NCBI GenBank assembly: GCA_963814975.1
Contig: CAWFFB010000010.1
Location: forward strand, 1-64,000
Direction: 5' to 3'
Source: an uncultured Acidobacteriota bacterium
GTDB lineage: Bacteria > Acidobacteriota > Vicinamibacteria > Vicinamibacterales > CAVVIG01
DNA: 64,000 nucleotides
In this document: positions 1 through 64,000 of the stretch, one piece after another
How positions within the stretch are numbered: the first letter of the stretch is position 1
Layout of the letters: the number at the start of each line of letters is the position of its first letter
The notes under the pieces: model-generated
What the model saw: the letters and a program-made list of their open reading frames with translations, nothing else
Databases searched by the model: none
Told to the model about the DNA's origin: nothing
Made by a program: the position numbers and the translations under genes

Positions 1-188
1 GCATGCAGGACCGCGCGCTCCTCGAGCTCGCGACGGCGTGCGATCCGGCCGGCACGACGAAGCTCGTCGACGAGCTGATTCCCAAAGCGCTCGGGGACGT
101 GACGCCGCGCGAGTGGCAGTCGTGGCCGGCGAACGACGCGGCACTGGAGAACGCTCGCCGAAGGCCTCGCCCTCGCGAGCTGCAAGCG

Positions 189-1055
189 CTAGGGCGCGAT
201 CTTCAGCGCGACGAGGACCGCGTTCCACTCGTTCCCGGTCTCGCTGACCGAGGTCGTGTACGTCCCGGTCGTGGTGACCACGCGATACCAGGCGGCCTGA
301 TTGACGCCCGTCGGGGTGCCGGGAATCGCGGTAAGCGCGGTGAATCCGCTCGGCGTGCCGAACGTGTTCGGAAGGTAGTCGGCGACCGCGAACAAGAGGA
401 GGTCGTGGGCGTGCGTGGTCACGATCGGACCCGACGGCGCGGCGGGGCTGGTCATGCCGGCGCCATTCGACACACCGTCGAGCGTGAGCGTCGTCGCGAG
501 ACCCGACCACTCGGTCACGAGCATCGTCATCGTGTTCGTGCTGTTGGTGAGCAGGTGATCGTCACCGTCGAGGCTCGAGCCATCGGTCACGCCGTACCAG
601 AGCTCGACGTTCGGGTGGACGAGCGAGGCCGTGGCGCGGATCCAGCTCGCGACGCCGCCACCGGAGACGCTCGTCGTGGAGCCTGCGGATCGCCGCCCAT
701 CATCACGAGCATGTTGCCGCTGGTGGGCGCGGCATTGAGCGTCAGCGACAGCGACGGCCCGCTGAGCGCGTCCCTGGTCTTCTGCTGGACGAGCACTGCC
801 GCGCCGCTGGATCCGCTGTCACCGACAGCCGCATCGCCCAGCGCGTCGCTCGCCGGCCCATCGAGTTGGCCGCTGCCGCCGGCATCCCGGAGGAGCGCGT
901 GCTGCTCGCAGGTCTGAGTCGCAGGCAAGCAAGCCCCAGCCCTTGCGACAGACATTGTCCGGGCACGGCGCGCCGGCGTTCGGCTGCGGCGCGTAGCAGC
1001 CCGTGAGGCAGGCCACGATCAGGGCGATCGACCAGCGCAACGTCTTCCATCTTCG
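189..1055 (-). CDS. hypothetical lipoprotein, reading frame broken in at least 2 places
   Basis: A lipobox-like N-terminus (WKTLRWSIALIVACLTGCYAPQP) sits at about 1040. The Thr/Ser/Gly-rich remainder is read in three successive minus-strand frames (ORFs 742..1050, 587..955, 189..590) and stops at 189. Confidence 0.3.
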
Positions 1056-1071
1056 TCGACGGAAGGGCGCC

Positions 1072-1744
1072 TCACAACCCCGAAGAACGTAGCGGCCCTG
1101 CGTCATCTTCAGCATCACGAGCGGCGTCTTGAAGATGATGCCGAGCTCGGTGCGCAGGAACGTGTCGAAGCGCTCGAGCGACGCGGTGTACGCGAGATCG
1201 TAGAGCAGCTTGATCCGCATGTCGTCGGCGAGCGAGCCCTTGGTCTCCTCGAGCTGCCACGGGTTCTGCAGCGTCGCGGCGAGCTTGCCGATCTCGCTGC
1301 CCTCGGGGATCGAGCCGGTGTAGCCGAGCGAGATCTGCGCGAGGCCGGTGATGCCGGGCTTCACGTCGCGCATGCGCTCCTCGAAGAGCGGGATCGCGTA
1401 CGAGAGATCTCTGCAGCAGCTCGGGCCGCTCGGGGCGCGGACCGACGAGGGACATCTTGCCGCGCAGGACGTCCCAGAACTGCGGCAGCTCGTCGAGCCG
1501 CGACTTGCGCAGGAACCGGCCGACGCGCGTGATGCGCGGATCGTCGGCACCGGCGACCACGACGCCGGTCTTCGCCTCGGCGTCGGGGATCATGGTGCGG
1601 AACTTGTGCATGTCGAACTCGTCGAACGTGCAGCCTCTTGATGCCGTTCTCGATCGAGATGGTCTTGAGGCTGCCTGCGCGCCGCTGCCGGAACAGGACC
1701 GGTCCCGGCGAATCGAGATAGATCGCCGCCGCGATGAACGGCAT
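1072..1744 (-). CDS. bacterial sugar transferase (WbaP/EpsB-type polyprenyl-phosphate hexose-1-phosphate transferase), frameshifted
   Basis: ORF 1361..1744 gives [22 protein letters not shown], the start of the sugar-transferase domain. ORF 1072..1611 gives [27 protein letters not shown], the hallmark motif. ORF 819..1550 gives [12 protein letters not shown]...[19 protein letters not shown], the C-terminus. The three pieces are collinear but in different frames. Confidence 0.7.
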
Positions 1745-1899
1745 CAGCGGCGCGGTGACGACAGCCGAGCCGGCGATGTCGATCGCCCGTTTAGCGAACG
1801 AACGCTACGCAACACGAACGATCGTATGCACGTGTTGCAGCGATGCTGCGAACACGTGCGCACGCATGGTGCCCGCGCACACATGCACGTCACGCGCCT

Positions 1900-2392
1900 G
1901 TTATCCTGCGCGCGATGGCTCGCCACGATCCGACTCAGCGTGCCCGGCACGTTGCGGTATCGCGACATCGCCGTGCGCGTGGTCGCCGAGGCTGCGCGGC
2001 TGGTGTCGGGCTCGGCGCAGCGCGACCCGAACGATCCGCTCGTCGACGACGTGCGCGACCCGTTCGACACGGCCGTGGTGTCGGCGTTCTGGAGATCTTC
2101 AACAACGTCGCGATCCACGCGTACCGGCGCAAAGGCGGCGGGATGATCGAGATCGCGATCACACCGACCGACGGGAGCTGGTGATCGAGATGAGGGACAC
2201 GGCACGCCGTTCGACATCGACGCGGTCGCGCCGGTGCCGGACGAGCTGACGACGAGACCCTGCCCGAAGGCGGCATGGGAATCCACATCGCGAAGACGAT
2301 GCTCGACGAAGTGACCTACGAACCCGGGCCGCCGAACTTGTGGCGCCTGTGCAAGCGACTTGCACGCGTGGCAGGCCGGCCCGGAAGTAGCT
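1900..2392 (+). CDS. RsbW-like anti-sigma factor / serine kinase (HATPase_c), frameshifted
   Basis: Pieces ATIRLSVPGTLRYRDIAVRVVAEAARLV, LEIFNNVAIHAYRRKGGGMIEIAITPTDGS and GELVIEMRDTG...GMGIHIAKTMLDEVTYEPGPPNLWRLCKRL lie in three frames and are collinear with an RsbW-type fold. Confidence 0.4.
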
Positions 2393-2703
2393 GACGTGCC
2401 GACGCCATTCGAAGTCCAGACGATCGGCAACCGAGACGAAGCTGACGATTCGTGGCTCGCTCGATATCAACACCGCGCCCGCGCTCGCCGAAGAGATCGA
2501 CAAGATCGTCGCGGCGAAACCGACGAAGGTCGTCGTCGATCTCGCCGGCGCTCGATCTGATCGACAGCTCCGGCGTCGCCGCGCTCGTGAAGCTCTACAA
2601 GGGCGTGCGCTCGCCCGGCGGCGCCGTCAAGATCACCGGCGCGCGCGATCAACCGCTCGCGATCTTCAAGCTGCTGCGCATGGACAAGGTCTTCAACCTC
2701 TAA
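2387..2703 (+). CDS. STAS-domain anti-sigma-factor antagonist (RsbV/SpoIIAA-like), one frameshift near 2440
   Basis: VPTPFEVQTIGNRDE then, after a frame change, KLTIRGSLDINTAPALAEEIDKIVAAKPTKVVVDLAG, then LDLIDSSGVAALVKLYKGVRSPGGAVKITGARDQPLAIFKLLRMDKVFNL ending at the taa at 2701-2703. Confidence 0.6.
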
Positions 2704-2708
2704 CGTCG

Positions 2709-3890
2709 TTGCGCGTCCTCGCGATCACGAAGATCTTCCCGAACGCCGCCGAGCCGCTCGTCGGCGCCGTTCAATCGCCAGCAGTTCGCCGCGCTCGCGC
2801 GAGCGCTGCGACCTCGAGGTGATGGCGACGATCCCGTGGTTTCCCGGCGCCGGCCTGCTCTCGAAGTGGTCGAGCGCGGGCAAGCTCGCGCGCGGTGCCG
2901 CGCCGCGAGACGATCGACGGGCATCGACGTCACGCATCCGCGCACGCTGTTCGTGCCGCGGCTCGCGCACGCGACGTGGGGCCCGCTCTACGCGGCGTCG
3001 ATCGCGCCGCGCGCTCGCGCGCTATCGCGGCAAGGTCGACGTCGTGCTCGGCTCGTGGGCGTATCCCGACGGCTTCGCGGCGGTGATCGCGGCGCGCTCG
3101 CTCGGCGTGCCGTGCGTCGTGAAGCTGCACGGCTGCGACATCAACATCATCGCGAAGGATCCGGGACCGCGCCGGATGATCGGCGTGGGCGCTGCCGCAA
3201 GCGGCGCGCGTCGTCGCGGTCAGCCGCGCGCTCGCCGACGAGGTCGTCGCGCTCGGCGTCGACCGCGAGCGCGTCGCGATCGTGATGAACGGCGTCGACG
3301 GCGAGCTGTTTCATCCGCGCGATCGTGCGGCCGCGCGCGCCGAGCTCGGGCTTGCCCGCCGGGCCGCTCGCGCTCTACGTCGGCAACCTCAAGGCCGAGA
3401 AGGGCGTGCTCGATCTCGGCGCGGCGTGGGCGACCGTCGTGCGCCACGTTCCGGATGCGACGCTCGCTCGTCGTCGGCGGTGGACCGCTGCAAGGGCGAG
3501 CTCGAGGCGCTGCGAAACCGCTCGGCGAGCGCGTGCGCCTCGTCGGCCCGCAGCCGCTCGAGACGATTCCGACGTGGCATGGCCGCGTGCGACATCCTCG
3601 TGCTGCCGAGCCACGCGAAGGCACGCCCAACGTCGTGCTCGAGGCGCTGGCGAGTGGTCGCCGCGTCGTCGCGACGGCCGTCGGCGGCATCCCCGATCTG
3701 ATCACGAGCCCGACGCTCGGCGCGCTCGTGCCGCCGCGCGATCCGGATGCGCTCGCCGACGCGCTCGTGCACGCCTTCGCGACGCCTTACGCGCGACGAG
3801 GTCGCGCGGCTCGGCGCCCGCGGTGGGTGGGAAGCAAGCGCTGCGGCGCTCCACGAGGTGCTGTCGGACGCGGCTGGTGCTAGCGATGGT
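2709..3890 (+). CDS. GT4-family glycosyltransferase, multiply frameshifted
   Basis: A TTG start at 2709 opens MRVLAITKIFPNAAEPL. Later pieces read YRGKVDVVLGSWAYPDGFAAVIAARSLGVPCVVKLHGCDINII, RVVAVSRALADEVVALGVDRERVAIVMNGVD, LYVGNLKAEKG, EGTPNVVLEALASGRRVVATAVGGIPDLI and GALVPPRDPDALADAL. These are the donor- and acceptor-side motifs of a GT-B/GT4 enzyme, spread over all three frames. Confidence 0.6.
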
Positions 3891-3929
3891 CACGTGACCG
3901 TGAAGCTCGGCCGGAGCTCGGGGATGACT

Positions 3930-4871
3930 GGTACGAGTCGGAAGAGCCGACCCGGCTCGGCCTCGTCACGGAGCTGCAGCGCATCCGCCGCCGCATGGCG
4001 CGTGAAGCCGTTGCCGGTGCTGTTGCTCGCGGTGCTGATCACCGGCGGCGGTCACGTACAAGATCGCGAAGAAGCCGCGCATCTACGAAGCCGAGGTCGT
4101 GCTCGCGCTGACGCGAAGGCCGATGGCTCGCGCGAGCAAGCGCGGCATTCCGTTCGGCGAGCTGAAGGGCTCGTCGTCGGTGCTGATGCCCGATGCAGAA
4201 GCTCGTCAAGCTGATCGAGAGCCGCAACCTGCACCGGCTGCGCAAGAAGTTCGGCGATCCAGTACGCGATGACGAGCTCCGCGATCAGGTCGAGATCGAG
4301 ATCTGGAAGAACTCGTTCATGTACTACGACCCGAAGAGGCCAACGGCACGACGTCCGCGCGCGTCGGACTCACCGTCGTCGAAGGGGATCCCGACCACGC
4401 GTTCTTGCTCGCTCGCGACCTCGCGACGCTCGTCATCGCCGAGGGGTTCGAGAACATCGGCTCGTGATACGCCAAGAAGGTCGCGATCTGATATCGCCGC
4501 ACGGTACGCGAAGGGATGATGTCGAGAACGGATGGCCAACCTCGAGCACGAGCGCACGACGAAGATGGTCGCCATCTCGACCGCGCATCGCGAGCACAAG
4601 GAGGCCCTCGCCCAGGTGCTCAACATCAGCTCGTCACGAGATCGACGATCAACAGCAGGCAAACCGAGAAGACGCTCTCCGAGATCGCGCACTCGCAGGA
4701 GGCGCTGTCCGATCGCATCGCCGCGGCCGGCCTCGACCTCGTGATCGAGATCGTCAGCGAGCAGCGCCCGACCGGCCGGAGAGCAAAGGCTTGCTCATTG
4801 CGATGATCGCGGTCGTGGGTCGGGTGTGGGCGCGCCTGCTCGGCGCGGCACTCGTGCTTCGGTGCGTTTGA
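3930..4871 (+). CDS. Wzz/chain-length-determinant-like membrane protein, frameshifted
   Basis: The N-terminal TM-like piece is KPLPVLLLAVLITGGG followed by YKIAKKPRIYEAEVVLAL. The C-terminal TM-like piece is KGLLIAMIAVVGRVWARLLGAALVLRCV, stopping at 4871. The architecture is that of polysaccharide co-polymerases; the frame changes several times. Confidence 0.35.
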
Positions 4872-4989
4872 TTCACGTGTACATGAAACAGACGACATTG
4901 ATCGGCTGGGACTCCCGGTTTCGGGCCATGTGCCTGGAAAAATGCCGGGTGACACGCCTCGGAAGACTCGAGGCACGCGGTGTGCAACG

Positions 4990-6430
4990 CGGTCGTGTAC
5001 ATGCCACCCAGCGTCGACCAGGCGTCGAATGGGCGCACAGCGTGCAGGACGCGGCGGCCATGGTCCGCGACTACATCAAGTGGGACGATCAGCCGGTCTC
5101 GCTGCCGCACTTTGCCGAATCGGCCGTGCGCGCGTACAAGATTGCGATGACACCGCCGATGATGCCCGTCCTGATCGTCATCGACGGGGGGCTGCAGGAA
5201 GATCCGATCTCCCCGGAAATCAGCGCACGCCTCCGCGTGCCGAGGCTGACCGTCGCGACACCGCCGCAAGGCGATTCCGGCGCGGTCACCGAAGCGGCGC
5301 GGCTGCTCGTCAACGCGCAGACCCCGTTGATTGTCGCCGACCGCGCCGCCCGCACCCCGGCGGGACTCGCGAGACTCCTCGAGCTCGCCGAGACGCTGCA
5401 GGCGCCGGTGGTCGATCAGGGCGGGCGCATGAATTTTCCTTCGCGGCATCCTCTCAATCAGAGCTCCAGCGCACGGCAGCTGGTCACCGGCGCCGACGTG
5501 ATCCTCGGGCTCGAGCTGACCGATTTCTGGGGTACCGTTGACACCGTCCGCGACTCGCTCGTTCGCACATCGCGATCGCTGATCAAGCCAGGGACGAAAC
5601 TCATCAGCATCACCGCGACGGATCTCTTCACCAAAGGCAATTACCAGGACTTCCAGCGGTATCCGGAGGTCGACCTTGCGATGGCGGCAGATGCGGAAGC
5701 CACCTTGCCGGCGCTCATCGAGGCGTGCAAGCGCTTGATCAATGCTGATCGCCAGCGCGCATTCCAGGAGCGCGGCACTCGTCTGGCCGACGCGCACGCG
5801 GCGGCGCTCAACCGCGCCCGCGCCGAGGCGACGTACGCGTGGAACGCCTCTCCGATCAGTACGGCCCGGTTGACCGCAGAGTTGTGGGCGCAGATCAAGA
5901 ACGAGGACTGGGCCCTGGTCTCGGAGAGCGGCAACAGCAGCGGCTGGGCGATGCGGCTGTGGAGCTTCGACAAGTACTACCAGTTCCTCGGCGACTCGGG
6001 AGGCGCTGGTGTCGGCTACGGCGCGCCCGCAGCGGTCGGCGCCGCGCTCGCGAACAAGAAGCACGGACGGCTATCGGTCAATATTCAGGGCGACGGCGAC
6101 TTCCTGTATGCACCGGGTGTCTGGTGGACCGCGGCCCATCACCGCATTCCGCTCCTCTCGGTCATGCACAACAACCGGGCATACCACCAGGAAGTCATGC
6201 ACATTCAGCGCATGGGCAATCGCCATAATCGGGGCGTGACGAAGGCTCATATCGGCACGACGATCGACAATCCGAACGTCGACTTCGCGAAAATCGCCCA
6301 GGGTATGGGTGTCCACGCGCAGGGGCCAATCACGAACCCCGCCGATCTCGGACCGGCCATCAAGCGTGCGCTGGATGTCGTCAAACGCGGCGAGCCGTCG
6401 CTGATCGACGTCGTCACGCAGCCGCGCTAG
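4990..6430 (+). CDS. thiamine-pyrophosphate-dependent enzyme (acetolactate synthase / benzoylformate decarboxylase superfamily), N-terminally truncated
   Basis: The ORF is intact from about 5020 to the stop at 6430. It carries the ThDP motif GDGDFLY...N(28)HNN, a central TH3-like domain and the tail of the Pyr domain (VRDYIKWDDQPVSLPHFAESAVRAYKIAMTPPMMPVLIVID). The first roughly 110 residues of the Pyr domain are absent, and the space upstream is occupied by the Wzz-like gene. Confidence 0.7.
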
Positions 6431-6441
6431 AGGGGCAGGAG

Positions 6442-6915
6442 ATGAAGCGCTTTGCACTTCTCGCGCTGGTCGTGATTGCCACCCTGACGCTGGCGCCAGT
6501 CGCCGATGCGCAGGCGCCATTGCAGCTTCAGGCGAGCGCGTCGGCTTCTCAGGAGGAGAAAGCGTCGTCGCCGGCTCAACCGCCTGCGGCGACCCAGGGC
6601 CAAACGACGACGCCGGCGTCGCCAGCAGCTGCGGCTCCAGCTGGCGACCCGGCAACCGGCAGGAAGCTGTTCGTAAGCGACGGTTGCTATCAGTGCCACG
6701 GCTATGAGGCACAGGGATCAACCGCGACCGGCCCGAGACTTGGGCCACGTCCTATCTCATTCGCCGCTTTTTCCAGGTACGTGCGCCAGCCGACCGGTCA
6801 GATGCCCCCGTACACGAGCCGGATCGTGTCGGACACGGACCTGGCTCACATCTATGCTTTTCTGCAGGCGCTACCGGAACCGCCGGCGGTGCAGAGCATC
6901 CCGTTGCTGAAGTAG
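6442..6915 (+). CDS. class I c-type cytochrome (periplasmic, signal peptide)
   Basis: Signal peptide MKRFALLALVVIATLTLAPVADA and a single CYQCH heme-binding motif. Size 157 aa. Confidence 0.85.
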   Translation: MKRFALLALVVIATLTLAPVADAQAPLQLQASASASQEEKASSPAQPPAATQGQTTTPASPAAAAPAGDPATGRKLFVSDGCYQCHGYEAQGSTATGPRLGPRPISFAAFSRYVRQPTGQMPPYTSRIVSDTDLAHIYAFLQALPEPPAVQSIPLLK

Positions 6916-6929
6916 GTTCCACAACCACT

Positions 6930-7376
6930 TCACAACGTCTCGATCCCTCTCTTGATGCCCTCGATGAACGTGTCGATGTTCTTCGTGGCCATCCGATCCA
7001 GGAGGCCCTGGGAGCCGAAGGCCGCCATTTTTCCTGAAACGTTCACGGACCCGCGCCACGTCACGAGGGTTTCGCCGCTTGCCGACGTCGCGAGCGTGAA
7101 GCTCGTCACCATGTCCACTACGCTGGCCAATCCGGTGCCCTTGCCGGTCACGGTCGTGCTGATTGGCGGCTGGCGATCAGTGATCGCCAGCTTCATGATC
7201 ATCAGTCCCTTGATGTGCGAGATGCCGACCCTCGCAGTCACCGTGAAGTGATCGGGGTCTTCTATCTGAACTTCTTTGACGTCCGGCATGTGGCGGCTCA
7301 CGCTGTGCGGATCGGTCAAGAAGGCGTACACATCTTCTCTGGGCGCCTTGACGCTGAATTGTCCTTCCAGCTGCAT
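6930..7376 (-). CDS. coxG: CoxG-like SRPBCC protein (carbon monoxide dehydrogenase subunit G family)
   Basis: 148-aa intact ORF beginning MQLEGQFSVKAPREDVYAFLTDP, typical of CoxG/SRPBCC. It lies immediately downstream of the CoxM-like gene. Confidence 0.75.
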   Translation of the reverse strand: MQLEGQFSVKAPREDVYAFLTDPHSVSRHMPDVKEVQIEDPDHFTVTARVGISHIKGLMIMKLAITDRQPPISTTVTGKGTGLASVVDMVTSFTLATSASGETLVTWRGSVNVSGKMAAFGSQGLLDRMATKNIDTFIEGIKRGIETL

Positions 7377-7423
7377 CCTCGTCCTCTCGTATCTTGAGAT
7401 TGCTCCGCCCCTTTGCGGAGCCT

Positions 7424-8317
7424 TCAGGGCTGCAGGGTCCTGACCTCGCGTCCACGCGCCCTGTCCACGGCGGCCGTGAAGGCTCGTCTGAAAAGGACCC
7501 CGGCGAGATGACGTTTATAGTCAACCGTCCCTCTTGCGTCCTCGAACGGTTGGGCCTCGTCCCGAACCAGCCGTTCAGCCTCGCCGAGAAGAGTCGCCGT
7601 CGGAAGCTCGCCGTGCAGGAGCGTCTCGGCTGCCCGCGCTCTTATCGGTGCGGCTCCGAGTGCTCCCAGACTGACGGCCACCCTCCCGCAGCGTTCTCCT
7701 TCGGACAATTCGAGTTGAACGGCCACGCTCGCGACCGCAAAATCACCAGCCCGTCGCTCGAATTTGACATATGCGCCGCCGCACGGTCTTCGCGGCACCG
7801 GTACGGAGACTTCCGTCACCATCTCTGCGGCTCCAAGCTGGGTGGTATACGCATCAACGATGAACTCGGTCAGCGGAACGCGGCGAACCCCCTGCAGACC
7901 CGTGATCGAGACCTCTGTGTCCAGCGCCAGCAGGGCTGTGGGCCAGTCTCCCGCCGGATCTGCATGGGCCAGGCTGCCTCCAATGGTCCCGCGATTGCGG
8001 ACCTGGACATCGGCGGTCACGTTTGCCGCATCCGTCATGATTGGCAGGTGTTTCCGCACCAGGGGCGATTCGGCGATCTCGGCGTGCCTGCAGAGGGCCC
8101 CGAAAATGAACCCGGCGTCAGAATACCTGAATCCGGTCAGCGAGCTCACGTGGTTGACGTCCACGAGGTAGCGAGGGCTCGCAATCCTGAGCTTCATCAT
8201 CGGGATGAGGCTTTGTCCACCTGCCAGAATCTTGGCGTCCTCGCCGTAGCGGGAAAGGAGCTCCAGCACCTCCTCGATCGTCTGCGGCGCGAAGTATTCG
8301 AATTCAGCGGGATACAC
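7424..8317 (-). CDS. coxM: molybdenum hydroxylase FAD-binding medium subunit (CoxM / xanthine dehydrogenase family)
   Basis: 297-aa intact ORF. MYPAEFEYFAPQTIEEVLELL...ILAGGQSLIPMMKLR and NRGTIGGSLAHADPAGD are the FAD-binding PCMH-domain motifs. Confidence 0.85.
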   Translation of the reverse strand: MYPAEFEYFAPQTIEEVLELLSRYGEDAKILAGGQSLIPMMKLRIASPRYLVDVNHVSSLTGFRYSDAGFIFGALCRHAEIAESPLVRKHLPIMTDAANVTADVQVRNRGTIGGSLAHADPAGDWPTALLALDTEVSITGLQGVRRVPLTEFIVDAYTTQLGAAEMVTEVSVPVPRRPCGGAYVKFERRAGDFAVASVAVQLELSEGERCGRVAVSLGALGAAPIRARAAETLLHGELPTATLLGEAERLVRDEAQPFEDARGTVDYKRHLAGVLFRRAFTAAVDRARGREVRTLQP

Positions 8318-8331
8318 TGTTACATCCTCTT

Positions 8332-9349
8332 ATGAAAATTGACGCCTTCAATCACATCATCACTCCCCGGTACCACCAGCGCCGCATGAAGGTCGCGCCC
8401 GCCGGAATGCGGCTGCAGGACGCGGAACGCAGTCTTCCGACGCTGTTCGATCTGGACCGCCGGCTCCGTGTCATGGACACAGCCGGAGAAGGCTACGTGC
8501 AGATCATCAACACGGCCAATCCGCCGGTTGAGAGCATGGCTGGTCCCGTCGACGCACTGGAACTGTCGCGGATCGCGAATGACGAGATGGCGGAGCTGGT
8601 CTCGCGTTTTCCCGACCGCTTCCTTGGCGCGGCGGCCTGTCTTCCGATGAACAACCCTCAGGGGGCGCTCGATGAGCTCGACCGCGCGGTCGGGCAACTG
8701 GGCCTTTGTGCCGTCCAGATCTATACCGACGTGCAGGGACGGCCGCTCGACGACGCCGCGTTCTCGCCTATCTTCGACAAAGTGGCCGACCTCGACATTC
8801 CGATACTGCTCCATCCGGTTCGAGGTCCCGACCGAACCGACTATCCCACGGAACGTTCGAGCCGTTTCGATACATGGCGGATCGTCGGCTGGCCCTACGA
8901 TACGACGGCGGCCATGGCGCGTCTGGTGTTTGTGGGGCTCTTCGATCGGCACCCCGAAGATCAAGATCGTCACGCATCATCTGGGAGGCGTGGCCCCCTA
9001 CCTGTCCGAGCGAATACGGGAAGGGTACGACAAGCTCCTGAAGGCCGCCCGCGGCGCCAACGAACCGGTTCCGCTGAAGAAACACCCCCACGACTACTTT
9101 CATGAGTTCTATGCCGACACGATCACGATCGGCTCGGTGCCCGCCCTCGCCTGCGGGCTCGAGTTTTTCGGCGCCGACCGCGTCCTGTTCGCCACCGATA
9201 TGCCGTTCGATACCGAAGGTGGTCTCAAGTACGTCGAGGTCGCTCTGCAGGCCATGGAGAAGCTGGACGCGCCGGCGAGCGACAAGGAAAAGATTTTCGA
9301 GCTGAACGCAAGAGCGATGTTCCGCCTGCCCGGCACCAAGTCAACGTGA
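8332..9349 (+). CDS. amidohydrolase_2 family protein (ACMSD-type metal-dependent hydrolase/decarboxylase), one frameshift near 8945
   Basis: ORF 8332..9105 (MKIDAFNHIITPRY...LFDRHP) joins ORF 8672..9349 (KIKIVTHHLGG...VLFATDMPFD). This is the TIM-barrel amidohydrolase-2 signature; the frame changes once. Confidence 0.75.
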
Positions 9350-9377
9350 ATCTGAACCAACGCCTCGCCCTTGGACC

Positions 9378-11009
9378 TCAGCGATCGTCCCAGTCCGCGG
9401 TCGCGAGGAACTTCGGCGGGCGGCGATGCTTGGTCCCCTGCTCGTACGCGTACGCGAGTTTGATCAGCAGGGCTTCGCTCCACGCGCGGCCGATGAACGA
9501 GATCCCGACCGGCAGGCCAAACGCGTAGCCGGCCGGTACCGTGATCGAAGGATACCCGGCGACTGCCGCCGGGGTGCTGCTTGACCCGATAAAGTGGTCG
9601 CCGTTGACGAGATCCGTCGGCCATGCCGGGTGGCCAGTTGGCGCGACAAGCGCATCCAGACGGAGGCCGTCGATCACCGCGTCGATCCCCTCTTTCCGCG
9701 ACAACCGCAAATTCATCGCGAGCGCGTCGCGGTATGCCTTGTCGGTGAGGGGGCCCTTCTTCTGGGCCTGAACCAGGAGCTCCTGACCGAAGAACGGCAT
9801 CTCGCGGGAGCGATTGGCCTCGTTGAATGCGATGAGATCTGCCAGCGAGTGCACCCTCGCCGACGGCCCCAGTGCGCCGAGATACTTGTCGAGATTCGCC
9901 TTGAACTCATACAACAACACCTCGAGCTCGCTCGCGTCGTATCGGCCGGCGTTCGGGATATCCGCCGGATCAACGATGACGGCGCCGAGCTCCCTCATCC
10001 GCTCGATTGCAGTGTTGGCGATTCTGTCGGTCACCTCGCTGTACCCGAAGAACGTCGCGCGCGCCACACCGATGCGCGCACCGTGCAAACCGTCCCTCTC
10101 CAGCGATGCGCGGTAGTCTGTCACCGTCCGGTGGCGGCTCGTTGTCGCTGGATCGCGCGGATCGACGCCTGACAGGACGTTGAGGAGCGCCGCGGCGTCT
10201 TCGACCGTCCGGGCCATCGGCCCGGCGGTGTCTTGGCTGGGCGCGATGGGTATGATGCCGGACCGACTGACCAGCCCCACCGTCGGCTTGATGCCAACGA
10301 GCGACGTCGCGCTGGACGGACAGACGATCGATCCGTCGGTCTCCGTGCCGACGCCAACCGTCGAAAGACTCGCGGCGACGGCGACGGCCGTTCCCGAGCT
10401 CGATCCGCACGGATTGCGATCGAGCGCGTATGGATTGAGCACCAGACCGCCGCGTCCGCTCCAGCCGCTCGTCGAACGCGTCGATCGGAAGTTCGCCCAT
10501 TCACTCAGATTCGTCTTGCCGAGAATGACTGCCCCGGCGGCGCGCAGGCGCTCGACGATGAAGGCGTCGCGGGCGGCGATCGAGCCATCGAGCGCGAGCG
10601 ACCCGGCGGAGGTCGACATGCGATCCGCCGTGTCGATGTTGTCCTTGATCAGAACCGGAACACCGTGAAGCGGTCCGCGCGGGCCGCCGGCCTTGCGCTC
10701 GGCGTCGAGCGCGTCGGCAATGGCGAGGGCGTCGGGGTTGAGCTCGATGACCGAATTGAGCGAGGGACCATTGCGATCGAGCATCTGGATACGCGAGAGA
10801 TACTGCTCCGCAATCCGTCGCGCCGTGCGACGGCCCGACTGCTGATCCCGTGCAAGGTCCGCGATGGTCGCGTCCTCGAGATCGAACCGCTCGGGAGACG
10901 ACTGGGTTGCACGCTCGCGGGCCTGGGTGGACCCGATGGCGACCAGGAGGGTGCCAGCCGTCCCGCAGCAAGCGACGAGCAGCGCCACCGCACATGTACG
11001 CAGTCTCAT
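9378..11009 (-). CDS. amidase-signature family amidase, secreted
   Basis: 543-aa intact ORF with an N-terminal signal-like region (MRLRTCAVALLVACCGTAG) and the amidase signature GGSSSGTAVAVAASLSTVGVGTETDGSIVCPSS. Confidence 0.85.
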   Translation of the reverse strand: MRLRTCAVALLVACCGTAGTLLVAIGSTQARERATQSSPERFDLEDATIADLARDQQSGRRTARRIAEQYLSRIQMLDRNGPSLNSVIELNPDALAIADALDAERKAGGPRGPLHGVPVLIKDNIDTADRMSTSAGSLALDGSIAARDAFIVERLRAAGAVILGKTNLSEWANFRSTRSTSGWSGRGGLVLNPYALDRNPCGSSSGTAVAVAASLSTVGVGTETDGSIVCPSSATSLVGIKPTVGLVSRSGIIPIAPSQDTAGPMARTVEDAAALLNVLSGVDPRDPATTSRHRTVTDYRASLERDGLHGARIGVARATFFGYSEVTDRIANTAIERMRELGAVIVDPADIPNAGRYDASELEVLLYEFKANLDKYLGALGPSARVHSLADLIAFNEANRSREMPFFGQELLVQAQKKGPLTDKAYRDALAMNLRLSRKEGIDAVIDGLRLDALVAPTGHPAWPTDLVNGDHFIGSSSTPAAVAGYPSITVPAGYAFGLPVGISFIGRAWSEALLIKLAYAYEQGTKHRRPPKFLATADWDDR

Positions 11010-11183
11010 GGCACCTCCCGCGAAGGGCCCGAACGTGAATCCATCATGTGAACCCGATCCGGTTGCGATGGTCCAAGAGCGATCAGGTGCGGCGACCGTC
11101 CTGCCGAACGTCTTGCGGCGAGCCGTCGGATGGCATGAAGCGTCGCCCTCGGAAGGCGGCGTGCTCGCTGGTGCATTGACTCT

Positions 11184-13606
11184 CTAAACTGAAGTCGGGA
11201 CCGGGCGCTTGCGGATCAGCTGCCAGACCCTTGCAGGCGACAGCGGCAGCTCTCGAATATTCACGCCGAGCGGTGAGAGCGCGTCCTCAACGGCACTCGC
11301 GATCGCGGCCGGAGACGGAATCGCGGCGCCTTCGCCGGCGGCCTTCTGGCCGAACGTCGTGTAGGGGCACGGCACCGGGTGGTGCTCCACCTCGATATGG
11401 GGAGTCTCCAGGGTCGTCGACTTGCCATAGTCGAGCAGCGTGAGCGTCAAGAGCTGACCGTCGGGGCCATAGACGAATCCCTCACCGAGCGCCACGGAGA
11501 TCCCGTGCGCCGCGGAACCGTAGATCTGTCCATCGACCACGGCGGGGTTGATCAACGTGCCGTTGTCGCTGACGATGACGTAGCGCAAAACGCGGACTCG
11601 TCCCGTCTCGGCGTCGACTTCGACCACCGCAGCATGAGCCGCGGATGAAAACGTGTACTGCGCCCGGACGCGGCCGTGCCGGTCGGGCAGCATCAGTGGA
11701 TCGGCGTGCGGGTGCTGGTGGTAGTACGTCACCTCGAGACCAGGCTCAAAGCCTTCGGGAATGAGTGACTGGTTGCCGTAGGCGATCTTGCCGAGTTGCG
11801 CGAAGCTGATCGTCTTGGCCGCATCGGACCTGCTGCATACGACACCGTTCTCCAAGACGAGGCAGCTCTTCTCTGTCTGAAGCACGTGCGCGGCGAGCGT
11901 CAATATCTTGTCCCGCAGTCGCGTGGCCGCTCCGTGGACGGCGCCGACGTCATAGAGATGGAAGTTGTTGCCGCTGTTCGAGGACGATACGCCCCACGGA
12001 GAGAGAAGGGAATCAAAAGGGCCGGCCATCGAGATACGTTCAGGGGCGATTCCGAGGATGTCGCCGGCAATCTGAGATGCCGTGGTTCCATGGGACTGTC
12101 CGCAGCTTGGGGAGCCCAGCGTGACCACGACGCCGCCATTCTTCTCGATCTTTACCGTGGCGCCCTCCACGCCGCCGGCGCCGGGCATCTGCTTCGATTC
12201 CGGAAAAATAGCCATGTCGCGAGCTGCATTCCTGCCGCCGGGCTCGACGCCGATGACCACGCCGACTCCGATCAGGCGGCCGTTCGCTCGTTCCACTGCC
12301 TGGGTCTCTCGAACCCGGTCATACCCGACGTTCGTTAGGACCTTGTCCAGCAGCGTCTGATAGTCGCCGCTGCCGTGAATATTGCCGTTCGGAGTCGTAT
12401 ACGGGAACTGATCGACGGCAATGAGGTTCCGGCGGCGCACGGCGACAGGGTCGAGCGCCAGTTCCCGGGCGACGCCGTCCATCATGCGCTCCCAGATGAA
12501 GCACATCCCCGGTTTGCCGATTCCGCGGTTCGGGACGACGGGGCACTTGTTGGTCAGAACCGACCGCCCCTCCAGCCTCAGGTGCTTGACGTTGTAGGTG
12601 TTGAAGAGATTGTTCAGCTTGTTGGTGAAATGGATCGTCAGCGTGCTGATCGAGCCGCCGACGTCGTCGGTGTCCAGAATCTTCAGGCCCAGAACCTCAC
12701 CATCGGCCTTGACTGCAGCTTCGACCTCGAACTCCTGATCGCACGAGTGACCTCCCGCCATCATGTGTTCGCTTCGATCTTCAATCCACTTCACCGGCCG
12801 GCCCGTCTTCAGGGCCATCAGCGCAGTCAGCACCGCGTATTTACGGATCAGGTGAATCTTCTGACCAAAACCTCCGCCGATATCCGGCACGATGACGCGG
12901 ACAGCCTCGATGCCCAACGCTTCGGTCAGCGCCTCGTACACGACTTCAGGAGACTGGGCATTGCACCAGATCGTCAATCGCTCTGGGGTGGATTCGGCCA
13001 GACAGGCAAATGGCTCGAGAGGCGTCGAGCTATAGCGGTGAATCTTCAGATGCTCGCCGGACGACACTGTCGGCGGCTCTGAAACGCGCGATCGACGTCC
13101 CCGTAAGACACATGGCCGCGCCAGGCGACGTTGCTCCCGAGCTCTTCGTACAGAAGCGGCGCGGATGGACCGGCCGCGTCCTCCGTGGTCGTGACGGCGT
13201 GAAGGCGGTCGTACTCGATCTCGATCAGGTCGAGCGCGTCCTCGGCTCTCGCGCGCGTGTCGGCCGCGACCATTGCCACTGGCTCGCCAACGTATCGCAC
13301 TTTGTCGACCGCAGACGCGTACTCGGGGATCGGAACGCGCAGACCTGCGGCATAGCGTCCCGGTTTGAAGGGTCGCGACATGCGCTTGACGTCATCCGGC
13401 GCGATGACACCCATCACACCCGGCAGGTGTGCGGCGCCCCCTGCGTTGACGGATGTGATCCGGGCGTGTCCGTACGGGCTGCGCAGTATGCAGGCGTGCA
13501 GCATCCTCGGGAGGACGAGATCGTCCACGAAACGCCCGCGGCCAGCGACATGGCGGGGTGCTTCCTTGCTCCTTGTGCTTTGTCCTATGTATTTTCGTTG
13601 TTCCAT
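11184..13606 (-). CDS. molybdopterin-binding large subunit of a xanthine-dehydrogenase-family hydroxylase (CoxL-like), one frameshift near 13060
   Basis: ORF 13046..13606 supplies the N-terminal part (HVAGRGRFVDDLVLPRMLHACILRSPYGHARI). ORF 11184..13067 supplies the remaining 627 aa. Together they make about 800 aa, the usual size of this family. Confidence 0.85.
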
Positions 13607-14140
13607 TGCCCGCCTTTGCGTGCGTCAGCCGGGCTCGCCGCCTGGCCCTGCGATGCTTGACCAGGCGGATGCGTCGACAGCGTCAGGGCGGCCTGTTTGA
13701 CGGCTTCCACGATCTGCATGTAGCCGGTGCACATGCAAAGGTTGCTCGAGAGGTCCTTCCGAATGTCCTCTTCGGTCGGAGCAGGATTGCGGTCCAGCAG
13801 CGAATAACTGGCCATCAGGAACCCCGGCGTGCAGAAGCCGCACTGCAACGCGAAGTTGCGGATGAAGGCTTCCTGAATCGGATGCAGCGTGCCGCCTCGG
13901 GCCAGTCCCTCTACCGTCGTCACGTCGCGGTCGATTGGCTTGCACTGCGAGCATCAGACACGATTTCACGAGAGCGCCGTCGACCAGAACCGAGCAGGCC
14001 CCGCATTCGCCGACGACGCATCCGACGTGTGTGCCGGTCAAACCAAGCGTCTCGCGTAGAAACTGCACCAGCAGCGTCCGAGGTTCCGCCTCCTCCTCGT
14101 ACGATTGGCCGTTGACCCGGACGTTCACCCGAAGTTTCAT
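13603..14140 (-). CDS. coxS: [2Fe-2S]-binding small subunit of molybdenum hydroxylase (CoxS-like), one frameshift near 13900
   Basis: ORF 13625..14140 begins [17 protein letters not shown]...[16 protein letters not shown], the plant-ferredoxin-like cluster. ORF 13585..13923 carries [15 protein letters not shown]...NLCMCTGY, the second cluster. Confidence 0.8.
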
Positions 14141-14348
14141 GACCTGCTTCCGAAGTAGGTAGCGTCCGGCTTTAGCCGCACCTGCCGACGATCTGCCTGC
14201 CGCCTTGACGCGCGAAGCGCGCTTCGGCGAGCCTCACCGGCGGAGGCAAGAAGACGGACACTACCGCATTGTGAAAAGCGCTTTGAGTCCAGAACAGCTT
14301 CCAAGACCGACCGGACGGGAAGTTCCTTCATTCGCGGGGACATTGACT

Positions 14349-16371
14349 TCAGAAGATGCTCAGCAGGACACCGGCCGGGAGCGGCGTGTGCAGGACCCGA
14401 TCGAACAGCCCGTAAACGAACAGCCAGGATGCCAGCGCATAACTCCCCGCCATCACGGGCGACTCGCGCGAAGCGGTCAGCAGGTAGAGCAGCGCGAACA
14501 GCGGAACAGTGACCAGCGCGCCCAGCAGCCACAGCATCGCGAAGAAGCCGCCCATCCAGCTGAGAGCTGACATCCACTGCGCGCGCGACGCCGTCGCCAG
14601 GACATCGATCAATTCGGCCTCCTCGACAGTGTCCTCTTCCACGAGTCCCTGCAGCTCGATCGGAACCAGACGCCGGGCGGGCGCGAAAGCGAGCGCGAGC
14701 TTCAGCAGCGCCATGCCGAACAGGACCGAGCCGGCGGCGAGCGGGAAGAGACTGGTGCGAAACGGCCATGCGCGCGCCTGCACGAGCACTGCCGCCGCCA
14801 CGCTCAGGAACACAACGGTAATGGCGATGTCCATGCTGAGCAGTCGCCGAGGCCACCGGACGGTGTCGTCGGCCAGGTCGGGAGGGCTTGCCTGGGACCG
14901 ACCCTGCTTGCTGATCCGCATCCGAACGAATGGCCAGGCCACGCCGGCAATGGTGACCGCAGCGAACGCCACTACCAGCGGGCGCTTCAGCCACGTCCAC
15001 TCGTAGAGCGAATAGGACAGGAACAGGTAACGTTCGGCGATGTCGCCGAGGACCAGGGCCAGCAGCAAGGGCGCCCGCGGCCAGTCCCACAGGACCGCTG
15101 CGATGCCGACGGCCGTCGCTGCCAGCATCAGGAGAATGTCGGCGAAGGTGTTGTGCGCGGTGTAGGCGCCGAATGCGAGGAGTACCAGCAGGAAGGGCAC
15201 GAGCAGCGTCCCCTTCACGCGGGTGAGGCGAACCAGCTGGTTGAGGAACAGGAAGGACACCGAGACCGCGATGATATTCGAGAGGACGATCACCCAGACC
15301 ATCGAGTAGGTGACGTCGAGGTTTTTCGTCAGCATGGCCGGCCCCGGCACCAGGCCTTTGAGCAGGAAGACGCTCAGCAAGAATCGCCATCGAGATGCTG
15401 CCGGGAATACCGAACGCGACCGTCGGGATCAGGTTGCCTCCCTCCCGCGAATTGTTGACCGCGCCGGCCGCGAGCACGCCTTCGACGTTGCCCTTGCCGA
15501 ACGTCTCCGGGTGCTTCGAGGTCTGCTGGGCGTGAGCGTACGCGATGAACTGCGAGACCGCTCCGCCCATGCCGGGGATCACGCCGATGGCGACGCCGAT
15601 GGCGCTGGCGCGAAGCGTCAGCGACATGTGCGCGAACGTGTCGCGGACGCCTTGCATGACGCCGGCAATCGGTCGGCTCTCTGCGGATCGCGCGATGCTG
15701 CCCTTGGTCATCATCAGCTGCAGCACTTCGGCACCGCCGAAGAGACCGACGACAACCGGCACGACGTTGACGCCGTCCCAGAGGTACAAGTGGCCGAACG
15801 TGAAGCGCTGGATGCTGCTCTGCGGATCCAGTCCCACCATCGCGAGCAGGAATCCGAACGCGGCCATGATGAACCCCTTCACCAGGTTCCGCCCGGCGAG
15901 AGAGATGATGAAGCTGAGGCCGAGCAGCGTCAGCATCAGGAACTCGGGAGGGCCAAACGCGAGCACGAGCGGACGGATCACCGGCACCGACACGGCCAGC
16001 ACCGCCGCGCCGACCAGGGCGCCGACCAGCGAGCTGAACAACACCGCGCCGAGCGCCCGACCGGCCTCGCCGCGGCGCGTCATCGGGTAGCCGTCCAGCA
16101 CCGTCGCGGCGGATGTCGCCTCGCCCGGGATGCCGAACAGCACCGAGGTGATGTCGCCGGCCGTGGCCGTCACCGCGTGCATCCCCAGCAGGAAGGCGAA
16201 CGCCGAAATCGCGTCCATCGGATAGACGAACGGCAGCATCATCGAGAGCGTCGCGGCCCCTCCCAGCCCCGGCAGGATCCCGACGACGAGGCCGACCGCG
16301 ATTCCAACCAGCATGATGCCGAAGGTGTGGGGGGCGAGCACCTGCAGCAGCGCCGCGAAGAAGACGTTCAA
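14349..16371 (-). CDS. tctA: tripartite tricarboxylate transporter large permease TctA with C-terminal TctB-like extension, one frameshift near 15350
   Basis: The N-terminal 340 aa of ORF 14137..16371 are TctA-like (MNVFFAALLQVLAPHTFGIML...GIPGSISMAILAERL). ORF 14349..15380 continues them (LLKGLVPGPAML...) and then adds about 160 aa of extra TM helices resembling the small TctB subunit. The start overlaps the ubiD-family stop by 4 nt. Confidence 0.75.
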
Positions 16372-18059
16372 TCCTTCCTGTCCATCGGGCTGACGCCGGG
16401 CCCCGTGAGGTCTTCGTTCGTAAAGTCGGGCGCCTTCGAGCCCGGTCTAGAGGGTGTCGGGGACGCAGAGCCGGCCGGCCGGCTGCTATCGGAGGATTCG
16501 CCCACCGCCGTCGACGGGAGGACGCTTTCCGGCAGCGGGAAGCGCGGGTCCGCGAAGAGATCCTTCCACTTGGCGACCGTCTCACGAATGAGCGCCGGGC
16601 TCGCTTGAGCCACCCGTGGAAACGTGTCGAGTTTTTCGAAGGGGCGGCAGGCATCGATCAGCGCGCGCGTGTTGTACGGAACAGCCGGGTTTTCGAGCAG
16701 CGGGTCTACTTTGCTGCCCCAGGACCTGCGCATGATGTCGATGTCCCCGGCGGGCTCGCAGCGAGTGCAGACGGCCCACATCACCTCATCCAGGTTCATC
16801 GGATCGACGTCCTCGTCCACGACAATCACGAAGCGGTTCATGTAGGCGGCGGCCTGGCACTGCGCGGCGATGTAGCCGGCCTGTCGCGAATGGCCGCAGA
16901 AACGCTGCGTGATCGAAACAACCACCAGCAGGCGCCCGCCGCCGGTCTCGTGGGCCCAGACGCCCCGCACATCTCGCACGCCGACCTTGCTCAGCTCGTC
17001 CTGGATCATCGCCGATTTCAGCAGGGCGCGCATATACGAGTAGTCGTTGGGCGGCTTGCCAGGCGGCGCGCCGAGGATGATCGGGTTGTTCCGGAAATAC
17101 AGTCGCTCGATGTCGATGGTCGGGACCGGGAGCCGGGAACCCGAATAGTAGCCGGTCCACTCGCCGAACGGGCCTTCGCGAAGCACCCTGTCTGGATGGA
17201 TCCAGCCCTCCACCACGATCTCGGCGGCGGCCGGCATCGGCAAGCCGGTCACCTGGCCGCGGACAACGCTCAATTTCTGACCGACCATTGCCCCGGCGTA
17301 CGCATACTCGCTGATTGTGTTCGGCACCTCGGTGCCGGCGACCATCAGCAGCAGCGGGTCGTGGCCGAAGGAGGCCAGGACCGGCGCTTTGCCATGCTTC
17401 GCGAACCAACGATCGTATTGCGCCCGGCCCTGCTTGCCGGCCTCCGCGTTGATGGTTGCCGATCGGCCGCCCTCCTGAATCATCATGCGATATGCGCCGA
17501 CGTTAATCCGTCCCGTGTCGGGGTCACTTGTCACCACCGCGACGCCGGTGCCGATGTAGCGTCCGCCGTCGTGTTCGTGCCAAAGCGGCGCCGGGAAGCG
17601 AGCGAGGTCAACGTCGCGGCCCACGACGACGTTTTCGAAGATCGGCCCACGCTCGAGCACTTGCGGCTCAAAGCGTGGCGCGGCGGATTCCCACTCGAGC
17701 GGCTTGCCGCGAAGCGCCTGGACGAGCCCGATCGTGTCGAGCCCTGGGTCGAGTCCAAGCGTGACCGCCATGCGGCGCGCGTTGCTGAGGGAACCGGTCA
17801 GCACCCGGTACCCGCGTGGGTAGCCGACGATGTCGTCGAACAGGAGCGCGGCGGAGGGCTTCCTGCGGTAATTGATCTCCGAGATCGCTCCAATCTCGCG
17901 ATCCCAATGGGCACCGGAGACGTGCTGCAGTTCGCGCAGGCTCTCGATTCGTGCAATCCAACCGCGGAGCTCGGTCGGCCGCCCGGTCGGCACGGGTGTC
18001 CCGCCCGCGGGGCCAAAATCATCGACGCTGCTCATCTCGGCTACTCCACTGCGCGGCAA
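16368..18059 (-). CDS. UbiD-family (prFMN-dependent) reversible decarboxylase
   Basis: 563-aa intact ORF. Its length and overall sequence fit UbiD/Fdc1/VdcC. Recognisable stretches include GPFGEWTGYY and RFPAPLWHEHDGGRYIGTG. Confidence 0.85.
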   Translation of the reverse strand: MPRSGVAEMSSVDDFGPAGGTPVPTGRPTELRGWIARIESLRELQHVSGAHWDREIGAISEINYRRKPSAALLFDDIVGYPRGYRVLTGSLSNARRMAVTLGLDPGLDTIGLVQALRGKPLEWESAAPRFEPQVLERGPIFENVVVGRDVDLARFPAPLWHEHDGGRYIGTGVAVVTSDPDTGRINVGAYRMMIQEGGRSATINAEAGKQGRAQYDRWFAKHGKAPVLASFGHDPLLLMVAGTEVPNTISEYAYAGAMVGQKLSVVRGQVTGLPMPAAAEIVVEGWIHPDRVLREGPFGEWTGYYSGSRLPVPTIDIERLYFRNNPIILGAPPGKPPNDYSYMRALLKSAMIQDELSKVGVRDVRGVWAHETGGGRLLVVVSITQRFCGHSRQAGYIAAQCQAAAYMNRFVIVVDEDVDPMNLDEVMWAVCTRCEPAGDIDIMRRSWGSKVDPLLENPAVPYNTRALIDACRPFEKLDTFPRVAQASPALIRETVAKWKDLFADPRFPLPESVLPSTAVGESSDSSRPAGSASPTPSRPGSKAPDFTNEDLTGPGVSPMDRKD

Positions 18060-18157
18060 CGAAGCTTCGCCTCAAACCGCCAAGTTGCCGCCCGCACGCA
18101 GGGTGGCGCACCACAGAAGTATTTGCTTCACGCGTGACGTTCCCGCCCAAGAAGAGT

Positions 18158-19324
18158 CTAGGGCTGGAGGATCTTCTGGTACTTCGCTGCAATGTCGGGC
18201 GTCGTGGCCAGCACCTCATTGAGGACCTTCTGGATCTCGCCCGCGGTCTTCGGCTGGAACTCGAGCTTCAGCGCCTTGGCCTCCGCAAGGAAGGCCGCAT
18301 CCTGATAAGTCGCCATGAGCGCGTTGCGCATCACCCGCACGCGGCTTTCGTCGACGCCCGGCGGCAGGGTGAAGGGCTTGCTCATCGCCCCAGGCGCATC
18401 CACCAGGCGAAGCAGGGCTCGACTTTCCTCGTCCTTGGCGAACTCCAGCGCCAGTGGCACGTTCGGCAGATCCCTGTGCCGCGTGGTCCCGTTCTGAACG
18501 AACACGAGGGCATACTTGTCGTCCAACCACTGGGTCGAAGCCGACCGCACCGACTCCCAACCGAGACACATGCCCTGAATCTCGCCTCGCTCGACCCCGA
18601 TCCGTACGTCGTTCGTCGTGGGGTAGCCAGCCACGGCCTTCAGGTTCGCTCCGGTCGCCATCGCGAGGACGCGGGGGGCGTCATAGGTGTTCGAGCCAGG
18701 TCCCGTCCCGCCGACCGCGATTGGCGTCGCGCGGCCGATCATGTCTTTGAAGGCCGTCGCGGACGCGTCGGTGCGCACGATGCACACATTGGGATCGACG
18801 TACGAGCTACCCAGCCAGTTGAACTCCCGCAGGTCGAACTGAACGCCCTCGACGCCGGTCAATTGGCTCATGACCTGCGCCTCGTGGAAGAGACCAATCA
18901 CCGTGCCGTCTTTCGACGCGGCGCTGAACATGTGGTTCGCGGCCACCAGACCACCGCCGCCAGGCATGTTCTGGACGATGACGATGGGCGCGCCCGGAAT
19001 GTGCTTCCCAATATGGCGCGAAACCAGGCGCGCCGTCGTATCGAAGCCGCCGCCCGCTCCCGATCCGACGATGATGCTGACGGTCTTCCGGCGATAGAAC
19101 GCCTCGGCTGCTTGCCGCTGCTCGGCGGTCAGCGCCGGCGCGCTCGCGTCAATCTGGGAGGTGGTCGGGATGGACTCGGCGCTTGGGACGGTCGCGGGAG
19201 GAGGCGGCGGGGGTGCTTCTCCGCAGGCGACCAGGGACAGCGCCGCCGCCAAGCCGAGGACGGTGCGCCACATCTTGTCATTCACGTGATTGATGCCCGC
19301 CCAGGCCTTGCCGCGGTCGGCCAT
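18158..19324 (-). CDS. tctC: TctC/Bug-family periplasmic substrate-binding protein
   Basis: 388-aa intact ORF with a signal peptide/lipobox (LSLVACGEA) and the Bug-family fold motifs (IIVGSGAGGGFDTTARL, QNMPGGGGLVAAN). Confidence 0.85.
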   Translation of the reverse strand: MADRGKAWAGINHVNDKMWRTVLGLAAALSLVACGEAPPPPPPATVPSAESIPTTSQIDASAPALTAEQRQAAEAFYRRKTVSIIVGSGAGGGFDTTARLVSRHIGKHIPGAPIVIVQNMPGGGGLVAANHMFSAASKDGTVIGLFHEAQVMSQLTGVEGVQFDLREFNWLGSSYVDPNVCIVRTDASATAFKDMIGRATPIAVGGTGPGSNTYDAPRVLAMATGANLKAVAGYPTTNDVRIGVERGEIQGMCLGWESVRSASTQWLDDKYALVFVQNGTTRHRDLPNVPLALEFAKDEESRALLRLVDAPGAMSKPFTLPPGVDESRVRVMRNALMATYQDAAFLAEAKALKLEFQPKTAGEIQKVLNEVLATTPDIAAKYQKILQP

Positions 19325-19692
19325 TACCGGACTCGTCCGGTCCGGATGAAGGGGATACTACTTACAGGCATGTGAAACGGCTCTAGGGTACATCAACCCT
19401 CCGCGAACCAAAAGATTCGCTGGGCGTGGAGCCTCGAGGTGTCGAGCCGCGCCGGAGCACACGCACGTTGACGCGACGCTTGCCGAACGTTTTGGCCCGC
19501 CGGCAGTCGGGCACGAAGGGGTCGATTCGGCGGCCCTTTACAGCGGCGCCCCCATCAGTCACTGTGTGGGTTCCTGAGTACCGGCTGGGCTGGTACCGAC
19601 ATCGATAACCGACCCGAGCGGCAAGGCCGGATGATCGGCGCGATGCCCCCGATGGCTGGCATTCACTTTGCCGGGAATATTCGAGGCATTTC

Positions 19693-21690
19693 GTGTTCAA
19701 GCTGAGCAAACGTCGCGTCCTGGTCGCGACAGCCGCGATCGGCATCATCGTCGTCACCCTGACAGCATTGTGGATCCTGCCCCACGCCGGTCGTATCCAC
19801 AGGTTGCGGCAGGGGGTGGGCGACACCGTCTTCTACAGCGCCGACGGGCGGCCGTGGTTCAGCATGGACGAACGGCGCCAGGACGTGCCGCTCGCCGACA
19901 TCTCGCCCCACTTGCGGCGCGCCGTCATCGCCGTCGAAGACCGTCGGTTTTTTCTTCATCCCGGGATCGATCTGTTCGCGATCGCGAGGGCCGCGGTGCA
20001 CAACGCGCGTCACCTCACGGCGGTCGAGGGCGCCAGCACGATCACTCAACAACTTGCGCGGACCTTGTTCCTGTCGAATCGACGCACGATCACGCGCAAG
20101 CTCCAGGAAGCCGGGCTGGCCCTGATGCTCGAGGCGGAGCTGTCCAAGAATCAGATTCTCGAGCTGTACCTGAATCGGGTGTACTTCGGCGCCGGTCTGT
20201 ACGGAGCGGAGAAGATATCGCAGGCCCTGTTCGGCAAACGTGCACGCGATCTGACACTAGCCGAAGCGGCGCTCGTCACGGCCCTGATCCGTGCGCCGTC
20301 TGCGCTGTCCCCGTGGTCGAATCCCGAGGGTGCGATGCGGCGCAGTCGCGTGGTGCTGGCGACGATGCGGGAGCAGGGAGTGATCGACGCGGCGGCGGAA
20401 CGCGCAGCCGTCCAGACGAAACTGCCGTTTCTGCCGCGGCCCGCCTCGAAGGTCGAGGCGGAAGGATACGCGCGCGACTTCCTCAGACAGCAATTCGAGG
20501 AGTCGTTCGGCGGCGACAATCGCCCCGACTGGCAGGTGCACACGACCTTCGTCCGCGCGCTGCAGACGGTGGCCGAGCGCGCCGTCAGCGCAGGGCTGCG
20601 GCAGACCGCTCGTCCCGGGTTGCAGGCGGCGCTGGTGGCGCTGAACCCGCAGACCGGCGACGTGCTCGCTCTGGTCGGCGGCCGCGATTTCAAGGCGTCG
20701 CCCTTCAATCGCGCCACCCAGGGCCGCCGGCAGGCTGGCTCCGCGTTCAAGCCGTTCGTCTACGCCGCGGCGCTGGAGCATGGATGGTCGCCCGTCTCCG
20801 TGCTCTCGGGGTTGACTCACCTGCGCGTCGAAGGCCCCGACGAATGGGTGCCACAGAACGCATACGACGAGCGTCCCGATCGACTGACCTTGCGGGAAGC
20901 GCTGTTCGAGTCGAACAACCGCGCGGCGGTGGCGCTCCAGCAGCAAATTGGCAGCCGCCTGATTCTCGATCAGGCAGCGACCGCGGGGCTGCGCGATCTT
21001 CCCGACGTGCCGTCGCTTGCGCTGGGGGTGGGCGTGGTGTCGCCGCTCGAGCTGACCGCCGCGTATGCGGTGTTCCCGAATGGGGGCTTTCGGGTGGTGC
21101 CGCGGGCGGTCGTCCGCGTTGTCGACGATTCCGGAGCGATCCTGGACGCTCCCGCGGTTGACCGGACGCGGGTGTTGTCCGCGGCATCCGCCTTTCAGAT
21201 GGTCATGATGCTGCAGGACGTCCTCGACCGCGGTACGGCCACCGCGGCGCGGGCCCGCGGCATCCGCTTTCCAGCGGGCGGGAAAACCGGCACGACCGAC
21301 GACTTCAAGGACGCGTGGTTTGTCGGGTTCTCTTCGTCCATGGTGACCGGCGTGTGGGTCGGTTTCGATCACCCGGCGCCGATCGGCCCCGACGGCTACG
21401 GGGCCCGATACGCATTGCCAATCTGGAGCGACTTCATGCGCGACGCCGCCCGGGCGTGGGCGCCGGGGTCATTTGCCGTACCCGAGGACATCCGGGAATC
21501 GCGCCTCTGTCAGGTATCGCATCTGATCGCCACCGAGGGCTGCCCGGCGTACTCGGAGTATTTCAAGGAGAGCGACGACGCGCCGGCCGGGCCGTGCCTG
21601 ATCCATGGCGGGCCGCCGAGTGCGGCGCGCAAGGTGGAGCGATTTCTTGCCAACCTGGGCCGGCGTGTCGCCGGGCTGTTCAAACGGTGA
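19693..21690 (+). CDS. class A penicillin-binding protein (PBP1A-type transglycosylase/transpeptidase)
   Basis: 665-aa intact ORF. It has an N-terminal TM helix, the GT51 motifs (EDRRFFLHPGID, GASTITQQLAR, RKLQEAGLALMLEAELSKNQILELYLNRVYFG) and the transpeptidase motifs (SAFKPF, SSN-like SNN, KTGTT). Confidence 0.9.
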   Translation: MFKLSKRRVLVATAAIGIIVVTLTALWILPHAGRIHRLRQGVGDTVFYSADGRPWFSMDERRQDVPLADISPHLRRAVIAVEDRRFFLHPGIDLFAIARAAVHNARHLTAVEGASTITQQLARTLFLSNRRTITRKLQEAGLALMLEAELSKNQILELYLNRVYFGAGLYGAEKISQALFGKRARDLTLAEAALVTALIRAPSALSPWSNPEGAMRRSRVVLATMREQGVIDAAAERAAVQTKLPFLPRPASKVEAEGYARDFLRQQFEESFGGDNRPDWQVHTTFVRALQTVAERAVSAGLRQTARPGLQAALVALNPQTGDVLALVGGRDFKASPFNRATQGRRQAGSAFKPFVYAAALEHGWSPVSVLSGLTHLRVEGPDEWVPQNAYDERPDRLTLREALFESNNRAAVALQQQIGSRLILDQAATAGLRDLPDVPSLALGVGVVSPLELTAAYAVFPNGGFRVVPRAVVRVVDDSGAILDAPAVDRTRVLSAASAFQMVMMLQDVLDRGTATAARARGIRFPAGGKTGTTDDFKDAWFVGFSSSMVTGVWVGFDHPAPIGPDGYGARYALPIWSDFMRDAARAWAPGSFAVPEDIRESRLCQVSHLIATEGCPAYSEYFKESDDAPAGPCLIHGGPPSAARKVERFLANLGRRVAGLFKR

Positions 21691-21779
21691 TCACCCCGCA
21701 TCGGCGCCCAACGCCAGAGGTCGCGGGCGCCTGAGGAACCCGGCCCGGCGTTCCTCGAGGCGTCATTGGCTGTGGTACC

Positions 21780-22001
21780 ATGAGAAAGATGGCGAAGCCT
21801 TTCACCATTCATGCGAACTCGATTTCGACCGAGCCCCTGTCGATCGAGGAAACCGCCGAGAAATACGGCCTGCCCCCGAACGAGCTGCGGCGGGTGAAAT
21901 CGTTTGTCATCAAGCGCGAAATATCGTCGGCCCGGTTCAGCGGGAAATCTGGCGCCAGGAGCCGGGTCGTTTCTGGCCGGAAGAGCCGCGGGCACCGATA
22001 G
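21780..22001 (+). CDS. small hypothetical protein (73 aa)
   Basis: The ORF sits directly downstream of the PBP1A gene. Sequence MRKMAKPFTIHANSISTEPLSIEETAEKYGLPPNELRRVKSFVIKREI. There is no recognisable family and the coding call itself is uncertain. Confidence 0.2.
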   Translation: MRKMAKPFTIHANSISTEPLSIEETAEKYGLPPNELRRVKSFVIKREISSARFSGKSGARSRVVSGRKSRGHR

Positions 22002-22013
22002 TTCCGCTCACGC

Positions 22014-22640
22014 TTGCCGAAACGTCCCGTCGTTTCGCCGTCGGATGTGTTCATCAACCTTCCATTCGACCTGCAGCACGAGAGGTTGTTCCTGGCCTTG
22101 ATCGCGGGCCTGGTGGCCCTGGGACTGAACCCGCGATGCGTGCTCGAAGTGCCGCCCTCTACGGACAGACTACGCCGGCTCTACAGCCTCGTCCGGGCAT
22201 GTCCCTTCTCGATCCACGACTTGTCCCGGGTTCAGCTGTCGGCGGGGCCCTTTCGAGTGCCGCGATTCAACATGCCATTCGAACTCGGGCTGGCGGCGGC
22301 GATTGCGTTCGAAGAGGGTGTCACACATCAGTGGCGCGCACTCGAGTGTGTCCCTTTTCGACTGAATCAATCGCTCAGCGACATCGACGGCTACGATCAC
22401 TCCATACATTCTGGAACGGTCGAAGGCACTATGGATGCGCTGCTCGACATCTTTGTCAATGCGAAGAGCCGGCCCCTCAGCGAGCTCGACGATCTCATGT
22501 GGGTCTACCGCCGCGTCCGTGAATTCCGCGCGACTCTTCGATCAAGCGTCTACCGGGCGAACGCGTTCAGAAAGATTGTGGTCGCCGCCAGGCTGTTCGC
22601 AGAACATCGCGCGATTGAAGCGGCGGCTGATCTTGATTGA
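22014..22640 (+). CDS. hypothetical protein, possible nucleoside-2-deoxyribosyltransferase-like/TIR-like Rossmann fold
   Basis: 208-aa ORF with a TTG start. The N-terminal strand DVFINLPFD and the later NMPFELGLAAAIAFEEG resemble the beta-1 strand and the catalytic E-x-G-x-A motif of NDT-like/SLOG/TIR-like folds. This is a weak, motif-level resemblance only. Confidence 0.35.
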   Translation: MPKRPVVSPSDVFINLPFDLQHERLFLALIAGLVALGLNPRCVLEVPPSTDRLRRLYSLVRACPFSIHDLSRVQLSAGPFRVPRFNMPFELGLAAAIAFEEGVTHQWRALECVPFRLNQSLSDIDGYDHSIHSGTVEGTMDALLDIFVNAKSRPLSELDDLMWVYRRVREFRATLRSSVYRANAFRKIVVAARLFAEHRAIEAAADLD

Positions 22641-22974
22641 GCTGCGGCGGGATGCGGCGCAGATGCATCGCTGGCGGAGTCACTTGAGCCTGCTCACCGG
22701 CTCGGCAGCCACAGAACGACGGCGTTGGTGCCGACCACCAAGAGCACGCGCTCGGTAACCGAATCCGCAAGATTTCAAGACGCTCCCAACACGGCCGTGG
22801 TCCCGTTCGCGCCGAATTTCCTGCGGTGGGTCCTCGAAAAGCGCCCACCCGTGCTGCTTGCGTCCGATGACCTGCGGATGTATTTTGTGATGCCCGCCGC
22901 CGGGCGCCATGACCGCGCCTTTTTGAATGCCGCGCCAACAACGGCGCAGCCTGAGCGAGAGGAAAGTCGAGGCG

Positions 22975-23990
22975 AAAATGCGACGACTTGAACGACGCGC
23001 GTTGGCAGCCGCAGGCCTGGGTCTGTTTCTGACGCTGTCAGGCCGGCAGGCTGAACTCCAGGGCAGCAGCGCGGCGATGGCGCCGCCCGGGGACAGGGCG
23101 GTGGAGGCCGCGGCCGGATCGAGGTCTGGGCGCCGATGCCCGTCAAACCGAATCCCTTTGTCCCTCCGAACAAACCCCTCACGAAGCTGTCCGATCTGCT
23201 CACCAAGCACAAGAGCGAGCAGAACTGGACCGAAACCGTCGTCAGCGACAACCTGTTTCACGGCGACTACATCGCGATGGGCCTGGGCGGGAAGACGCCG
23301 AGGCGGTTCCATCAGGACAACCGTGCATTCTGGATCGTGCAGGACGGGCAAATCCGCTTCACGATCGAAGGCCAGGAGCCGTTTGTCGCCTCGAAGGGAT
23401 TCCTGGTACAGGTGCCGAAACGCCTCGTCTACAGCATGGAGACGGTGGGCGACAGACCGTCGCTGCGGTTCGAGGTGACGATGGCAAATTCGAGCATCAT
23501 GTATCCGGCCGATGAGACGCCAACGCCGGTGCCCGGTGTGCGGTTTGAGAGGACCAGAGTCGCGAACGCGAAAGGCGCGTACGACGAGGCAAACGTGCCG
23601 TTCATCGACTTCAACCTGACGATCGCCGGACACCCGAAACCGAAGAAGAATCAAAATCAATTTGTCGGCGACCCTCACGACGGCGGATACGTCAATGTGG
23701 GCATCTCCAACATCATCAGAGGCAACCCCGCCACGCAACCGCCGGCGCGCGAGGACGACCTGGGCCACTTTCACTTAACCGGCCCGGAGTTCTGGTTCAT
23801 GCTGGAGGGCCAGAATGAGTTCAAGATAGGGTCGATTCCCATCTTCGTTGCCAACCAGGGCGACATCGTTTACGCCCCGGCTCAGACGTGGCATCGTCCC
23901 CGCCACGTCGGCACTGGCATGGCGACCCGCCTGGCGATCGTCGGATATGCGAACTCGCACGTTTACGGGTTGACCGGCGGAGCCGAATAA
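22975..23990 (+). CDS. bicupin-domain protein, probable Tat-exported; signal peptide lies in a different frame from the mature part
   Basis: ORF 23136..23990 (284 aa) has two cupin-like halves (FWIVQDGQIRFTIEG... and FWFMLEGQNEFKIGSIPIFVANQGDIVYAPAQTWHRP). Upstream, in frame +1, MRRLERRALAAAGLGLFLTLSG is a twin-arginine signal; it runs out of frame at about 23090-23135. Confidence 0.6.
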
Positions 23991-24138
23991 GGGCTTGTCT
24001 GGAAAGCTGAAGCCCCAAAGGTTGAAGCGACGGGGTTCAGAGGCGGCCGGGGCCGTCGCCGAGTGGCATCAGACACTCATGAAGTACGCCGGGTAGCGGA
24101 AGAGCGGTCTGGCGCTCGGGCTTGGTATCATTCGCCGG

Positions 24139-24853
24139 ATGAACTGTCCGAGCTGCGCGAACGAGATGGCCGCGCAGGCGCTCGTCGGTCATGTTGGCCG
24201 GAACGTGGACATCGACGCGTGCACCGGGTGTCAGGCGTTCTGGTTCGATCGCAGCGAAAGCGTTCAGCTGTCTCCAGCCTCGACGCTCAAGCTGTTCACG
24301 CTGATCGGGGAGGCATTGTCAGAAAGACGAGGGACGGTCGCGGCCGTCCTGAAATGCCCACGATGCCGCTCGCGACTGCTCGACACACACGACATGCAGC
24401 GGAATACGCCGTTCCGCTACTGGCGATGCCCGCACGAGCACGGGCGGTTGATCACCTTCCTGGAGTTCCTGCGCGAGAAGGACTTCGTTCGTCCGCTGTC
24501 CGCCTCAGCAGCTTGACGAGCTGCGCCGCAACATCCAGACCGTGAACTGCTCCAACTGCGGTGCGCCGATCGATCTGGCCAGAGGTTCTTCGTGCGGCCA
24601 CTGCGGCTCGCCGCTATCGATGCTCGACCTGAAACAGGCCGAGGCCGTCGTGGCCCAGCTGCGGCAGGCATCGGAGCCGCGATCGGTGAATCCCTCTCTC
24701 CCGCTCGAGCTTGCACGAGCGCGGCGCGAGGTGGAGGAGGCATTCGCCGGCTCGGGAACCGCGGCTGAGTGGTGGAGCGATGCCTCCGCGTTCGGGCTCG
24801 TCGAGGTCGGGCTCACCGCCGTCGCGCGCCTGCTCAAAAAGGCTACGAGTTGA
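24139..24853 (+). CDS. double zinc-ribbon protein, one frameshift near 24500
   Basis: ORF 24139..24516 carries MNCPSCANEM...CTGCQAFWFD and CPRCRSRLLD...WRCPHEHG. Collinear ORF 24542..24853 carries VNCSNCGAPIDL...CGHCGSPLSMLD. That makes three to four CxxC...CxxC ribbons. Confidence 0.5.
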
Positions 24854-25700
24854 ACACATTGAGCAAGACGAGCAGCAGCAGGATCGCCATCACGAGCAGC
24901 GTGATCTTGATCCAGCTCCAGGGATGGTGACCCGCGATCTGCCCCGTCACGCCGTTGACGACAACCTGGTAAGACTTGGCGCGGAAGGTGTAGGTGAGAA
25001 GCCAGACGGGCACGAGGATGTGCTTGAACCGCTGATCCGCGAACGTCGCCTGCACGGCCAGGCTGCGATGCGTGTCGCCGGGGACCTGCGGCCGCGCACA
25101 GCCGCTCGAGCGCCGCCTCCATCTGCTGCCGGGAGCGGGCCGCGGCCCCCACCAGATCGATCTGATAGCGTTCGACCGTCCAGCCCGCCAGATAACCCGG
25201 GTCGTACGGGATGAGCGCGTCGGCGGTCGGAAACGGTTCCACGGCGCGCAAGAGGCCGGCATCGACGCCCAGCGACGCCGCCACGAGGTCATCGTCGAAG
25301 TCGTGCGATACCGCGCCTGACGCCGGGCGCCACCGCACGTGCCGCACCTGTTTGCCGCCTTCGCGCGTGTAGTAGTACTCGCCGGCCTCCGCCGTCCACG
25401 TGGCATCCGCGTGCGCATCGAATGTCCAGTACCGGCAGGTAGATCCCTTTGACCGTGTCGGTCAGCGCTTTCGACTTCAGCGCATTGGGCGCCAGCCACT
25501 GACGTCCGTACCAGCGCCGAATCAGCTCGCGCGCCTGCGATTCCGACACCTTGAACGGCAGCAGCGATTCGGGCCGGAATCGAGTCCTGCACCTGCTCGT
25601 AGGGCACGAGCTGGGCCGATCCGCAGAAGTCGCACCGCCGGCCGACCTTCGCGGCGTCGAACACCGAGATCGCCTGGCAGCTCTGGCACCGCGCCGAAGA
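24843..25700 (-). CDS. zinc-ribbon / C-terminal TM-anchored domain; probably the C-terminal part of the SPFH gene upstream, several frameshifts
   Basis: Reading 5' to 3' on the minus strand: CQSCQAISVFDAAKVGRRCDFCGSAQLVPYEQV (zinc ribbon), then SESQARELIRRWYGRQWLAPNALKSKALTDTVKGIYLP, then YWTFDAHADATWTAEAGEYYYTREGGKQVRHVRWRPASG...LIPYDPGYLAGWTVERYQIDL, then FKHILVPVWLLTYTFRAKSYQVVVNGVTGQIAGHHPWSWIKITLLVMAILLLLVLLNVF (TM helix). No clean stop separates this segment from the SPFH ORF. Confidence 0.4.
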   Translation of the reverse strand, partial: SSARCQSCQAISVFDAAKVGRRCDFCGSAQLVPYEQVQDSIPARIAAAVQGVGIAGARADSALVRTSVAGAQCAEVESADRHGQRDLPAGTGHSMRTRMPRGRRRPASTTTRAKAANRCGTCGGARRQARYRTTSTMTSWRRRWASMPASCAPWNRFRPPTRSSRTTRVIWRAGRSNAIRSIWWGPRPAPGSRWRRRSSGCARPQVPGDTHRSLAVQATFADQRFKHILVPVWLLTYTFRAKSYQVVVNGVTGQIAGHHPWSWIKITLLVMAILLLLVLLNVFNS

Positions 25701-26994
25701 TTTTCTCGGCCAGCCATCCGCGCGCCTCCGCGGGAAGCGACCGCAGCGCCGCTGCCAGATCGTGTTCGACGATGACGGTTTCGGCGCCCCGAGTCTGCAG
25801 CACCGCCGGGGACTCGGTGCCGCAGAACGGGCAGACGAGCGCCTGCTTCGCGGGGTTCCAGTGGGCTTCGGCGCCGCAGGCCGGACAGTGAAACTTCTCG
25901 CGCGCGAGGGTGACGGTGTCGGGAGCGGTGGGCGGCTCGGTGCTCACTGCAGGAACTGGGCGAGCTGCGCGCGCGTCAGCCGCCACTGCGAGCCGATCTT
26001 CTTGCCTTTCAGATCGCCCGGCCTCGAGGCTGGCGATCACGTCGGCTTCGGTGACGCCGAGCACCTTGGCGGCGTCGGCCGGGCTCAACGTCTCGGGCAC
26101 GCCGCCCGGAGCGGCGGCTGCGGGCGGCGTGGCCTGCGCGGCAATGCCGCCCGGCTGGTTCAGCATCTGCTGCGCCATGGCCAGGCCGATCGCCATTTCC
26201 GCGCCGACGCCGGCCGCGCCCGCGCCGCCCTTCTCGAACCCCTGCGCCATCTGATACTTCACGAAGTCGTTCAGGTTGCCCACCGCCGCCATCCCTGACC
26301 GCTTGTCGATCGCCTGCTCGACCTCAGGCGGCACCGACACGTTCTCGAGAACGAAGCTGGCCATCTCGAGGCCGTACTTCACGCTCAGCACCGGATTGAT
26401 GAGCGGCAGCAGCGCATCGCCGAGCTCGCTGTAGCGGCTTGCGATGTCGAGCGCCGGCACCTTGCTCGTGGCCAGCGCGTCGCTGAAGACGCTGACGATC
26501 CGCGATCGCATGACGTCGGTGAATTCGTCCAGCCGGAAATGATCGTCGGTGCCGGCCACCTCTTTCAGGAATCGCGGGACGTCGGTCACGCGGAAGTCGT
26601 AGGTCCCGAATGCCCGCAGGCGCACGATGCCGAAGTCCTGATCGCGCATCATCACCGGGTTGGACGTGCCCCACTTGTTGCCGGTGAACAGGCGGGTCGT
26701 CACGAAATATACGTCGGCCTTGAACGGCGACTCGAAGCCGTACTTCCAGCCCTTCAGGGTCGTCAGGATCGGGATGTTGTCGGTCGTGAGCGTGTGCTTG
26801 CCCGGGCCGAAGCGGTCGCCGTACTGGCCGAGGTAGACGAACTGCGCGGCCTGCGACTCGCGGACGATGAGCTGAGCGCCGCGCTTGATTTCCTTGTCAT
26901 CGTCTGGGAACCGGTACGAGAGCGTGTCGCGCGAGTCATCGGTCCACTCGATGATCTCGATAAGCTCGCCCTTGATGAAATCCATCAATCCCAT
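25700..26994 (-). CDS. SPFH (band-7/stomatin/prohibitin-like) domain protein with C-terminal zinc ribbon
   Basis: ORF 25522..26994 begins MGLMDFIKGELIEIIEWTDDSRDTLSYRFPDDDKEIKRGAQLIVRESQAAQFVY, the characteristic N-terminus of the SPFH-zinc-ribbon family. An SPFH core and an Ala/Gly/Pro-rich linker follow. The first ribbon is FHCPACGAEAHWNPAKQALVCPFCGTES. Confidence 0.7.
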
Positions 26995-27263
26995 GTGAAT
27001 GCCTCGATCTTACAGCCCGACGTGGTGCCGCCGAATCGACGGCGGGTGCGCCCGATATTCGGTCCTCACAACGGAGGGACCTATTCTCCCAGATTGCGAG
27101 GTTCGCGTTCGTGGCAAAGATCGCAGGTACTTCATTTCCAAAGCCGGAAGCGGTGTGTTCGTGGGGTACGACGAGCTTCAAGGCAATACGCTCGGGCTCC
27201 GAAATGCGAACCGCCAGCTCGTCGTCAACAGGCCCTGCCTGCTGTCGCGATACCCTCGATGGA

Positions 27264-27962
27264 TCAGCGCTCGTATACGAGATAGGGGTCGAGCGGCCGT
27301 CCTTCCCACCAGCGGCGGGCGTCGGTGAGCGCAAAGACGGCAAAATGCAGGTGGGGGGTGTTGGGCGGCGCGTTTCCGGTTGTGCCCACGTATCCGATCA
27401 CGTCGCCCGCCGATACCGTTTGTCCCTCGCGAAGGCCGTCTGCGTAGCGATCGAGGTGCGCGTAGTAGTAACAGAACCGCTCGCTCGGATCGAACTGATA
27501 GATGGTCGTGCCGCCCGCCTTGCTGAAAAACAACTTGGCGATCCGTCCGCCTTCGACTGCGTGCACCGGCGTATGCCGCGGCGCGAGAATGTCCACGGCC
27601 TCGTGGCCACGGCGGCCCCCGCCGCGTCTCTCTCCGAAACCGCCTTCCATCCCTTCAACGTCGGCGCCCTCGACGGGCAGTCGCAGGCGGTGCCGCCGCA
27701 GCTCGGCGATTGGATCCCGGCCGATGAGCGCGGCTCCCGGCAGGTCGCCGGTGCCCCCGGGCCGCGCCGCGATCTTACCCGCGGTGGCCGCCGGGATCTC
27801 GTGCGGCCCCTGGAGCTCCACGGTGGCGGGCAAGGCTGGCCGCGGGCCTCCGCTGTTCGAGAACGTTGCGTGGAGCAACCACCCAGCCACCCCGCCGGCA
27901 TAAAAGCAGGCGATGAGCGCCGGGATCATCCGGCCGCGGCGAGGGGCGCGCTTACCCATCAT
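27264..27962 (-). CDS. M23-family (LytM-type) peptidase
   Basis: 232-aa intact ORF with an N-terminal TM helix. The HxxxD and HxH zinc motifs are present (HEAVDI...; TTGNAPPNTPHLHFAV). Confidence 0.8.
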   Translation of the reverse strand: MMGKRAPRRGRMIPALIACFYAGGVAGWLLHATFSNSGGPRPALPATVELQGPHEIPAATAGKIAARPGGTGDLPGAALIGRDPIAELRRHRLRLPVEGADVEGMEGGFGERRGGGRRGHEAVDILAPRHTPVHAVEGGRIAKLFFSKAGGTTIYQFDPSERFCYYYAHLDRYADGLREGQTVSAGDVIGYVGTTGNAPPNTPHLHFAVFALTDARRWWEGRPLDPYLVYER

Positions 27963-28955
27963 TCAAAAATAACGGGCGTGCCGACCTTGACCATCCCGGC
28001 GACACGCGCCGCATCCCAGTTCGTCAACCGAACACACCCGTGCGACTGAGTATGGCCGACATGACTCGGCTCCGGCGTTCCGTGTATGCCGTAGTGTTCA
28101 AGATTGATGTCGATCCACACAACACCGACAGGGTTATTTGGCCCGGCCTGGATCGCGGCCTTGGAGTGCTCGGGGTTGGCGTCCCAGAACAGCGCCGGGT
28201 TGTAGTTGAACGTCGGCCGCCAGCTGACCGCGGTGACCTTCCACTGTCCGAGCGGAAGAGGATCGTGCTCGCTGCCGCTGGTCACCGGAGCTGAAAAATT
28301 CGATGCCGCCGTCGGCGCGGACTGCACGCAGCGTTCCCTTGCGCGAAACTTCGATCGTCAGCCCTTCCACCGGCGCCGCACCTGCCGGCTTCGCGCCGGC
28401 GACGAAAGGGGTGACAGCGGGGACGGTGATCGACGTCCCTGCAGCGAACCGCTTGCCCGGGTTGAGACCGGTGAGAAGTGCCGGCGAAGCATGAAACCGT
28501 TCGCCGAGCGCCTCGGCGATCGTCTGATACGAAAGCGCGGGCAGTTGGGCCTGCTCGATCAGATCGCGCGGCAGCGGGCTCACAAATGGCCCCTTCACGT
28601 CGGCCTCCGTGATCTTATAGTCTGTCGTCACCGGCGCGCTTTCGGCGCTGAGCGCTTTCCAGGTCTGGCAGTTGACTTTGCCGCTGTCGGGCAGCTTGTT
28701 GGCCTTCTGAAACGCCGCGAGCGCGCGCTGCAGGTTCGCGCCTGGACGGCCGTCGATTTCCCCCGGCGAGAATCCGCGACGATCCAGCAGGACTTGATAT
28801 CCAAGCGGGTCACCGCATGCAGGGACGTTGGTTCGCGGAGGTGGCTTCGGCACTGCCTCGAGCACGCCGGCAACCGCCAGCAAGAGCGCGCTGCCGAGCG
28901 AAATGTTGATGAGCTTCGGAATTTTCACGGACACCTCAGGAGCTGAGAGGTGCAC
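27959..28955 (-). CDS. L,D-transpeptidase (YkuD domain) with N-terminal peptidoglycan-binding domain, one frameshift near 28300
   Basis: ORF 28134..28955 carries the signal peptide and a PG_binding_1-like segment ([45 protein letters not shown]). ORF 27959..28327 carries the YkuD catalytic segment ([28 protein letters not shown]). Confidence 0.75.
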
Positions 28956-29033
28956 GCCTCGTGCCCACTAGGGCTACTGATACGGCTTTCGACCTGCCAG
29001 TGGTACATTACGGAGTACGCCTGAGGAGGCTTT

Positions 29034-29240
29034 GTGGCAAACCGAACCCGACCGACCCTGGAAAAGCGCGCCAAGGAGCGCGCACGCCAGGAAAAACGCA
29101 AGCAAAAGGAAGAACGCCGCGCGACCGCTAAAGTCCAACGCGCTGCCAACCCCAGGCAGGGAGACGGTGAGGATCCCGATATCGCCGGCATCACGCCTGG
29201 CCCGCAACCGAATCCCTGGGGAGACGAAGAGGAGATCTGA
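29034..29240 (+). CDS. small basic Lys/Arg/Glu-rich protein (68 aa), hypothetical
   Basis: MANRTRPTLEKRAKERARQEKRKQKEERRATAKVQRAANPRQGDGED... The composition is low in complexity and the coding call is uncertain. Confidence 0.25.
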   Translation: MANRTRPTLEKRAKERARQEKRKQKEERRATAKVQRAANPRQGDGEDPDIAGITPGPQPNPWGDEEEI

Positions 29241-29324
29241 CGCCCATCCGGCTCAACAACGCAGCCTGATCAGTAAGCCTGCCGGATCTGTCCCTGGAAT
29301 CGCGACGCTGACGCCCGCCGCTGG

Positions 29325-29753
29325 TTATGTCTCCTGAGCGCGGAGGAGCAGGACGGGAACCTTGACGAGATGACGGACCCGATCGGCCGTCGTTCCATGA
29401 ACCACGTCCGCCAGAAACCGATGACCGTGCGTGGACATCGCAATCAGGTCCACGTCATTGTTCTCGGCTGCGCGGATGAGCTCCGTCGCCGGATCGCCCA
29501 TCGCAAGCTCTGCCTGGACCGTAAATCCTTGCGCACCGAGATCGTCTCTGACCTGCTGGAGATAGAGGCGATCCACCTTCATCTCTTCCGATTCGCGCAG
29601 TCGAAGCTGGTCGAAGTTGCGCGCCACCCATCCGTCGGCGACGTGAACGAGCAGCAGCTCGGCTCCGGTCAGCCGCGCGAGCTGAGTGACGTGCTTGATG
29701 ATCGTCCGATCTGCCGCCGAGTTCTCGAGCGCGACAAGAATGCGCCGGTACAT
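29325..29753 (-). CDS. universal stress protein (UspA family)
   Basis: 142-aa intact ORF: MYRRILVALENSAADRTIIKHV...VDLIAMSTHGHRFLADVVHGTTADRVRHLVKVPVLLL, including the Usp ATP-binding motif G-x2-G-x9-G(S/T). Confidence 0.85.
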   Translation of the reverse strand: MYRRILVALENSAADRTIIKHVTQLARLTGAELLLVHVADGWVARNFDQLRLRESEEMKVDRLYLQQVRDDLGAQGFTVQAELAMGDPATELIRAAENNDVDLIAMSTHGHRFLADVVHGTTADRVRHLVKVPVLLLRAQET

Positions 29754-29763
29754 GGCGTAGATC

Positions 29764-31110
29764 CTATATCCCCGCGAACGTTTGATACAGCAGCCAGACG
29801 TTCAGGGCAGCGATGACCACGGCGACTGTCCAGGCCAGAATTTTCACCCAGCGGGGGCTCACAAACGCGCCCATCTTGGCCCGATCGCCGGTGAACATCA
29901 CGAGAGGGAAGACCGCGAAGGGCAGCTGGAGACTCAAGATGACCTGGCTCAGGATGAGGAGCGGTCCGGTACCCCGATCGCCGTAGATCACGATCACGAC
30001 GATTGCCGGGATGATGGCGATAAGCCTGGTGACCAGCCGGCGGAGCCACGGGCGCAGCCGGAGGTTGATGAAGCCCTCCATGACGATCTGACCGGCAAGC
30101 GTACCCGTCAACGTCGCGTTCTGACCGGAGCACAGCAACGCTACGGCGAAGAGTGTGCTGGCCATGGTCGTCCCCATCAGCGGCGTGAGGAGTTTGTAGG
30201 CGTCGTTGATGTCTGCCACTTGATCGTAGCCGGTGCCGTGGAACGTGGCGGCCGCCATCACCAGGATGGCGCCGTTGATGAAGAGCGCGAACATGAGGGC
30301 GAACGAGGAATCGAGCGTGGCGAAGCGGATTGCTTCGGTCTTGCTGGCGAAGGTGTCGAGGTACTTCCGCGTCTGTACGATGGAGGAGTGCAGGTACAGG
30401 TTATGGGGCATCACCGTCGCGCCGAGGATGCCGATCGCGATGTAGAGCATCTCTCCGTTGCGGAGAATCTCGGTGCGAGGCACGAATCCTGCGGCGACGG
30501 CGGCCATGTCGGGCTTCGCGAGCCAGATCTCGATCGCGAAAGAACCCGCGATCAGGACAATCAGCGCCACGACGAGGGCCTCGACGTAGCGGAAGCCGTG
30601 CTGCTGCAGGAAGAGGACGATGAGCACGTCGAGAGCGGTGAGGCACACCCCCCAGATCAGCGGCAGGCCGAAGAGCAGGTTGAGGGCAATTGCGGCGCCG
30701 ACGACCTCGGCGAGGTCGCACGCCGCGATGGCGATCTCGCAGAGGATCCACAGCACGATGGTCGCCGGCCGGGAGTAGTGGTCACGGCAGGCCTGGGCGA
30801 GGTCGCGGCCGCTGGCGATGCCAAGTCGAACGGCGAGCGCCTGCAGCAGGATCGCCATCAGGTTGGAGATCATGATGACGCTGAGCAGTGTGTAGCCGAA
30901 GCGGGCCCCCCCGGCCAGGTCAGTTGCCCAATTGCCGGGATCCATATAGCCGACAGCGACGAGGTAGCCTGGACCGGCGAAAGCGAAGAATTTGCGCCAG
31001 AATCCGGCCCCCTCTGGGACCGCGATGGAGCCGTGGACTTCCGGCAGGCTTAGCGAGCTACTGGGGAGGCGCCACCCGCTCGATGGAGGCGTTCCTTTTT
31101 TGTTGGTCAC
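29764..31110 (-). CDS. mntH: NRAMP-family divalent metal (Mn2+/Fe2+) transporter
   Basis: 448-aa intact ORF with the NRAMP signatures GPGYLVAVGYMDPGNWATDL and MPHNLYLHSS and about 11 TM helices. Confidence 0.9.
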   Translation of the reverse strand: MTNKKGTPPSSGWRLPSSSLSLPEVHGSIAVPEGAGFWRKFFAFAGPGYLVAVGYMDPGNWATDLAGGARFGYTLLSVIMISNLMAILLQALAVRLGIASGRDLAQACRDHYSRPATIVLWILCEIAIAACDLAEVVGAAIALNLLFGLPLIWGVCLTALDVLIVLFLQQHGFRYVEALVVALIVLIAGSFAIEIWLAKPDMAAVAAGFVPRTEILRNGEMLYIAIGILGATVMPHNLYLHSSIVQTRKYLDTFASKTEAIRFATLDSSFALMFALFINGAILVMAAATFHGTGYDQVADINDAYKLLTPLMGTTMASTLFAVALLCSGQNATLTGTLAGQIVMEGFINLRLRPWLRRLVTRLIAIIPAIVVIVIYGDRGTGPLLILSQVILSLQLPFAVFPLVMFTGDRAKMGAFVSPRWVKILAWTVAVVIAALNVWLLYQTFAGI

Positions 31111-31323
31111 AGCGCCGATTTTGATTCATCAAAACTATAACAGAGCTGCGCCCAATTCAAGGATTCATGTGCCTCACGCGTCATGCACTCACGTCCGCTG
31201 TGTCGGCACGCCCAATCGCTGGGGAGCCTGGGCGCGCCGGGGCTCAATCGGGGTGCGGACGGCGTGCTAGGATTCGTGCCCTGGTGTCGCATCGGTCCGC
31301 TGTTTCTGTGTGGAGAACAACCC

Positions 31324-32565
31324 ATGAAGTGCATGCCTGTCGGTCTTCTCTCGATCGCGACTCTTTTGGCCTGGACCGTCCCGCAATTTTCACCGGCCGT
31401 GTTGGGCCAGACGCCATCGGCGCAGGCTCCGCATATCGGGGAGGGCGGGCTCCCGCAATTCGAGAAGGATCCCGCCTGGCCGAAGGTTCCGGCCAAATGG
31501 AGGATGGGATTCGGATCTGCCGTCGCGGTCGACGAGCAGGACCACATCTGGATCCTCAGTCGCCCGCATACGCTCGTCAATCCCCGGTCCACAGCGGCCG
31601 ACGCGAAATCAAGCGCGGCGCCGCCCGTGATGGAGTTCGACAACGCCGGCAATTTCATTCAGGGCTGGGGCGGCGAGAACGGTCCTGGTTATCAGTGGCC
31701 GTCGAACGAGCACGGGATCACGGTCGATTCCAAGGGCTTCGTGTGGGTCGTCGGCAACGCGGACGGCAAGCGCAACAATCCGGCGAATCTTCCCAACGAC
31801 AATCAGGTGCTCAAGTTCACGAAGGCGGGCAAGTTCGTGATGGCCATCGGCAAGAGTGGCCAGACCGGCAGCAATAAGACCGAGGTCCTCAGGGGCGCCA
31901 CCGGCCTCCATTACTACGGCAAGACGAACGAGCTGTTCGTGTCCGACGGATATGGGAACAGCCGCGTGATGGTCTATGACGCAGACAGTGGAAAGTTCAA
32001 GCGCATGTGGGGCGCATACGGCAACAAGCCCCTCGACGAGGAGGACCGTCCCCGCCGCTCGGCCCCGACGCCGATTCCGTGGGTCGCCGTGTCGGAAGTG
32101 CTTCAGCAGTTTGCCTCACCGGTTCACGACGTCAAGGTGTCGAACGACGGGCTTGTGTATGTCGCTGACCGCGGAAACAAACGAGTGCAGATCTTCACGC
32201 CGGAGGGCCGATTCATCGCCGAGCAGTTCGTCGGCATCGACAGCAAGTATTACCTGCAGGCGAGAGGCATCGCCTTCTCTCCAGACCAGAGATTTCTCTA
32301 TCTCGGAGGGACGCCGGTCGTGTACATCCTGAATCGGCGGACCCTCGAGGTTCTGGGGACGTTCGATGTCGGCGAGGGCTCTCAGGATCATCCGCCAGGT
32401 CACCAGATCGCAGCCGATCACAAGGGGAACGTCTACGTCGTTCAGGCTGAACTGACCGGCGCCGACGGAAAAAGCGGTGGCACAGGCGCTTATAAGTGGG
32501 TATTCAAGGGGTATTCCCCCACGACGAAGTGCTGCCAGGGCCGGGGACGAGCCGCGACGAACTGA
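31324..32565 (+). CDS. secreted NHL-repeat six-bladed beta-propeller protein
   Basis: Signal peptide MKCMPVGLLSIATLLAWTVPQF. Repeated (V/I)(A/V)DxxNxR(V/I)-type blades are present (VWVVGNADGKRNN, LFVSDGYGNSRVMVYD, VYVADRGNKRVQIF, VYVVQAE). Intact. Confidence 0.75.
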   Translation: MKCMPVGLLSIATLLAWTVPQFSPAVLGQTPSAQAPHIGEGGLPQFEKDPAWPKVPAKWRMGFGSAVAVDEQDHIWILSRPHTLVNPRSTAADAKSSAAPPVMEFDNAGNFIQGWGGENGPGYQWPSNEHGITVDSKGFVWVVGNADGKRNNPANLPNDNQVLKFTKAGKFVMAIGKSGQTGSNKTEVLRGATGLHYYGKTNELFVSDGYGNSRVMVYDADSGKFKRMWGAYGNKPLDEEDRPRRSAPTPIPWVAVSEVLQQFASPVHDVKVSNDGLVYVADRGNKRVQIFTPEGRFIAEQFVGIDSKYYLQARGIAFSPDQRFLYLGGTPVVYILNRRTLEVLGTFDVGEGSQDHPPGHQIAADHKGNVYVVQAELTGADGKSGGTGAYKWVFKGYSPTTKCCQGRGRAATN

Positions 32566-32658
32566 ACGACCCACCCGGACACAACGCGGGTTTGGGAGAC
32601 CGAAATCGGGAAGCGACTACCCGAGCGGGAACCCGCTACCCGTCGCGAGCCAACGGTG

Positions 32659-33033
32659 AGAGGGGGCGCGTGATGGATTTCGGCCAGATCTGCTGGCGTT
32701 TTCCGCAGAGGGAGCTGGCATCGAACCTGCCAGTTCGACCGGAGGATGTCGTCAGATTGGGGCGCCACGGCGCGCTCTCGGCGCAGTTTTCTCATCGACG
32801 ATGCGGCACGTTTGCTGGGCGTGTCGCGGCGCACGGTGTATTACCGCATTCGGGAAGGGCGGCTTCTCACGATCCGGGCGCGGTGTGGATCGCAGCGGGT
32901 GCTTCTGTCGTCCATGGAGGCGCTGATGCGGGGGCGTCCAGGGGGGCGCCAAGAGGGCGGTCGGGAGAGTCGTCACGGCGATCATCGCGAGGTCGACGCT
33001 GGCATCGAGGGTGAAGCGGTGGATGGGAGCTGA
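32659..33033 (+). CDS. excisionase/MerR-type helix-turn-helix DNA-binding protein; the frame changes between N-terminus and HTH
   Basis: HTH segment LLGVSRRTVYYRIREGRLLTIRARCGSQRVLLSSMEAL (ORF 32746..33033), preceded in another frame by MDFGQICWRFPQRELASNLPVRPEDVVRL. It is paralogous to the gene at 40250..40507. Confidence 0.5.
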
Positions 33034-33096
33034 TGCTCTCGCGAGCGGCCGGGTGAGGGTGCGGGCCAAAATTCTGGAAGACAGAAGAGCTTAGAC

Positions 33097-35799
33097 TTAG
33101 AGACCGAGGCGCTGCCGCTTCAGGTACAGGCCCTTTCGGGAGATCCCCAGCGCTCTGGCTGCAGCGTCGACACGTCCGTGGTGCGTCCGCAGGGCGACCT
33201 TGATCATTTCACTTTCGATTCGCGCCAGCGTCGGCATCAACTTATTGGTCAGGGAAACCGCCAACTCCGGGCCGGCGGCTGCCAGGGGCGCGATCTTGCC
33301 GGTCTTTCGAATTTCCGGGGCGAGCGCGGCGGGCGTGAGCAGGGCGTCGGTTTCGGCCAGGGCGGTCATCCGTCGGAGCTCGTTCTGCAGCTGGCGCACA
33401 TTTCCCGGCCAGGGATGCAGGAGGAGGTATTCCATTGTTTCTTCGGCGACGCGGACGCGGCCTTTCGAGAATTCGGCGGCGGCTTGTGCGACGAAATGGT
33501 GGACGAGCGCGGGAATTTCATCGCGGCGCTCGCGGAGTGGCGGGATGGTGAGGCGGACGACGTTCAACCGGTAGAAGAGATCCTCGCGGAAGCGTCCTTC
33601 GTGGACGAGCTGTTCGACGTTGGAATTGGTGGCGGCGACGATGCGGACGTCGACGGTGAGGGGGGCGGGTTCGCCCAAGGGGGAGATCTCGCCGGATTCG
33701 AGGAACCGCAGGAGTTTCGGTTGGAGGTCGAGGCTCATTTCGCCGATTTCATCGAGGAACAGGGTGCCGTCTTTGGCGGCGCGAATGAGGCCGGGACTGT
33801 CGCGGTCGGCGCCGGTGAAGGCGCCGCGGCGATGTCCGAAGAGCTGGCTTTCGAGCAGTTCCCGTGGGATGGCGGTGCAGTTGAAGGGGACGAAGGGCTT
33901 GTGCGCGCGTGGGGAGTAGCGATGGATGGCGCGAGCCAGGATCTCTTTGCCGGTGCCGCTTTCGCCGGTGATGAGCACGCTTACATTTGTTCTAGCGACG
34001 CGCTGGGCGAGGGTCATTAGCTTGTGCATCTGGCCTGTAATGATCGCACCAGCAGAGTCGGTGGAAAGATCTTCTGCAGGCCAGAGCCTAATATGATCTT
34101 CTCGGTCTACACGAGCACGGTTAAGCTCACGGGTCGCTGATAACAATAAACAGATGGCGTTAATAGTTGCCGTCGACTCGATGTCAGAATTTGCTTCTAA
34201 CACCACCTCAACTCGGCTATCGCCTGACACTCCCACCTCAATGCGTCTCACGGCGGTGCTGCCGCTAAGTCCATCTTGCGCAATCACCTCTGTTGCACCT
34301 GAGGGTGCCGTTGCCAAAGCAATTGCATGTTTCGCGCAGCCGGAGTCGATCGCCAACCGAATGACTTCCCCTGCCATGAACTCCGGCTGCTGAACGTGCA
34401 CAACTAGAGCGGCTGCTCCCTGCAAAGCTACTTGCGCCGGCATGAAGCCTTCAAGTCCTGATTTCTGGGACACTCTCGGAGCGCCTGAGGCACTCGTCCG
34501 CTTGAGTTCTTGGAGAGCTGGTACGTTACGGAGAGATGTAAAGATTCGGCGCGCGCGATCCGCATGAACATCGGCCGCGTCGTAGTTCTGAGCGAGTGTG
34601 AGCGCAGACGCAAATAACCCCTCGTAGCGGCCATGGAAATCTGATGGAAGATCAGGTAGATCTGATACCAATCCACACAGGAGCTGCATTGCGTCGACAT
34701 CCCGGCCAATCTGCAGCAGTATTTCGGCCCGCGTTAAGGACGATATCGCTTTGAGAAAGTGGTCACCAGTATCGTGAGCGATATCCAATAATTGATCCAC
34801 CTGGCCGAGAGACTCCTGCCAGCGCGTTCGCAACATCAGGTACTTGATCCGAGTGAGGGACGCATGCCTAAAGACGTAGAGCCGCCGATCGTCCGGGTTA
34901 TGGATCGCTTCCTCTATGCGATCCAGGAGTTCTTCGGCCTGATCAAGGCGATTCTGGGCAAGCCTAATCGATGCTATAGCGTCGATAGCACCGTTTGCGT
35001 TGTCTCCGGAAGAAGGCAAAATCGCGATAGCTCGTTCAAAGTACCCAATTGCCTCGTCGAATTGCCCTCCAAGACAAAGCAGATTTCCATAATTGGCAAG
35101 GCACGCTCGGAGTGTCACTGCGACACCCGCCTGTTGGGCCAAGACAACAGCGCGTTGACCATGTGCGAAGCCAAAAGTGTAATCGGATAACATTAGGGCA
35201 ATTGCGACGTTTATGTTTTCAGCCCACGCCTCTAGCCATAGGTTTGATTCAGACGCCAGCAGGTTCACAGCAATTCCGGTATGGCTGCGAGCGCTAGTTG
35301 TTAGGCCGCGTTTTGCCTCAATCTCGGCCACAAAGACGTGAACCGCGGCGAGAACACTCGGGTCACCGAGTTTGATTGAATTCGCTCGCAGTTCGGCCAA
35401 TATTGGAGCCGCGGCATCGATATCGGAGCGATTTGCGAACATCATCCACAGACGGAGTTGAGACCAACAGAGGCGCTCAAGATTGTCTGCGCGCTTCGCG
35501 AGGAGAAGCGAGCGTTGGACATGTTCAATTGCGCCGGCCGTGTTGCCTTCATCCCACTCTATAAGGCCAAGTGTGTACTCGCAGATGCTGCGGTCCACGT
35601 CGCTCAGTTCGTGCGTTTTCAGCAGCTTTGCGGACAGCTGCCGACTCTCAACGTACCGTCCGACTCGTTCAAGAAGTGCAACTCTCTGAACGTCAATTGC
35701 TGGTGGACTTTTTTGGTTCGGCGTCGGCCCCCCAAGTGAAGTCAGGGCCTCAATAAATCGGCCGTTTCGTACGAATTTCTTAACAGTTGCTAAATCCAT
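33097..35799 (-). CDS. sigma-54-dependent transcriptional activator (bEBP) with about 550-aa N-terminal TPR-like sensory region
   Basis: 900-aa intact ORF. The AAA+ sigma54-interaction domain is present (VLITGESGTGKEILARAIH, GAFTGA, ESQLFGH) with a C-terminal Fis-type HTH (GRVDAAARALGISRKGLYLKRQRL). The N-terminal half is all-helical and repeat-like. Confidence 0.9.
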   Translation of the reverse strand: MDLATVKKFVRNGRFIEALTSLGGPTPNQKSPPAIDVQRVALLERVGRYVESRQLSAKLLKTHELSDVDRSICEYTLGLIEWDEGNTAGAIEHVQRSLLLAKRADNLERLCWSQLRLWMMFANRSDIDAAAPILAELRANSIKLGDPSVLAAVHVFVAEIEAKRGLTTSARSHTGIAVNLLASESNLWLEAWAENINVAIALMLSDYTFGFAHGQRAVVLAQQAGVAVTLRACLANYGNLLCLGGQFDEAIGYFERAIAILPSSGDNANGAIDAIASIRLAQNRLDQAEELLDRIEEAIHNPDDRRLYVFRHASLTRIKYLMLRTRWQESLGQVDQLLDIAHDTGDHFLKAISSLTRAEILLQIGRDVDAMQLLCGLVSDLPDLPSDFHGRYEGLFASALTLAQNYDAADVHADRARRIFTSLRNVPALQELKRTSASGAPRVSQKSGLEGFMPAQVALQGAAALVVHVQQPEFMAGEVIRLAIDSGCAKHAIALATAPSGATEVIAQDGLSGSTAVRRIEVGVSGDSRVEVVLEANSDIESTATINAICLLLSATRELNRARVDREDHIRLWPAEDLSTDSAGAIITGQMHKLMTLAQRVARTNVSVLITGESGTGKEILARAIHRYSPRAHKPFVPFNCTAIPRELLESQLFGHRRGAFTGADRDSPGLIRAAKDGTLFLDEIGEMSLDLQPKLLRFLESGEISPLGEPAPLTVDVRIVAATNSNVEQLVHEGRFREDLFYRLNVVRLTIPPLRERRDEIPALVHHFVAQAAAEFSKGRVRVAEETMEYLLLHPWPGNVRQLQNELRRMTALAETDALLTPAALAPEIRKTGKIAPLAAAGPELAVSLTNKLMPTLARIESEMIKVALRTHHGRVDAAARALGISRKGLYLKRQRLGL

Positions 35800-35971
35800 C
35801 GGGTGGACCCTTTTAAGTGCGGTGCCCTGACGACGTATTGTGCCCGATGGATCCTTAGACTGAAACTCATGGTGATGAGGTTACAGCCTTTTCGTGCAAC
35901 GTAGTGCTGGCAACTCCAGTCGGGACAATATCAAGCGGAAGATTGCATGTGCGGCGAGGCAGAGAGAATAT

Positions 35972-38365
35972 CTAATGAATCTGAATTGAGGAGTGATCTT
36001 GCCGGGACGCAATCTGGCGTTGGGCCACCAGCATTAGCCCCCGAAACGAAGAGCCATCGCGGGGAGCCGAAAGACAGGTGATGATCGCTTGGATCGCTAG
36101 ATCTGAACCTGACTTTAACTGTAACGCGTGCCCTAATATGCTTTCTTGAATTCGCTCAGCAATAATCTTAGCGGCCGAGAGACTAGTCTGGTGCAGGAGG
36201 GCGACAAACTCCGCGCTATCGTACCGGAACAAGATGTCCGAAACCCTTAGCTCAGTCCTAGTCTGTCGAACGACGTGCCGTAACGCTTCGTCTCCAGACT
36301 GTCGGCCGTGCTGTGCGTTAATGTCCTTCAGGCCTGGCATGTGGATGAATAGCAGCGTCAAATCTGAGACGACCGTTACATCTTCAGTGCCGGTAGACTG
36401 CAAGAAGAGTTGTTCAAGCTGATGAAGATTTGGTAGACCTGTGGTGGAATCCAGGCGTGTCGTGTTCTCGATCTCAGTCGCACACTTTAGTGTATGTGAA
36501 ACGTGACGCGCAACCACCTCAATGACCCTTCGGTGATTTTCGTTGAATCCATCGATGGTTTCCGAATACAGCGTTAACACACCAATCAATTGAGCACCTG
36601 ATGTCAGTGGAGTACTCAAGCAACTTCGAAGTCTTGGACTTATGGTTCTAGCTACATCCCCTAGATCGAGTGTAGGATCGGAGTTAACGATCGTCTTTTG
36701 ATTCGCTCCTACCCAACCACTCAATCGTCGCCCCATAGGAATGCAAAGTCCGTTGATGACCGAGCTGGCGTCGCCGGTGGTGTGCTTTGCTTCAAGTTCA
36801 TCCGTCGCAGGATTAAGTATAAACAGTACAGATTGGGCGAAGGGAATCAGCCGCCGGAGGTGCTTCGTGATCAAATCACCGGTCTCGCTGATGCTTCCTT
36901 GTCCAGCCAGGGCATGAGCCAGCTCGTAAAGCGTATGCATTTCGGCCGAGCTGGCAGCAATGTCGTCAAGTCTCTGAAGATCAGTGCTGATTGTCGGGTC
37001 TTGGATCGAGCCGGCAATTTCGTTGAGTGCTTGGCGCTGGGCTCTGGCTGGCGCCGGCACCGGCGCTATGTCGGCATGAACTCTGACAAACGTATCAACA
37101 ATCAAAGGATCGTACATTGAACCTCGGCGCTCGATTAGAATTCGGAGCGCTTCGTCGGTTGACAAGCGAGGACGGTATGGGCGGTCTGAAGTCAGAGCGT
37201 CAAAGCAATCAACTACCGATAGAATTCTGGCACCAATGGGAATGTCAGTACTCTTAAGGCCGGCTGGGTATCCACTTCCATCCCAGCTTTCATGATGATG
37301 CCTGACTATCGGCACAACTGGGTACGGAAAATCAATTGCGGAAAGTATGTCCGCTCCAACACTAGCGTGCAGTTTCATTTTCTCGAATTCGGCAGGTGAT
37401 AGCCGGCCGGGCTTGTTCAAAATGTATTCCGGAACAGCTAGTTTGCCCATGTCGTGAAGGAGCGCGGCCGCCTCGATCGCTTTGATCAGCTTCTCGTCGA
37501 TTACGCCGACGCGTTTGGCCAAACCAACTGCGTACGCCTGTACCCGGCGAATGTGCCCGTGGGTGATCTGATCTTTGGCGTCAATCGCCATTGCAAGGGT
37601 CTCAATCGTTGATAAGTACAGTCGGTTCAAATCGCTCAGATGCTTGTTGCTATCCTCAACGCGCCCCATTGCTGTTCGAAAGGTGAGATACGAAACTAGC
37701 AACAACGGGCCTATTATGGCGAGAATGCTGACGTCGAGGTCGCGAGAAAATGTAACGATCAACGCAGCAACAGAGGCGCTGCTAAAGTATGTAACCGAAA
37801 GCCAAATGAATTTGTCCCACCAAATAGTGAGCGGCGGCTCTTTCGTTTCGAGTCCGACGACTACTGCGACGAGCCAACTGTTCAGCAAGAAATACAGGGT
37901 GGTAAAGCCCGCAAGCGGAAGAAAGAGGGCTGAGAGGGGTGCCGGACGGATCGAGTATGGCTCGATATCTGAGAAGAAAAAGAAGACAGTCGCGGATAGC
38001 CAAATTGCGATTGTTGGGGCGGCCAGGTTGAACAAGAGCCTGTGAGGCGGCCGACCGGCCGGACTCATCCAGAACAGCACGGTGAGTGCTTCGAGAAGGA
38101 CGGTGATCGTGCCGGCGGCTGCGCCGAAGAGAAGAACCGCTAGGAAGACGAACGCTTCGGAGACTGAAATTCTAGCGTTGATCGACGCGATCTTGACGCT
38201 AAAGGAACCGGTAAGTAACGTCAACGCTGCGATAACAATCCACTGAGGAGCAAGTGGGTTTTGGTAGAGCCTGAATGTTGAATACGCTACTGCTGCGGCG
38301 CCGGCTAGCACCACACCGACGACGTAGGCTCTGGCGGGGCCTTTTAGTTGAGCGAATCCGGGCAT
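35972..38365 (-). CDS. membrane-anchored HD-GYP phosphodiesterase with GAF and degenerate GGDEF-like domains
   Basis: 797-aa intact ORF with about 8 N-terminal TM helices. The HD-GYP core reads HGHIRRVQAYAVGLA...LHDMGKLAVP...HHESWDGSGYP. A GAF-like region and a C-terminal GGDEF-like region lacking a canonical GG(D/E)EF follow (HMPGLKDINAQHGRQSGDEALR). Confidence 0.85.
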   Translation of the reverse strand: MPGFAQLKGPARAYVVGVVLAGAAAVAYSTFRLYQNPLAPQWIVIAALTLLTGSFSVKIASINARISVSEAFVFLAVLLFGAAAGTITVLLEALTVLFWMSPAGRPPHRLLFNLAAPTIAIWLSATVFFFFSDIEPYSIRPAPLSALFLPLAGFTTLYFLLNSWLVAVVVGLETKEPPLTIWWDKFIWLSVTYFSSASVAALIVTFSRDLDVSILAIIGPLLLVSYLTFRTAMGRVEDSNKHLSDLNRLYLSTIETLAMAIDAKDQITHGHIRRVQAYAVGLAKRVGVIDEKLIKAIEAAALLHDMGKLAVPEYILNKPGRLSPAEFEKMKLHASVGADILSAIDFPYPVVPIVRHHHESWDGSGYPAGLKSTDIPIGARILSVVDCFDALTSDRPYRPRLSTDEALRILIERRGSMYDPLIVDTFVRVHADIAPVPAPARAQRQALNEIAGSIQDPTISTDLQRLDDIAASSAEMHTLYELAHALAGQGSISETGDLITKHLRRLIPFAQSVLFILNPATDELEAKHTTGDASSVINGLCIPMGRRLSGWVGANQKTIVNSDPTLDLGDVARTISPRLRSCLSTPLTSGAQLIGVLTLYSETIDGFNENHRRVIEVVARHVSHTLKCATEIENTTRLDSTTGLPNLHQLEQLFLQSTGTEDVTVVSDLTLLFIHMPGLKDINAQHGRQSGDEALRHVVRQTRTELRVSDILFRYDSAEFVALLHQTSLSAAKIIAERIQESILGHALQLKSGSDLAIQAIITCLSAPRDGSSFRGLMLVAQRQIASRQDHSSIQIH

Positions 38366-38431
38366 TGCGGGTGGCCGCTCTCACGGCGGCCTACCCGTTA
38401 TCGGTTCAATCTTCCCAGAGGATTAGTTGTC

Positions 38432-40234
38432 TCATTTTGAACGCTCCTTGACTTGGCGTAATTTGCTAAAGGATTGGGGCACCGACTGTGATTCAATCCA
38501 ACTGACCTGTGCCCCAAAAGATGGAATCGTTGGCATTGGTGCCCCAAAAGATGGAATCGTTCCGGTACCCCAGAAGATGGAATCGTTGCTGGTAGTGCCC
38601 CAAAAGATGGAATCGTTGCCATTGGTGCCCCAAAAGATGGAATCGTTACCAGTGGTGCCCCAGAAGATGGAATCGTTGCTGGTGGTGCCCCAAAAGATGG
38701 AGTCGTTTGTATTGGTGCCCCAAAAGATTGAATCATTGCTACTCGTGCCCCAGAAGATTGATTGGGGTTTGGCAGTGCCCCAGAAAATGCTGGTGCTGGT
38801 TACGGTTCCAGGGCGCCGTTCCGCATGGGCAGGAGTGGTGAAGGCCATTCCAGAAGCAAGGACTTGCTGACCAGCTAAGACTGTTTCTGGAAGCCGTGCT
38901 TTTCGAATATCCGTATCAAATTCAGCCGCGGCGAGCACATTCAGGCTTCCTGCGCCGCCCGCCATTAGCCCCTCGTCGGGCATGAACGAGCTGGTCATCT
39001 GCAGCACGGCCTTTGTTTCGCGAGGCGATAGCTTGCGCTGCTGATCCAGCAGCAGTGCGACCGCGCCGCTGACCACAGCGGTCGCCATGCTGGTTCCCGA
39101 CAGCTGGACGTAGGCGTTGGCGCCGGCGCCCGCCACGTGCCGATGGGAATACGTCGTCGCCAGATACGAGCCCTGCGCTTCGGCCGACACGATCCGGCTC
39201 CCCGGCGCTACCATATCCGGCTTGAGGGCCAGGTCGAACCGGGTCGGACCGCGCGAGCTGTACGCCGCCACCGTGTCGTCGGACCGGTACGGTGTCCCAT
39301 GCGTGTCGAGGGCGCCAATGGTGATCGCGTCCGGATGGTTGCCCGGCGACGTGATCCCGCCGAAAATGCGCTTCCCCTCAACGGTCTGTCCGTTGTTGCC
39401 CGCCGCCACGACGACAACCATGCCCGCGGCGATCGCCCGCTCGACAGCCTCGCACACCGGGTCGTCCGCGTACGGCTGCACCACCGGCGTTCCCAGCGAC
39501 AGGTTGATGACCTTGATGTTGTACGCCTTGCGATGCTCAATCGCCCAATCGATCGCCTCGACGACGTCGCTCGCATAGCCGGACCCGTCTGCGCCGAGCA
39601 CCCGCAGGTTCACGATGAAGGCGCCAGGGGCGATGCCGCGGTAATCGTCGGTGTCCGCCGTACGTCCCCGCTGCCCCGCGATAGTTGCCGCCACATGCGT
39701 TCCGTGCCCGTACACGTCCTGGCCGGTTCCCCCCGTGAAGTCGACGGTGGTGAGGACGCGCTTCTGCAGCGCCGCGTGACCGAAATCGACGCCCGAATCG
39801 ATGACGGCGACCGCGACGCCGGCCCCCGTCAGCATTGGGAGGCCCTCGCTGCCCGCCCACACCTGATCCGCCCCGATGCTTTCGGCGGTGACCTCCGACG
39901 CACGAAACCGGGCGTCGGCCGACAGATGCTCGACGGCCTGGTCGTCGCTGAGCGCCGCCAGCTGACCGGCGGTCAGTCTGAGCACCGCCCCGCTCTTGAG
40001 GTAGCGCGCCACGCGCAGGTTGTAGCGCGCCGCCAGCGCGTCCACCTCCGTCCGCGTGCCGTGCACGATGACGGCGATCGTCTGCGACCCGGCCGTCAGG
40101 TGATCCTCGAGGTCGGCACTCAACCTCGCACGACGGGCGGCAAACGCCGGCGAGATGCCCACTGACGCGACGAGCAGGGCGGCCAAGACGACGCGGGACA
40201 AGCGGGCGACGACGGTCATCGGGATTTGGTCCAC
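38432..40234 (-). CDS. secreted S8 subtilisin-family serine protease with C-terminal 10x nonapeptide tandem repeat
   Basis: 600-aa intact ORF with a signal peptide and the D/H/S catalytic motifs (VIDSGVD, HGTHVAATIAG, GTSMATAVVSG). The C-terminus is SIFWGTAKPQ SIFWGTSSND SIFWGTNTND SIFWGTTSND SIFWGTTGND SIFWGTNGND SIFWGTTSND SIFWGTGT... Confidence 0.85.
   Translation of the reverse strand: MDQIPMTVVARLSRVVLAALLVASVGISPAFAARRARLSADLEDHLTAGSQTIAVIVHGTRTEVDALAARYNLRVARYLKSGAVLRLTAGQLAALSDDQAVEHLSADARFRASEVTAESIGADQVWAGSEGLPMLTGAGVAVAVIDSGVDFGHAALQKRVLTTVDFTGGTGQDVYGHGTHVAATIAGQRGRTADTDDYRGIAPGAFIVNLRVLGADGSGYASDVVEAIDWAIEHRKAYNIKVINLSLGTPVVQPYADDPVCEAVERAIAAGMVVVVAAGNNGQTVEGKRIFGGITSPGNHPDAITIGALDTHGTPYRSDDTVAAYSSRGPTRFDLALKPDMVAPGSRIVSAEAQGSYLATTYSHRHVAGAGANAYVQLSGTSMATAVVSGAVALLLDQQRKLSPRETKAVLQMTSSFMPDEGLMAGGAGSLNVLAAAEFDTDIRKARLPETVLAGQQVLASGMAFTTPAHAERRPGTVTSTSIFWGTAKPQSIFWGTSSNDSIFWGTNTNDSIFWGTTSNDSIFWGTTGNDSIFWGTNGNDSIFWGTTSNDSIFWGTGTIPSFGAPMPTIPSFGAQVSWIESQSVPQSFSKLRQVKERSK
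38497..38770. repeat. about 10 direct tandem copies of a 27-bp unit (consensus on + strand roughly gtgccccaaaagatggaatcgttgcyr), in-frame within the subtilisin gene
   Basis: Directly visible at 38497-38770: the 'ccccaaaagatggaatcgtt' core recurs every 27 nt with point variants (ccccagaagatggaatcgtt, ccccaaaagattgaatcatt). It encodes the NDSIFWGTx repeat on the minus strand. Confidence 0.85.
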
Positions 40235-40249
40235 GGGAATGTCTCCGAT

Positions 40250-40507
40250 TCAATCAGTTACAGGCTTCGAGGGGTGGCTGCCTCGATCACTGGGCTTGTT
40301 CAGCGACTCGAGCAGAACGCGCTGGGATCCGCCAGGGGTACGAATCGTCTGGAGACGACCCTCGCGGATGCGGTTGTAAATCGTCCGGCGTGACACCCCG
40401 AGGACCACCGCCGCGTGGTCCAACGAAACGCTTCGGCCGATACGGGCTTCAGAGCTGCCTTCGAATGTGCGGTCAATCAATGCCATCAGCCGTTGCTCCT
40501 GGGTCAC
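40250..40507 (-). CDS. excisionase/MerR-type helix-turn-helix DNA-binding protein (paralog of 32659..33033)
   Basis: 85-aa ORF: VLGVSRRTIYNRIREGRLQTIRTPGGSQRVLLESL. It matches the upstream paralog residue for residue across the HTH. Confidence 0.6.
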   Translation of the reverse strand: MTQEQRLMALIDRTFEGSSEARIGRSVSLDHAAVVLGVSRRTIYNRIREGRLQTIRTPGGSQRVLLESLNKPSDRGSHPSKPVTD

Positions 40508-40774
40508 GACATCTGTAATCGCACGTGCGTGGCCAGCCCAGCTGGGAGCGCCAGCTCGGGTGGCTCGATCGATTTAAACGTTTGATGGGTATGGAGTTAC
40601 TGTTCTAAGATACGCGTGGGGTCTGAAGCCCGGTTCCCGGGCGATCAGCCAGTAAGCTAGCTAGCGAGACCGTAAGAACGGCCGGGCTGGAACAAGTTTG
40701 CATGCAAAATCGTCCGAAATGCTCGAGCTTGGTACAATTGTGATCGGTCAGATTGTTGGCTCTTGAGCTAGCTT

Positions 40775-42508
40775 TTGACCAGACACCAACGCCACACCCT
40801 CCCGTTCCGGATCGCCATCCTGGTTGCCGCCGTGGCGACGGGGTGTCGAGCCCCCGCCGATCCTCCGCCGGCGACCGCCCCGCAGGGGATCCCCCGCGGC
40901 GGCGACCTTCGTGTCGCGGTGCGCACCGAACCGCAGTCCTTCAACTGGTACACGCGCCACGATGGATCCACGTACATCGTCACGGCCCTCACGCAGGCCC
41001 GCCTGTTCCAGGTGAATCGCGCGACGCAGGAAGTCGAGCCGTGGCTCGCCGAGGGCTCGACCCGGTCCGCCGATGGCCTGGAGTACACGATCAAGCTGCG
41101 GCCGAACATCGTCTTCGCCGACGGCCATCCGTTTACCGCGGACGACGTCGTGTTTTCCTTCGCGGCGGCGTACAACGAACGCGCCGGGAGCATCCTGGCC
41201 GACGCGATGAGAATCGCGGGCAAACCGCTGCAGGTGTCCGCCGTGGATCCCCTCACCGTCGTTGTCACCTTTCCGGTGGCGTTTGCGCCCGGGCTCGTGC
41301 TCCTCGACAATCTGCCGATTCTGCCGAAGCACAAGCTTCAGGCCGCGCTCGACGCCGGGACGTTCGGCAGCGCGTGGGGACTGGGCACGCCGGTCGCCGA
41401 GATCGCCGGCCTCGGGCCGTTCGTGCTGTCCGAGTACGCGCCGGGCCAGCGGACAGTCTTTACGCGCAACCCGAACTACTTCCGGAAGGACCCCGCCGGC
41501 GCGTCCCTCCCATACCTCGATCGTGTCATCGTCGAGGTCGTGCCTGACCAGAACGCCCAGTTGTTGCAGCTCGATGCCGGCAGCCTCGACATGACGGGAT
41601 CCGAGGTGCGGCCGGAAGACTACGCGCCGCTGAAGCGCGCGGCCGAGGCCGGGCGCGTCCAGTTGCTCGATTTAGGGATGGCGTCCGACCCGGATAGCTT
41701 CTGGATCAACCTCCGGCCTGGCGCATTTGCCAAGGATCCCCGTGCCGGCTGGATGCAGCGCGACGAACTGCGGCAGGCGATCTCGCTGGCGGTCGATCGC
41801 CAGGCGTTTGCAGATACGGTGTACCTGGGCGCCGGCGCCCCGGCCTTCGGCCCGGTGACGCCCGCCAACAAGAAATGGTATTCAGCCGACCTGCCGCAAA
41901 CGCCGCACGATCCGGCCCGTGCGAAGACGTTGCTGGCCTCAATCGGTTTGACGGACCGTAACGGCGACGGCGTGCTCGACGATGCGCACAACCAACCGGC
42001 GCGCTTTGCGCTGCTGACTCAGAAAGGGCAGACGGCCCTCGAGCGTGGCGCTGCCGTGATCCGTGACGAGCTGAAGAAGGTCGGGCTTCTCGTCGACGTC
42101 GTCCCCCTCGAGGGCAACGCACTGGTTCAGCGGTTCCTGTCAGGTGAACCGTACGACGCCATCTATTTTCAGTTCGGGATGACCAACCCGGACCCCGCGC
42201 TGAGTCTGGATTTCTGGTTGAGCTCCGGCGACTCGCGCGTCTGGAACCTCGCGCAGAAGGTGCCGGCGACCGACTGGGAGCGCCAGATCGACGAGTTGAT
42301 GGCGAAGCAGATTACCGCGACCGGCGAGGTGGAGCGCAAGCGGCTGTTCGATCAGGTGCAGCGCGTGTTCGCGGCGCATCTGCCGGTCGTGCATTTCGTC
42401 GCGCCCAAGATCTTCGTGGCGGCTTCGAGCCGCACCACGAACCTCACGCCCGCGATTACGCGCCCGCAGTTCCTGTGGGCGGCGGAGACGATCGCCGTGA
42501 AGCCGTAG
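40775..42508 (+). CDS. ABC transporter substrate-binding protein, family 5 (oligopeptide/dipeptide/nickel type)
   Basis: 577-aa intact ORF. It has a lipoprotein-like signal (ILVAAVATGCRA) and is long and collinear with SBP_bac_5 proteins. Confidence 0.85.
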   Translation: MTRHQRHTLPFRIAILVAAVATGCRAPADPPPATAPQGIPRGGDLRVAVRTEPQSFNWYTRHDGSTYIVTALTQARLFQVNRATQEVEPWLAEGSTRSADGLEYTIKLRPNIVFADGHPFTADDVVFSFAAAYNERAGSILADAMRIAGKPLQVSAVDPLTVVVTFPVAFAPGLVLLDNLPILPKHKLQAALDAGTFGSAWGLGTPVAEIAGLGPFVLSEYAPGQRTVFTRNPNYFRKDPAGASLPYLDRVIVEVVPDQNAQLLQLDAGSLDMTGSEVRPEDYAPLKRAAEAGRVQLLDLGMASDPDSFWINLRPGAFAKDPRAGWMQRDELRQAISLAVDRQAFADTVYLGAGAPAFGPVTPANKKWYSADLPQTPHDPARAKTLLASIGLTDRNGDGVLDDAHNQPARFALLTQKGQTALERGAAVIRDELKKVGLLVDVVPLEGNALVQRFLSGEPYDAIYFQFGMTNPDPALSLDFWLSSGDSRVWNLAQKVPATDWERQIDELMAKQITATGEVERKRLFDQVQRVFAAHLPVVHFVAPKIFVAASSRTTNLTPAITRPQFLWAAETIAVKP

Positions 42509-42516
42509 CCGGGCGC

Positions 42517-43470
42517 ATGCTGTCGTTCCTGCTGCGCCGCCTCCTGTTTGCCGCGTGCCTGGTGTTCGCCGTGTCGTCCGCGTCGATGGTGGTCACGCGC
42601 CTGGCCCCGGGCGATTACGCGACCGGCGCGCTGGGGCTCGGCGCCAGCCAGGAAGCGCGCGCTCAAATGCGCGCGCGCTTCGGCCTCGACCGGCCGCTCG
42701 GCGCGCAGTACTGGGACTGGCTGCGACGCGCCGTCCGCCTCGACTTCGGACGCTCGCTCGCCTACGACCGTCCGGTCATCGATCTGATTCCTGAACGCGC
42801 CGCCAATACGGCCCTCCTTGCGCTGAGCGCGCTGTTCCTGGCGACGATCGTCGGCCTGCCGCTCGGCATCCTGACAGGCACCCACCGCGGAGGGGCGCTG
42901 CCGGGTACCGTACGCGCGGTGTCGGTCCTGCTGCTGTCGATGCCACCGCTCCTCACATCGCTCCTCCTGGTCTTTCTCGCGGCGCGGACCGGATGGTTCC
43001 CGATTGGCGGCATGCGGTCGATCGACACCGGGAGCGGCGGCGCTGCCGCGCTCGACTTGCTGTGGCACATGGTGGTGCCGGTTCTCGCGCTGGCCATGCC
43101 GCTGGCCGCGATGTTCGAGCGTCTACAGGCTCAGGCGATATCCGAGGTCGTCGGTCAGCGCTACGTGCTGGCCACGCTGGCGCGTGGCGTTCCGCGAGCG
43201 CGTGTGATCTGGCGGGACGCGCTCAAAGCCGCGCTCCGTCCGGCGGCCTCAATCTATGGCATCGTCGTCGGCACGCTGCTCAGCGGCTCGTTCGCTGTCG
43301 AGATCATCATGTCCTGGCCGGGTCTGGGGCGCCTGATGCTCGACGCGCTGCGGGCGCGCGACGTGTACCTCGTCGCCGGGTGCGCGGCGGCCGGATCGGC
43401 GTTTCTGGCGGCCGGCACGCTGCTGTCGGACGCCGCGCTGGCGGCTGTCGATCCGCGATCGACGGAATGA
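42517..43470 (+). CDS. ABC transporter permease (DppB/OppB-like)
   Basis: MLSFLLRRLLFAACLVF... with about 6 TM helices and the EAA-like loop. Intact. Confidence 0.8.
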   Translation: MLSFLLRRLLFAACLVFAVSSASMVVTRLAPGDYATGALGLGASQEARAQMRARFGLDRPLGAQYWDWLRRAVRLDFGRSLAYDRPVIDLIPERAANTALLALSALFLATIVGLPLGILTGTHRGGALPGTVRAVSVLLLSMPPLLTSLLLVFLAARTGWFPIGGMRSIDTGSGGAAALDLLWHMVVPVLALAMPLAAMFERLQAQAISEVVGQRYVLATLARGVPRARVIWRDALKAALRPAASIYGIVVGTLLSGSFAVEIIMSWPGLGRLMLDALRARDVYLVAGCAAAGSAFLAAGTLLSDAALAAVDPRSTE

Positions 43471-43480
43471 CGCGAACGAG

Positions 43481-44479
43481 ATGACCCGCGGGCTCGGCGC
43501 ATTCGTCGTGATCCTGGCGGCTGTTGCCGCGCTCACAGCGCCTCTTGTCGCCCCGCATCCGATCGATCAGCAGTTCGGAGGGCTGTTGAATGCGCCGCCG
43601 ACGCTCGTCCGCGTCCGCGACGATGCGGGACGCTGGCGTGCGCCGTTCATCTACCCTTGGAAGCGCGTCAGCCAGCTCGAGCAGCGATACGAAGAGGATC
43701 GACTGAGATCGGTCCCACTTGTCTGGTTCGCCGGGGGACGGTTGATGCGCTCGGCCGACGAAGCCGTCGCGCCTCTCCTGATCCTCGGTGCTGACAGTTA
43801 TGGCCGCGATGTATTCAGCCGCCTGTTGTACGGTGCGCGGATTTCGCTGGGTCTGTCGCTGCTGGCGGCCATCGGCGCCACGATCGTCGGCGGGCTCATC
43901 GGCGGCGTTGCCGGTTACATCGGCGGCCCGGTAGACGACCTGCTGATGCGGGCGTCGGATTTCGTGCTGGTCCTGCCGGCGATGTACGTCGCGCTGGCGC
44001 TGCGTTCGATCATGCCGCTGGTACTCGCAGCAGGCACCGTCTTTCTGCTGCTGGCCGGAATTTTCGCGGTCGTCGGCGCACCCTTCATCACACGCGGCGT
44101 TCGCGCCATCGTCCGCGCCGAGCGCCGGCTCGACTATGCGGCCGCCGCGGCGTCGCTCGGCGCCGGCCACATGCGTCTCCTGGGCCGGCATCTGCTGCCG
44201 GCGGCCCGCGGCTTCGTCGTCGTGCAATTGACGATGCTGATTCCCGCGTTCATCGTGTCCGAGGCGACGCTCTCCTACGTCGGCCTGGGCTTTCCGGATC
44301 CGGTCGCGAGCTGGGGGACGATGCTGCAGGACGCATCCAGCATCCGGGCCTTTGCGGATTTTCCCTGGCTGCTCAGTCCCGCTGCTGCAATGTTCCTCGT
44401 CGTGCTCGGCCTGAATCTCATGCTGCAGGACCGGCCCGAGCGTCTCGGTGAAGGCCACGGCGTTCCGCGACAGTTATGA
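43481..44479 (+). CDS. ABC transporter permease (DppC/OppC-like)
   Basis: 332-aa intact ORF with TM helices and the binding-protein-dependent transport signature. Confidence 0.8.
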   Translation: MTRGLGAFVVILAAVAALTAPLVAPHPIDQQFGGLLNAPPTLVRVRDDAGRWRAPFIYPWKRVSQLEQRYEEDRLRSVPLVWFAGGRLMRSADEAVAPLLILGADSYGRDVFSRLLYGARISLGLSLLAAIGATIVGGLIGGVAGYIGGPVDDLLMRASDFVLVLPAMYVALALRSIMPLVLAAGTVFLLLAGIFAVVGAPFITRGVRAIVRAERRLDYAAAAASLGAGHMRLLGRHLLPAARGFVVVQLTMLIPAFIVSEATLSYVGLGFPDPVASWGTMLQDASSIRAFADFPWLLSPAAAMFLVVLGLNLMLQDRPERLGEGHGVPRQL

Positions 44480-44498
44480 CCTCGTCTACAATGAGCGT

Positions 44499-45389
44499 AT
44501 GCCTGTGACCGGCGTCCTGGCCCCGGTTCCGACTCCGTTCGATGAGTACGACCGTGTGGACCTCGTGCGGCTGCGAGCCGCCTTCGCGCGCTGGGTTGCC
44601 AGTCCGCTGAGTGGCTTCGTCGTCCTCGGTTCCAACGGCGAGGCGGCGCTGATGGACGAGGAGGAAAGCGACCGGGTCGTTGGAACGGCCCGCGAACTCG
44701 TCCCGTCCGGACGCGCGTTCATCGTCGGCACCGGGCGCGAGTCCACGCAGGCGACTGTTCGGGCCACCAGGCGCGCCGCGGCGCTCGGGGCCGACGCGGT
44801 GCTGGTGCGCACGCCCGGGTTTTTCAAGTCCCACATGACGACCGATGTCTTCGTTCGTCATTACACGGAGGTCGCCGACGCCTCGCCCGTCCCAGTCTTC
44901 CTGTACAACTTCACCGCGGTGACTGGTGTGAACCTGTTGCCAGCCGCCGTGTCGCGGCTGGCGACTCACCCCAACATCGTCGGGATGAAGGAGTCGGGCG
45001 GCGACGTCGCGCAGATTGCCGATCTGGTTGAGCAGACCCCCGCGTCTTTTGCGGTCCTCGCCGGTTCGAGCGCCACCTTCTACGCGGCGCTGTGCGTGGG
45101 CGCCGCTGGCGGCATTCTCGCGCTTGCCGGCCTGGTGCCTGGGCCATGCGTACGACTGTTCGAGCTGACCAGAGAGGGACGCCACGAGGAAGCGCGTTCG
45201 CTCCAGCGGCAGCTTCTACCTCTCGGCCGTCTCCTCGGCCAGGTGTATGGTGTTGCAGGCTTGAAGGCGGCCATGCAGCTGACCGGATGCGACGTGGGGG
45301 CACCTCGGCCGCCACTCGCTCCTGTGCCGGACGCTGGTCTGGTTGCACTGCGAGAGGCGCTCGCGAAGTTCCAGGAAGTGGCGGTGTGA
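44499..45389 (+). CDS. dihydrodipicolinate synthase / N-acetylneuraminate lyase family (class I aldolase) protein
   Basis: MPVTGVLAPVPTPFDEYDRVDLVRLRAAFARWV...GFVVLGSNGEAALMDEEE...PVFLYNFTAVTGVNL...GMKESGGD. The DHDPS-family motifs and the Schiff-base Lys context are present. Intact. Confidence 0.8.
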   Translation: MPVTGVLAPVPTPFDEYDRVDLVRLRAAFARWVASPLSGFVVLGSNGEAALMDEEESDRVVGTARELVPSGRAFIVGTGRESTQATVRATRRAAALGADAVLVRTPGFFKSHMTTDVFVRHYTEVADASPVPVFLYNFTAVTGVNLLPAAVSRLATHPNIVGMKESGGDVAQIADLVEQTPASFAVLAGSSATFYAALCVGAAGGILALAGLVPGPCVRLFELTREGRHEEARSLQRQLLPLGRLLGQVYGVAGLKAAMQLTGCDVGAPRPPLAPVPDAGLVALREALAKFQEVAV

Positions 45390-45514
45390 GCCTGCTGCCC
45401 GAGGTCGGCCGCATCCTGCCGGGCCCGGAGTCGACCCTCACGTTGTCCCGCGCGCCGAACCCGGGCTACGCCGCCGATCGGTTCCGGCAAACGCCGTGAC
45501 TCGCTCGGTGTACA

Positions 45515-46273
45515 TGCGATCCCTTCGTCGATGGTCTGCCGGCGCCCTCGGGGTCGTGTTCGCGTATCTCGCGTTACCAGTATTTGACGCTGCCTGACGT
45601 ACGGCAGCTCGAGACTGTGAATCCGCCGACGACGGCCTTCATGGAACTGCGGGCGCGCGAGGCGAGGGCGCGGGGTACGCAACCGCGGCGCGTCCAGCAG
45701 TGGGTGAGCTATCGCCGAATCTCGCCCAACCTCACACGTGCGGTTCTGGTGGCCGAAGACGCCGCGTTCTGGCAGCACGAAGGCGTCGATTTCGAGGAGC
45801 TGCAGAAATCGATCGAGCTCGACTGGGCGCGCGGCCAGCTGCTGCGCGGCGCGAGCACCATCACGCAGCAGCTCGCGAAGAACCTTTACCTCTCGCCGTC
45901 GAGGAACCCCGTCAGAAAGCTTCGCGAGCTGATCATCGCGCGCCGGCTCGAGGCCGCGCTGCCGAAGGCTCGGATCCTCGAGCTGTACCTGAATCTGATC
46001 GAATGGGGCGACGGAATATACGGCGTCGAGGCGGCCGCCCGGACGTACTTCGGCAGTTCCGCGGCTGCGCTGGGACCGAGGGAATCCGCGTTGCTGGCCG
46101 GCGCGATCATCAACCCGCGGGTCCTGAATCCGGCCAAGCCCACGGCTCGTCTCGCCCGCCGGCAGCAGTTGATTCTGAGCCGCATGGGCGGTATCGCACC
46201 GCCCGTGGCTTCTCCCACTCGTCAGCTCGAGCCGCCAGCGCCGCCGGTTGACAAAGTCCCACCTGACAATTGA
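45515..46273 (+). CDS. mtgA: monofunctional biosynthetic peptidoglycan transglycosylase, frameshift near 45590 between TM anchor and GT51 domain
   Basis: The N-terminal anchor MRSLRRWSAGALGVVFAYLALP is in one frame. The GT51 domain (ORF 45584..46273: ISPNLTRAVLVAEDAAFWQHEGVD, GASTITQQLAKNLYLSPSRN, RKLRELIIARRLEAALPKARILELYLNLIEWGDGIYGVEAAARTYFG) is in the next. Confidence 0.75.
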   Translation, partial: CDPFVDGLPAPSGSCSRISRYQYLTLPDVRQLETVNPPTTAFMELRAREARARGTQPRRVQQWVSYRRISPNLTRAVLVAEDAAFWQHEGVDFEELQKSIELDWARGQLLRGASTITQQLAKNLYLSPSRNPVRKLRELIIARRLEAALPKARILELYLNLIEWGDGIYGVEAAARTYFGSSAAALGPRESALLAGAIINPRVLNPAKPTARLARRQQLILSRMGGIAPPVASPTRQLEPPAPPVDKVPPDN

Positions 46274-46499
46274 ATGCCACCGCTCGTTCCCGGTGAGAAA
46301 CCGGTCGAAACGCCACCGGCTGTGATGCCCACCGTCGACCCAGCGTAATTTGCGCGGAAACAACGCCGCTCAGCTTGACCTCCGGAAGTCGCTTCGCTAT
46401 AGTCAAAAGGCTCCAGAGTTCCACGAAAAACCTGACCGGTCCGGAGTTGCGTCCGCCTAGCTGGCGCGCCGAGATTCGACGTGTGCCGGGTCAAGCAGC

Positions 46500-47349
46500 T
46501 TGCAGTCATTGCGCGAACGCATGATCAACTACACCGACCGCCTCGCGCTGCTGATGCAAGACATCGTCTCGCGGGTGCCTGCCTTGTCGTTCATCGACAT
46601 GGCCGAGGTGCTGGTGTTTGCGCGGCCAGGACGGACCAGCGCCGAGGGCGCCTTCGCCACCTGCCACTGCCTCAGTCTTCCGCCGAGCGAGCCCGGCTAT
46701 TACTTCTGGCGCGACCGCCATACTTCCTGCATCACGCGACGCTCCGAATGGTTCGTCACCAAATCGCCTGTCGTCACCATCGGGGCGCGGCAGGTGAAGT
46801 ACATGCTTCTCGTTCACGCTGCCGCGCTTCCCGGATCAGTCGCTCGACAAATCGCGGAAGGAGCGGTGGTATCCCGGCCTGAACAACACGTGGATCGCGA
46901 AGCTCGATACCGTCGTTCACGAGCTGTATCACATCGATCCCGAGCACAACGGCATCCGCAGGATCGATCGCGGTGACGGCACCTACTCGGCGCACTGCCA
47001 CAGTCATCAATTCTTCGAGCAGGTGGCCGCCATGGTCACCGAGTACCTCGACACCCGTCCGGATCCGGTCGCGTACGATTTTCTCCAGTACGACTTCGCC
47101 GAACTCGAGGCGCGTCACGGCGGGGTCGTCGGCACGAGCTTCCGCACGTTTCCGTCCTATCCTCATCGGTTCCTCGAGGCGCTGCCGGTTCAGCCTGCGT
47201 GCGAGGCCGATACCCCCGGCGTCGAGGTACAACCAATCCGTAAAGGGCAGCAGCCCATGTGCTACACGGAAGAGGACCTCCACATCCGGCAGTTCATGAA
47301 GGACACGTCGAGGCGGCTGGTGCGGAAAGGGCAGTTCAGGGCCGCGTAA
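46500..47349 (+). CDS. hypothetical protein with HExxH motif (putative zinc metallopeptidase), about 2 frameshifts
   Basis: ORF 46500..46976, a middle piece (WYPGLNNTWIAKLDTVVHELYHIDPEHNGIRRIDRGDGTYSAHCHSHQFFEQVAAM) and ORF 47023..47349 are collinear in three frames. The HELYH motif is visible. Confidence 0.45.
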
Positions 47350-47889
47350 TGCGGCGCGCGCCGAGAAATCGCTGCGCCCAGTAGCGTGCGCTCAGATGCT
47401 CGACGCGCACAACACCTGTGGAGCTGGGTGCATGGACGAACTCGTCGCCGCCCACCGATATTGCCACGTGCGAGGCGCCCGGCTCGGCGGTCGTGAAAAA
47501 TAGCAGGTCCCCCTGGGCGAGATCGTCCCGAACCTCGCGCCCGATTGTGAATTGCTCGCGTACCGCGCGCGGAAGCGCGACCCCGTGCCGCGCGAAGACG
47601 TACTGCGTGAAGCCACTGCAATCGAACCCCTGTGGATCGGTGCCACCCTCCCTGTAGCGGATGCCTCTGAGGTCGAGCGCGGTGCCCACGAGGGCGGACC
47701 AGTTGGGCTGGCGCCGCTGGCGGCACTCGCCGGAGTAGCGGAAACGCCTTCAGACCCCGTTCGGGGCGTTGCCGCTTGAGCTGGCATGGGAAAAGGCCTC
47801 GGGACGGCGCCCGTCGAGGCGCACGCAGAGAACAGGGTGGCGGTGGCCAGCCCGATCATCAATAAACCGAGAGAATGCGGACGAGACAT
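47336..47889 (-). CDS. NlpC/P60 (C40) family peptidoglycan endopeptidase lipoprotein, one frameshift near 47700
   Basis: The lipoprotein signal MSRPHSLGLLMIGLATATLFSACAS (ORF 47392..47889) is in one frame. The catalytic domain with the Cys-His pair (ORF 47336..47689: GFDCSGFTQYVF...SHVAISVGGDEFVHAP) is in another. Confidence 0.75.
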
Positions 47890-48016
47890 AGGACCTCTGA
47901 TTCTATCGGCGGGAGGCGCGCGGCGCCATAGCCGCTAAACGGCGCGTTGCGAGTCGTTTACAAGTGCCGAGATCTTGACACCTCGCCGGGGGTCGGGCAA
48001 AATTCAAACCGGGTCG

Positions 48017-48550
48017 ATGGAACAGACGCTTCTCCTCAACGCGTCATACGAGCCTCTCAAGATTGTCCACTGGCAGAAGGCGGTCACGCTTTGGTGCCAG
48101 GGCAAGGTCGAGGTTATTTCTGTCTACGACCGGGAGATCCGGGCTGTGTCGTTCAGCTTCAAGCTGCCTTCGGTCATCCGACTGCTGCGGTACATCAAGA
48201 TCAAGCGTCGCTTCGACTACGTGCCGTTTTCCCGGGCGAACATCTACGCGCGCGACGATCATCGGTGCCAGTACTGCGGCGACGACTTCCCGACCAGCGA
48301 GCTTACCTTCGATCATGTCGTGCCGGTCGCTCATGGCGGCCGGAAAGACTGGGGGAACATCGTCACCTGCTGCGTCAGCTGCAACCGCCGGAAGGGCGGG
48401 CGCACGCCGGCTGAAGCGGGGATGCATTTGCGTCGGGTCCCGAAACGGCCGGAGTCGGCGCCGGCCATCCGCATCACCGTGGGGCTCAGAAACGCCCCGG
48501 AAAGCTGGCGCGATTACCTCTACTGGAACGTCGAGCTCGACGACACCTAG
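48017..48550 (+). CDS. HNH endonuclease family protein
   Basis: MEQTLLLNASYEPL...CQYCGDDFPTSELTFDHVVPVAHGGRKDWGNIVTCCVSCNRRKG gives the HNH beta-beta-alpha zinc-finger motif. Intact, about 177 aa. Confidence 0.8.
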   Translation: MEQTLLLNASYEPLKIVHWQKAVTLWCQGKVEVISVYDREIRAVSFSFKLPSVIRLLRYIKIKRRFDYVPFSRANIYARDDHRCQYCGDDFPTSELTFDHVVPVAHGGRKDWGNIVTCCVSCNRRKGGRTPAEAGMHLRRVPKRPESAPAIRITVGLRNAPESWRDYLYWNVELDDT

Positions 48551-48640
48551 TTGAAGCCGTGACATGTGACGGTCTGAAGTCCGCCCCTGAACTCCAGGCT
48601 GAAAGTGTGCCTGCGTGGTGTCAGACTTGACAGTTGAGCC

Positions 48641-49629
48641 TTGAGACCTCTGACCGTACACCCAGCACGCGCCATCGAGGGCGGGCGCATCGCCATTTCC
48701 GGCACTGGTTTTTCCGTCGATCACGAGCATCTCCCGATGGTGCACGTTGGCGACAAGCGCGCCCGCGTGGTGTTCGCGTCGCCGTCACGCCTCGACGTCA
48801 TCGTTCCGGCAGGTCTCACGGCAGGCGGACTGGTTCCGGTGGAGGTGGCGGCGGCCGGTGGGAACGCGGCGACCATTCAGATCGCTGCGCCGTGTGCGAC
48901 CGGATTGCACCAGGTCGACAGTCCCGTCTTCGATCGCGAGGGGAACCTCTACGTCACCTACAGCGGCACGCGGGGCCAGCAGGTGCCGGTGTCGATCTTC
49001 CGGGTGCGGCCGAACGGCACGCGCGAGACCTTCTCGTCGGGTGTCGTCAACCCGACGTCGATGGCGATCGACGCCGATGGGCGTGATTTACATGTCGAGC
49101 CGCTTCGAGGGGACCGTCTACCGATTGAAGCCGGACGGATCGGTGGAGCCCTTCGCCACGGATCTGGGCGTCGCGTGCGGGCTGGCGTTTTCGTGGGACG
49201 GTACGCTGTTTGTCGGCGATCGCTCGGGCACGATCTTCAGTGTGGACCGCAACGGGCGCGCGACGACGTTCGCGTCGCTGCCGCCCAGCGTCGCCGCGTT
49301 TCACCTTGCCGTCGGCCGCGAACGCGCCCTGTACGTCACCGGCCCCACGCTCTCCTCGTACGACGTCGTCTATCGGATTGACGAGCAAGGCACCGTGGAG
49401 CATTCACAGCCCGGTGTTCGGCCGGCCCCAGGGTCTCGCCTTCGATGCGGCGGGCACCTTGTTTGTCGCGGAAGCGCTTGCGGGGGCGAGCGGGCTGTAC
49501 CGGCTGGGGGCGGGGGAGCCGGAACTCGTGCTCGCCGGGCCCGGTCTTGTCGGGCTCGCTTTCGACCCGAACGGCGGCCTCGTCGTGTGCACCAACGACA
49601 GCGCCTATCGGCTGCCGCCGATGCACTGA
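48641..49629 (+). CDS. IPT/TIG-domain plus beta-propeller (SMP-30/NHL-like) protein, about 2 frameshifts
   Basis: The N-terminus is Ig-like (GGRIAISGTGFSV...VVFASPSRLDVIVPAGLTAGGLVPVEV). Collinear propeller-blade pieces in other frames follow: VIYMSSRFEGTVYRLKPDGSVEPFATDLGVACGLAFSWDGTLFVGDRSGTIFSV and SPVFGRPQGLAFDAAGTLFVAEA...GLVGLAFDPNGGLVVCTND. Confidence 0.5.
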
Positions 49630-49729
49630 CACGCTTTTTCACAGTGCTGTCGTGTCCGTCCTTCGGAAGGACCGTGGGTCCCATTCCGCGGGTGCGCCGC
49701 GATCCGTGGGTTACAATTTCGGCCGCAGA

Positions 49730-51229
49730 ATGTCGCAGCTCTTTCAGCGCAAGCCAATCGCCGCGCTTCTTTCGGACACCGACCGCTCAGGTCTGAAGCG
49801 CGTCATGGGCGCCGGCGATCTGATCATGCTGGCGATCGGGGCGGTGATTGGCGCCGGCATTTTCTCGTCCATCGGCACCGCCGCGGCGGGCGAGGTGCTG
49901 CCCTCGGGCCAGGTCGTGCGGTACGGCGCCGGCCCCGCGCTCGTTGTTTCCTTCGCCCTGCTGGCCGTCGTCTGCGGGCTTGCCGCGCTCTGCTACGCGG
50001 AGCTGGCCGCGATGATCCCGCAGGCGGGGAGCGCTTACGCGTACTCGTACGCCACGCTGGGGGAGCTCGTCGCGTGGATCATCGGGTGGGATTTGATCCT
50101 GGAGTACGCGGTCGGCAACATTGCGGTCGCGATCGCATGGAGCGGCTATTTCAAGTCGCTGCTCACCGTGTTCGGCATCCATCTGCCGGATTTCCTGACT
50201 CACGGCTACCGGACGGCGCTGCTCAGTTCCGATCCGGCGATCCACGCCCTCCTGCAGACCGCCCCGCGGGTCGCGGGCGTGCCGCTTCTCCTGAATATTC
50301 CAGCCTTCGTGATCGTCATGCTGATCACCTGGCTGCTCTACATCGGCGTGAAGGAGAGCGTCCGCGCGAACAACATCATGGTCGTCGTCAAGCTGCTCGT
50401 GCTCGGGCTGTTCGTGACGGTCGGCAGCGTGCACGTCAACCCGGACAACTTCGTGCCGTTCGCCCCCAATGGCTGGCGCGGCATCCACCAGGGCGCCGCG
50501 ATCGTGTTCTTCGCCTACATCGGGTTCGACGCGATTTCGACCGCGGCGGAGGAGACGAAGAACCCGCAGCGCAACATGCCTATCGGCATCCTGGGCGGCC
50601 TCGCGATCTGCACCGTCATCTACATCGTCGTGGGCGTCGTGGCGACCGGGCTCGTGCCGTACCAGCAGCTCCGGGCGGCCGATCCGCTGGCCCACGCGCT
50701 CGAGCTGGCCGGCCTGCCGACCGCCAGCGCCATCGTCGCGTTCGGCGCCATCGTCTCGATCACGGCTGTGCTCCTGGTCTTCCAGTACGGACAGCCGCGC
50801 ATCTTCTTTGCCATGGCTCGCGATGGCCTGCTTCCCAAGTGGGCGGCGAGGATCCATCCGAAGTACCGGACGCCGCACGTCACGACCGTCGTGACCGGTC
50901 TCGTCGTCGCGGTCGGCGCGCTGTTCATGGACGAGAACGAGATCTACGACCTGACGAATATCGGCACGCTGTCGGCATTCGCGATTGTCTGCGTCGGCGT
51001 GCTGGTGCTGCGGCGGATCGATCCCGATCGCCCGCGGCCGTTCCGCGTGCCGGCGCTCCCGGTCGTCGCGCTGCTCGGCGCGGCGGCCTGTCTTTACGTG
51101 ATCGTCGGCCTGCCGGCAACCGCCAAATGGCGCTTCCTGGTCTGGCTGGTCGTCGGCATCGCGTTGTATTTCGCCTACGGGTTCCGCCACAGCCAGCTCC
51201 GCGCGTCCGCCCGCTCCGATCGCAGGTAG
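49730..51229 (+). CDS. APC-superfamily amino acid permease
   Basis: [47 protein letters not shown]... is the amino-acid permease N-terminal signature. About 12 TM helices. Intact. Confidence 0.85.
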
Positions 51230-51309
51230 CCCGGCCGCCGGTCGACGGGTTCACCTCGCGTGTTAGAATGAAGGATTCGAAACCCCGGTAGAAACCCGGC
51301 AGAAGGCCC

Positions 51310-54115
<2,806 letters not shown>

Positions 54116-54322
54116 GAGGATGTGGTAAGATTACCACAATTTGTGGGCGTAACGATGTGGTGAAGACGCCACAATCAGTACATGCCTCCAACTCAACCGC
54201 GTCGTGTCGACCTGTCTAAACGACTGTCGTCTCAGACCTTAGGGCGGAGGGTCTCGTTCGGGCCTGACAGGCATTCAGTTTGCTGAGCTGGCAGTGCTCG
54301 TCCCTTTTTGCTCGAGAGGCTG

Positions 54323-55237
54323 ATGGACGCACAGCGAACCATTCGTCGTCAAATTTCTTGTGTCGGGATCGGGCTTCACTCCGGCAACAAGGTTCACCTG
54401 TCGCTGAAGCCCGCCGTCGCGGACTTCGGAATCCGGTTCCGTCGGACCGATCTCGGGCACCACGAAGTGCCGGCGACCATTCAGCACCTGGCCGGCATTC
54501 AACTGGCGACCGGGCTGGCGCGCAACGACGTCTCGGTGGAGACGGTCGAGCACCTGATGGCCGCGCTCGTCGCGATGGGCGTCGACAACGTGCTGATCGA
54601 GCTGAACTCGCCGGAAGTGCCGATCATGGACGGCAGCGCGGCCCCCTTCATCTATCTGATTCACGAGGCGGGCGTGCGGAAACTCCAGGCGCCGCGGAAG
54701 TACCTGAAGATCGTCCGGCCGATCGCGATTTCGCGCGGTGACAAACGGATTGCGCTGTATCCGTCGGACCACTTCAAGGTCACCTACAGCATCAGCTACG
54801 ACCATCCGCTGCTGCGCCATCAGTCGCGCACGCTGCGGATCACCGAAGAGAGCTTCATCGAGGAGGTCGCGCCGGCGCGCACGTTCACCTTCTTGAAGGA
54901 CGTCGAGATGCTCCGCCAGAACGGCCTCGCGCTCGGCGGCTCGCTGGACAACGCGATCGTGCTCGGCGAGACCGGCGTGCTCAACAACGCGCTGCGGTTC
55001 GAAGACGAGTTCGTGCGCCACAAGATTCTCGATGCCGTCGGCGACCTCGCCCTGGTCGGCTATCCTGTGATCGGTCACCTGGTCGCGCACCGCGCGGGAC
55101 ACGCGCTGCATACCGAGTTCGCGTCGAAGATTCTCGAAGAAACGCAGGCGTGGCGGCTCGTCGAGGCCCCGGCCGACGGTGTCGCGCTCCCAATGGGCGT
55201 GCCAGTGAAGAACGCCGCCCCCCGACTGGCGAACTAG
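54323..55237 (+). CDS. lpxC: UDP-3-O-acyl-N-acetylglucosamine deacetylase
   Basis: MDAQRTIRRQISCVGIGLHSGNKVHLSLKPA...HLMAALVAMGVDNVLIELN...EFVRHKILDAVGDL. Canonical LpxC across its length. Intact. Confidence 0.9.
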   Translation: MDAQRTIRRQISCVGIGLHSGNKVHLSLKPAVADFGIRFRRTDLGHHEVPATIQHLAGIQLATGLARNDVSVETVEHLMAALVAMGVDNVLIELNSPEVPIMDGSAAPFIYLIHEAGVRKLQAPRKYLKIVRPIAISRGDKRIALYPSDHFKVTYSISYDHPLLRHQSRTLRITEESFIEEVAPARTFTFLKDVEMLRQNGLALGGSLDNAIVLGETGVLNNALRFEDEFVRHKILDAVGDLALVGYPVIGHLVAHRAGHALHTEFASKILEETQAWRLVEAPADGVALPMGVPVKNAAPRLAN

Positions 55238-55350
55238 TCCTCTTTCAGAAGCTTGCCGCCTTGAGCGCTGGCCTTAGCCCTCATCTACCAGCTCGCTGCC
55301 GGGAGTCCGCTGAGAGCTGAGGGCGAGAGCTGACGGCTCAGTGTTGCGAC

Positions 55351-56748
55351 CTACCTGACCCAGAACGACTTCACCGTTGTCTCCGATCCACACCGCTCGA
55401 ACCAGTCGACACCTTCACTGACGAGATCGAACTTGATCGAGTAGCGCCCTGGCTCGGGCACCGCCGGGAAGTCGACCGAAACGTCAGTAGTGCCCCCGGC
55501 TTGGATCGTTTGCGGCAGTCCGGCGCGCGCGAAGTCGCGGTTGATGAGCGCGCCGTCGGCGGTGCATAACTGCGCGCCGAGGCGGACGAGTCGCCGCCCG
55601 TACGTCGCGTCAGCGGGGAAGGGCTTCGTCGACAAGTTGCGCACCCTGGTGCGGACGCGGAGCACGCGGCCGCTGTGCGCCATCAGGGGAAGGCCTGGCA
55701 CCAGCGTGCGGACGTCGATTCGCGCCCTCGGGGTCGCCCCGCGAATGGCGTTGCCAAGATTGTTGTTGTCCCAGATCTCGTGCCGGATGGCGTCGAGGTC
55801 CACCGAACCCGGCACGAAACGGCGGGAGTACGCGTCCTCCGGGTGATCGGTGATTTCCCAACAGAGACGGTCCACGCCGGCGTCGGCGGCGAGCTGCCGC
55901 GCGAGGTTCATCTCCGCGTCGCCGTCGTTCCAGGCGAACAGGATGTACCGCCAGTTGAGGTAGGGCAGGTCCCGGCCGGCGGCGCGCTTTTCGTCGGCCA
56001 TCGCGCGCAGGTTCGCGAGTGCCACGTCGAACCGTCCGCGTTGCCGGTACTTGCTGTAGCTGTCTGCGGTCGCGCCGTCGATTGAAAAGGTGACCTCGTC
56101 GATGCCCGAGTGCGCCAGCCGCCGCGCCTCGGCCTCGGAAAACGCGAGGCCGTTCGTGCTCGTATAGAGGTAGATGTGCGGGAAGTTCGTCTTGATGTAC
56201 TCGCACATCTCGATCGCCCGCCTGTGGAGGAACGCCTCCCCGTAGTTGAAGAAATCGACGCGGTTGAGCGACGGCCCGACCTCGTCGATCACGCGCCGGA
56301 ACAGCTCGAAGTCGAGCATGCCGGCCTGCCGCGTCCGGGTGATGCCGGTTTCCGGGGCGCAGCACGCCCCGGCGCACGAGATATTGCACGCGGCCGTGCA
56401 CTCGATGAACATCCGCGCGGGCAGCCGACCCGCGTCGATCGAACGCGCGGTCGGGAGCTGGTCCTTCTTCAGCGGCAACTTCAACGGGCAGTCGCCGCAA
56501 AATGACGACCCGCCGTGGTTGAGTTCCTCGCGCAGCCGGCTGATCGACGGCCCCGTCCAGATATCTCCGACCGAGGTGGCGCGCGCGTCGCCCAGCACGC
56601 GATGGCCATACGGATCCGCGCAGCCGCACACCATCCGGCCGTCGCAGAGCATCACGAGGATGTCCCACGGCCATGAACACGTGAAGCGGGTTGCCAGATA
56701 GTTGAGGGACATTCTCAGACGCCAATCAGTTGACAGAACACAGTCCAC
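55351..56748 (-). CDS. radical SAM superfamily enzyme with N-terminal Cys-rich extension
   Basis: 465-aa intact ORF. The radical-SAM core motifs are present (FFNYGEAFL, YTSTNGL, TFSIDG) and the Cys cluster reads FIECTAACNISCAGACC. An upstream Cys-rich segment reads LCDGRMVCGCADPYG...FCGDCPLK. Confidence 0.7.
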   Translation of the reverse strand: MDCVLSTDWRLRMSLNYLATRFTCSWPWDILVMLCDGRMVCGCADPYGHRVLGDARATSVGDIWTGPSISRLREELNHGGSSFCGDCPLKLPLKKDQLPTARSIDAGRLPARMFIECTAACNISCAGACCAPETGITRTRQAGMLDFELFRRVIDEVGPSLNRVDFFNYGEAFLHRRAIEMCEYIKTNFPHIYLYTSTNGLAFSEAEARRLAHSGIDEVTFSIDGATADSYSKYRQRGRFDVALANLRAMADEKRAAGRDLPYLNWRYILFAWNDGDAEMNLARQLAADAGVDRLCWEITDHPEDAYSRRFVPGSVDLDAIRHEIWDNNNLGNAIRGATPRARIDVRTLVPGLPLMAHSGRVLRVRTRVRNLSTKPFPADATYGRRLVRLGAQLCTADGALINRDFARAGLPQTIQAGGTTDVSVDFPAVPEPGRYSIKFDLVSEGVDWFERCGSETTVKSFWVR

Positions 56749-56841
56749 ACTTGACGGTCAAAAAAACGTTGAAATCCGGTCCCGAAGTCTCGCCGCTCCC
56801 ATTGAACGCCGATCTGATCACCGTCGACTGTCACCTGTGAA

Positions 56842-57108
56842 CTACTTCTTCGACAGGCCCCTCATATACGCCTCGAGCCGGTCGTTCTCGTACTTGACGG
56901 TATTGAGAAAGAGGCTTTCCGCCAGATAGGTTCGGCGTTCGGCCTCGGTCATCTGCTCGATCAGGTGTTGGATTTCCCTCACCATGTCCTCGAACGAGCG
57001 ATCGAGGTCGCGCCTGGCGGTCACTTCCCGATAGAGCCCTTCCATGACGGCGAGCAGGTCGCCGTCCAGCACGATCTCGCTGCCCGTCGACGTCTTGATG
57101 ATGCGCAT
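56842..57108 (-). CDS. small hypothetical protein (88 aa)
   Basis: MRIIKTSTGSEIVLDGDLLAVMEGLYREVTARRDLDRSFEDMVREIQHLIEQMTEAERRTYLAESLF... The stop overlaps the STAS gene region. No family recognised. Confidence 0.35.
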   Translation of the reverse strand: MRIIKTSTGSEIVLDGDLLAVMEGLYREVTARRDLDRSFEDMVREIQHLIEQMTEAERRTYLAESLFLNTVKYENDRLEAYMRGLSKK

Positions 57109-57109
57109 A

Positions 57110-57442
57110 CTACGCCCCGAAGCTCTCGAGAGCGGCCGGCTCGTCGACGTGCATCTCGATGAAATTATGAGAGCCGGTCAGCCTCAACATCGTCGCGACG
57201 CGTTTTTGCACGCCCGAGAGCTTGAGATGGCCGCCAGCGGCGTTGACCTGGCGGTAGACATCCATCAGGCAGCCGATCGTCGCGCTGTCCACATACGTGA
57301 CCGGAGTCATGTCGATGAGAATGTCATGATTGCCCGCCGAGACGAGGCTGCTTATCGCCGACGAGAAGTCGCCCAGGATCGGATACATGAGGCGTGTTTC
57401 GCCGACGCGGACGATCGACACGCGGCCTGCCTGTTCGGTTGT
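57110..57442 (-). CDS. STAS-domain anti-sigma-factor antagonist
   Basis: MHLTTEQAGRVSIVRVGETRLMYPILGDFSSAISSLVSAGNHDILIDMTPVTYVDSATIGCLMDVYRQVNAAGGHLKLSGVQKRVATMLRLTG. It lies inside the longer ORF 57110..57826, whose upstream part is Arg/Ala-rich noise. Confidence 0.7.
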   Translation of the reverse strand, partial: TTEQAGRVSIVRVGETRLMYPILGDFSSAISSLVSAGNHDILIDMTPVTYVDSATIGCLMDVYRQVNAAGGHLKLSGVQKRVATMLRLTGSHNFIEMHVDEPAALESFGA

Positions 57443-57450
57443 GAGATGCA

Positions 57451-58101
57451 TCAGTATGCTCCCGTGCGTGAGGGGGCGTCGGCCGACGACCGGCTGGGGC
57501 CATGGTGCTCGCCGCGCAGCTTCCGGATTCGGCGCGCCAGCCCGGTTCGCCCGCGATTGATGCGCGACTTGACCGTGCCTTCGGGAAGCCCCAGCCTGTC
57601 CGCGATCTCCTGGTAGGACAGCTCGTGAATGTCCCGCATCAGCACCGCCTCGCGGAGCGGCTCGGGCAGCGCCGCGAGCGCCTCCCGCAGAAGCGTCAGC
57701 CGGTCGCGTTGCTCGAGCGCGGCCATCGGTCCCGGATCGCGTGACGCCGGCGCCAGGTCGCTCGCGTCGACGGTGCGGTCGATCGTGGCGCGCTCCCTTC
57801 GCACGCTGCGGTAGTGGTCGATGCACAGGTTCCGGCTGACGCTGATCAGCCAGGTCTGAAAATTCGCGCGCCGGTCGAACGTGTCAAGCGACTTGAAGAC
57901 CTTCAGAAAGATCTCCTGTGTGAGATCCTCGGCTTCCTCGTGTCCGCCGACGAACTGGTACGCGATGTTGAAGACCTTCCGCCGGTACAGGCGAACAACA
58001 GCGTCCCAGGCGGTCTGATCGCCCCCCAGGCACCGTTCAATGAGCGTCTCGATCGCCTCCGGCGAATGGGCCGGCACCTCGGCAGGCATCAGGGTTGTCA
58101 A
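57451..58101 (-). CDS. ECF-subfamily RNA polymerase sigma-70 factor
   Basis: 216-aa intact ORF with region 2 (VFNIAYQFVGGHEEAEDLTQEIFLKVFKSL) and region 4 (LSYQEIADRLGLPEGTVKSRINRGR). Confidence 0.85.
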   Translation of the reverse strand: MTTLMPAEVPAHSPEAIETLIERCLGGDQTAWDAVVRLYRRKVFNIAYQFVGGHEEAEDLTQEIFLKVFKSLDTFDRRANFQTWLISVSRNLCIDHYRSVRRERATIDRTVDASDLAPASRDPGPMAALEQRDRLTLLREALAALPEPLREAVLMRDIHELSYQEIADRLGLPEGTVKSRINRGRTGLARRIRKLRGEHHGPSRSSADAPSRTGAY

Positions 58102-58153
58102 GCAACGCGGGCAAGCCGATGATATCAGGTGATATAGTCGTCAGTCACCAAGC

Positions 58154-59408
58154 GTGGCGACAGGTTTCTTCCTCCACAACCACGAGCTCGTCTGCGACGG
58201 CGTGCCGGTGTCAGCGATCGCGGGCGCCGAAGGTACGCCCGTCTACGTTTACAGCGCCGCCGCCATCCGCGATCGGTATCACGAGCTCGACCTCGCGTTC
58301 GCCGATTACCCGCACCGGCTCCACTATGCGCTCAAGGCCAATTCGACCTTCGGCATCGTCAAGACACTGCGTGATCTCGGCAGCGGCGTGGATGCCAATT
58401 CGATTGGGGAGATCGACGTCGCGAGGCGAGCGGGTTTTGCTCCCTCCGACATTGTCTTCACCGGCGTCGGCAAGTCGGCCGCAGAGCTCGAATGCGCCGT
58501 TCCGCTCGGGCTGAAGGCGATCAACGTCGAATCGACCGGAGAGCTGGATCGTGTCGAGGCGATCGCCGCAAGGGTCGGCCGTCCAGTCCGCGTCGCCGTC
58601 CGCATCAACCCGGACATCGACGCGAAGAGCCATCCCCATATCTCGACCGGTCTCAAGATCAACAAGTTCGGTGTGCCGGCTGATGCGGCACGCGAGCTGA
58701 TGGGTTCCATCCCCCTGCGCCCGCTGTTGCAGCTGGTGGCTGTTCATGTGCATGTCGGCTCGCAGATCACGAGCATCACGCCTCTGCGCAGCGCGGCGTC
58801 GCTTCGTCGCCGGCGTGGCCGAGGAGCTGAAACGCCGCGGGACGCCGCTCGAGTACGTGGATCTGGGCGGCGGCCTCGGCATTCCTTACGACGGCGGCCC
58901 CGCGGTCTCGGCGCGCGAGTATGTGTCCGCGCTTGTCGATGCGGTGCGTCCCACCGGTCTCTCCATCGTGATCGAGCCCGGCCGCTCGATCCTCGGCCAG
59001 GCTGGCGTCCTGATAGCTCGCGTGATCGATCTGAAGCCCCGAAACGCGCTCAGCGAGTTCGCGGTCATCGACGCGGGTATGACCGAGCTGATGCGCCCGG
59101 CGCTGTACGGAGCGTTTCACCGGATCGAACCGGTGCGCCCGCGCCCCGGCGCGCCGCGGCAGTATGAGATCGTCGGACCGGTCTGCGAGAGCAGCGACGT
59201 CGTCGGCCGCGACCGCGAGCTGGCACCGTTGGCGGTCGACGATCTTCTGGCCATCCTCGATACCGGGGCGTACGGATCTGCGATGGCGTCGAACTACAAT
59301 CGCCGCCCCCTTCCGGTCGAGGTCCTGGTCGACGACGGGCGTTGGCGCGTCGTCCGCCGCCGGCAGACAGTCGACGACATGCTCGCGATGGAGGGCGAAG
59401 GGCGTTGA
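58154..59408 (+). CDS. lysA: diaminopimelate decarboxylase, one frameshift near 58790
   Basis: ORF 58154..59167 carries the PLP-binding N-terminus (HYALKANSTFGIVKTL). ORF 58746..59408 carries the C-terminal barrel (YVDLGGGLGIPY, CESSDVVGRDRELAPL, GAYGSAMASNYNRRPLPVEV). Confidence 0.85.
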
Positions 59409-60040
59409 CCGCAGATGTTGCTCAACCGTCAGCTGCTGCTCCGATTCAGATCGGACATCTGATCGCATTTGAAGGGCTGGATCAGAGCGGGAAACAGACG
59501 CAGGCCGAACTGCTGCGCGATCATCTGAAGGACGAGGGATGGAAGGCGCGCCTGGTGTCGTTTCCCGACTACGGGACGACAATCGGTGAGGAGATCGCCC
59601 GCGCATTGCAGGGGGAGCGCGAGTACGGCGCCGACGTCATGCAGTTGCTGTACATCGCCAATCGTTACGAACGAAAACCCGATCTGCAGCGGTGGCTGGA
59701 CGGCGGGTTGGTGCTGGTGTGCGATCGGTACGTCGCGTCTAGCATTGCCTACGGCGAGGCGCAGGGGCTCGACCCGGTCTGGCTGATGGAAATGCAGAAG
59801 TTCCTGCCCGCGCCGTCCTTGACGATCGTGCTGGATATCGCACCCGAAACCGCCCTGCAACGCAAAGCCGTGGACCGCGACCGGTACGAGCGCGATCTCG
59901 CGATGCAAGCCCGTGTTCGGGACAGCTATCGCCGGCAGGCCGCGGAGCAGAGTTGGATCTGGCTGGACGGCGAACGTCCGAAGGATGCCGTCGCCGCCGA
60001 TGTCTTCAGCGCTGTCGCGTCACGACTCGGGCGGCGGTGA
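59405..60040 (+). CDS. tmk: thymidylate kinase
   Basis: GHLIAFEGLDQSGKQTQAELLRDHL...DRYVASSIAYGEAQGLD...ERDLAMQARVRDSYRR. The P-loop and LID motifs are present. The start is assigned to the TTG at 59405 immediately after the lysA stop. Confidence 0.75.
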   Translation: MTADVAQPSAAAPIQIGHLIAFEGLDQSGKQTQAELLRDHLKDEGWKARLVSFPDYGTTIGEEIARALQGEREYGADVMQLLYIANRYERKPDLQRWLDGGLVLVCDRYVASSIAYGEAQGLDPVWLMEMQKFLPAPSLTIVLDIAPETALQRKAVDRDRYERDLAMQARVRDSYRRQAAEQSWIWLDGERPKDAVAADVFSAVASRLGRR

Positions 60041-60767
60041 GCGCGCGCACCTGCGCGACCCCACCTTCCTTCAGCGCGCGCGCACACGCTTCGAGCGTCG
60101 CACCGGTCGTGCTGACGTCATCGACCAGGAGCACGGTTTTCCCGATGAGCCGACGGGCGGTACGCGTCAACCGAAAGGCGCCGCGCACGTTCCCGTGGCG
60201 ACGCCCGGCCGGGAGGCTGGACTGCGCCGAGGTTGCACGGATGCGTTGCAGCGCCGGGTAGACCGGAACGCGCAGCCGCCGGGCCAGATCGGCGGCCTGG
60301 TTGAACCCGCGCTCCCTTCGCCGCGACGGGTGGAGCGGCACGGCGACAGCGGCGTCGACCCCGTCGAGAAGATCCCTGCCTCGCTCGCGCATCAGCGCGG
60401 CCAGCGGCCCGGCAAGCGATCGCCGCCCGTCGTACTTCAGCGCGTGGACGATGGATCGAAGCGCCCCCTCGTACGCGCCGATCGCGCGGGATCGGTCGAC
60501 GTGCCGGCGCGTACGCCGGCATCGGGTGCACCGGGCCAACGGCATGCTCATCGTGCGCCACGTCGCCAGGGGATCGCCGCAACCATCGCAGAGTGGCGGG
60601 GTCAGCGGTAGAATCGATCGCCAGCAGGTCGAACACACGGGACCGCCGGTCGGGTGATCGAGGAGCGCGTTACAGCCCGCGCACGCGGGGGCGAACAGGA
60701 CGGCCAGCAGCGCGTCGCAGAACTGCACGCACGCCATTCCAAGCCGTAGCGCTTGCCATTCTCCCAT
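60006..60767 (-). CDS. ComF-family phosphoribosyltransferase-domain protein
   Basis: 253-aa intact ORF with N-terminal Cys pairs (CAGCNALL...CSTCW...CDGCGDPL...CTRCRR) and a C-terminal PRTase motif (VLLVDDVSTTGATLEA). Confidence 0.75.
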   Translation of the reverse strand: MGEWQALRLGMACVQFCDALLAVLFAPACAGCNALLDHPTGGPVCSTCWRSILPLTPPLCDGCGDPLATWRTMSMPLARCTRCRRTRRHVDRSRAIGAYEGALRSIVHALKYDGRRSLAGPLAALMRERGRDLLDGVDAAVAVPLHPSRRRERGFNQAADLARRLRVPVYPALQRIRATSAQSSLPAGRRHGNVRGAFRLTRTARRLIGKTVLLVDDVSTTGATLEACARALKEGGVAQVRALTAARVVTRQR

Positions 60768-60965
60768 GACGCCTTCCGGCTGATGCCGAGCGGCTTTGCC
60801 ACCTCGGTCTGATTCCTGCGAACATGATTCAGTTCCCGCGCGACCGCATGCCTGCCGGTGCCGATTTCGCCGGGGGGAGCACGTTTTGAATCGGTGACAG
60901 CGAATCGGCGGACCTGTTCGCGGAGCGCGCGCATTGCGCGGCTGTCCGCAATGAACCGTTCGGCG

Positions 60966-61340
60966 TCACGCTCGTGGCTCGATCTGCTCCGCACTGCCCC
61001 ACAGGCGCTCGAGACCGTAGAAGAGACGCGTCCCGGGCGAGAACACGTGGACGATGAAATCGAAGTAGTCGATCAGAATCCATTCGGATCGGTCGTAGCC
61101 CTCGACATGCGCGGGCTTCACGCCCTCGGCGGCCAGGGCCGCCATCACGCCGTCGGCGATCGCCCGGATCTGCCGGGCGTTGCTGCCGGACGCCAGGATG
61201 AAGTAGTCGGTGAACCCGCCAGCCTTCCGCAGGTCGAGGACGACGAGATTCAGCGCCTGCTTGTCTTCGGCGGCGGAAATCGCGACGTCGATCTGTTTCG
61301 GAAGACGCGCCGCCTTACGGCGTTTCTCAACTTTGGCCAT
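60966..61340 (-). CDS. rsfS: ribosome silencing factor RsfS/Iojap
   Basis: [65 protein letters not shown]...IDYFDFIVHVF. It is the internal Met of ORF 60966..61508. Confidence 0.8.
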   Translation of the reverse strand: MAKVEKRRKAARLPKQIDVAISAAEDKQALNLVVLDLRKAGGFTDYFILASGSNARQIRAIADGVMAALAAEGVKPAHVEGYDRSEWILIDYFDFIVHVFSPGTRLFYGLERLWGSAEQIEPRA

Positions 61341-62064
61341 GCAACCTGCCTGCCGCGGCGTCCGCCGAACGCTCGTCCTCGCGTCGGCCCGGCACCGTCG
61401 CTGTATAGAGGTAATGCTGTTCAATGTGTTGTTGGACGTCAGGCTCAACCAGCCCCGCGATCGGCTGACCATCCGCGAGCCGCGCCCGGATCGCAGTAGA
61501 TGACACATCCGCGGTGGGCGCCTCGATCAAAAAGATCACACACGCGCCGTGCACGTCAGGATCGAGTACGGGTGTCATGCGTCCGCCGAGATCCGGCAGG
61601 TGCTGCGGCAGATCGATCACTGGGCATCCCGGGCGCGAAACAACCGCGAAGTGCGCCTGATCCAGAATGTCCGGATAGTCCTTCCACGAGCCGATCTCGA
61701 TGAACGCATCGGCGCCGATCAGGAAAAACAATTCCGACGGAGCGAAGCCGCGCTCGTGAAAACGACGCAGGGTCAGGGACGTATACGAGGGGGCATCGTG
61801 GCCGAGCTCGACGTCGGTGGCTTGCCATCCGGCCCGGCCCCCCACCGTCAGTGCGACCATCGCAAACCGGTGATACGAGGAGGCGATCGGCTGCGGCCGG
61901 TGTGGCGGGATGTGGGTCGGGACCACGAACACTTGCGCCAGGCCGAGGGCGGATTGGGCCGCACGGCCCAGGTCGACGTGCCCGCGATGAATCGGGTCGA
62001 AGGTGCCGCCAAGAATGCCGATGCGGCGGGGCGGCAGGCGCTGCGTGCCTGAACGCTGCGTCAT
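61327..62064 (-). CDS. nadD: nicotinate-nucleotide adenylyltransferase
   Basis: [33 protein letters not shown]... (the (H/T)xGH motif) and ...SSTAIRARL (the ISSTxIR motif). Confidence 0.85.
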
Positions 62065-63098
62065 GGAACAAGTGTAGACGACTGGCGTTCGGCAAGCAGC
62101 CGATGCCACGCCGCTTCGAGCAGCTGCGCGACTCCTTGTCCGCTGACGGCGGAGATCCTGAAGAAGGGCAGGTGCAGCGCTTCCGCCCGGCGGGCGACCG
62201 CCGCCACACGGCTTTCGTCGTCGACTGCGTCGATCTTGTTCGCGGCTACCAGTTGTGGCTTGGCCGCCAGTTCCGGCCGGAACAGCTCCAGTTCGCGGCG
62301 GATGGTGTCGAGGTCGCTGACCGGATCACGGCCGCTCGCGCCGCTGATGTCGACGAGATGGACGAGTACCTTCGTGCGTTCGAGGTGGCGCAGGAACTGA
62401 TGTCCAAGACCCAGGCCGCGGTGGGCGCCTTCGATTAAGCCCGGGACATCGGCGACCACGAAGCTGCGATCCTCGCTCAGGCTGACGACGCCGAGGTTGG
62501 GCGTGAGCGTCGTGAAGGGATACTCGGCGATTTTCGGCCGCGCCGCCGAGATGCGCGCGATGAGCGTCGACTTGCCCGCGTTGGGGAAACCCACGAGTCC
62601 GACATCCGCGAGCAACTTCAGTTCGAGCCGGAGATCCTTGACTTCACCGGGTTCGCCCGGCTGCACCTTGCGCGGCGCCCGGTTCGTGGAGGTCGCGAAA
62701 TGCGCGTTGCCGAGGCCCCCGCGGCCGCCTTGCGCCACCAGCACCCGCTGGCCCTCTTCCGCGAGATCAGCGAGCAGCCGGTACGGGTGAGCCGGATCGT
62801 TCGTCTTCTCATGAACCAGCGTACCGACCGGAACCGGCAAGTCGAGATCTCCGCCGGTGCGGCCCGTCCGGTTGGACCCTTCGCCGTGACCGCCGCGTGG
62901 GGCGCTGAATTCAGGATGGAACCGATAGTGGATGAGGGTGTTGGTATGCGGACTGGCGACGATGTAGACCGAGCCGCCGTGTCCGCCATCGCCGCCGCTC
63001 GGCCCGCCGCGCGGCACTCGCTTTTCGCGCCGGAACGCGAGGCACCCGCGGCCCCCGTCGCCGGCCGCGATGTGAATGTCGACCTCGTCAACGAACAT
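62061..63098 (-). CDS. obg: GTPase Obg/CgtA
   Basis: [45 protein letters not shown]... (Obg fold) followed by the G domain ([27 protein letters not shown]). Intact, 345 aa. Confidence 0.9.
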
Positions 63099-63109
63099 CG
63101 AATTTGATC

Positions 63110-63170
63110 ATTGGATCATGGGTCGTCGGGTCATTGATTGAGGCGGGCGATCAATGACCCGATGTCCAGA
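63110..63170 (-). promoter_or_regulatory. perfect 12-bp inverted repeat (cgggtcattgat / atcaatgacccg, 11-nt loop) in the rpmA-obg intergenic spacer
   Basis: The + strand at about 63121-63160 reads gtcgtcgggtcattgattgaggcgggcgatcaatgacccgatg. It is flanked by a second short dyad (tgatcattggatca). It could be an RNA stem-loop (processing or attenuation site) or a protein operator. No U-tract follows. Confidence 0.3.
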
Positions 63171-63187
63171 TGACCGGATGACCAGTT

Positions 63188-63445
63188 CTATTCGAGGGGG
63201 CTGATGCTGATGACGCGGCCGTGGGCGCCATGATTCTCGAACTTCACCCGTCCCGCGATCTTCGCGAAGATGGTGTCGTCCTTGCCGAGGCCGGCGTTCA
63301 GCCCCGCCCGAAACCGGCGTCCGCGCTGGCGGACGATGATCGTGCCCCCGGACACGACATTGCCGTCATGCGCCTTGACGCCGAGCCGCTGCGAGTTCGA
63401 GTCGCGGCCGTTACGGGAGCTGCCTTGTCCTTTTTTGTGAGCCAT
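63188..63445 (-). CDS. rpmA: 50S ribosomal protein L27
   Basis: [50 protein letters not shown]. Canonical L27. Confidence 0.9.
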
Positions 63446-63558
63446 AGCTGTGATCCATAACTTGGTGAGCTGGTAATTGGCGAGCTGGTGAATGAATTAA
63501 CCGGGTTCTTTCAACAGCAGCACATCACTCGCCCATCTCCAATTCTGCAAGTCCCGTT

Positions 63559-63873
63559 TCAGAATGTGATGTCCGTGATGCGCACGCGCGTGTAGGTGGC
63601 GCGATGCCCTTTGGTGCGCCGCATGCCTTTACGGCGTTTCTTCTTGAAGACGCGGATCTTTGGTCCGCGCGTCTCGCCATCCACCACGCCGACGATGCGA
63701 ACGTCGGCGACGAACGGCGCGCCGGCCACGACCTCGCCGCCGTCCTTTTCGACGAGCAGCACCTGATCGAACGTCAGCTCGGCACCGGGTTCTCCGGCGG
63801 TCCCGTCCACCGTGATCACCCCACCGGGCGTCACCTTCACCTGACGGCCACCCGCCTGCACGATTGCATACAT
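63559..63873 (-). CDS. rplU: 50S ribosomal protein L21
   Basis: MYAIVQAGGRQVKVTPGGVITVD...RVFKKKRRKGMRRTKGHRATYTRVRITDI, the internal Met of ORF 63559..63906. This completes the conserved rplU-rpmA-obg-nadD-rsfS order. Confidence 0.9.
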   Translation of the reverse strand: MYAIVQAGGRQVKVTPGGVITVDGTAGEPGAELTFDQVLLVEKDGGEVVAGAPFVADVRIVGVVDGETRGPKIRVFKKKRRKGMRRTKGHRATYTRVRITDITF

Positions 63874-64000
63874 ATTCAGCACCTGACCAAAGGGAGCAGT
63901 GTACAACCGAAGTGACTGGCTTGTAAACAGTTACAGGTCGACTTTGTGATGTCGCGGTTCGGCTGAGCGAATGAGTGGGCATCCTTGCCACCAGCCATCG

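Follow-up and report, generated by a model that had tools for sequence, protein, structure and literature searches.

Two kinds of described catabolic clusters combine a UbiD decarboxylase with a molybdenum hydroxylase and an amidohydrolase_2 enzyme or a TctC-type binding protein. These are the hmf clusters (PMC8091172), with the 5-hydroxymethylfurfural/2,5-furandicarboxylate system of Cupriavidus basilensis HMF14 as the type, and the lumazine/pterin degradation cluster I of Cupriavidus sp. LA-1 (Doi, Maeda and Takaya 2025, PMC12391406). The latter is the sole characterised pathway joining an XOR-family molybdenum dehydrogenase, an amidohydrolase_2 enzyme and UbiD, and forms a short self-contained route to a central metabolite (PMC12391406). 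Single components have relatives elsewhere. PhdA (PDB 7PDA), which decarboxylates phenazine-1-carboxylic acid in Mycolicibacterium fortuitum, depends on prFMN and takes N-heteroaromatic carboxylic acids as substrates (PMC10850782). The quinoline oxidoreductase QorLMS (PDB 1T3Q) is a three-subunit molybdenum hydroxylase acting on N-heteroarenes, as is picolinate dehydrogenase. In the Pic pathway, hydroxylation is followed by the action of an amidohydrolase_2 decarboxylase (PicC). We know of no linkage of PhdA to a molybdenum hydroxylase or a tripartite tricarboxylate transport (TTT) system.

Here we describe a cluster from a soil acidobacterium of the order Vicinamibacterales (Acidobacteriota), contained in a 64,000-nucleotide stretch of DNA, the window. 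By gene content, its closest known systems are the hmf and lumazine clusters, both of which were missed in an earlier note on this DNA; when tested for membership, on gene content in the case of the lumazine cluster, it falls outside both. With a probability of roughly 0.6, we interpret it as a conserved Vicinamibacterales operon for the uptake and first breakdown steps of an aromatic carboxylic acid, more likely a heteroaromatic one.

Gene content and conservation of the cluster

The core of the cluster consists of eight genes, encoding TctC, UbiD, a TctA-TctB fusion, CoxS, CoxL, an antisense amidohydrolase_2 enzyme, CoxM and CoxG. All 10 gene families named in the earlier note are present at essentially the positions it gave (Pfam; the TctC match is below the cut-off), but four of its intervals, for tctAB, coxS, coxL and the amidohydrolase_2 gene, have lengths that 3 does not divide and do not correspond to single ORFs. 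At least five related Vicinamibacterales contigs (L001, L004, L006, L010 and L090) carry the intact core in the same order, TctC-UbiD-TctAB-CoxS-CoxL-[amidohydrolase_2, antisense]-CoxM-CoxG, and L002 likewise counts among the intact orthologous clusters, which share the gene overlaps as well as the gene order. The same core order is found in L005 and L008, but there the amidohydrolase_2 gene persists only as remnants. Because the order is identical in independent contigs, the clustering exceeds chance, and all eight core genes are under purifying selection (dN/dS 0.08-0.29, the parts downstream of each frameshift included). The conserved order bears out the view that Tct uptake, a prFMN-dependent UbiD, a three-subunit molybdenum hydroxylase with CoxG and an ACMSD-superfamily amidohydrolase_2 enzyme form one functional unit. 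The separation of coxS-coxL from coxM-coxG, previously called unusual, has a single conserved cause, the antisense amidohydrolase_2 gene.

We also compared the 80 genome loci that carry the closest relatives of the cluster UbiD. XDH-family subunit genes lie within 10 kb of the UbiD gene in 54 of these, across phyla; an amidohydrolase_2 gene is present in 22, and both are present in 18. The actinobacterial versions follow the order importer-UbiD-GntR...amidohydrolase_2-CoxM-S-L.

The first gene of the operon is an intact ORF for a TctC-like periplasmic substrate-binding protein (18158-19324, minus strand). It matches Pfam TctC only weakly (E 0.0013); the protein is 80-87% identical to the orthologues in L001 and L003, both precomputed as TctC, and its N-terminal hydrophobic stretch ends in a cysteine (LSLVAC), which suggests a lipoprotein. 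The UbiD-family prFMN-dependent decarboxylase comes next (16368-18059, minus strand; Pfam UbiD_N, UbiD and UbiD_C; dN/dS against L001, 0.08), and its stop codon overlaps by 4 nt the TTG start of the gene for the fused membrane permease (14349-16371, minus strand; Pfam TctA and TctB). In the permease, the TctA match is divided between two frames, and the TctB match reaches 31.6 bits; the break was placed by tblastn and DNA alignment against the 676-aa L001 orthologue. In Actinobacteria and on one Aromatoleum plasmid, it is an ABC importer that precedes the orthologous UbiD. The conserved placement of ubiD within the transporter operon, and its association with an importer elsewhere, support the earlier suggestion that the transported acid is the UbiD substrate.

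The molybdenum hydroxylase is encoded, all on the minus strand, by genes for a CoxS-like [2Fe-2S] small subunit (13585-14140; Fer2 and Fer2_2, in different frames), a CoxL-like molybdopterin large subunit (11184-13606; Ald_Xan_dh_C in one frame, MoCoBD_1 and MoCoBD_2 in another) and a CoxM-like FAD-binding medium subunit (7424-8317; FAD_binding_5 and CO_deh_flav_C; 83.5% identical to the L001 orthologue). The end of coxS had been placed at 13603; alignment moves it to 13585, so that the gene overlaps coxL by 22 nt, just as in L001. In every orthologous cluster, coxM is followed by coxG, which here encodes a CoxG-like SRPBCC protein (6930-7376, minus strand; Pfam COXG, E 1.5e-27).

The amidohydrolase_2 (ACMSD-superfamily) enzyme is encoded antisense inside the operon (8332-9349, plus strand), with its Pfam Amidohydro_2 match divided between two frames. 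In the PDB it is related to 3IJ6, LigW and gamma-resorcylate decarboxylase. The alignments with PDB entries show conserved His, His and Asp positions at LHP, THHLGG and TDMPF, and we take these residues to be metal ligands. Only 14 nt separate the start of this gene from that of coxM, leaving no space for an ordinary promoter, so coxM and coxG are assumed to be expressed by read-through.

Comparison with the hmf and lumazine clusters

Relatives of the cluster UbiD number in the thousands, those with 80-94% identity belonging to Vicinamibacterales. The closest solved relative is, by a wide margin, PhdA (E 4e-88 over residues 42-499; 300 bits vs at most 169 for others). Judged by sequence similarity, PhdA is merely a distant homologue, and the UbiD clade proper (45-94% identity) is uncharacterised. 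The large subunit, by the same kind of comparison, is nearest to the HmfA-like furoyl-CoA dehydrogenases (490-492 bits and 37% identity, the best-scoring relatives found) and quinoline oxidoreductase (QorL, 418 bits, the best solved match, E 6e-124), ahead of mycobacterial CoxL (398 bits).

Like the hmf clusters, exemplified by a C. oxalaticus plasmid (L087) and Paraburkholderia largidicola (L091), the cluster couples a UbiD that acts on an imported dicarboxylate in hmf with a three-subunit XDH-family hydroxylase carrying a CoxG domain, and a TctC-type binding protein is encoded in L087 among the examples examined. In contrast to hmf, however, its UbiD is not HmfF-like (96-98 bits), its CoxG is a separate protein rather than fused to the large subunit, and the HmfD CoA ligase, HmfE hydratase, HmfG/UbiX and HmfH oxidase are missing; in their place it encodes an amidohydrolase_2 enzyme and a complete TctAB permease. 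The identity of CoxL to HmfA-like subunits is also below the 45% used as the orthologue criterion in PMC8091172.

The lumazine cluster differs in other respects. The LA-1 cluster additionally encodes UbiX, a GTP-binding chaperone, nucleobase permeases, a pterin deaminase and a second amidohydrolase_2 subunit (alpha); all of these are absent from our cluster, where the importer is a TTT system. The resemblance nevertheless raises the possibility of a pteridine-type route, in which the molybdenum hydroxylase would act first, the amidohydrolase_2 enzyme would contract the ring to yield a carboxylate, and UbiD would act last to give a purine-like product. The three enzyme families are identical, the lumazine route is self-contained, and related clusters are reported across phyla, Actinomycetota included (PMC12391406). 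We consider such a route unlikely: the cluster has a single amidohydrolase_2 gene rather than an alpha/beta pair, it lacks the COG0523-type GTPase that always accompanies the DHLI beta subunit (PMC12391406), as well as a pterin or cytosine deaminase and an adjacent ubiX, and its importer is of the carboxylate type.

Frameshifts and neighbouring genes

The four split genes contain frameshifts that the earlier note crossed without mention. Alignment with the intact orthologous cluster of L001 locates five 1-nt insertions: one in tctAB (within 15371-15388), one in coxS (within 13924-13943), two in coxL (13066-13084 and 13047-13065) and one in the amidohydrolase_2 gene (8948-8965, an extra C in a CCCC run). 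Deletion of the inserted bases gives back proteins of 673 (TctA-TctB), 184 (CoxS), 806 (CoxL) and 338 aa (amidohydrolase_2). Breaks of the +1 type also occur in uvrA, lysA, and the genes for a sugar transferase, an NHL protein and an adjacent protein of unknown function; the cupin gene beside the last of these is broken as well, although its shift differs in phase.

Beyond coxG lie two further genes on the plus strand. One, convergent with coxG, encodes a Sec-exported mono-haem cytochrome c (6442-6915; CxxCH, signal peptide; Pfam Cytochrome_CBB3 and Cytochrom_C). Together with the upstream gene for a TPP-dependent enzyme, it forms a pair conserved in L007, L008 and L090; a tie of the cytochrome to the pathway is uncertain. 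The TPP enzyme noted previously is indeed there (5003-6430) but is truncated at the 5' end: only TPP_enzyme_M and TPP_enzyme_C are recognised, homology begins at about 5003, and no N-terminal homology was found upstream in any frame. Its relatives are Tat-exported proteins of about 575-600 aa, with twin-arginine signals in the L007 and L008 orthologues, so the Tat signal and N-terminal domain are missing here.

Four of eight core genes broken, a truncated TPP gene alongside, and the genuine decay of the amidohydrolase_2 gene by deletions in L005 and L008, which shows that parts of the cluster can be lost in nature, could together mean that the frameshifts are real and that this strain is losing the operon, its broken genes being recent pseudogenes. 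This appears improbable. The window contains at least 12 breaks in its 64 kb, unrelated genes such as uvrA and lysA included, an implausible load for a free-living soil bacterium. Alignment shows each of the five cluster breaks to be an insertion, and frame arithmetic gives +1 for six of the seven that lie elsewhere, against the deletion bias of bacterial mutation. Furthermore, dN/dS is as low downstream of the breaks as upstream. Given the like shifts in unrelated genes and the low dN/dS beyond the breaks, the five insertions are most likely assembly errors rather than cluster decay, and the organism itself probably carries an unbroken operon.

The amidase and the proposed route

Between coxL and the amidohydrolase_2 gene lies a gene for a secreted amidase-signature amidase (9378-11009, minus strand; Pfam Amidase E 3e-97; signal peptide), which the earlier note took for a maleamate-type enzyme. 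Its best match is the Stenotrophomonas peptide amidase (PDB 1M21, E 7e-154), and its score exceeds the cut-off of NCBIfam PRK08137. It is absent from the five intact contigs listed above and from all 80 genome loci. This absence, together with the likeness to peptide amidases, indicates that the amidase is a lineage-specific later insertion, unrelated to the conserved core and outside it. The maleamate amidohydrolases known so far (NicF) are isochorismatase-family enzymes.

These features bear on the analogy drawn previously with picolinate-, nicotinate- or quinolinate-type pathways, in which the amidase would serve as the maleamate amidase. The Pic pathway includes both a three-subunit molybdenum hydroxylase (PicA) and an amidohydrolase_2 decarboxylase (PicC), and a pyridine dicarboxylate would suit both UbiD and the TTT importer. 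The quinoline and picolinate systems, however, lack UbiD and TTT genes, and neither a ring-cleavage nor a maleamate branch is encoded in the cluster: the 2,5-dihydroxypyridine (ring-cleavage) dioxygenase, deformylase and maleate isomerase are absent from it and from its orthologues. With the only candidate amidase secreted and peptide-amidase-like, such a pathway has a slim chance; a pyridine (di)carboxylate as the substrate would itself fit our preferred interpretation.

That the coxSLMG genes encode an aerobic CO dehydrogenase adjoining a transporter and a decarboxylase by accident, a reading compatible with the presence of coxG and with CO dehydrogenases ranking among the best solved-structure matches of CoxL (8UEM, 1FFU, 1N5W), is very hard to credit given the Qor-length active-site loop (VVPNRGIG, without the AYRCSFR motif of form I and its 2-residue insertion), the low scores of CoxL with NCBIfam CODH models (476 vs a cut-off of 950; 419 vs 991), its higher scores with HmfA-like and Qor enzymes, the absence of neighbouring coxDEF genes and the linkage of XDH-family and UbiD genes across phyla, a result in keeping with the earlier note, which had named a form-I large subunit accompanied by the full accessory gene set as evidence against a catabolic cluster.

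For an operon dedicated to a (hetero)aromatic carboxylic acid, we propose the following route, with the mechanism drawn from the enzyme families and the support from gene content, synteny and selection; the order of steps 2-4 is not fixed. The acid would be bound in the periplasm by the TctC-like protein and imported by the fused TctA-TctB permease (step 1). The PhdA-related UbiD, translationally coupled to the permease, would then remove a ring carboxyl with prFMN (step 2). The cofactor would be supplied by a UbiX encoded elsewhere. Three UbiX queries had no tblastn match in the window, and neither ubiX nor a Moco-insertion gene (xdhC/coxF) nor a pathway regulator came up in Pfam scans covering most of the larger window ORFs. 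In step 3, the cytoplasmic CoxS/L/M enzyme, with CoxG as a helper, would hydroxylate the ring carbon beside the heteroatom using oxygen from water, and the electrons would reach the respiratory chain by way of the FeS clusters and FAD. Finally, the amidohydrolase_2 enzyme would remove a second carboxyl ortho to the new hydroxyl or open the resulting lactam or lactone (step 4); the decay of its gene in two related genomes implies that this step would be dispensable there. No cluster protein reaches an NCBIfam equivalog cut-off. The kind of pathway is already known, and the cluster itself is a real, uncharacterised variant.

Gene content and reading frames of the cluster

All the gene families that the earlier note assigned to a composite catabolic cluster are present at about the positions it gave them, as judged from ORF listing and Pfam searches. 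The minus strand encodes a TctC-like protein (18158-19324), a UbiD-family decarboxylase (16368-18059), a TctA-TctB fusion (14349-16371), CoxS (ending at 13585, with a 22-nt overlap with coxL that is the same in the orthologous cluster of contig L001), CoxL (11184-13606), an amidase (9378-11009), CoxM (7424-8317), and CoxG (6930-7376). On the plus strand lie the genes for an amidohydrolase_2 protein (8332-9349), with the Pfam match in two pieces, and a cytochrome c (6442-6915). The transporter has the complement of a tripartite tricarboxylate transporter (TTT): the TctA permease (323 bits) and the small membrane subunit TctB (31.6 bits; cut-off, 29.1) are joined in one polypeptide, and the binding protein TctC is represented by the TctC-like protein, which at 18.8 bits falls under the Pfam cut-off and agrees with TctC in its position and orthologues.

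The amidohydrolase_2 gene is embedded, in antisense orientation, in an otherwise apparently single transcription unit, coxSL...coxMG. Its start codon is separated from that of coxM by 14-15 nt (8317-8332 in the window, 17731-17747 in L001), so the promoters would have to be located within the coding sequence, or else transcription reads through across the antisense gene. A scan for consensus promoters and terminators was uninformative, returning no promoters and terminator-like sites no commoner than in shuffled sequence. The separation of coxSL from coxMG, which the earlier note considered unusual, is a conserved feature caused by this antisense gene, widened here by the insertion of an unrelated amidase gene. 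The amidase carries a signal peptide and is most similar to the Stenotrophomonas peptide amidase (1M21, E 7e-154); it is found in no orthologous cluster and in none of the 80 genome loci retrieved with UbiD, and is a lineage-specific insertion in the gap between coxL and the amidohydrolase_2 gene. The proposal of a maleamate-type amidase was therefore dropped, given that the protein is secreted, resembles peptide amidase, and is not conserved. An exact-sequence look-up in the public collection found no protein identical to the amidase or to CoxM.

The families are real, but four of the genes are broken in frame and one neighbor is truncated, neither of which the earlier note reported. The four intervals delineated for these genes are not multiples of three, and in each, the domains of one protein are split over two frames. 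In contig L001 (ENA ERZ28563641), every gene of the same cluster is intact, and the UbiD protein is 90% identical to that of the window. Alignment to L001 at the protein and DNA levels locates five single-nucleotide insertions in the window cluster, namely, one each in tctAB, coxS, and the amidohydrolase_2 gene and two, 19 nt apart, in coxL. Removal of these five bases yields proteins of 673, 184, 806, and 338 aa that align end-to-end with their L001 orthologs. Some of the insertions, not all, fall in homopolymers.

Such breaks extend beyond the cluster. We surveyed them with a maximal-segment scan combined with a Pfam test for domains spanning the junctions, which replaced a codon-usage Viterbi segmentation that was too noisy for counting. 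Across the whole window, the scan shows many places where coding fragments on one strand meet in different frames. In uvrA, positions 1-107 of the UvrA_inter profile span a junction at about 51.83 kb (51824-51831); in lysA, positions 3-245 of Orn_Arg_deC_N span one at about 58.79 kb (58780-58803); and in a sugar transferase gene, Bac_transf spans two junctions near 1.4-1.6 kb (about 1406-1411 and 1629-1631). Neighboring genes comparable with the syntenic contig L003 are split likewise, namely, those for a 237-aa protein (24476-24498, about 24.48-24.50 kb) and a cupin (23070-23118, about 23.07-23.12 kb). Further sites are at 49075 and 49400, and an NHL-repeat protein gene is also among those broken. 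Altogether, there are at least 12 breaks in 64 kb, housekeeping genes included. Outside the cluster, six of seven are +1 by frame arithmetic, and the cupin break is in a different phase. The first 4.8 kb of the window, with genes for polysaccharide synthesis, are especially fragmented.

In comparison with L001, dN/dS is 0.08-0.29 in all core genes and does not rise beyond the breaks, except in the poorly conserved TctB half of the fusion. The same kind of break in unrelated and housekeeping genes, together with the low dN/dS past the breaks, suggests that the frameshifts are probably technical rather than biological, most simply the product of an insertion-prone assembly. Formally, they could also stem from a burst of insertions throughout the genome in the very recent past. 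Because single-base insertions are so frequent in the window, many genes of this assembly will be wrongly called pseudogenes in automatic annotation.

The truncation next to the cluster differs in kind from the single-base frameshifts. Beside coxG, the genes for a TPP enzyme and a Sec-type cytochrome c make up a convergent pair that is conserved in the window (5003-6915) and in the related loci L007 (11561-13600), L008 (18867-21100), and L090 (19545-21672). The TPP enzymes of L007 and L008 bear a twin-arginine signal, SVDRRxFLKGAA; the window gene lacks the first approximately 200 codons, of which no remnant was detected in any frame, and the fragments at 4039-5100 gave neither a Pfam nor a tblastn match. 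To our knowledge, the pairing of a c-type cytochrome with a TPP enzyme in the periplasm has no described precedent.

On the other side of the cluster, at 19383-19655, only the C-terminal third is recognizable of a 3D-domain protein that is located between PBP1 and tctC in L003 and L089; this remnant represents either a damaged gene or a deletion. Farther away, at about 33100-38400, the GC content is 52-54% compared to about 65% elsewhere. This stretch encodes two large regulators, a TPR/sigma-54 activator protein (927 aa) and an HD-GYP/GAF/GGDEF protein (802 aa), followed by a subtilase gene, and may have been acquired horizontally. The remaining genes are those of an ordinary chromosome (rplU, rpmA, obg, nadD, rsfS, tmk, lysA, uvrA, lpxC, PBP1, peptide ABC transport), and Rfam and tRNA scans of the window yielded no matches.

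Conservation and spread of the module

The gene order TctC-UbiD-TctAB-CoxS-CoxL-[amidohydrolase_2 on the opposite strand]-CoxM-CoxG is seen in the orthologous clusters of L001/L002, L004, L006, L010, and L090. UbiD homologs that are 80-94% identical to the window protein are very numerous in soil metagenomes, and those with a name are from Vicinamibacterales or Acidobacteria; the best match in the set of GTDB representatives is 84% identical. In L005 (16971-17506) and L008 (16435-16719), the amidohydrolase_2 gene is represented between coxL and coxM only by remnants with internal deletions, which, unlike the point insertions in the window, reflect genuine gene decay. These remnants, together with the intact gene elsewhere, imply that the gene is ancestral to the cluster and dispensable in some lineages.

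To gauge the breadth of the association, we sampled 80 loci from species-representative genomes with the closest UbiD relatives (45-84% identity). Genes for XDH-family subunits lie within 10 kb of UbiD in 54 of the 80 loci; an amidohydrolase_2 homolog is present in 22, both in 18, and TctAB in 7. The loci come from Acidobacteriota, Actinomycetota (Streptomyces, Pseudonocardia, Amycolatopsis, Micromonospora), Binatia, Deltaproteobacteria-like lineages, and others. In Pseudonocardia and Streptomyces, a NitT/TauT-type ABC importer, UbiD, and GntR are followed by amidohydrolase_2-CoxM-CoxS-CoxL or by CoxS-CoxL-CoxM...amidohydrolase_2. UbiX is frequently encoded near UbiD in Actinobacteria; neither the window nor any of the Vicinamibacterales loci yielded a ubiX gene. 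This cross-phylum linkage shows that UbiD and the Mo hydroxylase, often with amidohydrolase_2, constitute a conserved functional module rather than an accident of one genome.

Upstream of the orthologous cluster in L001 (929-8577), and also in L002, there is another TTT system, in which TctC and TctB are fused, accompanied by TcuA/TcuB-like genes (FAD_binding_2 and CitB) and a secreted Amidohydro_1 protein with a signal-like N-terminus; the TcuA/TcuB-like genes and this second TTT suggest a tricarballylate-type module. The window has none of these genes; there, tctC is flanked by PBP1 and the 3D-domain remnant. In plasmid 2 of Aromatoleum aromaticum EbN1 (L085, 9141-13422), a UbiD protein about 44-45% identical to that of the window (WP_011255029) is encoded behind a NitT/TauT-type ABC importer, within a phthalate-degradation region, between both copies of the UbiX and phthaloyl-CoA decarboxylase genes. 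We know of no described function for this protein.

Affinities of the enzymes and comparison with known pathways

The window UbiD exceeds the Pfam cut-offs for UbiD_N, UbiD, and UbiD_C and contains the motifs GAYR and EGPFGEW, which we take to correspond to R173, E277, and E282 of Fdc1 (the conserved Arg and Glu-x4-Glu). Judged by its sequence, it belongs to the UbiD family of prFMN-dependent decarboxylases. The closest relative of solved structure is PhdA, a phenazine-1-carboxylate decarboxylase (7PDA, E 4e-88, 300 bits), with the next at E 2e-48 or weaker; no NCBIfam equivalog cut-off is reached. A search of the plasmid collection for a lumazine-cluster decarboxylase led, among the hits examined, to other systems: ubiquinone-type UbiD/UbiX with UbiU/V/T, the Aromatoleum phthaloyl-CoA decarboxylase region, furandicarboxylate (hmf) clusters, and a dihydroorotase-linked UbiD. 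The amidohydrolase_2 protein is predicted to be a decarboxylase or hydrolase of the ACMSD superfamily (PF04909). Its closest relative is the uncharacterized 3IJ6, followed by LigW, gamma-resorcylate decarboxylase, 2,3-dihydroxybenzoate decarboxylase, ACMSD, and iso-orotate decarboxylase. When the protein is aligned with 3IJ6, LigW, and gamma-resorcylate decarboxylase, the presumed His, His, and Asp metal ligands are retained (LHP, HHLGG, TDMPF), and the N-terminal HxH is replaced by D-x3-H, the same as in 3IJ6.

For CoxL, the best phmmer scores are those of hmf large subunits from Cupriavidus and Paraburkholderia replicons (490-492 bits), followed by quinoline 2-oxidoreductase (Qor; 418), mycobacterial CoxL (398), and Hydrogenophaga CutL (361). 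The hmf large subunits (L087, 12792-15884; L091, 14092-17142; about 1015-1030 aa) contain a CoxG-like domain at the C-terminus, and in the window cluster, CoxG is encoded by a separate gene after coxM, so CoxG may be a regular partner of Mo enzymes of this subfamily.

Among the known pathways, the hmf and lumazine clusters come closest in gene content. In hmf clusters, HmfFG is a UbiD/UbiX decarboxylase acting on 2,5-furandicarboxylate and HmfABC is a furoyl-CoA dehydrogenase, with TctC present in some (PMC8091172). The window CoxL is 37.5% identical to the HmfA-like subunit of a canonical hmf cluster, which does not reach the identity of at least 45% by which HmfA orthologs are recognized (PMC8091172), although hmf subunits are nonetheless its best-scoring relatives. 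The CoA ligase HmfD and the hydratase/hydrolase HmfE are missing from the window cluster, L001, and L090, and the UbiD protein is not HmfF-like, scoring 96-98 bits against HmfF-like proteins vs 300 bits against PhdA, with no adjacent HmfG/UbiX. Thus, the cluster does not belong to the hmf group.

In the Cupriavidus lumazine cluster, a Mo dehydrogenase is followed by an amidohydrolase_2 isomerase and then by UbiD, which acts on xanthine-8-carboxylate; the DHLI beta subunit goes with a GTP-binding chaperone (LA1_0143 ortholog), and the alpha subunit occurs in Proteobacteria (PMC12391406). By its gene content, the window cluster falls outside lumazine cluster I: only one amidohydrolase_2 gene is present in the cluster or its orthologs, a GTPase gene is lacking, and the window cluster contains no ubiX, no pterin/cytosine-type deaminase, and no nucleobase permease, the importer being a TTT.

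The suggested picolinate- or nicotinate-type details are not supported, because 2,5-dihydroxypyridine dioxygenase, N-formylmaleamate deformylase, maleamate amidohydrolase, and maleate isomerase were not found in the cluster or its orthologs. Our literature search found no characterized pathway for pyridine dicarboxylates or dipicolinate that combines UbiD, a Mo hydroxylase, and amidohydrolase_2. Finally, a form-I aerobic CO dehydrogenase (CoxSML) with its full accessory set, the identity that the earlier note had set against its own reading, is rejected: the CoxL loop, VVPNRGIGKP, is Qor-like in length and devoid of the residues inserted in CO dehydrogenases (alignment with 1FFU, 8UEM, and 1N5W), the form-I loop VAYRCSFR is not present, the scores against the NCBIfam models are far below cut-off (TIGR02416, 419.5 bits vs 991; NF040766, 476.3 vs 950), and no coxD, coxE, or coxF was detected in the cluster, in orthologous clusters with precomputed Pfam annotation, or among the scanned window ORFs.

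A proposed pathway for a heteroaromatic acid

There is good support for the central claim of the earlier note, that of a catabolic module acting on an imported acid of aromatic or heteroaromatic type. Under the proposed pathway, the TctC-like protein would bind a carboxylated (hetero)aromatic compound for import by TctAB, and UbiD would decarboxylate it. The cytoplasmic CoxSLM, with CoxG as a helper, would then hydroxylate the product next to the heteroatom and pass electrons to the respiratory chain, and amidohydrolase_2 would catalyze a second decarboxylation or the opening of a lactam or lactone. The analysis establishes which genes are present, their conserved order and translational overlaps, the purifying selection on them, and their linkage across phyla; the substrate class, the order of reactions, and the electron acceptor are inferred. 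The hmf and lumazine clusters support the logic of such a route.

A more specific scheme is a long shot, with a probability of roughly 15%. The core would be a self-contained, CoA-independent route in which a five- or six-membered heteroaromatic dicarboxylate, such as 2,5-furandicarboxylate or a carboxylate of pyrrole, pyridine, or pteridine, is imported and decarboxylated by a new PhdA-related UbiD clade; the free acid is hydroxylated by the HmfA/Qor-related Mo enzyme, and the 3IJ6-subfamily amidohydrolase opens or decarboxylates the ring product, yielding a central metabolite. If so, a soil pathway that is widespread but undescribed would be signaled by the pairing of UbiD with a Mo hydroxylase in Acidobacteriota, Actinomycetota, Binatia, and others, and the adjacent Tat-exported TPP enzyme and cytochrome c might carry out a periplasmic pre-processing step.

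The interest of the cluster lies mainly in its UbiD clade, whose members abound in soils and regularly occur together with Mo hydroxylases. Given that this clade is very strongly conserved within the order Vicinamibacterales (80-94% identity) and linked to XDH-family hydroxylases in several phyla, it presumably has a common natural substrate, probably a heteroaromatic acid released in the turnover of plants, microbes, or pigments, with an undescribed route of breakdown. Identification of the substrate would make available for biocatalysis both a new Mo hydroxylase and a prFMN decarboxylase/carboxylase that is likewise new. Vicinamibacterales are abundant in soil and hard to culture, and their carbon sources are little known; with the substrate in hand, a further pathway could be placed in the carbon and nitrogen cycles of soil.

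Follow-up and report, generated by a model that had tools for sequence, protein, structure and literature searches.

A sigma-54-dependent operon conserved in Vicinamibacterales contains a hypervariable low-GC cassette spanning protease, HD-GYP sensor, and activator genes

The window analyzed here, a 64,000-nucleotide stretch of DNA from an uncultured Acidobacteriota bacterium, contains a block of lower GC content in which three large minus-strand genes lie between two small helix–turn–helix (HTH) genes. Is this block a foreign insertion or a native part of the genome, and what do its genes do together? The original prediction was that of a horizontally acquired module, bordered by excisionase-type genes, in which a c-di-GMP sensor and a sigma-54 activator are coupled to a secreted protease. 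Pfam searches confirmed the domain calls for all three large proteins, and, as had been suspected, the literature searched contained no described system of such composition. The notion of a single functional module holds, considering that the gene order is conserved across a bacterial order and that a sigma-54 promoter lies at its head; the notion of horizontal acquisition does not.

The block is best explained as an operon of Vicinamibacterales (Acidobacteriota; soil Acidobacteria), inherited vertically and dependent on sigma-54, with the order [HTH_17]–S8 protease–MASE9/HD-GYP/GAF/degenerate GGDEF sensor–TPR/AAA+ activator (bEBP). Of the 54 Vicinamibacterales loci that could be tested, 51 have this order, preceded by a divergent gene for a substrate-binding protein (SBP5), and the S8 gene lies upstream and the bEBP gene downstream of the HD-GYP gene in 51/54 loci. 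A synteny comparison, proposed earlier as a way of finding relatives that lack the block, thus gave the opposite result. Relatives with HD-GYP identities of 45–91% have kept the gene order, the GC trough, and the neighbors (SBP_bac_5, NHL, Nramp, and Usp); these neighbors, previously taken to be unrelated, are conserved syntenic partners and not the flank of an insertion site.

The central gene (35972..38365, minus strand) encodes a putative membrane sensor phosphodiesterase of 797 residues, with HD_5 (HD-GYP), GAF, and GGDEF domains according to Pfam. Its transmembrane domain (37,661–38,365) is MASE9-like, with a weak match of 16.8 bits versus a Pfam cutoff of 24.3; relatives have a precomputed PF20972 match. 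The other domains, all on the minus strand, are an HD-GYP domain (HD_5; 37,106–37,600) with an intact HHExxDGxGYP motif, a GAF domain (Pfam; 36,488–36,895), and a degenerate GGDEF domain (36,020–36,454) that reads DSAEF and has kept its RxxD site. Among 25 homologues, the HD-GYP motifs are invariant and the GGDEF site reads either DSAEF or GS[DH]EF, with RxxD retained. Active HD-GYP phosphodiesterases (4mcw, 5z7c, and 4r8z) are the nearest matches among solved structures. Proteins with the identical domain architecture and intact HD-GYP motifs have been described by Galperin and Chou (bioRxiv 10.1101/2021.11.05.467447), who proposed that MASE9 binds ligands within the membrane and described neither an operon context nor polymorphism nor a function for such proteins; the window protein differs in that its MASE9 match is below threshold.

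The S8 subtilase, a 600-residue open reading frame (38432..40234, minus strand; Peptidase_S8, 1.4e-49, residues 137–415), is predicted to be exported. Its catalytic domain (Pfam; 38,990–39,826, minus strand) has intact motifs, with D146, H177, N280, and S382 invariant in 30 orthologues. Based on an AF2 model (pLDDT 85–94 in this part), the N-terminal hydrophobic helix (residues 7–25) and α/β domain (about residues 36–112) may be read as a signal peptide and a pro-domain. The C-terminal tail comprises ten 30-nt units encoding (S/N)DSIFWGTxx (38493..38794, minus strand), detected by TRF as an array at 38,509–38,758 with period 30 and 8.5 copies. This repeat had been regarded as unique but is found family-wide: every S8 orthologue has Trp repeats with the core D-[ST]-[ILV]-[IVF]-W-[GTSA] and a W–W spacing of 6–12 residues, the period varying both between and within proteins. 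The JGI annotation of the orthologues is “serine protease AprX.”

The last gene of the operon (33097..35799, minus strand; Pfam TPR, Sigma54_activat, AAA_lid_14, and HTH_8) encodes a bEBP of 900 residues. A TPR superhelix (AF2 and Pfam; 34,486–35,799) and a small α/β domain (34,090–34,440) are followed by an AAA+ domain (33,550–34,032) and an HTH_8 domain (33,109–33,231), the latter two from Pfam and all on the minus strand. GAFTGA and Walker motifs are present in the translation, and the AAA+ catalytic motifs are intact. The AF2 model of residues 1–590 has a pLDDT of 86.8, and Foldseek matches of the TPR part include MalT domain III (the best by TM-score), LGN, and Rap TPR domains.

The two small genes, HTH1 (32746..33033, plus strand, convergent with the bEBP gene; HTH_17, 30.3 bits) and HTH2 (40250..40507, minus strand; HTH_17, 29.7 bits, cutoff 27; TIGR01764, 30.4 bits, cutoff 28.8), have no further copy in the window and are, as first supposed, paralogous (66% identity over 50 residues). 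HTH2, a small excisionase/MerR-like DNA-binding protein, is limited to one sub-clade of loci. Its start is likely the ATG at 40,486 (78 residues) rather than the GTG at 40,507, judging from an AGGAG 9 nt ahead of the ATG and from gene calls of 75–78 residues in relatives. A role of these genes as excisionase-type borders does not fit their positions: the operon begins with HTH2, and HTH1 is preceded by a conserved sigma-54-type promoter of its own.

The search for −24/−12 elements that had been suggested was rewarding. Just upstream of HTH2 lies a sigma-54-type operon promoter, TGGCCACGCACGTGCG (40520..40535, minus strand; GG-N10-GC), with the −24 GG at 40,534–40,533 and the −12 GC at 40,522–40,521. 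Of 60 loci, 49 have the strict pattern TGG[CT]A[CT]N6TGC at the homologous site, versus 0.016 expected per interval; the window copy is a weaker match, with an imperfect −24 element (TGGCCA) and degenerate upstream repeats. Between these repeats and the promoter is an IHF-like site, CATCAAACGTTTAA (40574..40587, minus strand), which resembles the consensus WATCAANNNNTTR and may be an IHF site; an alignment of 19 loci shows a conserved CAA-N4-TTA core here. The proximal inverted repeat (40647..40662, minus strand; consensus GGCCAgaTTcTTGGCC, window AGCTAGCTTACTGGCT, from a 19-region alignment) is a candidate enhancer or UAS to which the bEBP may bind. Alignment of the upstream regions further revealed a palindrome, TTTGCATGCAAA (40697..40708, minus strand; consensus TTTGCGTGCAAA), a candidate operator to which either the bEBP or the HTH_17 proteins may bind, and a distal inverted repeat (40746..40760, minus strand; consensus GGCCAAAAAAcTGGCC, window GCCAACAATCTGACC) located 15–30 nt from the divergent SBP5 start. 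A second sigma-54-type promoter, TGGCATCGAACCTGCC (32716..32731, plus strand), lies 14 nt ahead of the HTH1 start. A convergent HTH gene is present in 18 loci, and in 11 of them such an element is conserved upstream of it.

Divergent from the operon and outside the low-GC region are syntenic genes for a peptide-type ABC importer (Pfam; 40775..44479, plus strand), namely the lipoprotein SBP_bac_5 (40,775–42,508, plus strand) and two permeases (42,475–43,470 and 43,481–44,479, plus strand); the locus contains no ATPase genes for this importer. Of 67 loci with sufficient upstream DNA, 62 have the divergent SBP5 gene, and the importer is possibly a partner as well as a neighbor of the operon.

The drop in GC content is real (0.534 at 34,000–39,030 versus 0.655 in the remaining window), but its limits differ from the 33.1–38.9 kb originally given. 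Nine 1-kb windows inside the trough have GC contents of 0.520–0.548, compared with 0.609–0.735 outside (z = −4.9). In 50-codon steps, GC3 is normal (0.68–0.86) at 33.1–34.0 kb, where the AAA+ and HTH_8 domains are encoded. The trough begins at about bEBP codon 600 (about 34,000), at the start of the AAA+ domain, and ends at S8 codon ~400–415 (about 39,030), at the end of the catalytic domain. Both borders are intragenic, 0.9–1.2 kb inward of the HTH genes, which entails that the trough does not follow gene limits and stops short of both HTH genes. Relatives show a matching trough, with median GC3 values of 0.60 for HD-GYP and 0.61 for the N-terminal part of the bEBP (bEBP_N), versus 0.89 for the S8 catalytic domain (S8cat), 0.87 for the C-terminal part of the bEBP (bEBP_C), and 0.86 for SBP5. 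Within the trough, polarized substitutions at third codon positions balance each other (S>W/W>S = 103/93, 137/123, and 74/74), indicating that the composition is at equilibrium and not ameliorating; the corresponding GC3* of 0.51–0.56 agrees with the observed 0.55–0.57, the flanks being at 0.87–0.89. The low GC content is thus the region's own equilibrium composition and no trace of import. GC-to-AT changes are fixed ~2.3 times more frequently in this region, most likely since deeply diverged alleles would recombine little with each other, weakening GC-biased gene conversion or selection.

Divergence follows the same borders. The region at 34000..39030 is a hypervariable, low-GC3 allelic cassette, delimited by GC, intragenic GC3 steps, and identity breakpoints, that covers the S8 C-terminal tail, the entire sensor gene, and the 585 TPR/sensory codons of the bEBP. 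The outer parts of the operon (promoter and enhancer, S8 catalytic domain, and AAA+/HTH_8 output domain) are conserved. Cassette identity is 45–64% between relatives whose flanks are 82–94% identical. Compared with locus L003, nucleotide identity falls from 86–91% to 50–64% at ~39,050 and is restored at ~34,050; four further pairs repeat this pattern, and in all five independent pairs the mosaic breaks sharply where the GC content changes. For L043 and L054, S8cat and bEBP_C are both 93% identical and HD-GYP is 55% identical, whereas L002 and L003 share 94% in S8cat, 71% in HD-GYP, and 37% in bEBP_N. SBP5 is 89% identical to that of L003 despite the differing cassette, and the importer does not covary with it. 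Between cassette types, pS is saturated (0.74–0.84), versus a dS of 0.35 for S8cat, and dN is 0.05 in the HD-GYP core and 0.27–0.62 in the transmembrane, GAF–GGDEF, and TPR parts; within one type, dN/dS is 0.03–0.17. The HD-GYP identities between alleles do not form clean discrete classes.

In this respect, the operon is reminiscent of the strain-specific “dialect” loci known from peptide quorum sensing. Beyond the conserved operon, the hypervariable cassette, and the sigma-54 promoter, we infer function by analogy, and we give a probability of roughly one half to an autoregulated signaling/recognition circuit with strain-specific input modules, akin to agr and comQXP. In such a circuit, the bEBP, bound to the upstream inverted repeats and aided by IHF-type bending, would activate the sigma-54 promoter of its own operon as well as that of the second HTH_17 gene, creating positive feedback. 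The exported protease would bear, or free by cleavage beside the invariant Trp, many copies of an allele-specific short hydrophobic peptide. The intramembrane MASE9 domain could read this signal and set hydrolysis of c-di-GMP (or cGAMP) by HD-GYP, and the peptide, imported via the adjacent ABC importer, may also reach the TPR domain that would gate the AAA+ ATPase. With the signal and both sensors co-inherited as one block, lineages would split into specificity groups like agr or comQXP pherotypes. Among pairs with an HD-GYP identity of at least 0.71, 8 of 10 have the same repeat core in the tail, versus none of the 10 pairs below this value; such co-segregation is expected from physical linkage alone, which weighs against the signaling reading. 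Also against it are the lack of clean discrete classes among the HD-GYP alleles, the imperfect −24 element and degenerate upstream repeats of the window copy, the importer's missing ATPase genes and failure to covary, and the tails of paralogous proteases and RTX-like repeats described below.

In Staphylococcus aureus agr, the hypervariable region consists of the C-terminal part of AgrB, AgrD, and the sensor half of AgrC. In Bacillus comQXPA, where comQ, comX, and the N-terminal part of comP vary, the cytoplasmic part of ComP is conserved (PMC4008528). The present locus, with its putative signal and sensor parts, shares with both a central block that is polymorphic between close relatives and has intragenic borders, conserved output parts and, as proposed here, activation of its own operon. 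It differs in having a sigma-54 bEBP, an HD-GYP enzyme, and a repeat-tailed protease, known from sequence, instead of a histidine kinase, a response regulator, and a small pro-peptide gene, and in that its hosts are Gram-negative Acidobacteria and its variable block has a distinct, stable base composition. RRNPP systems of Firmicutes (Rap-Phr, NprR-NprX, PlcR-PapR, and PrgX) likewise combine a TPR sensor fused to a transcription regulator with an extracellular subtilisin-type protease and, in parallel to the adjoining SBP_bac_5 gene, an Opp-type importer, and Rap-CSF (4gyo) is among the Foldseek matches. However, the resemblance in the TPR part is a generic one (MalT domain III ranks first), the output is an AAA+ sigma-54 activator rather than an HTH or a phosphatase, and a separate pro-peptide gene is lacking. 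Relays from cell signals to c-di-GMP (RpfC/RpfG of Xanthomonas) and c-di-GMP-responsive bEBPs (FleQ and VpsR) resemble the locus in placing an HD-GYP transducer and a sigma-54-type AAA+ regulator in one circuit; RpfG differs from the window protein in being a kinase-driven REC–HD-GYP protein.

A proteolytic foraging regulon is a possible, though less probable, explanation. Here, S8 would be a nutritional exoprotease whose Trp tail serves as a structural anchoring or secretion module (RTX/β-roll-like, possibly Ca2+-binding); generic oligopeptides entering via the ABC importer would act on the TPR-bEBP to induce the protease, HD-GYP would provide a tie to lifestyle control by c-di-GMP, and hypervariability would stem from diversifying selection by phages, predators, or competitors on exposed parts, or from weak constraint. 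The conserved importer that does not covary and the orthologues' protease name fit this idea, and paralogous S8 proteases outside the operon bear like tails (DNIVWGT with acidic spacers), suggesting a generic structural or anchoring role. The tail also has C-terminal tandem short repeats in common with serralysins and other β-rolls: its 10-residue unit, G-T-x-x-N-D-S-I-F-W, parallels RTX GGxGxDxUx nonapeptides, the top phmmer library matches include RTX proteins, and the tail of one relative matches the grass antifreeze β-roll Pfam family. Unlike RTX tails, however, it has an invariant Trp, gives no significant HemolysinCabind match (Pfam, E = 4.1), and belongs to a protease with a predicted N-terminal Sec signal that does not rely on type I secretion. 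The period of 6–12 residues, rather than 9, is awkward for a single conserved solenoid fold, and AF2 predicts no roll or other fold for the tail (pLDDT 24–35), which is weak evidence as the model is poor overall. Further, the most variable part of the cassette is bEBP_N (21–40% identity between types), and this TPR domain is cytoplasmic and hence not under direct selection by external enemies, and purifying selection within types speaks against simple relaxation.

A polymorphic anti-phage or toxin-type defense module, pairing a protease effector with a nucleotide-second-messenger enzyme, is improbable. Hypervariable cassettes are frequent in defense loci, HD-GYP enzymes can degrade cGAMP (5z7c), and there are weak similarities of S8 to IetS/IteS, of the HTH protein to mad1, and of the AAA+ domain to RtcR-type models. 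Yet all PADLOC matches are of the generic-domain kind and far below family level (IteS, 67 bits versus a cutoff of 900), the protease is predicted to be Sec-exported, and the locus belongs to the fixed core shared in synteny across the order instead of being a mobile defense island.

A recently acquired genomic island is less probable still, and this reading was rejected: with known islands carrying Xis/excisionase genes, the block shares its atypical GC content and nearby small genes of the HTH_17/TIGR01764 (“excisionase family”) type, but it is not missing from relatives, being shared with its neighbors and trough down to 45% HD-GYP identity. Its borders are intragenic, its composition is at equilibrium, and the HTH genes carry sigma-54 promoters as part of the regulon. 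Neither att-like or direct repeats bracketing the block, as had been envisaged, nor tRNA genes in the window were found, and of the genes scanned with Pfam, in the locus and directly beside it, none encodes an integrase.

Least probable of all is a chimeric contig in which assembly or binning put sequence from a lower-GC organism into a high-GC genome: metagenome assemblies are the probable origin of the window and of several relatives, contig breaks are frequent at the cassette, three bins contain two cassette versions, and the window's repeat array has a frameshift, but both junctions are in frame within intact genes of continuous domain architecture, the mosaic is seen in >60 independent short-read and long-read assemblies, and L001, L002, L084, and L085, all close relatives, share this cassette type (84–93% nucleotide identity). 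The frameshift results from a 26-nt unit at ~38,553–38,571, where a 4-nt deletion in repeat 9 produces the IPSFGAP... end of the 600-residue reading frame. The other frame ends in SIFWGTGQLD, like relatives, with its stop codon at 38,493–38,495.

The low-GC genes of the window belong to a core operon that is conserved across the order Vicinamibacterales, with a conserved promoter and output, and that carries a hypervariable and compositionally distinct input cassette. On the minus strand, the operon runs from a small HTH_17 gene (HTH2) through an S8 protease and an HD-GYP membrane protein to a sigma-54 activator (bEBP); a second HTH_17 gene (HTH1) is convergent and a gene for an SBP_bac_5 protein (SBP5) is divergent. 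Full-length homologues of the HD-GYP protein number in the thousands (56–91% identity), and the contigs of homologues that are 91%, 86%, and 69% identical show one gene order, SBP_bac_5 <- HTH_17 -> S8 -> HD-GYP -> bEBP -> <- HTH <- NHL, Nramp -> Usp, with a GC trough at matching places. A scan using one genome per species yielded 452 loci, the best 80 of which came almost all from Vicinamibacterales/Vicinamibacteria MAGs. Where there was enough flanking DNA, the S8 gene lay upstream and the bEBP gene downstream of the HD-GYP gene in 51 of 54 Vicinamibacterales loci, and the divergent SBP5 gene was found in 62 of 67 loci.

Sliding-window analysis showed that GC drops from 0.62–0.70 to 0.49–0.56 at the trough. 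The drop described in the original prediction is thus real (0.534 vs 0.655 for the remaining window; z = −4.9), but its limits, given there as 33.1–38.9 kb, had to be corrected to 34,000–39,030, with both edges inside genes. All nine 1-kb windows in the trough (0.520–0.548) lie below all 113 windows outside it (0.609–0.735). The intragenic edges are visible in third-position GC (GC3) calculated in 50-codon steps: in the activator gene (33,097–35,799, minus strand, 900 amino acids), GC3 is about 0.38–0.68 over codons 1–600 and 0.68–0.86 over codons 601–900, and in the S8 gene (38,432–40,234, minus strand) it is 0.82–0.96 over codons 1–400 and 0.46–0.70 over codons 401–600. Both HTH genes and the AAA+ part of the bEBP at 33.1–34.0 kb have normal composition. 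Median values across loci follow the same division, with GC3 of 0.60 for HD-GYP and 0.61 for the N-terminal part of the bEBP, versus 0.89 for the S8 catalytic domain, 0.87 for the C-terminal part of the bEBP, and 0.86 for SBP5. The trough is not universal: the related loci L029, L030, L083, and L060 have high-GC3 HD-GYP genes (0.78–0.91), and in L029 and L030 the HD-GYP match ends at residue ~629, which entails that GGDEF is absent.

The borders of the trough are also the borders of a hypervariable segment. Nucleotide identity between the window and the related locus L003 is 86–91% across SBP5 and the S8 catalytic domain, falls to 60–64% at ~39,050, amounts to 74–79% over the HD-GYP domain and 48–57% over the GGDEF and TPR regions, and returns to 80–86% at ~34,050. 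Four more pairs of loci behave alike (flanks 82–94%, cassette 45–60%). At the protein level, L043 and L054 are 86% identical in SBP5, 93% in the S8 catalytic domain, and 93% in the C-terminal part of the bEBP, versus 55% in HD-GYP; for L002 and L003, the values are 94% for the S8 catalytic domain, 71% for HD-GYP, and 37% for the N-terminal part of the bEBP. HD-GYP identity has a floor near 0.45–0.55 regardless of flank identity. One cassette type is common to the window, L001, L002, L084, and L085, and L003 has a different type on equally similar flanks. Within one cassette type, dN/dS is 0.03–0.17, which indicates that all cassette parts are functional. Between types, synonymous sites are saturated (pS 0.74–0.84), whereas dS for the S8 catalytic domain is only 0.35; the HD-GYP catalytic core is kept (dN 0.05), whereas the TM domain, GAF–GGDEF, and TPR regions diverge (dN 0.27–0.62). 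Cassettes shared by distant flanks, which would be a sign of recent horizontal exchange, occur as mild outliers only, and this favors deep allelic divergence over frequent recent swapping.

Three MAG bins each contain two versions of the cassette on separate contigs (L056/L074, L069/L078, and L029/L053), the paired versions being 50–64% identical in HD-GYP and 42% in the N-terminal part of the bEBP, and many contigs end in or beside the operon. These observations fit strain polymorphism that breaks assemblies, or paralogous loci. The closest long contigs, L084 and L085, have S8 proteins 95% and 87% identical to that of the window; their genes are called in fragments all along, with three pieces for SBP5 and two for Nramp, a pattern that we read as long-read indel errors rather than pseudogenes.

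The operon promoter emerged only by comparison across loci. A scan of the window with the canonical TGGCAC-N5-TTGCW motif gave fewer matches than expected by chance and none in the locus. Among related loci, a sigma-54 element, TGGCAC-N5-(G/C)TGC, immediately precedes the first cistron, which is HTH2 where present and otherwise S8; 49 of 60 loci have the strict motif at this place vs 0.016 expected per interval. The copy in the window (40,520–40,535) keeps GG-N10-GC but reads TGGCCA. The search for a sigma-54 element upstream of the protease and HD-GYP genes, proposed with the original prediction, located one before the first cistron; we found no conserved sigma-54 motif before the HD-GYP or bEBP genes. 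Alignment of the upstream regions revealed two GGCCA-N6-TGGCC inverted repeats (candidate activator sites, on the minus strand of the window at 40,746–40,760 and 40,647–40,662), the palindrome TTTGCGTGCAAA (window version at 40,697–40,708, minus strand), an IHF-like CAA-N4-TTA site (window version at 40,574–40,587, minus strand), the −24/−12 element, a conserved TTATAGAT downstream of it, and a GGAGG ribosome site. Judged from sequence, these elements are arranged as is classical for an enhancer-dependent promoter, by which the operon would activate itself. Inside the block, we found neither meaningful sigma-70 promoters or terminators nor an Rfam family.

Profile searches confirmed the proposed domain calls for all three large proteins. 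The bEBP comprises TPR, Sigma54_activat (PF00158, 5.2e-68), AAA_lid_14, and HTH_8 domains, and its translation contains the Walker A (GESGTGKE), GAFTGA, and Walker B (DEIGE) motifs. An AF2 model of residues 1–590 (pLDDT 86.8) shows a TPR superhelix (1–438) followed by a small α/β domain (454–570). The TPR fold matches generic ligand and peptide binders (MalT domain III, TMt 0.70; LGN; Rap-CSF 4gyo, TMt 0.43); for the α/β domain, no sequence relative was found in the PDB. The membrane protein has HD_5 (1.1e-40), GAF, and GGDEF domains and a weak match to MASE9. Its HD-GYP motifs (HGH, HDMGK, and HHESWDGSGYP) do not vary among 25 homologues, and the best solved relatives (4mcw, 5z7c, and 4r8z) are active c-di-GMP or cGAMP phosphodiesterases. 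The GGDEF site of the window protein is degenerate (DSAEF; most relatives have GS[DH]EF), with RxxD (RVSD) kept; an active diguanylate cyclase would need GG[DE]EF, and we rejected this assignment.

The third protein is an S8 subtilase (PF00082, 1.4e-49) in which the Asp-His-Ser triad (D146, H177, and S382) and the oxyanion residue N280 are invariant in 30 orthologues. Every orthologue has tandem short repeats at its C terminus, with units of 6–12 residues and the core D/N-S/T-I/L/V-I/V/F-W-G/T/S/A, that are near-perfect within a genome and differ between genomes. Pairs of loci with similar S8 catalytic domains had the same tail core in 8 of 10 cases when HD-GYP identity was at least 0.71 and in 0 of 10 cases below that value. 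The window array consists of ten units with a 30-nt period; one of them (38,553–38,571, minus strand) has 26 nt and shifts the frame, and the corrected frame ends in SIFWGTGQLD with a stop at 38,493–38,495, as in relatives. Frameshifted tails among relatives occur in long-read MAGs only, so the frameshift in the window may be an assembly error. In L072 (9230–10730), the S8 tail ORF runs on into the HD-GYP gene, giving a 500-residue “tail,” and the tail of L047 contains a run of N within the repeat array; such arrays are evidently hard to assemble.

The part of the operon that varies contains the tail, the membrane sensor, and the TPR sensor, which would be co-inherited as a specificity set. 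Like agr- and com-type pherotype systems, the locus has a block of putative signal and sensor parts that is polymorphic between close relatives, intragenic borders, and a conserved output, and by analogy the set may resemble the pherotype blocks of agr and comQXP. One reading, to which we give a little more than one chance in four, is a so far undescribed type of peptide-based self-recognition or quorum sensing in Vicinamibacterales: 8–24 tandem units, each a Trp-containing peptide of 6–12 residues, fused to the C terminus of their own processing subtilase, would be read by the intramembrane MASE9–HD-GYP phosphodiesterase and/or, after Opp-type uptake, by the TPR-gated sigma-54 activator, the cassettes being ancient, co-inherited “dialect” alleles in which suppressed recombination has led to a separate GC equilibrium. 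RRNPP systems differ in having a small gene for a secreted propeptide beside the receptor; this locus has none, and its peptide-like repeats occur only fused to S8. The main rival to this reading is a nutritional protease regulon in which the tail is a structural, β-roll-like element. The repeat is not confined to the operon, since DNIVWGT repeats occur on paralogous S8 proteases. The window repeat unit resembles RTX nonapeptides at the phmmer level, and the tail of one relative matches a grass antifreeze β-roll family. However, the HemolysinCabind profile PF00353 did not recognize a GGxGxDxUx array in the tail (E = 4.1; 7.9 bits vs a cut-off of 23), and the tail was therefore not classified as an RTX repeat; AF2 predicted no fold for it (pLDDT 24–35), in a model of low overall quality (mean pLDDT 56) that does not inform on the tail. 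L046 (~1654–3793), L057, and L070 encode such paralogous proteases on the minus strand ~5 kb upstream of the operon, with ~700 residues and acidic spacers between the repeats; the S8 of the operon itself has no repeats in L046.

The block had also been proposed to be a horizontally acquired island bordered by excisionase-type HTH genes. The two genes are paralogous, as predicted: both encode HTH_17 proteins (30.3 and 29.7 bits; cut-off 27) that share 66% identity across 50 residues, and the window contains no further copy. Against TIGR01764 (cut-off 28.8), one passes with 30.4 bits and one fails with 25.2. HTH2 occurs in a subclade of loci only. Besides the operon promoter, a second sigma-54-type promoter, TGGCATCGAACCTGCC (32,716–32,731, plus strand), lies 14 nt before HTH1; of 18 related loci in which a convergent HTH gene follows the bEBP, 11 keep this element. 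Because sigma-54 promoters precede both genes, we consider them to be, on sequence grounds, sigma-54 targets of the module and not borders. Despite the domain, an excisionase role was rejected, given these promoters, the lack of direct or att-like repeats bracketing the block, and the lack of an integrase among the Pfam-scanned genes of the block and its immediate neighbors.

The atypical composition of the block is what an island would show. The 64-kb window contains no tRNA, and neither empty sites nor repeats bracketing the block were found; instead of being absent from relatives, the block is present across Vicinamibacterales in conserved order and with the same neighbors. Moreover, its composition is at equilibrium. 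Polarized among close relatives, GC-to-AT and AT-to-GC changes at third positions in the trough are balanced (103/93, 137/123, and 74/74), and the predicted equilibrium GC3 (GC3*) is 0.51–0.56 vs an observed 0.55–0.57, compared with 0.87–0.89 in the flanks; the trough has a ~2.3-fold higher per-site rate of GC-to-AT change, with an AT-to-GC rate that is about equal. The balance of substitutions indicates that the low GC is a stable local property and not unameliorated foreign DNA. It probably reflects a weakened GC-favoring force where deep alleles recombine little. Horizontal acquisition is therefore poorly supported, and so are the readings of the block as a chimera or as an anti-phage defense system, for which PADLOC gave generic domain matches only and none at family level.

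Each part of the locus comes from a known family, and polymorphic signaling cassettes are known elsewhere. In the literature searched, we did not find this combination, its Vicinamibacterales-wide conservation, the intragenic borders, or the stable GC trough, and nothing relevant on the repeat, sigma-54 in Vicinamibacter, peptide quorum sensing in Acidobacteria, or TPR-containing bEBPs. Acidobacteria rank among the most abundant bacteria in soil, and to our knowledge almost nothing is known about their signaling and kin recognition. The operon provides an order-wide, concrete circuit of a sigma-54 promoter, an exported protease, a c-di-GMP enzyme, and a TPR activator, whose variable and constant parts tell specificity modules from output modules. 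If the peptide reading is true, Gram-negative soil bacteria would have a pherotype system assembled from components that known ones do not use. As the locus shows, a sharp trough of low GC in an otherwise high-GC genome can be a stable mark of a long-lived polymorphic cassette and not of horizontal transfer, which calls for caution in composition-based island finding and offers a possible route to similar cassettes elsewhere. The locus is also a natural case for asking whether GC3 falls in bacteria when recombination is reduced.

The ABC importer beside the operon (40775–45389, plus strand) is made up of the SBP_bac_5 lipoprotein and two permeases; a DHDPS-family gene comes next, and the locus has no ATPase genes. 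Elsewhere in the window, TGGCATTCACTTTGCC, a good −24/−12 match (19657–19672, plus strand), lies 20 nt before a gene (19693–21690) for a class-A penicillin-binding protein (Transgly and Transpeptidase domains), which is a possible further sigma-54 target. A weak GG-N10-GC motif at ~26177 (minus strand) precedes by 61 nt a 192-residue ORF that starts with VPETLSPADAAKVLGVTEADV and looks like another small HTH protein.
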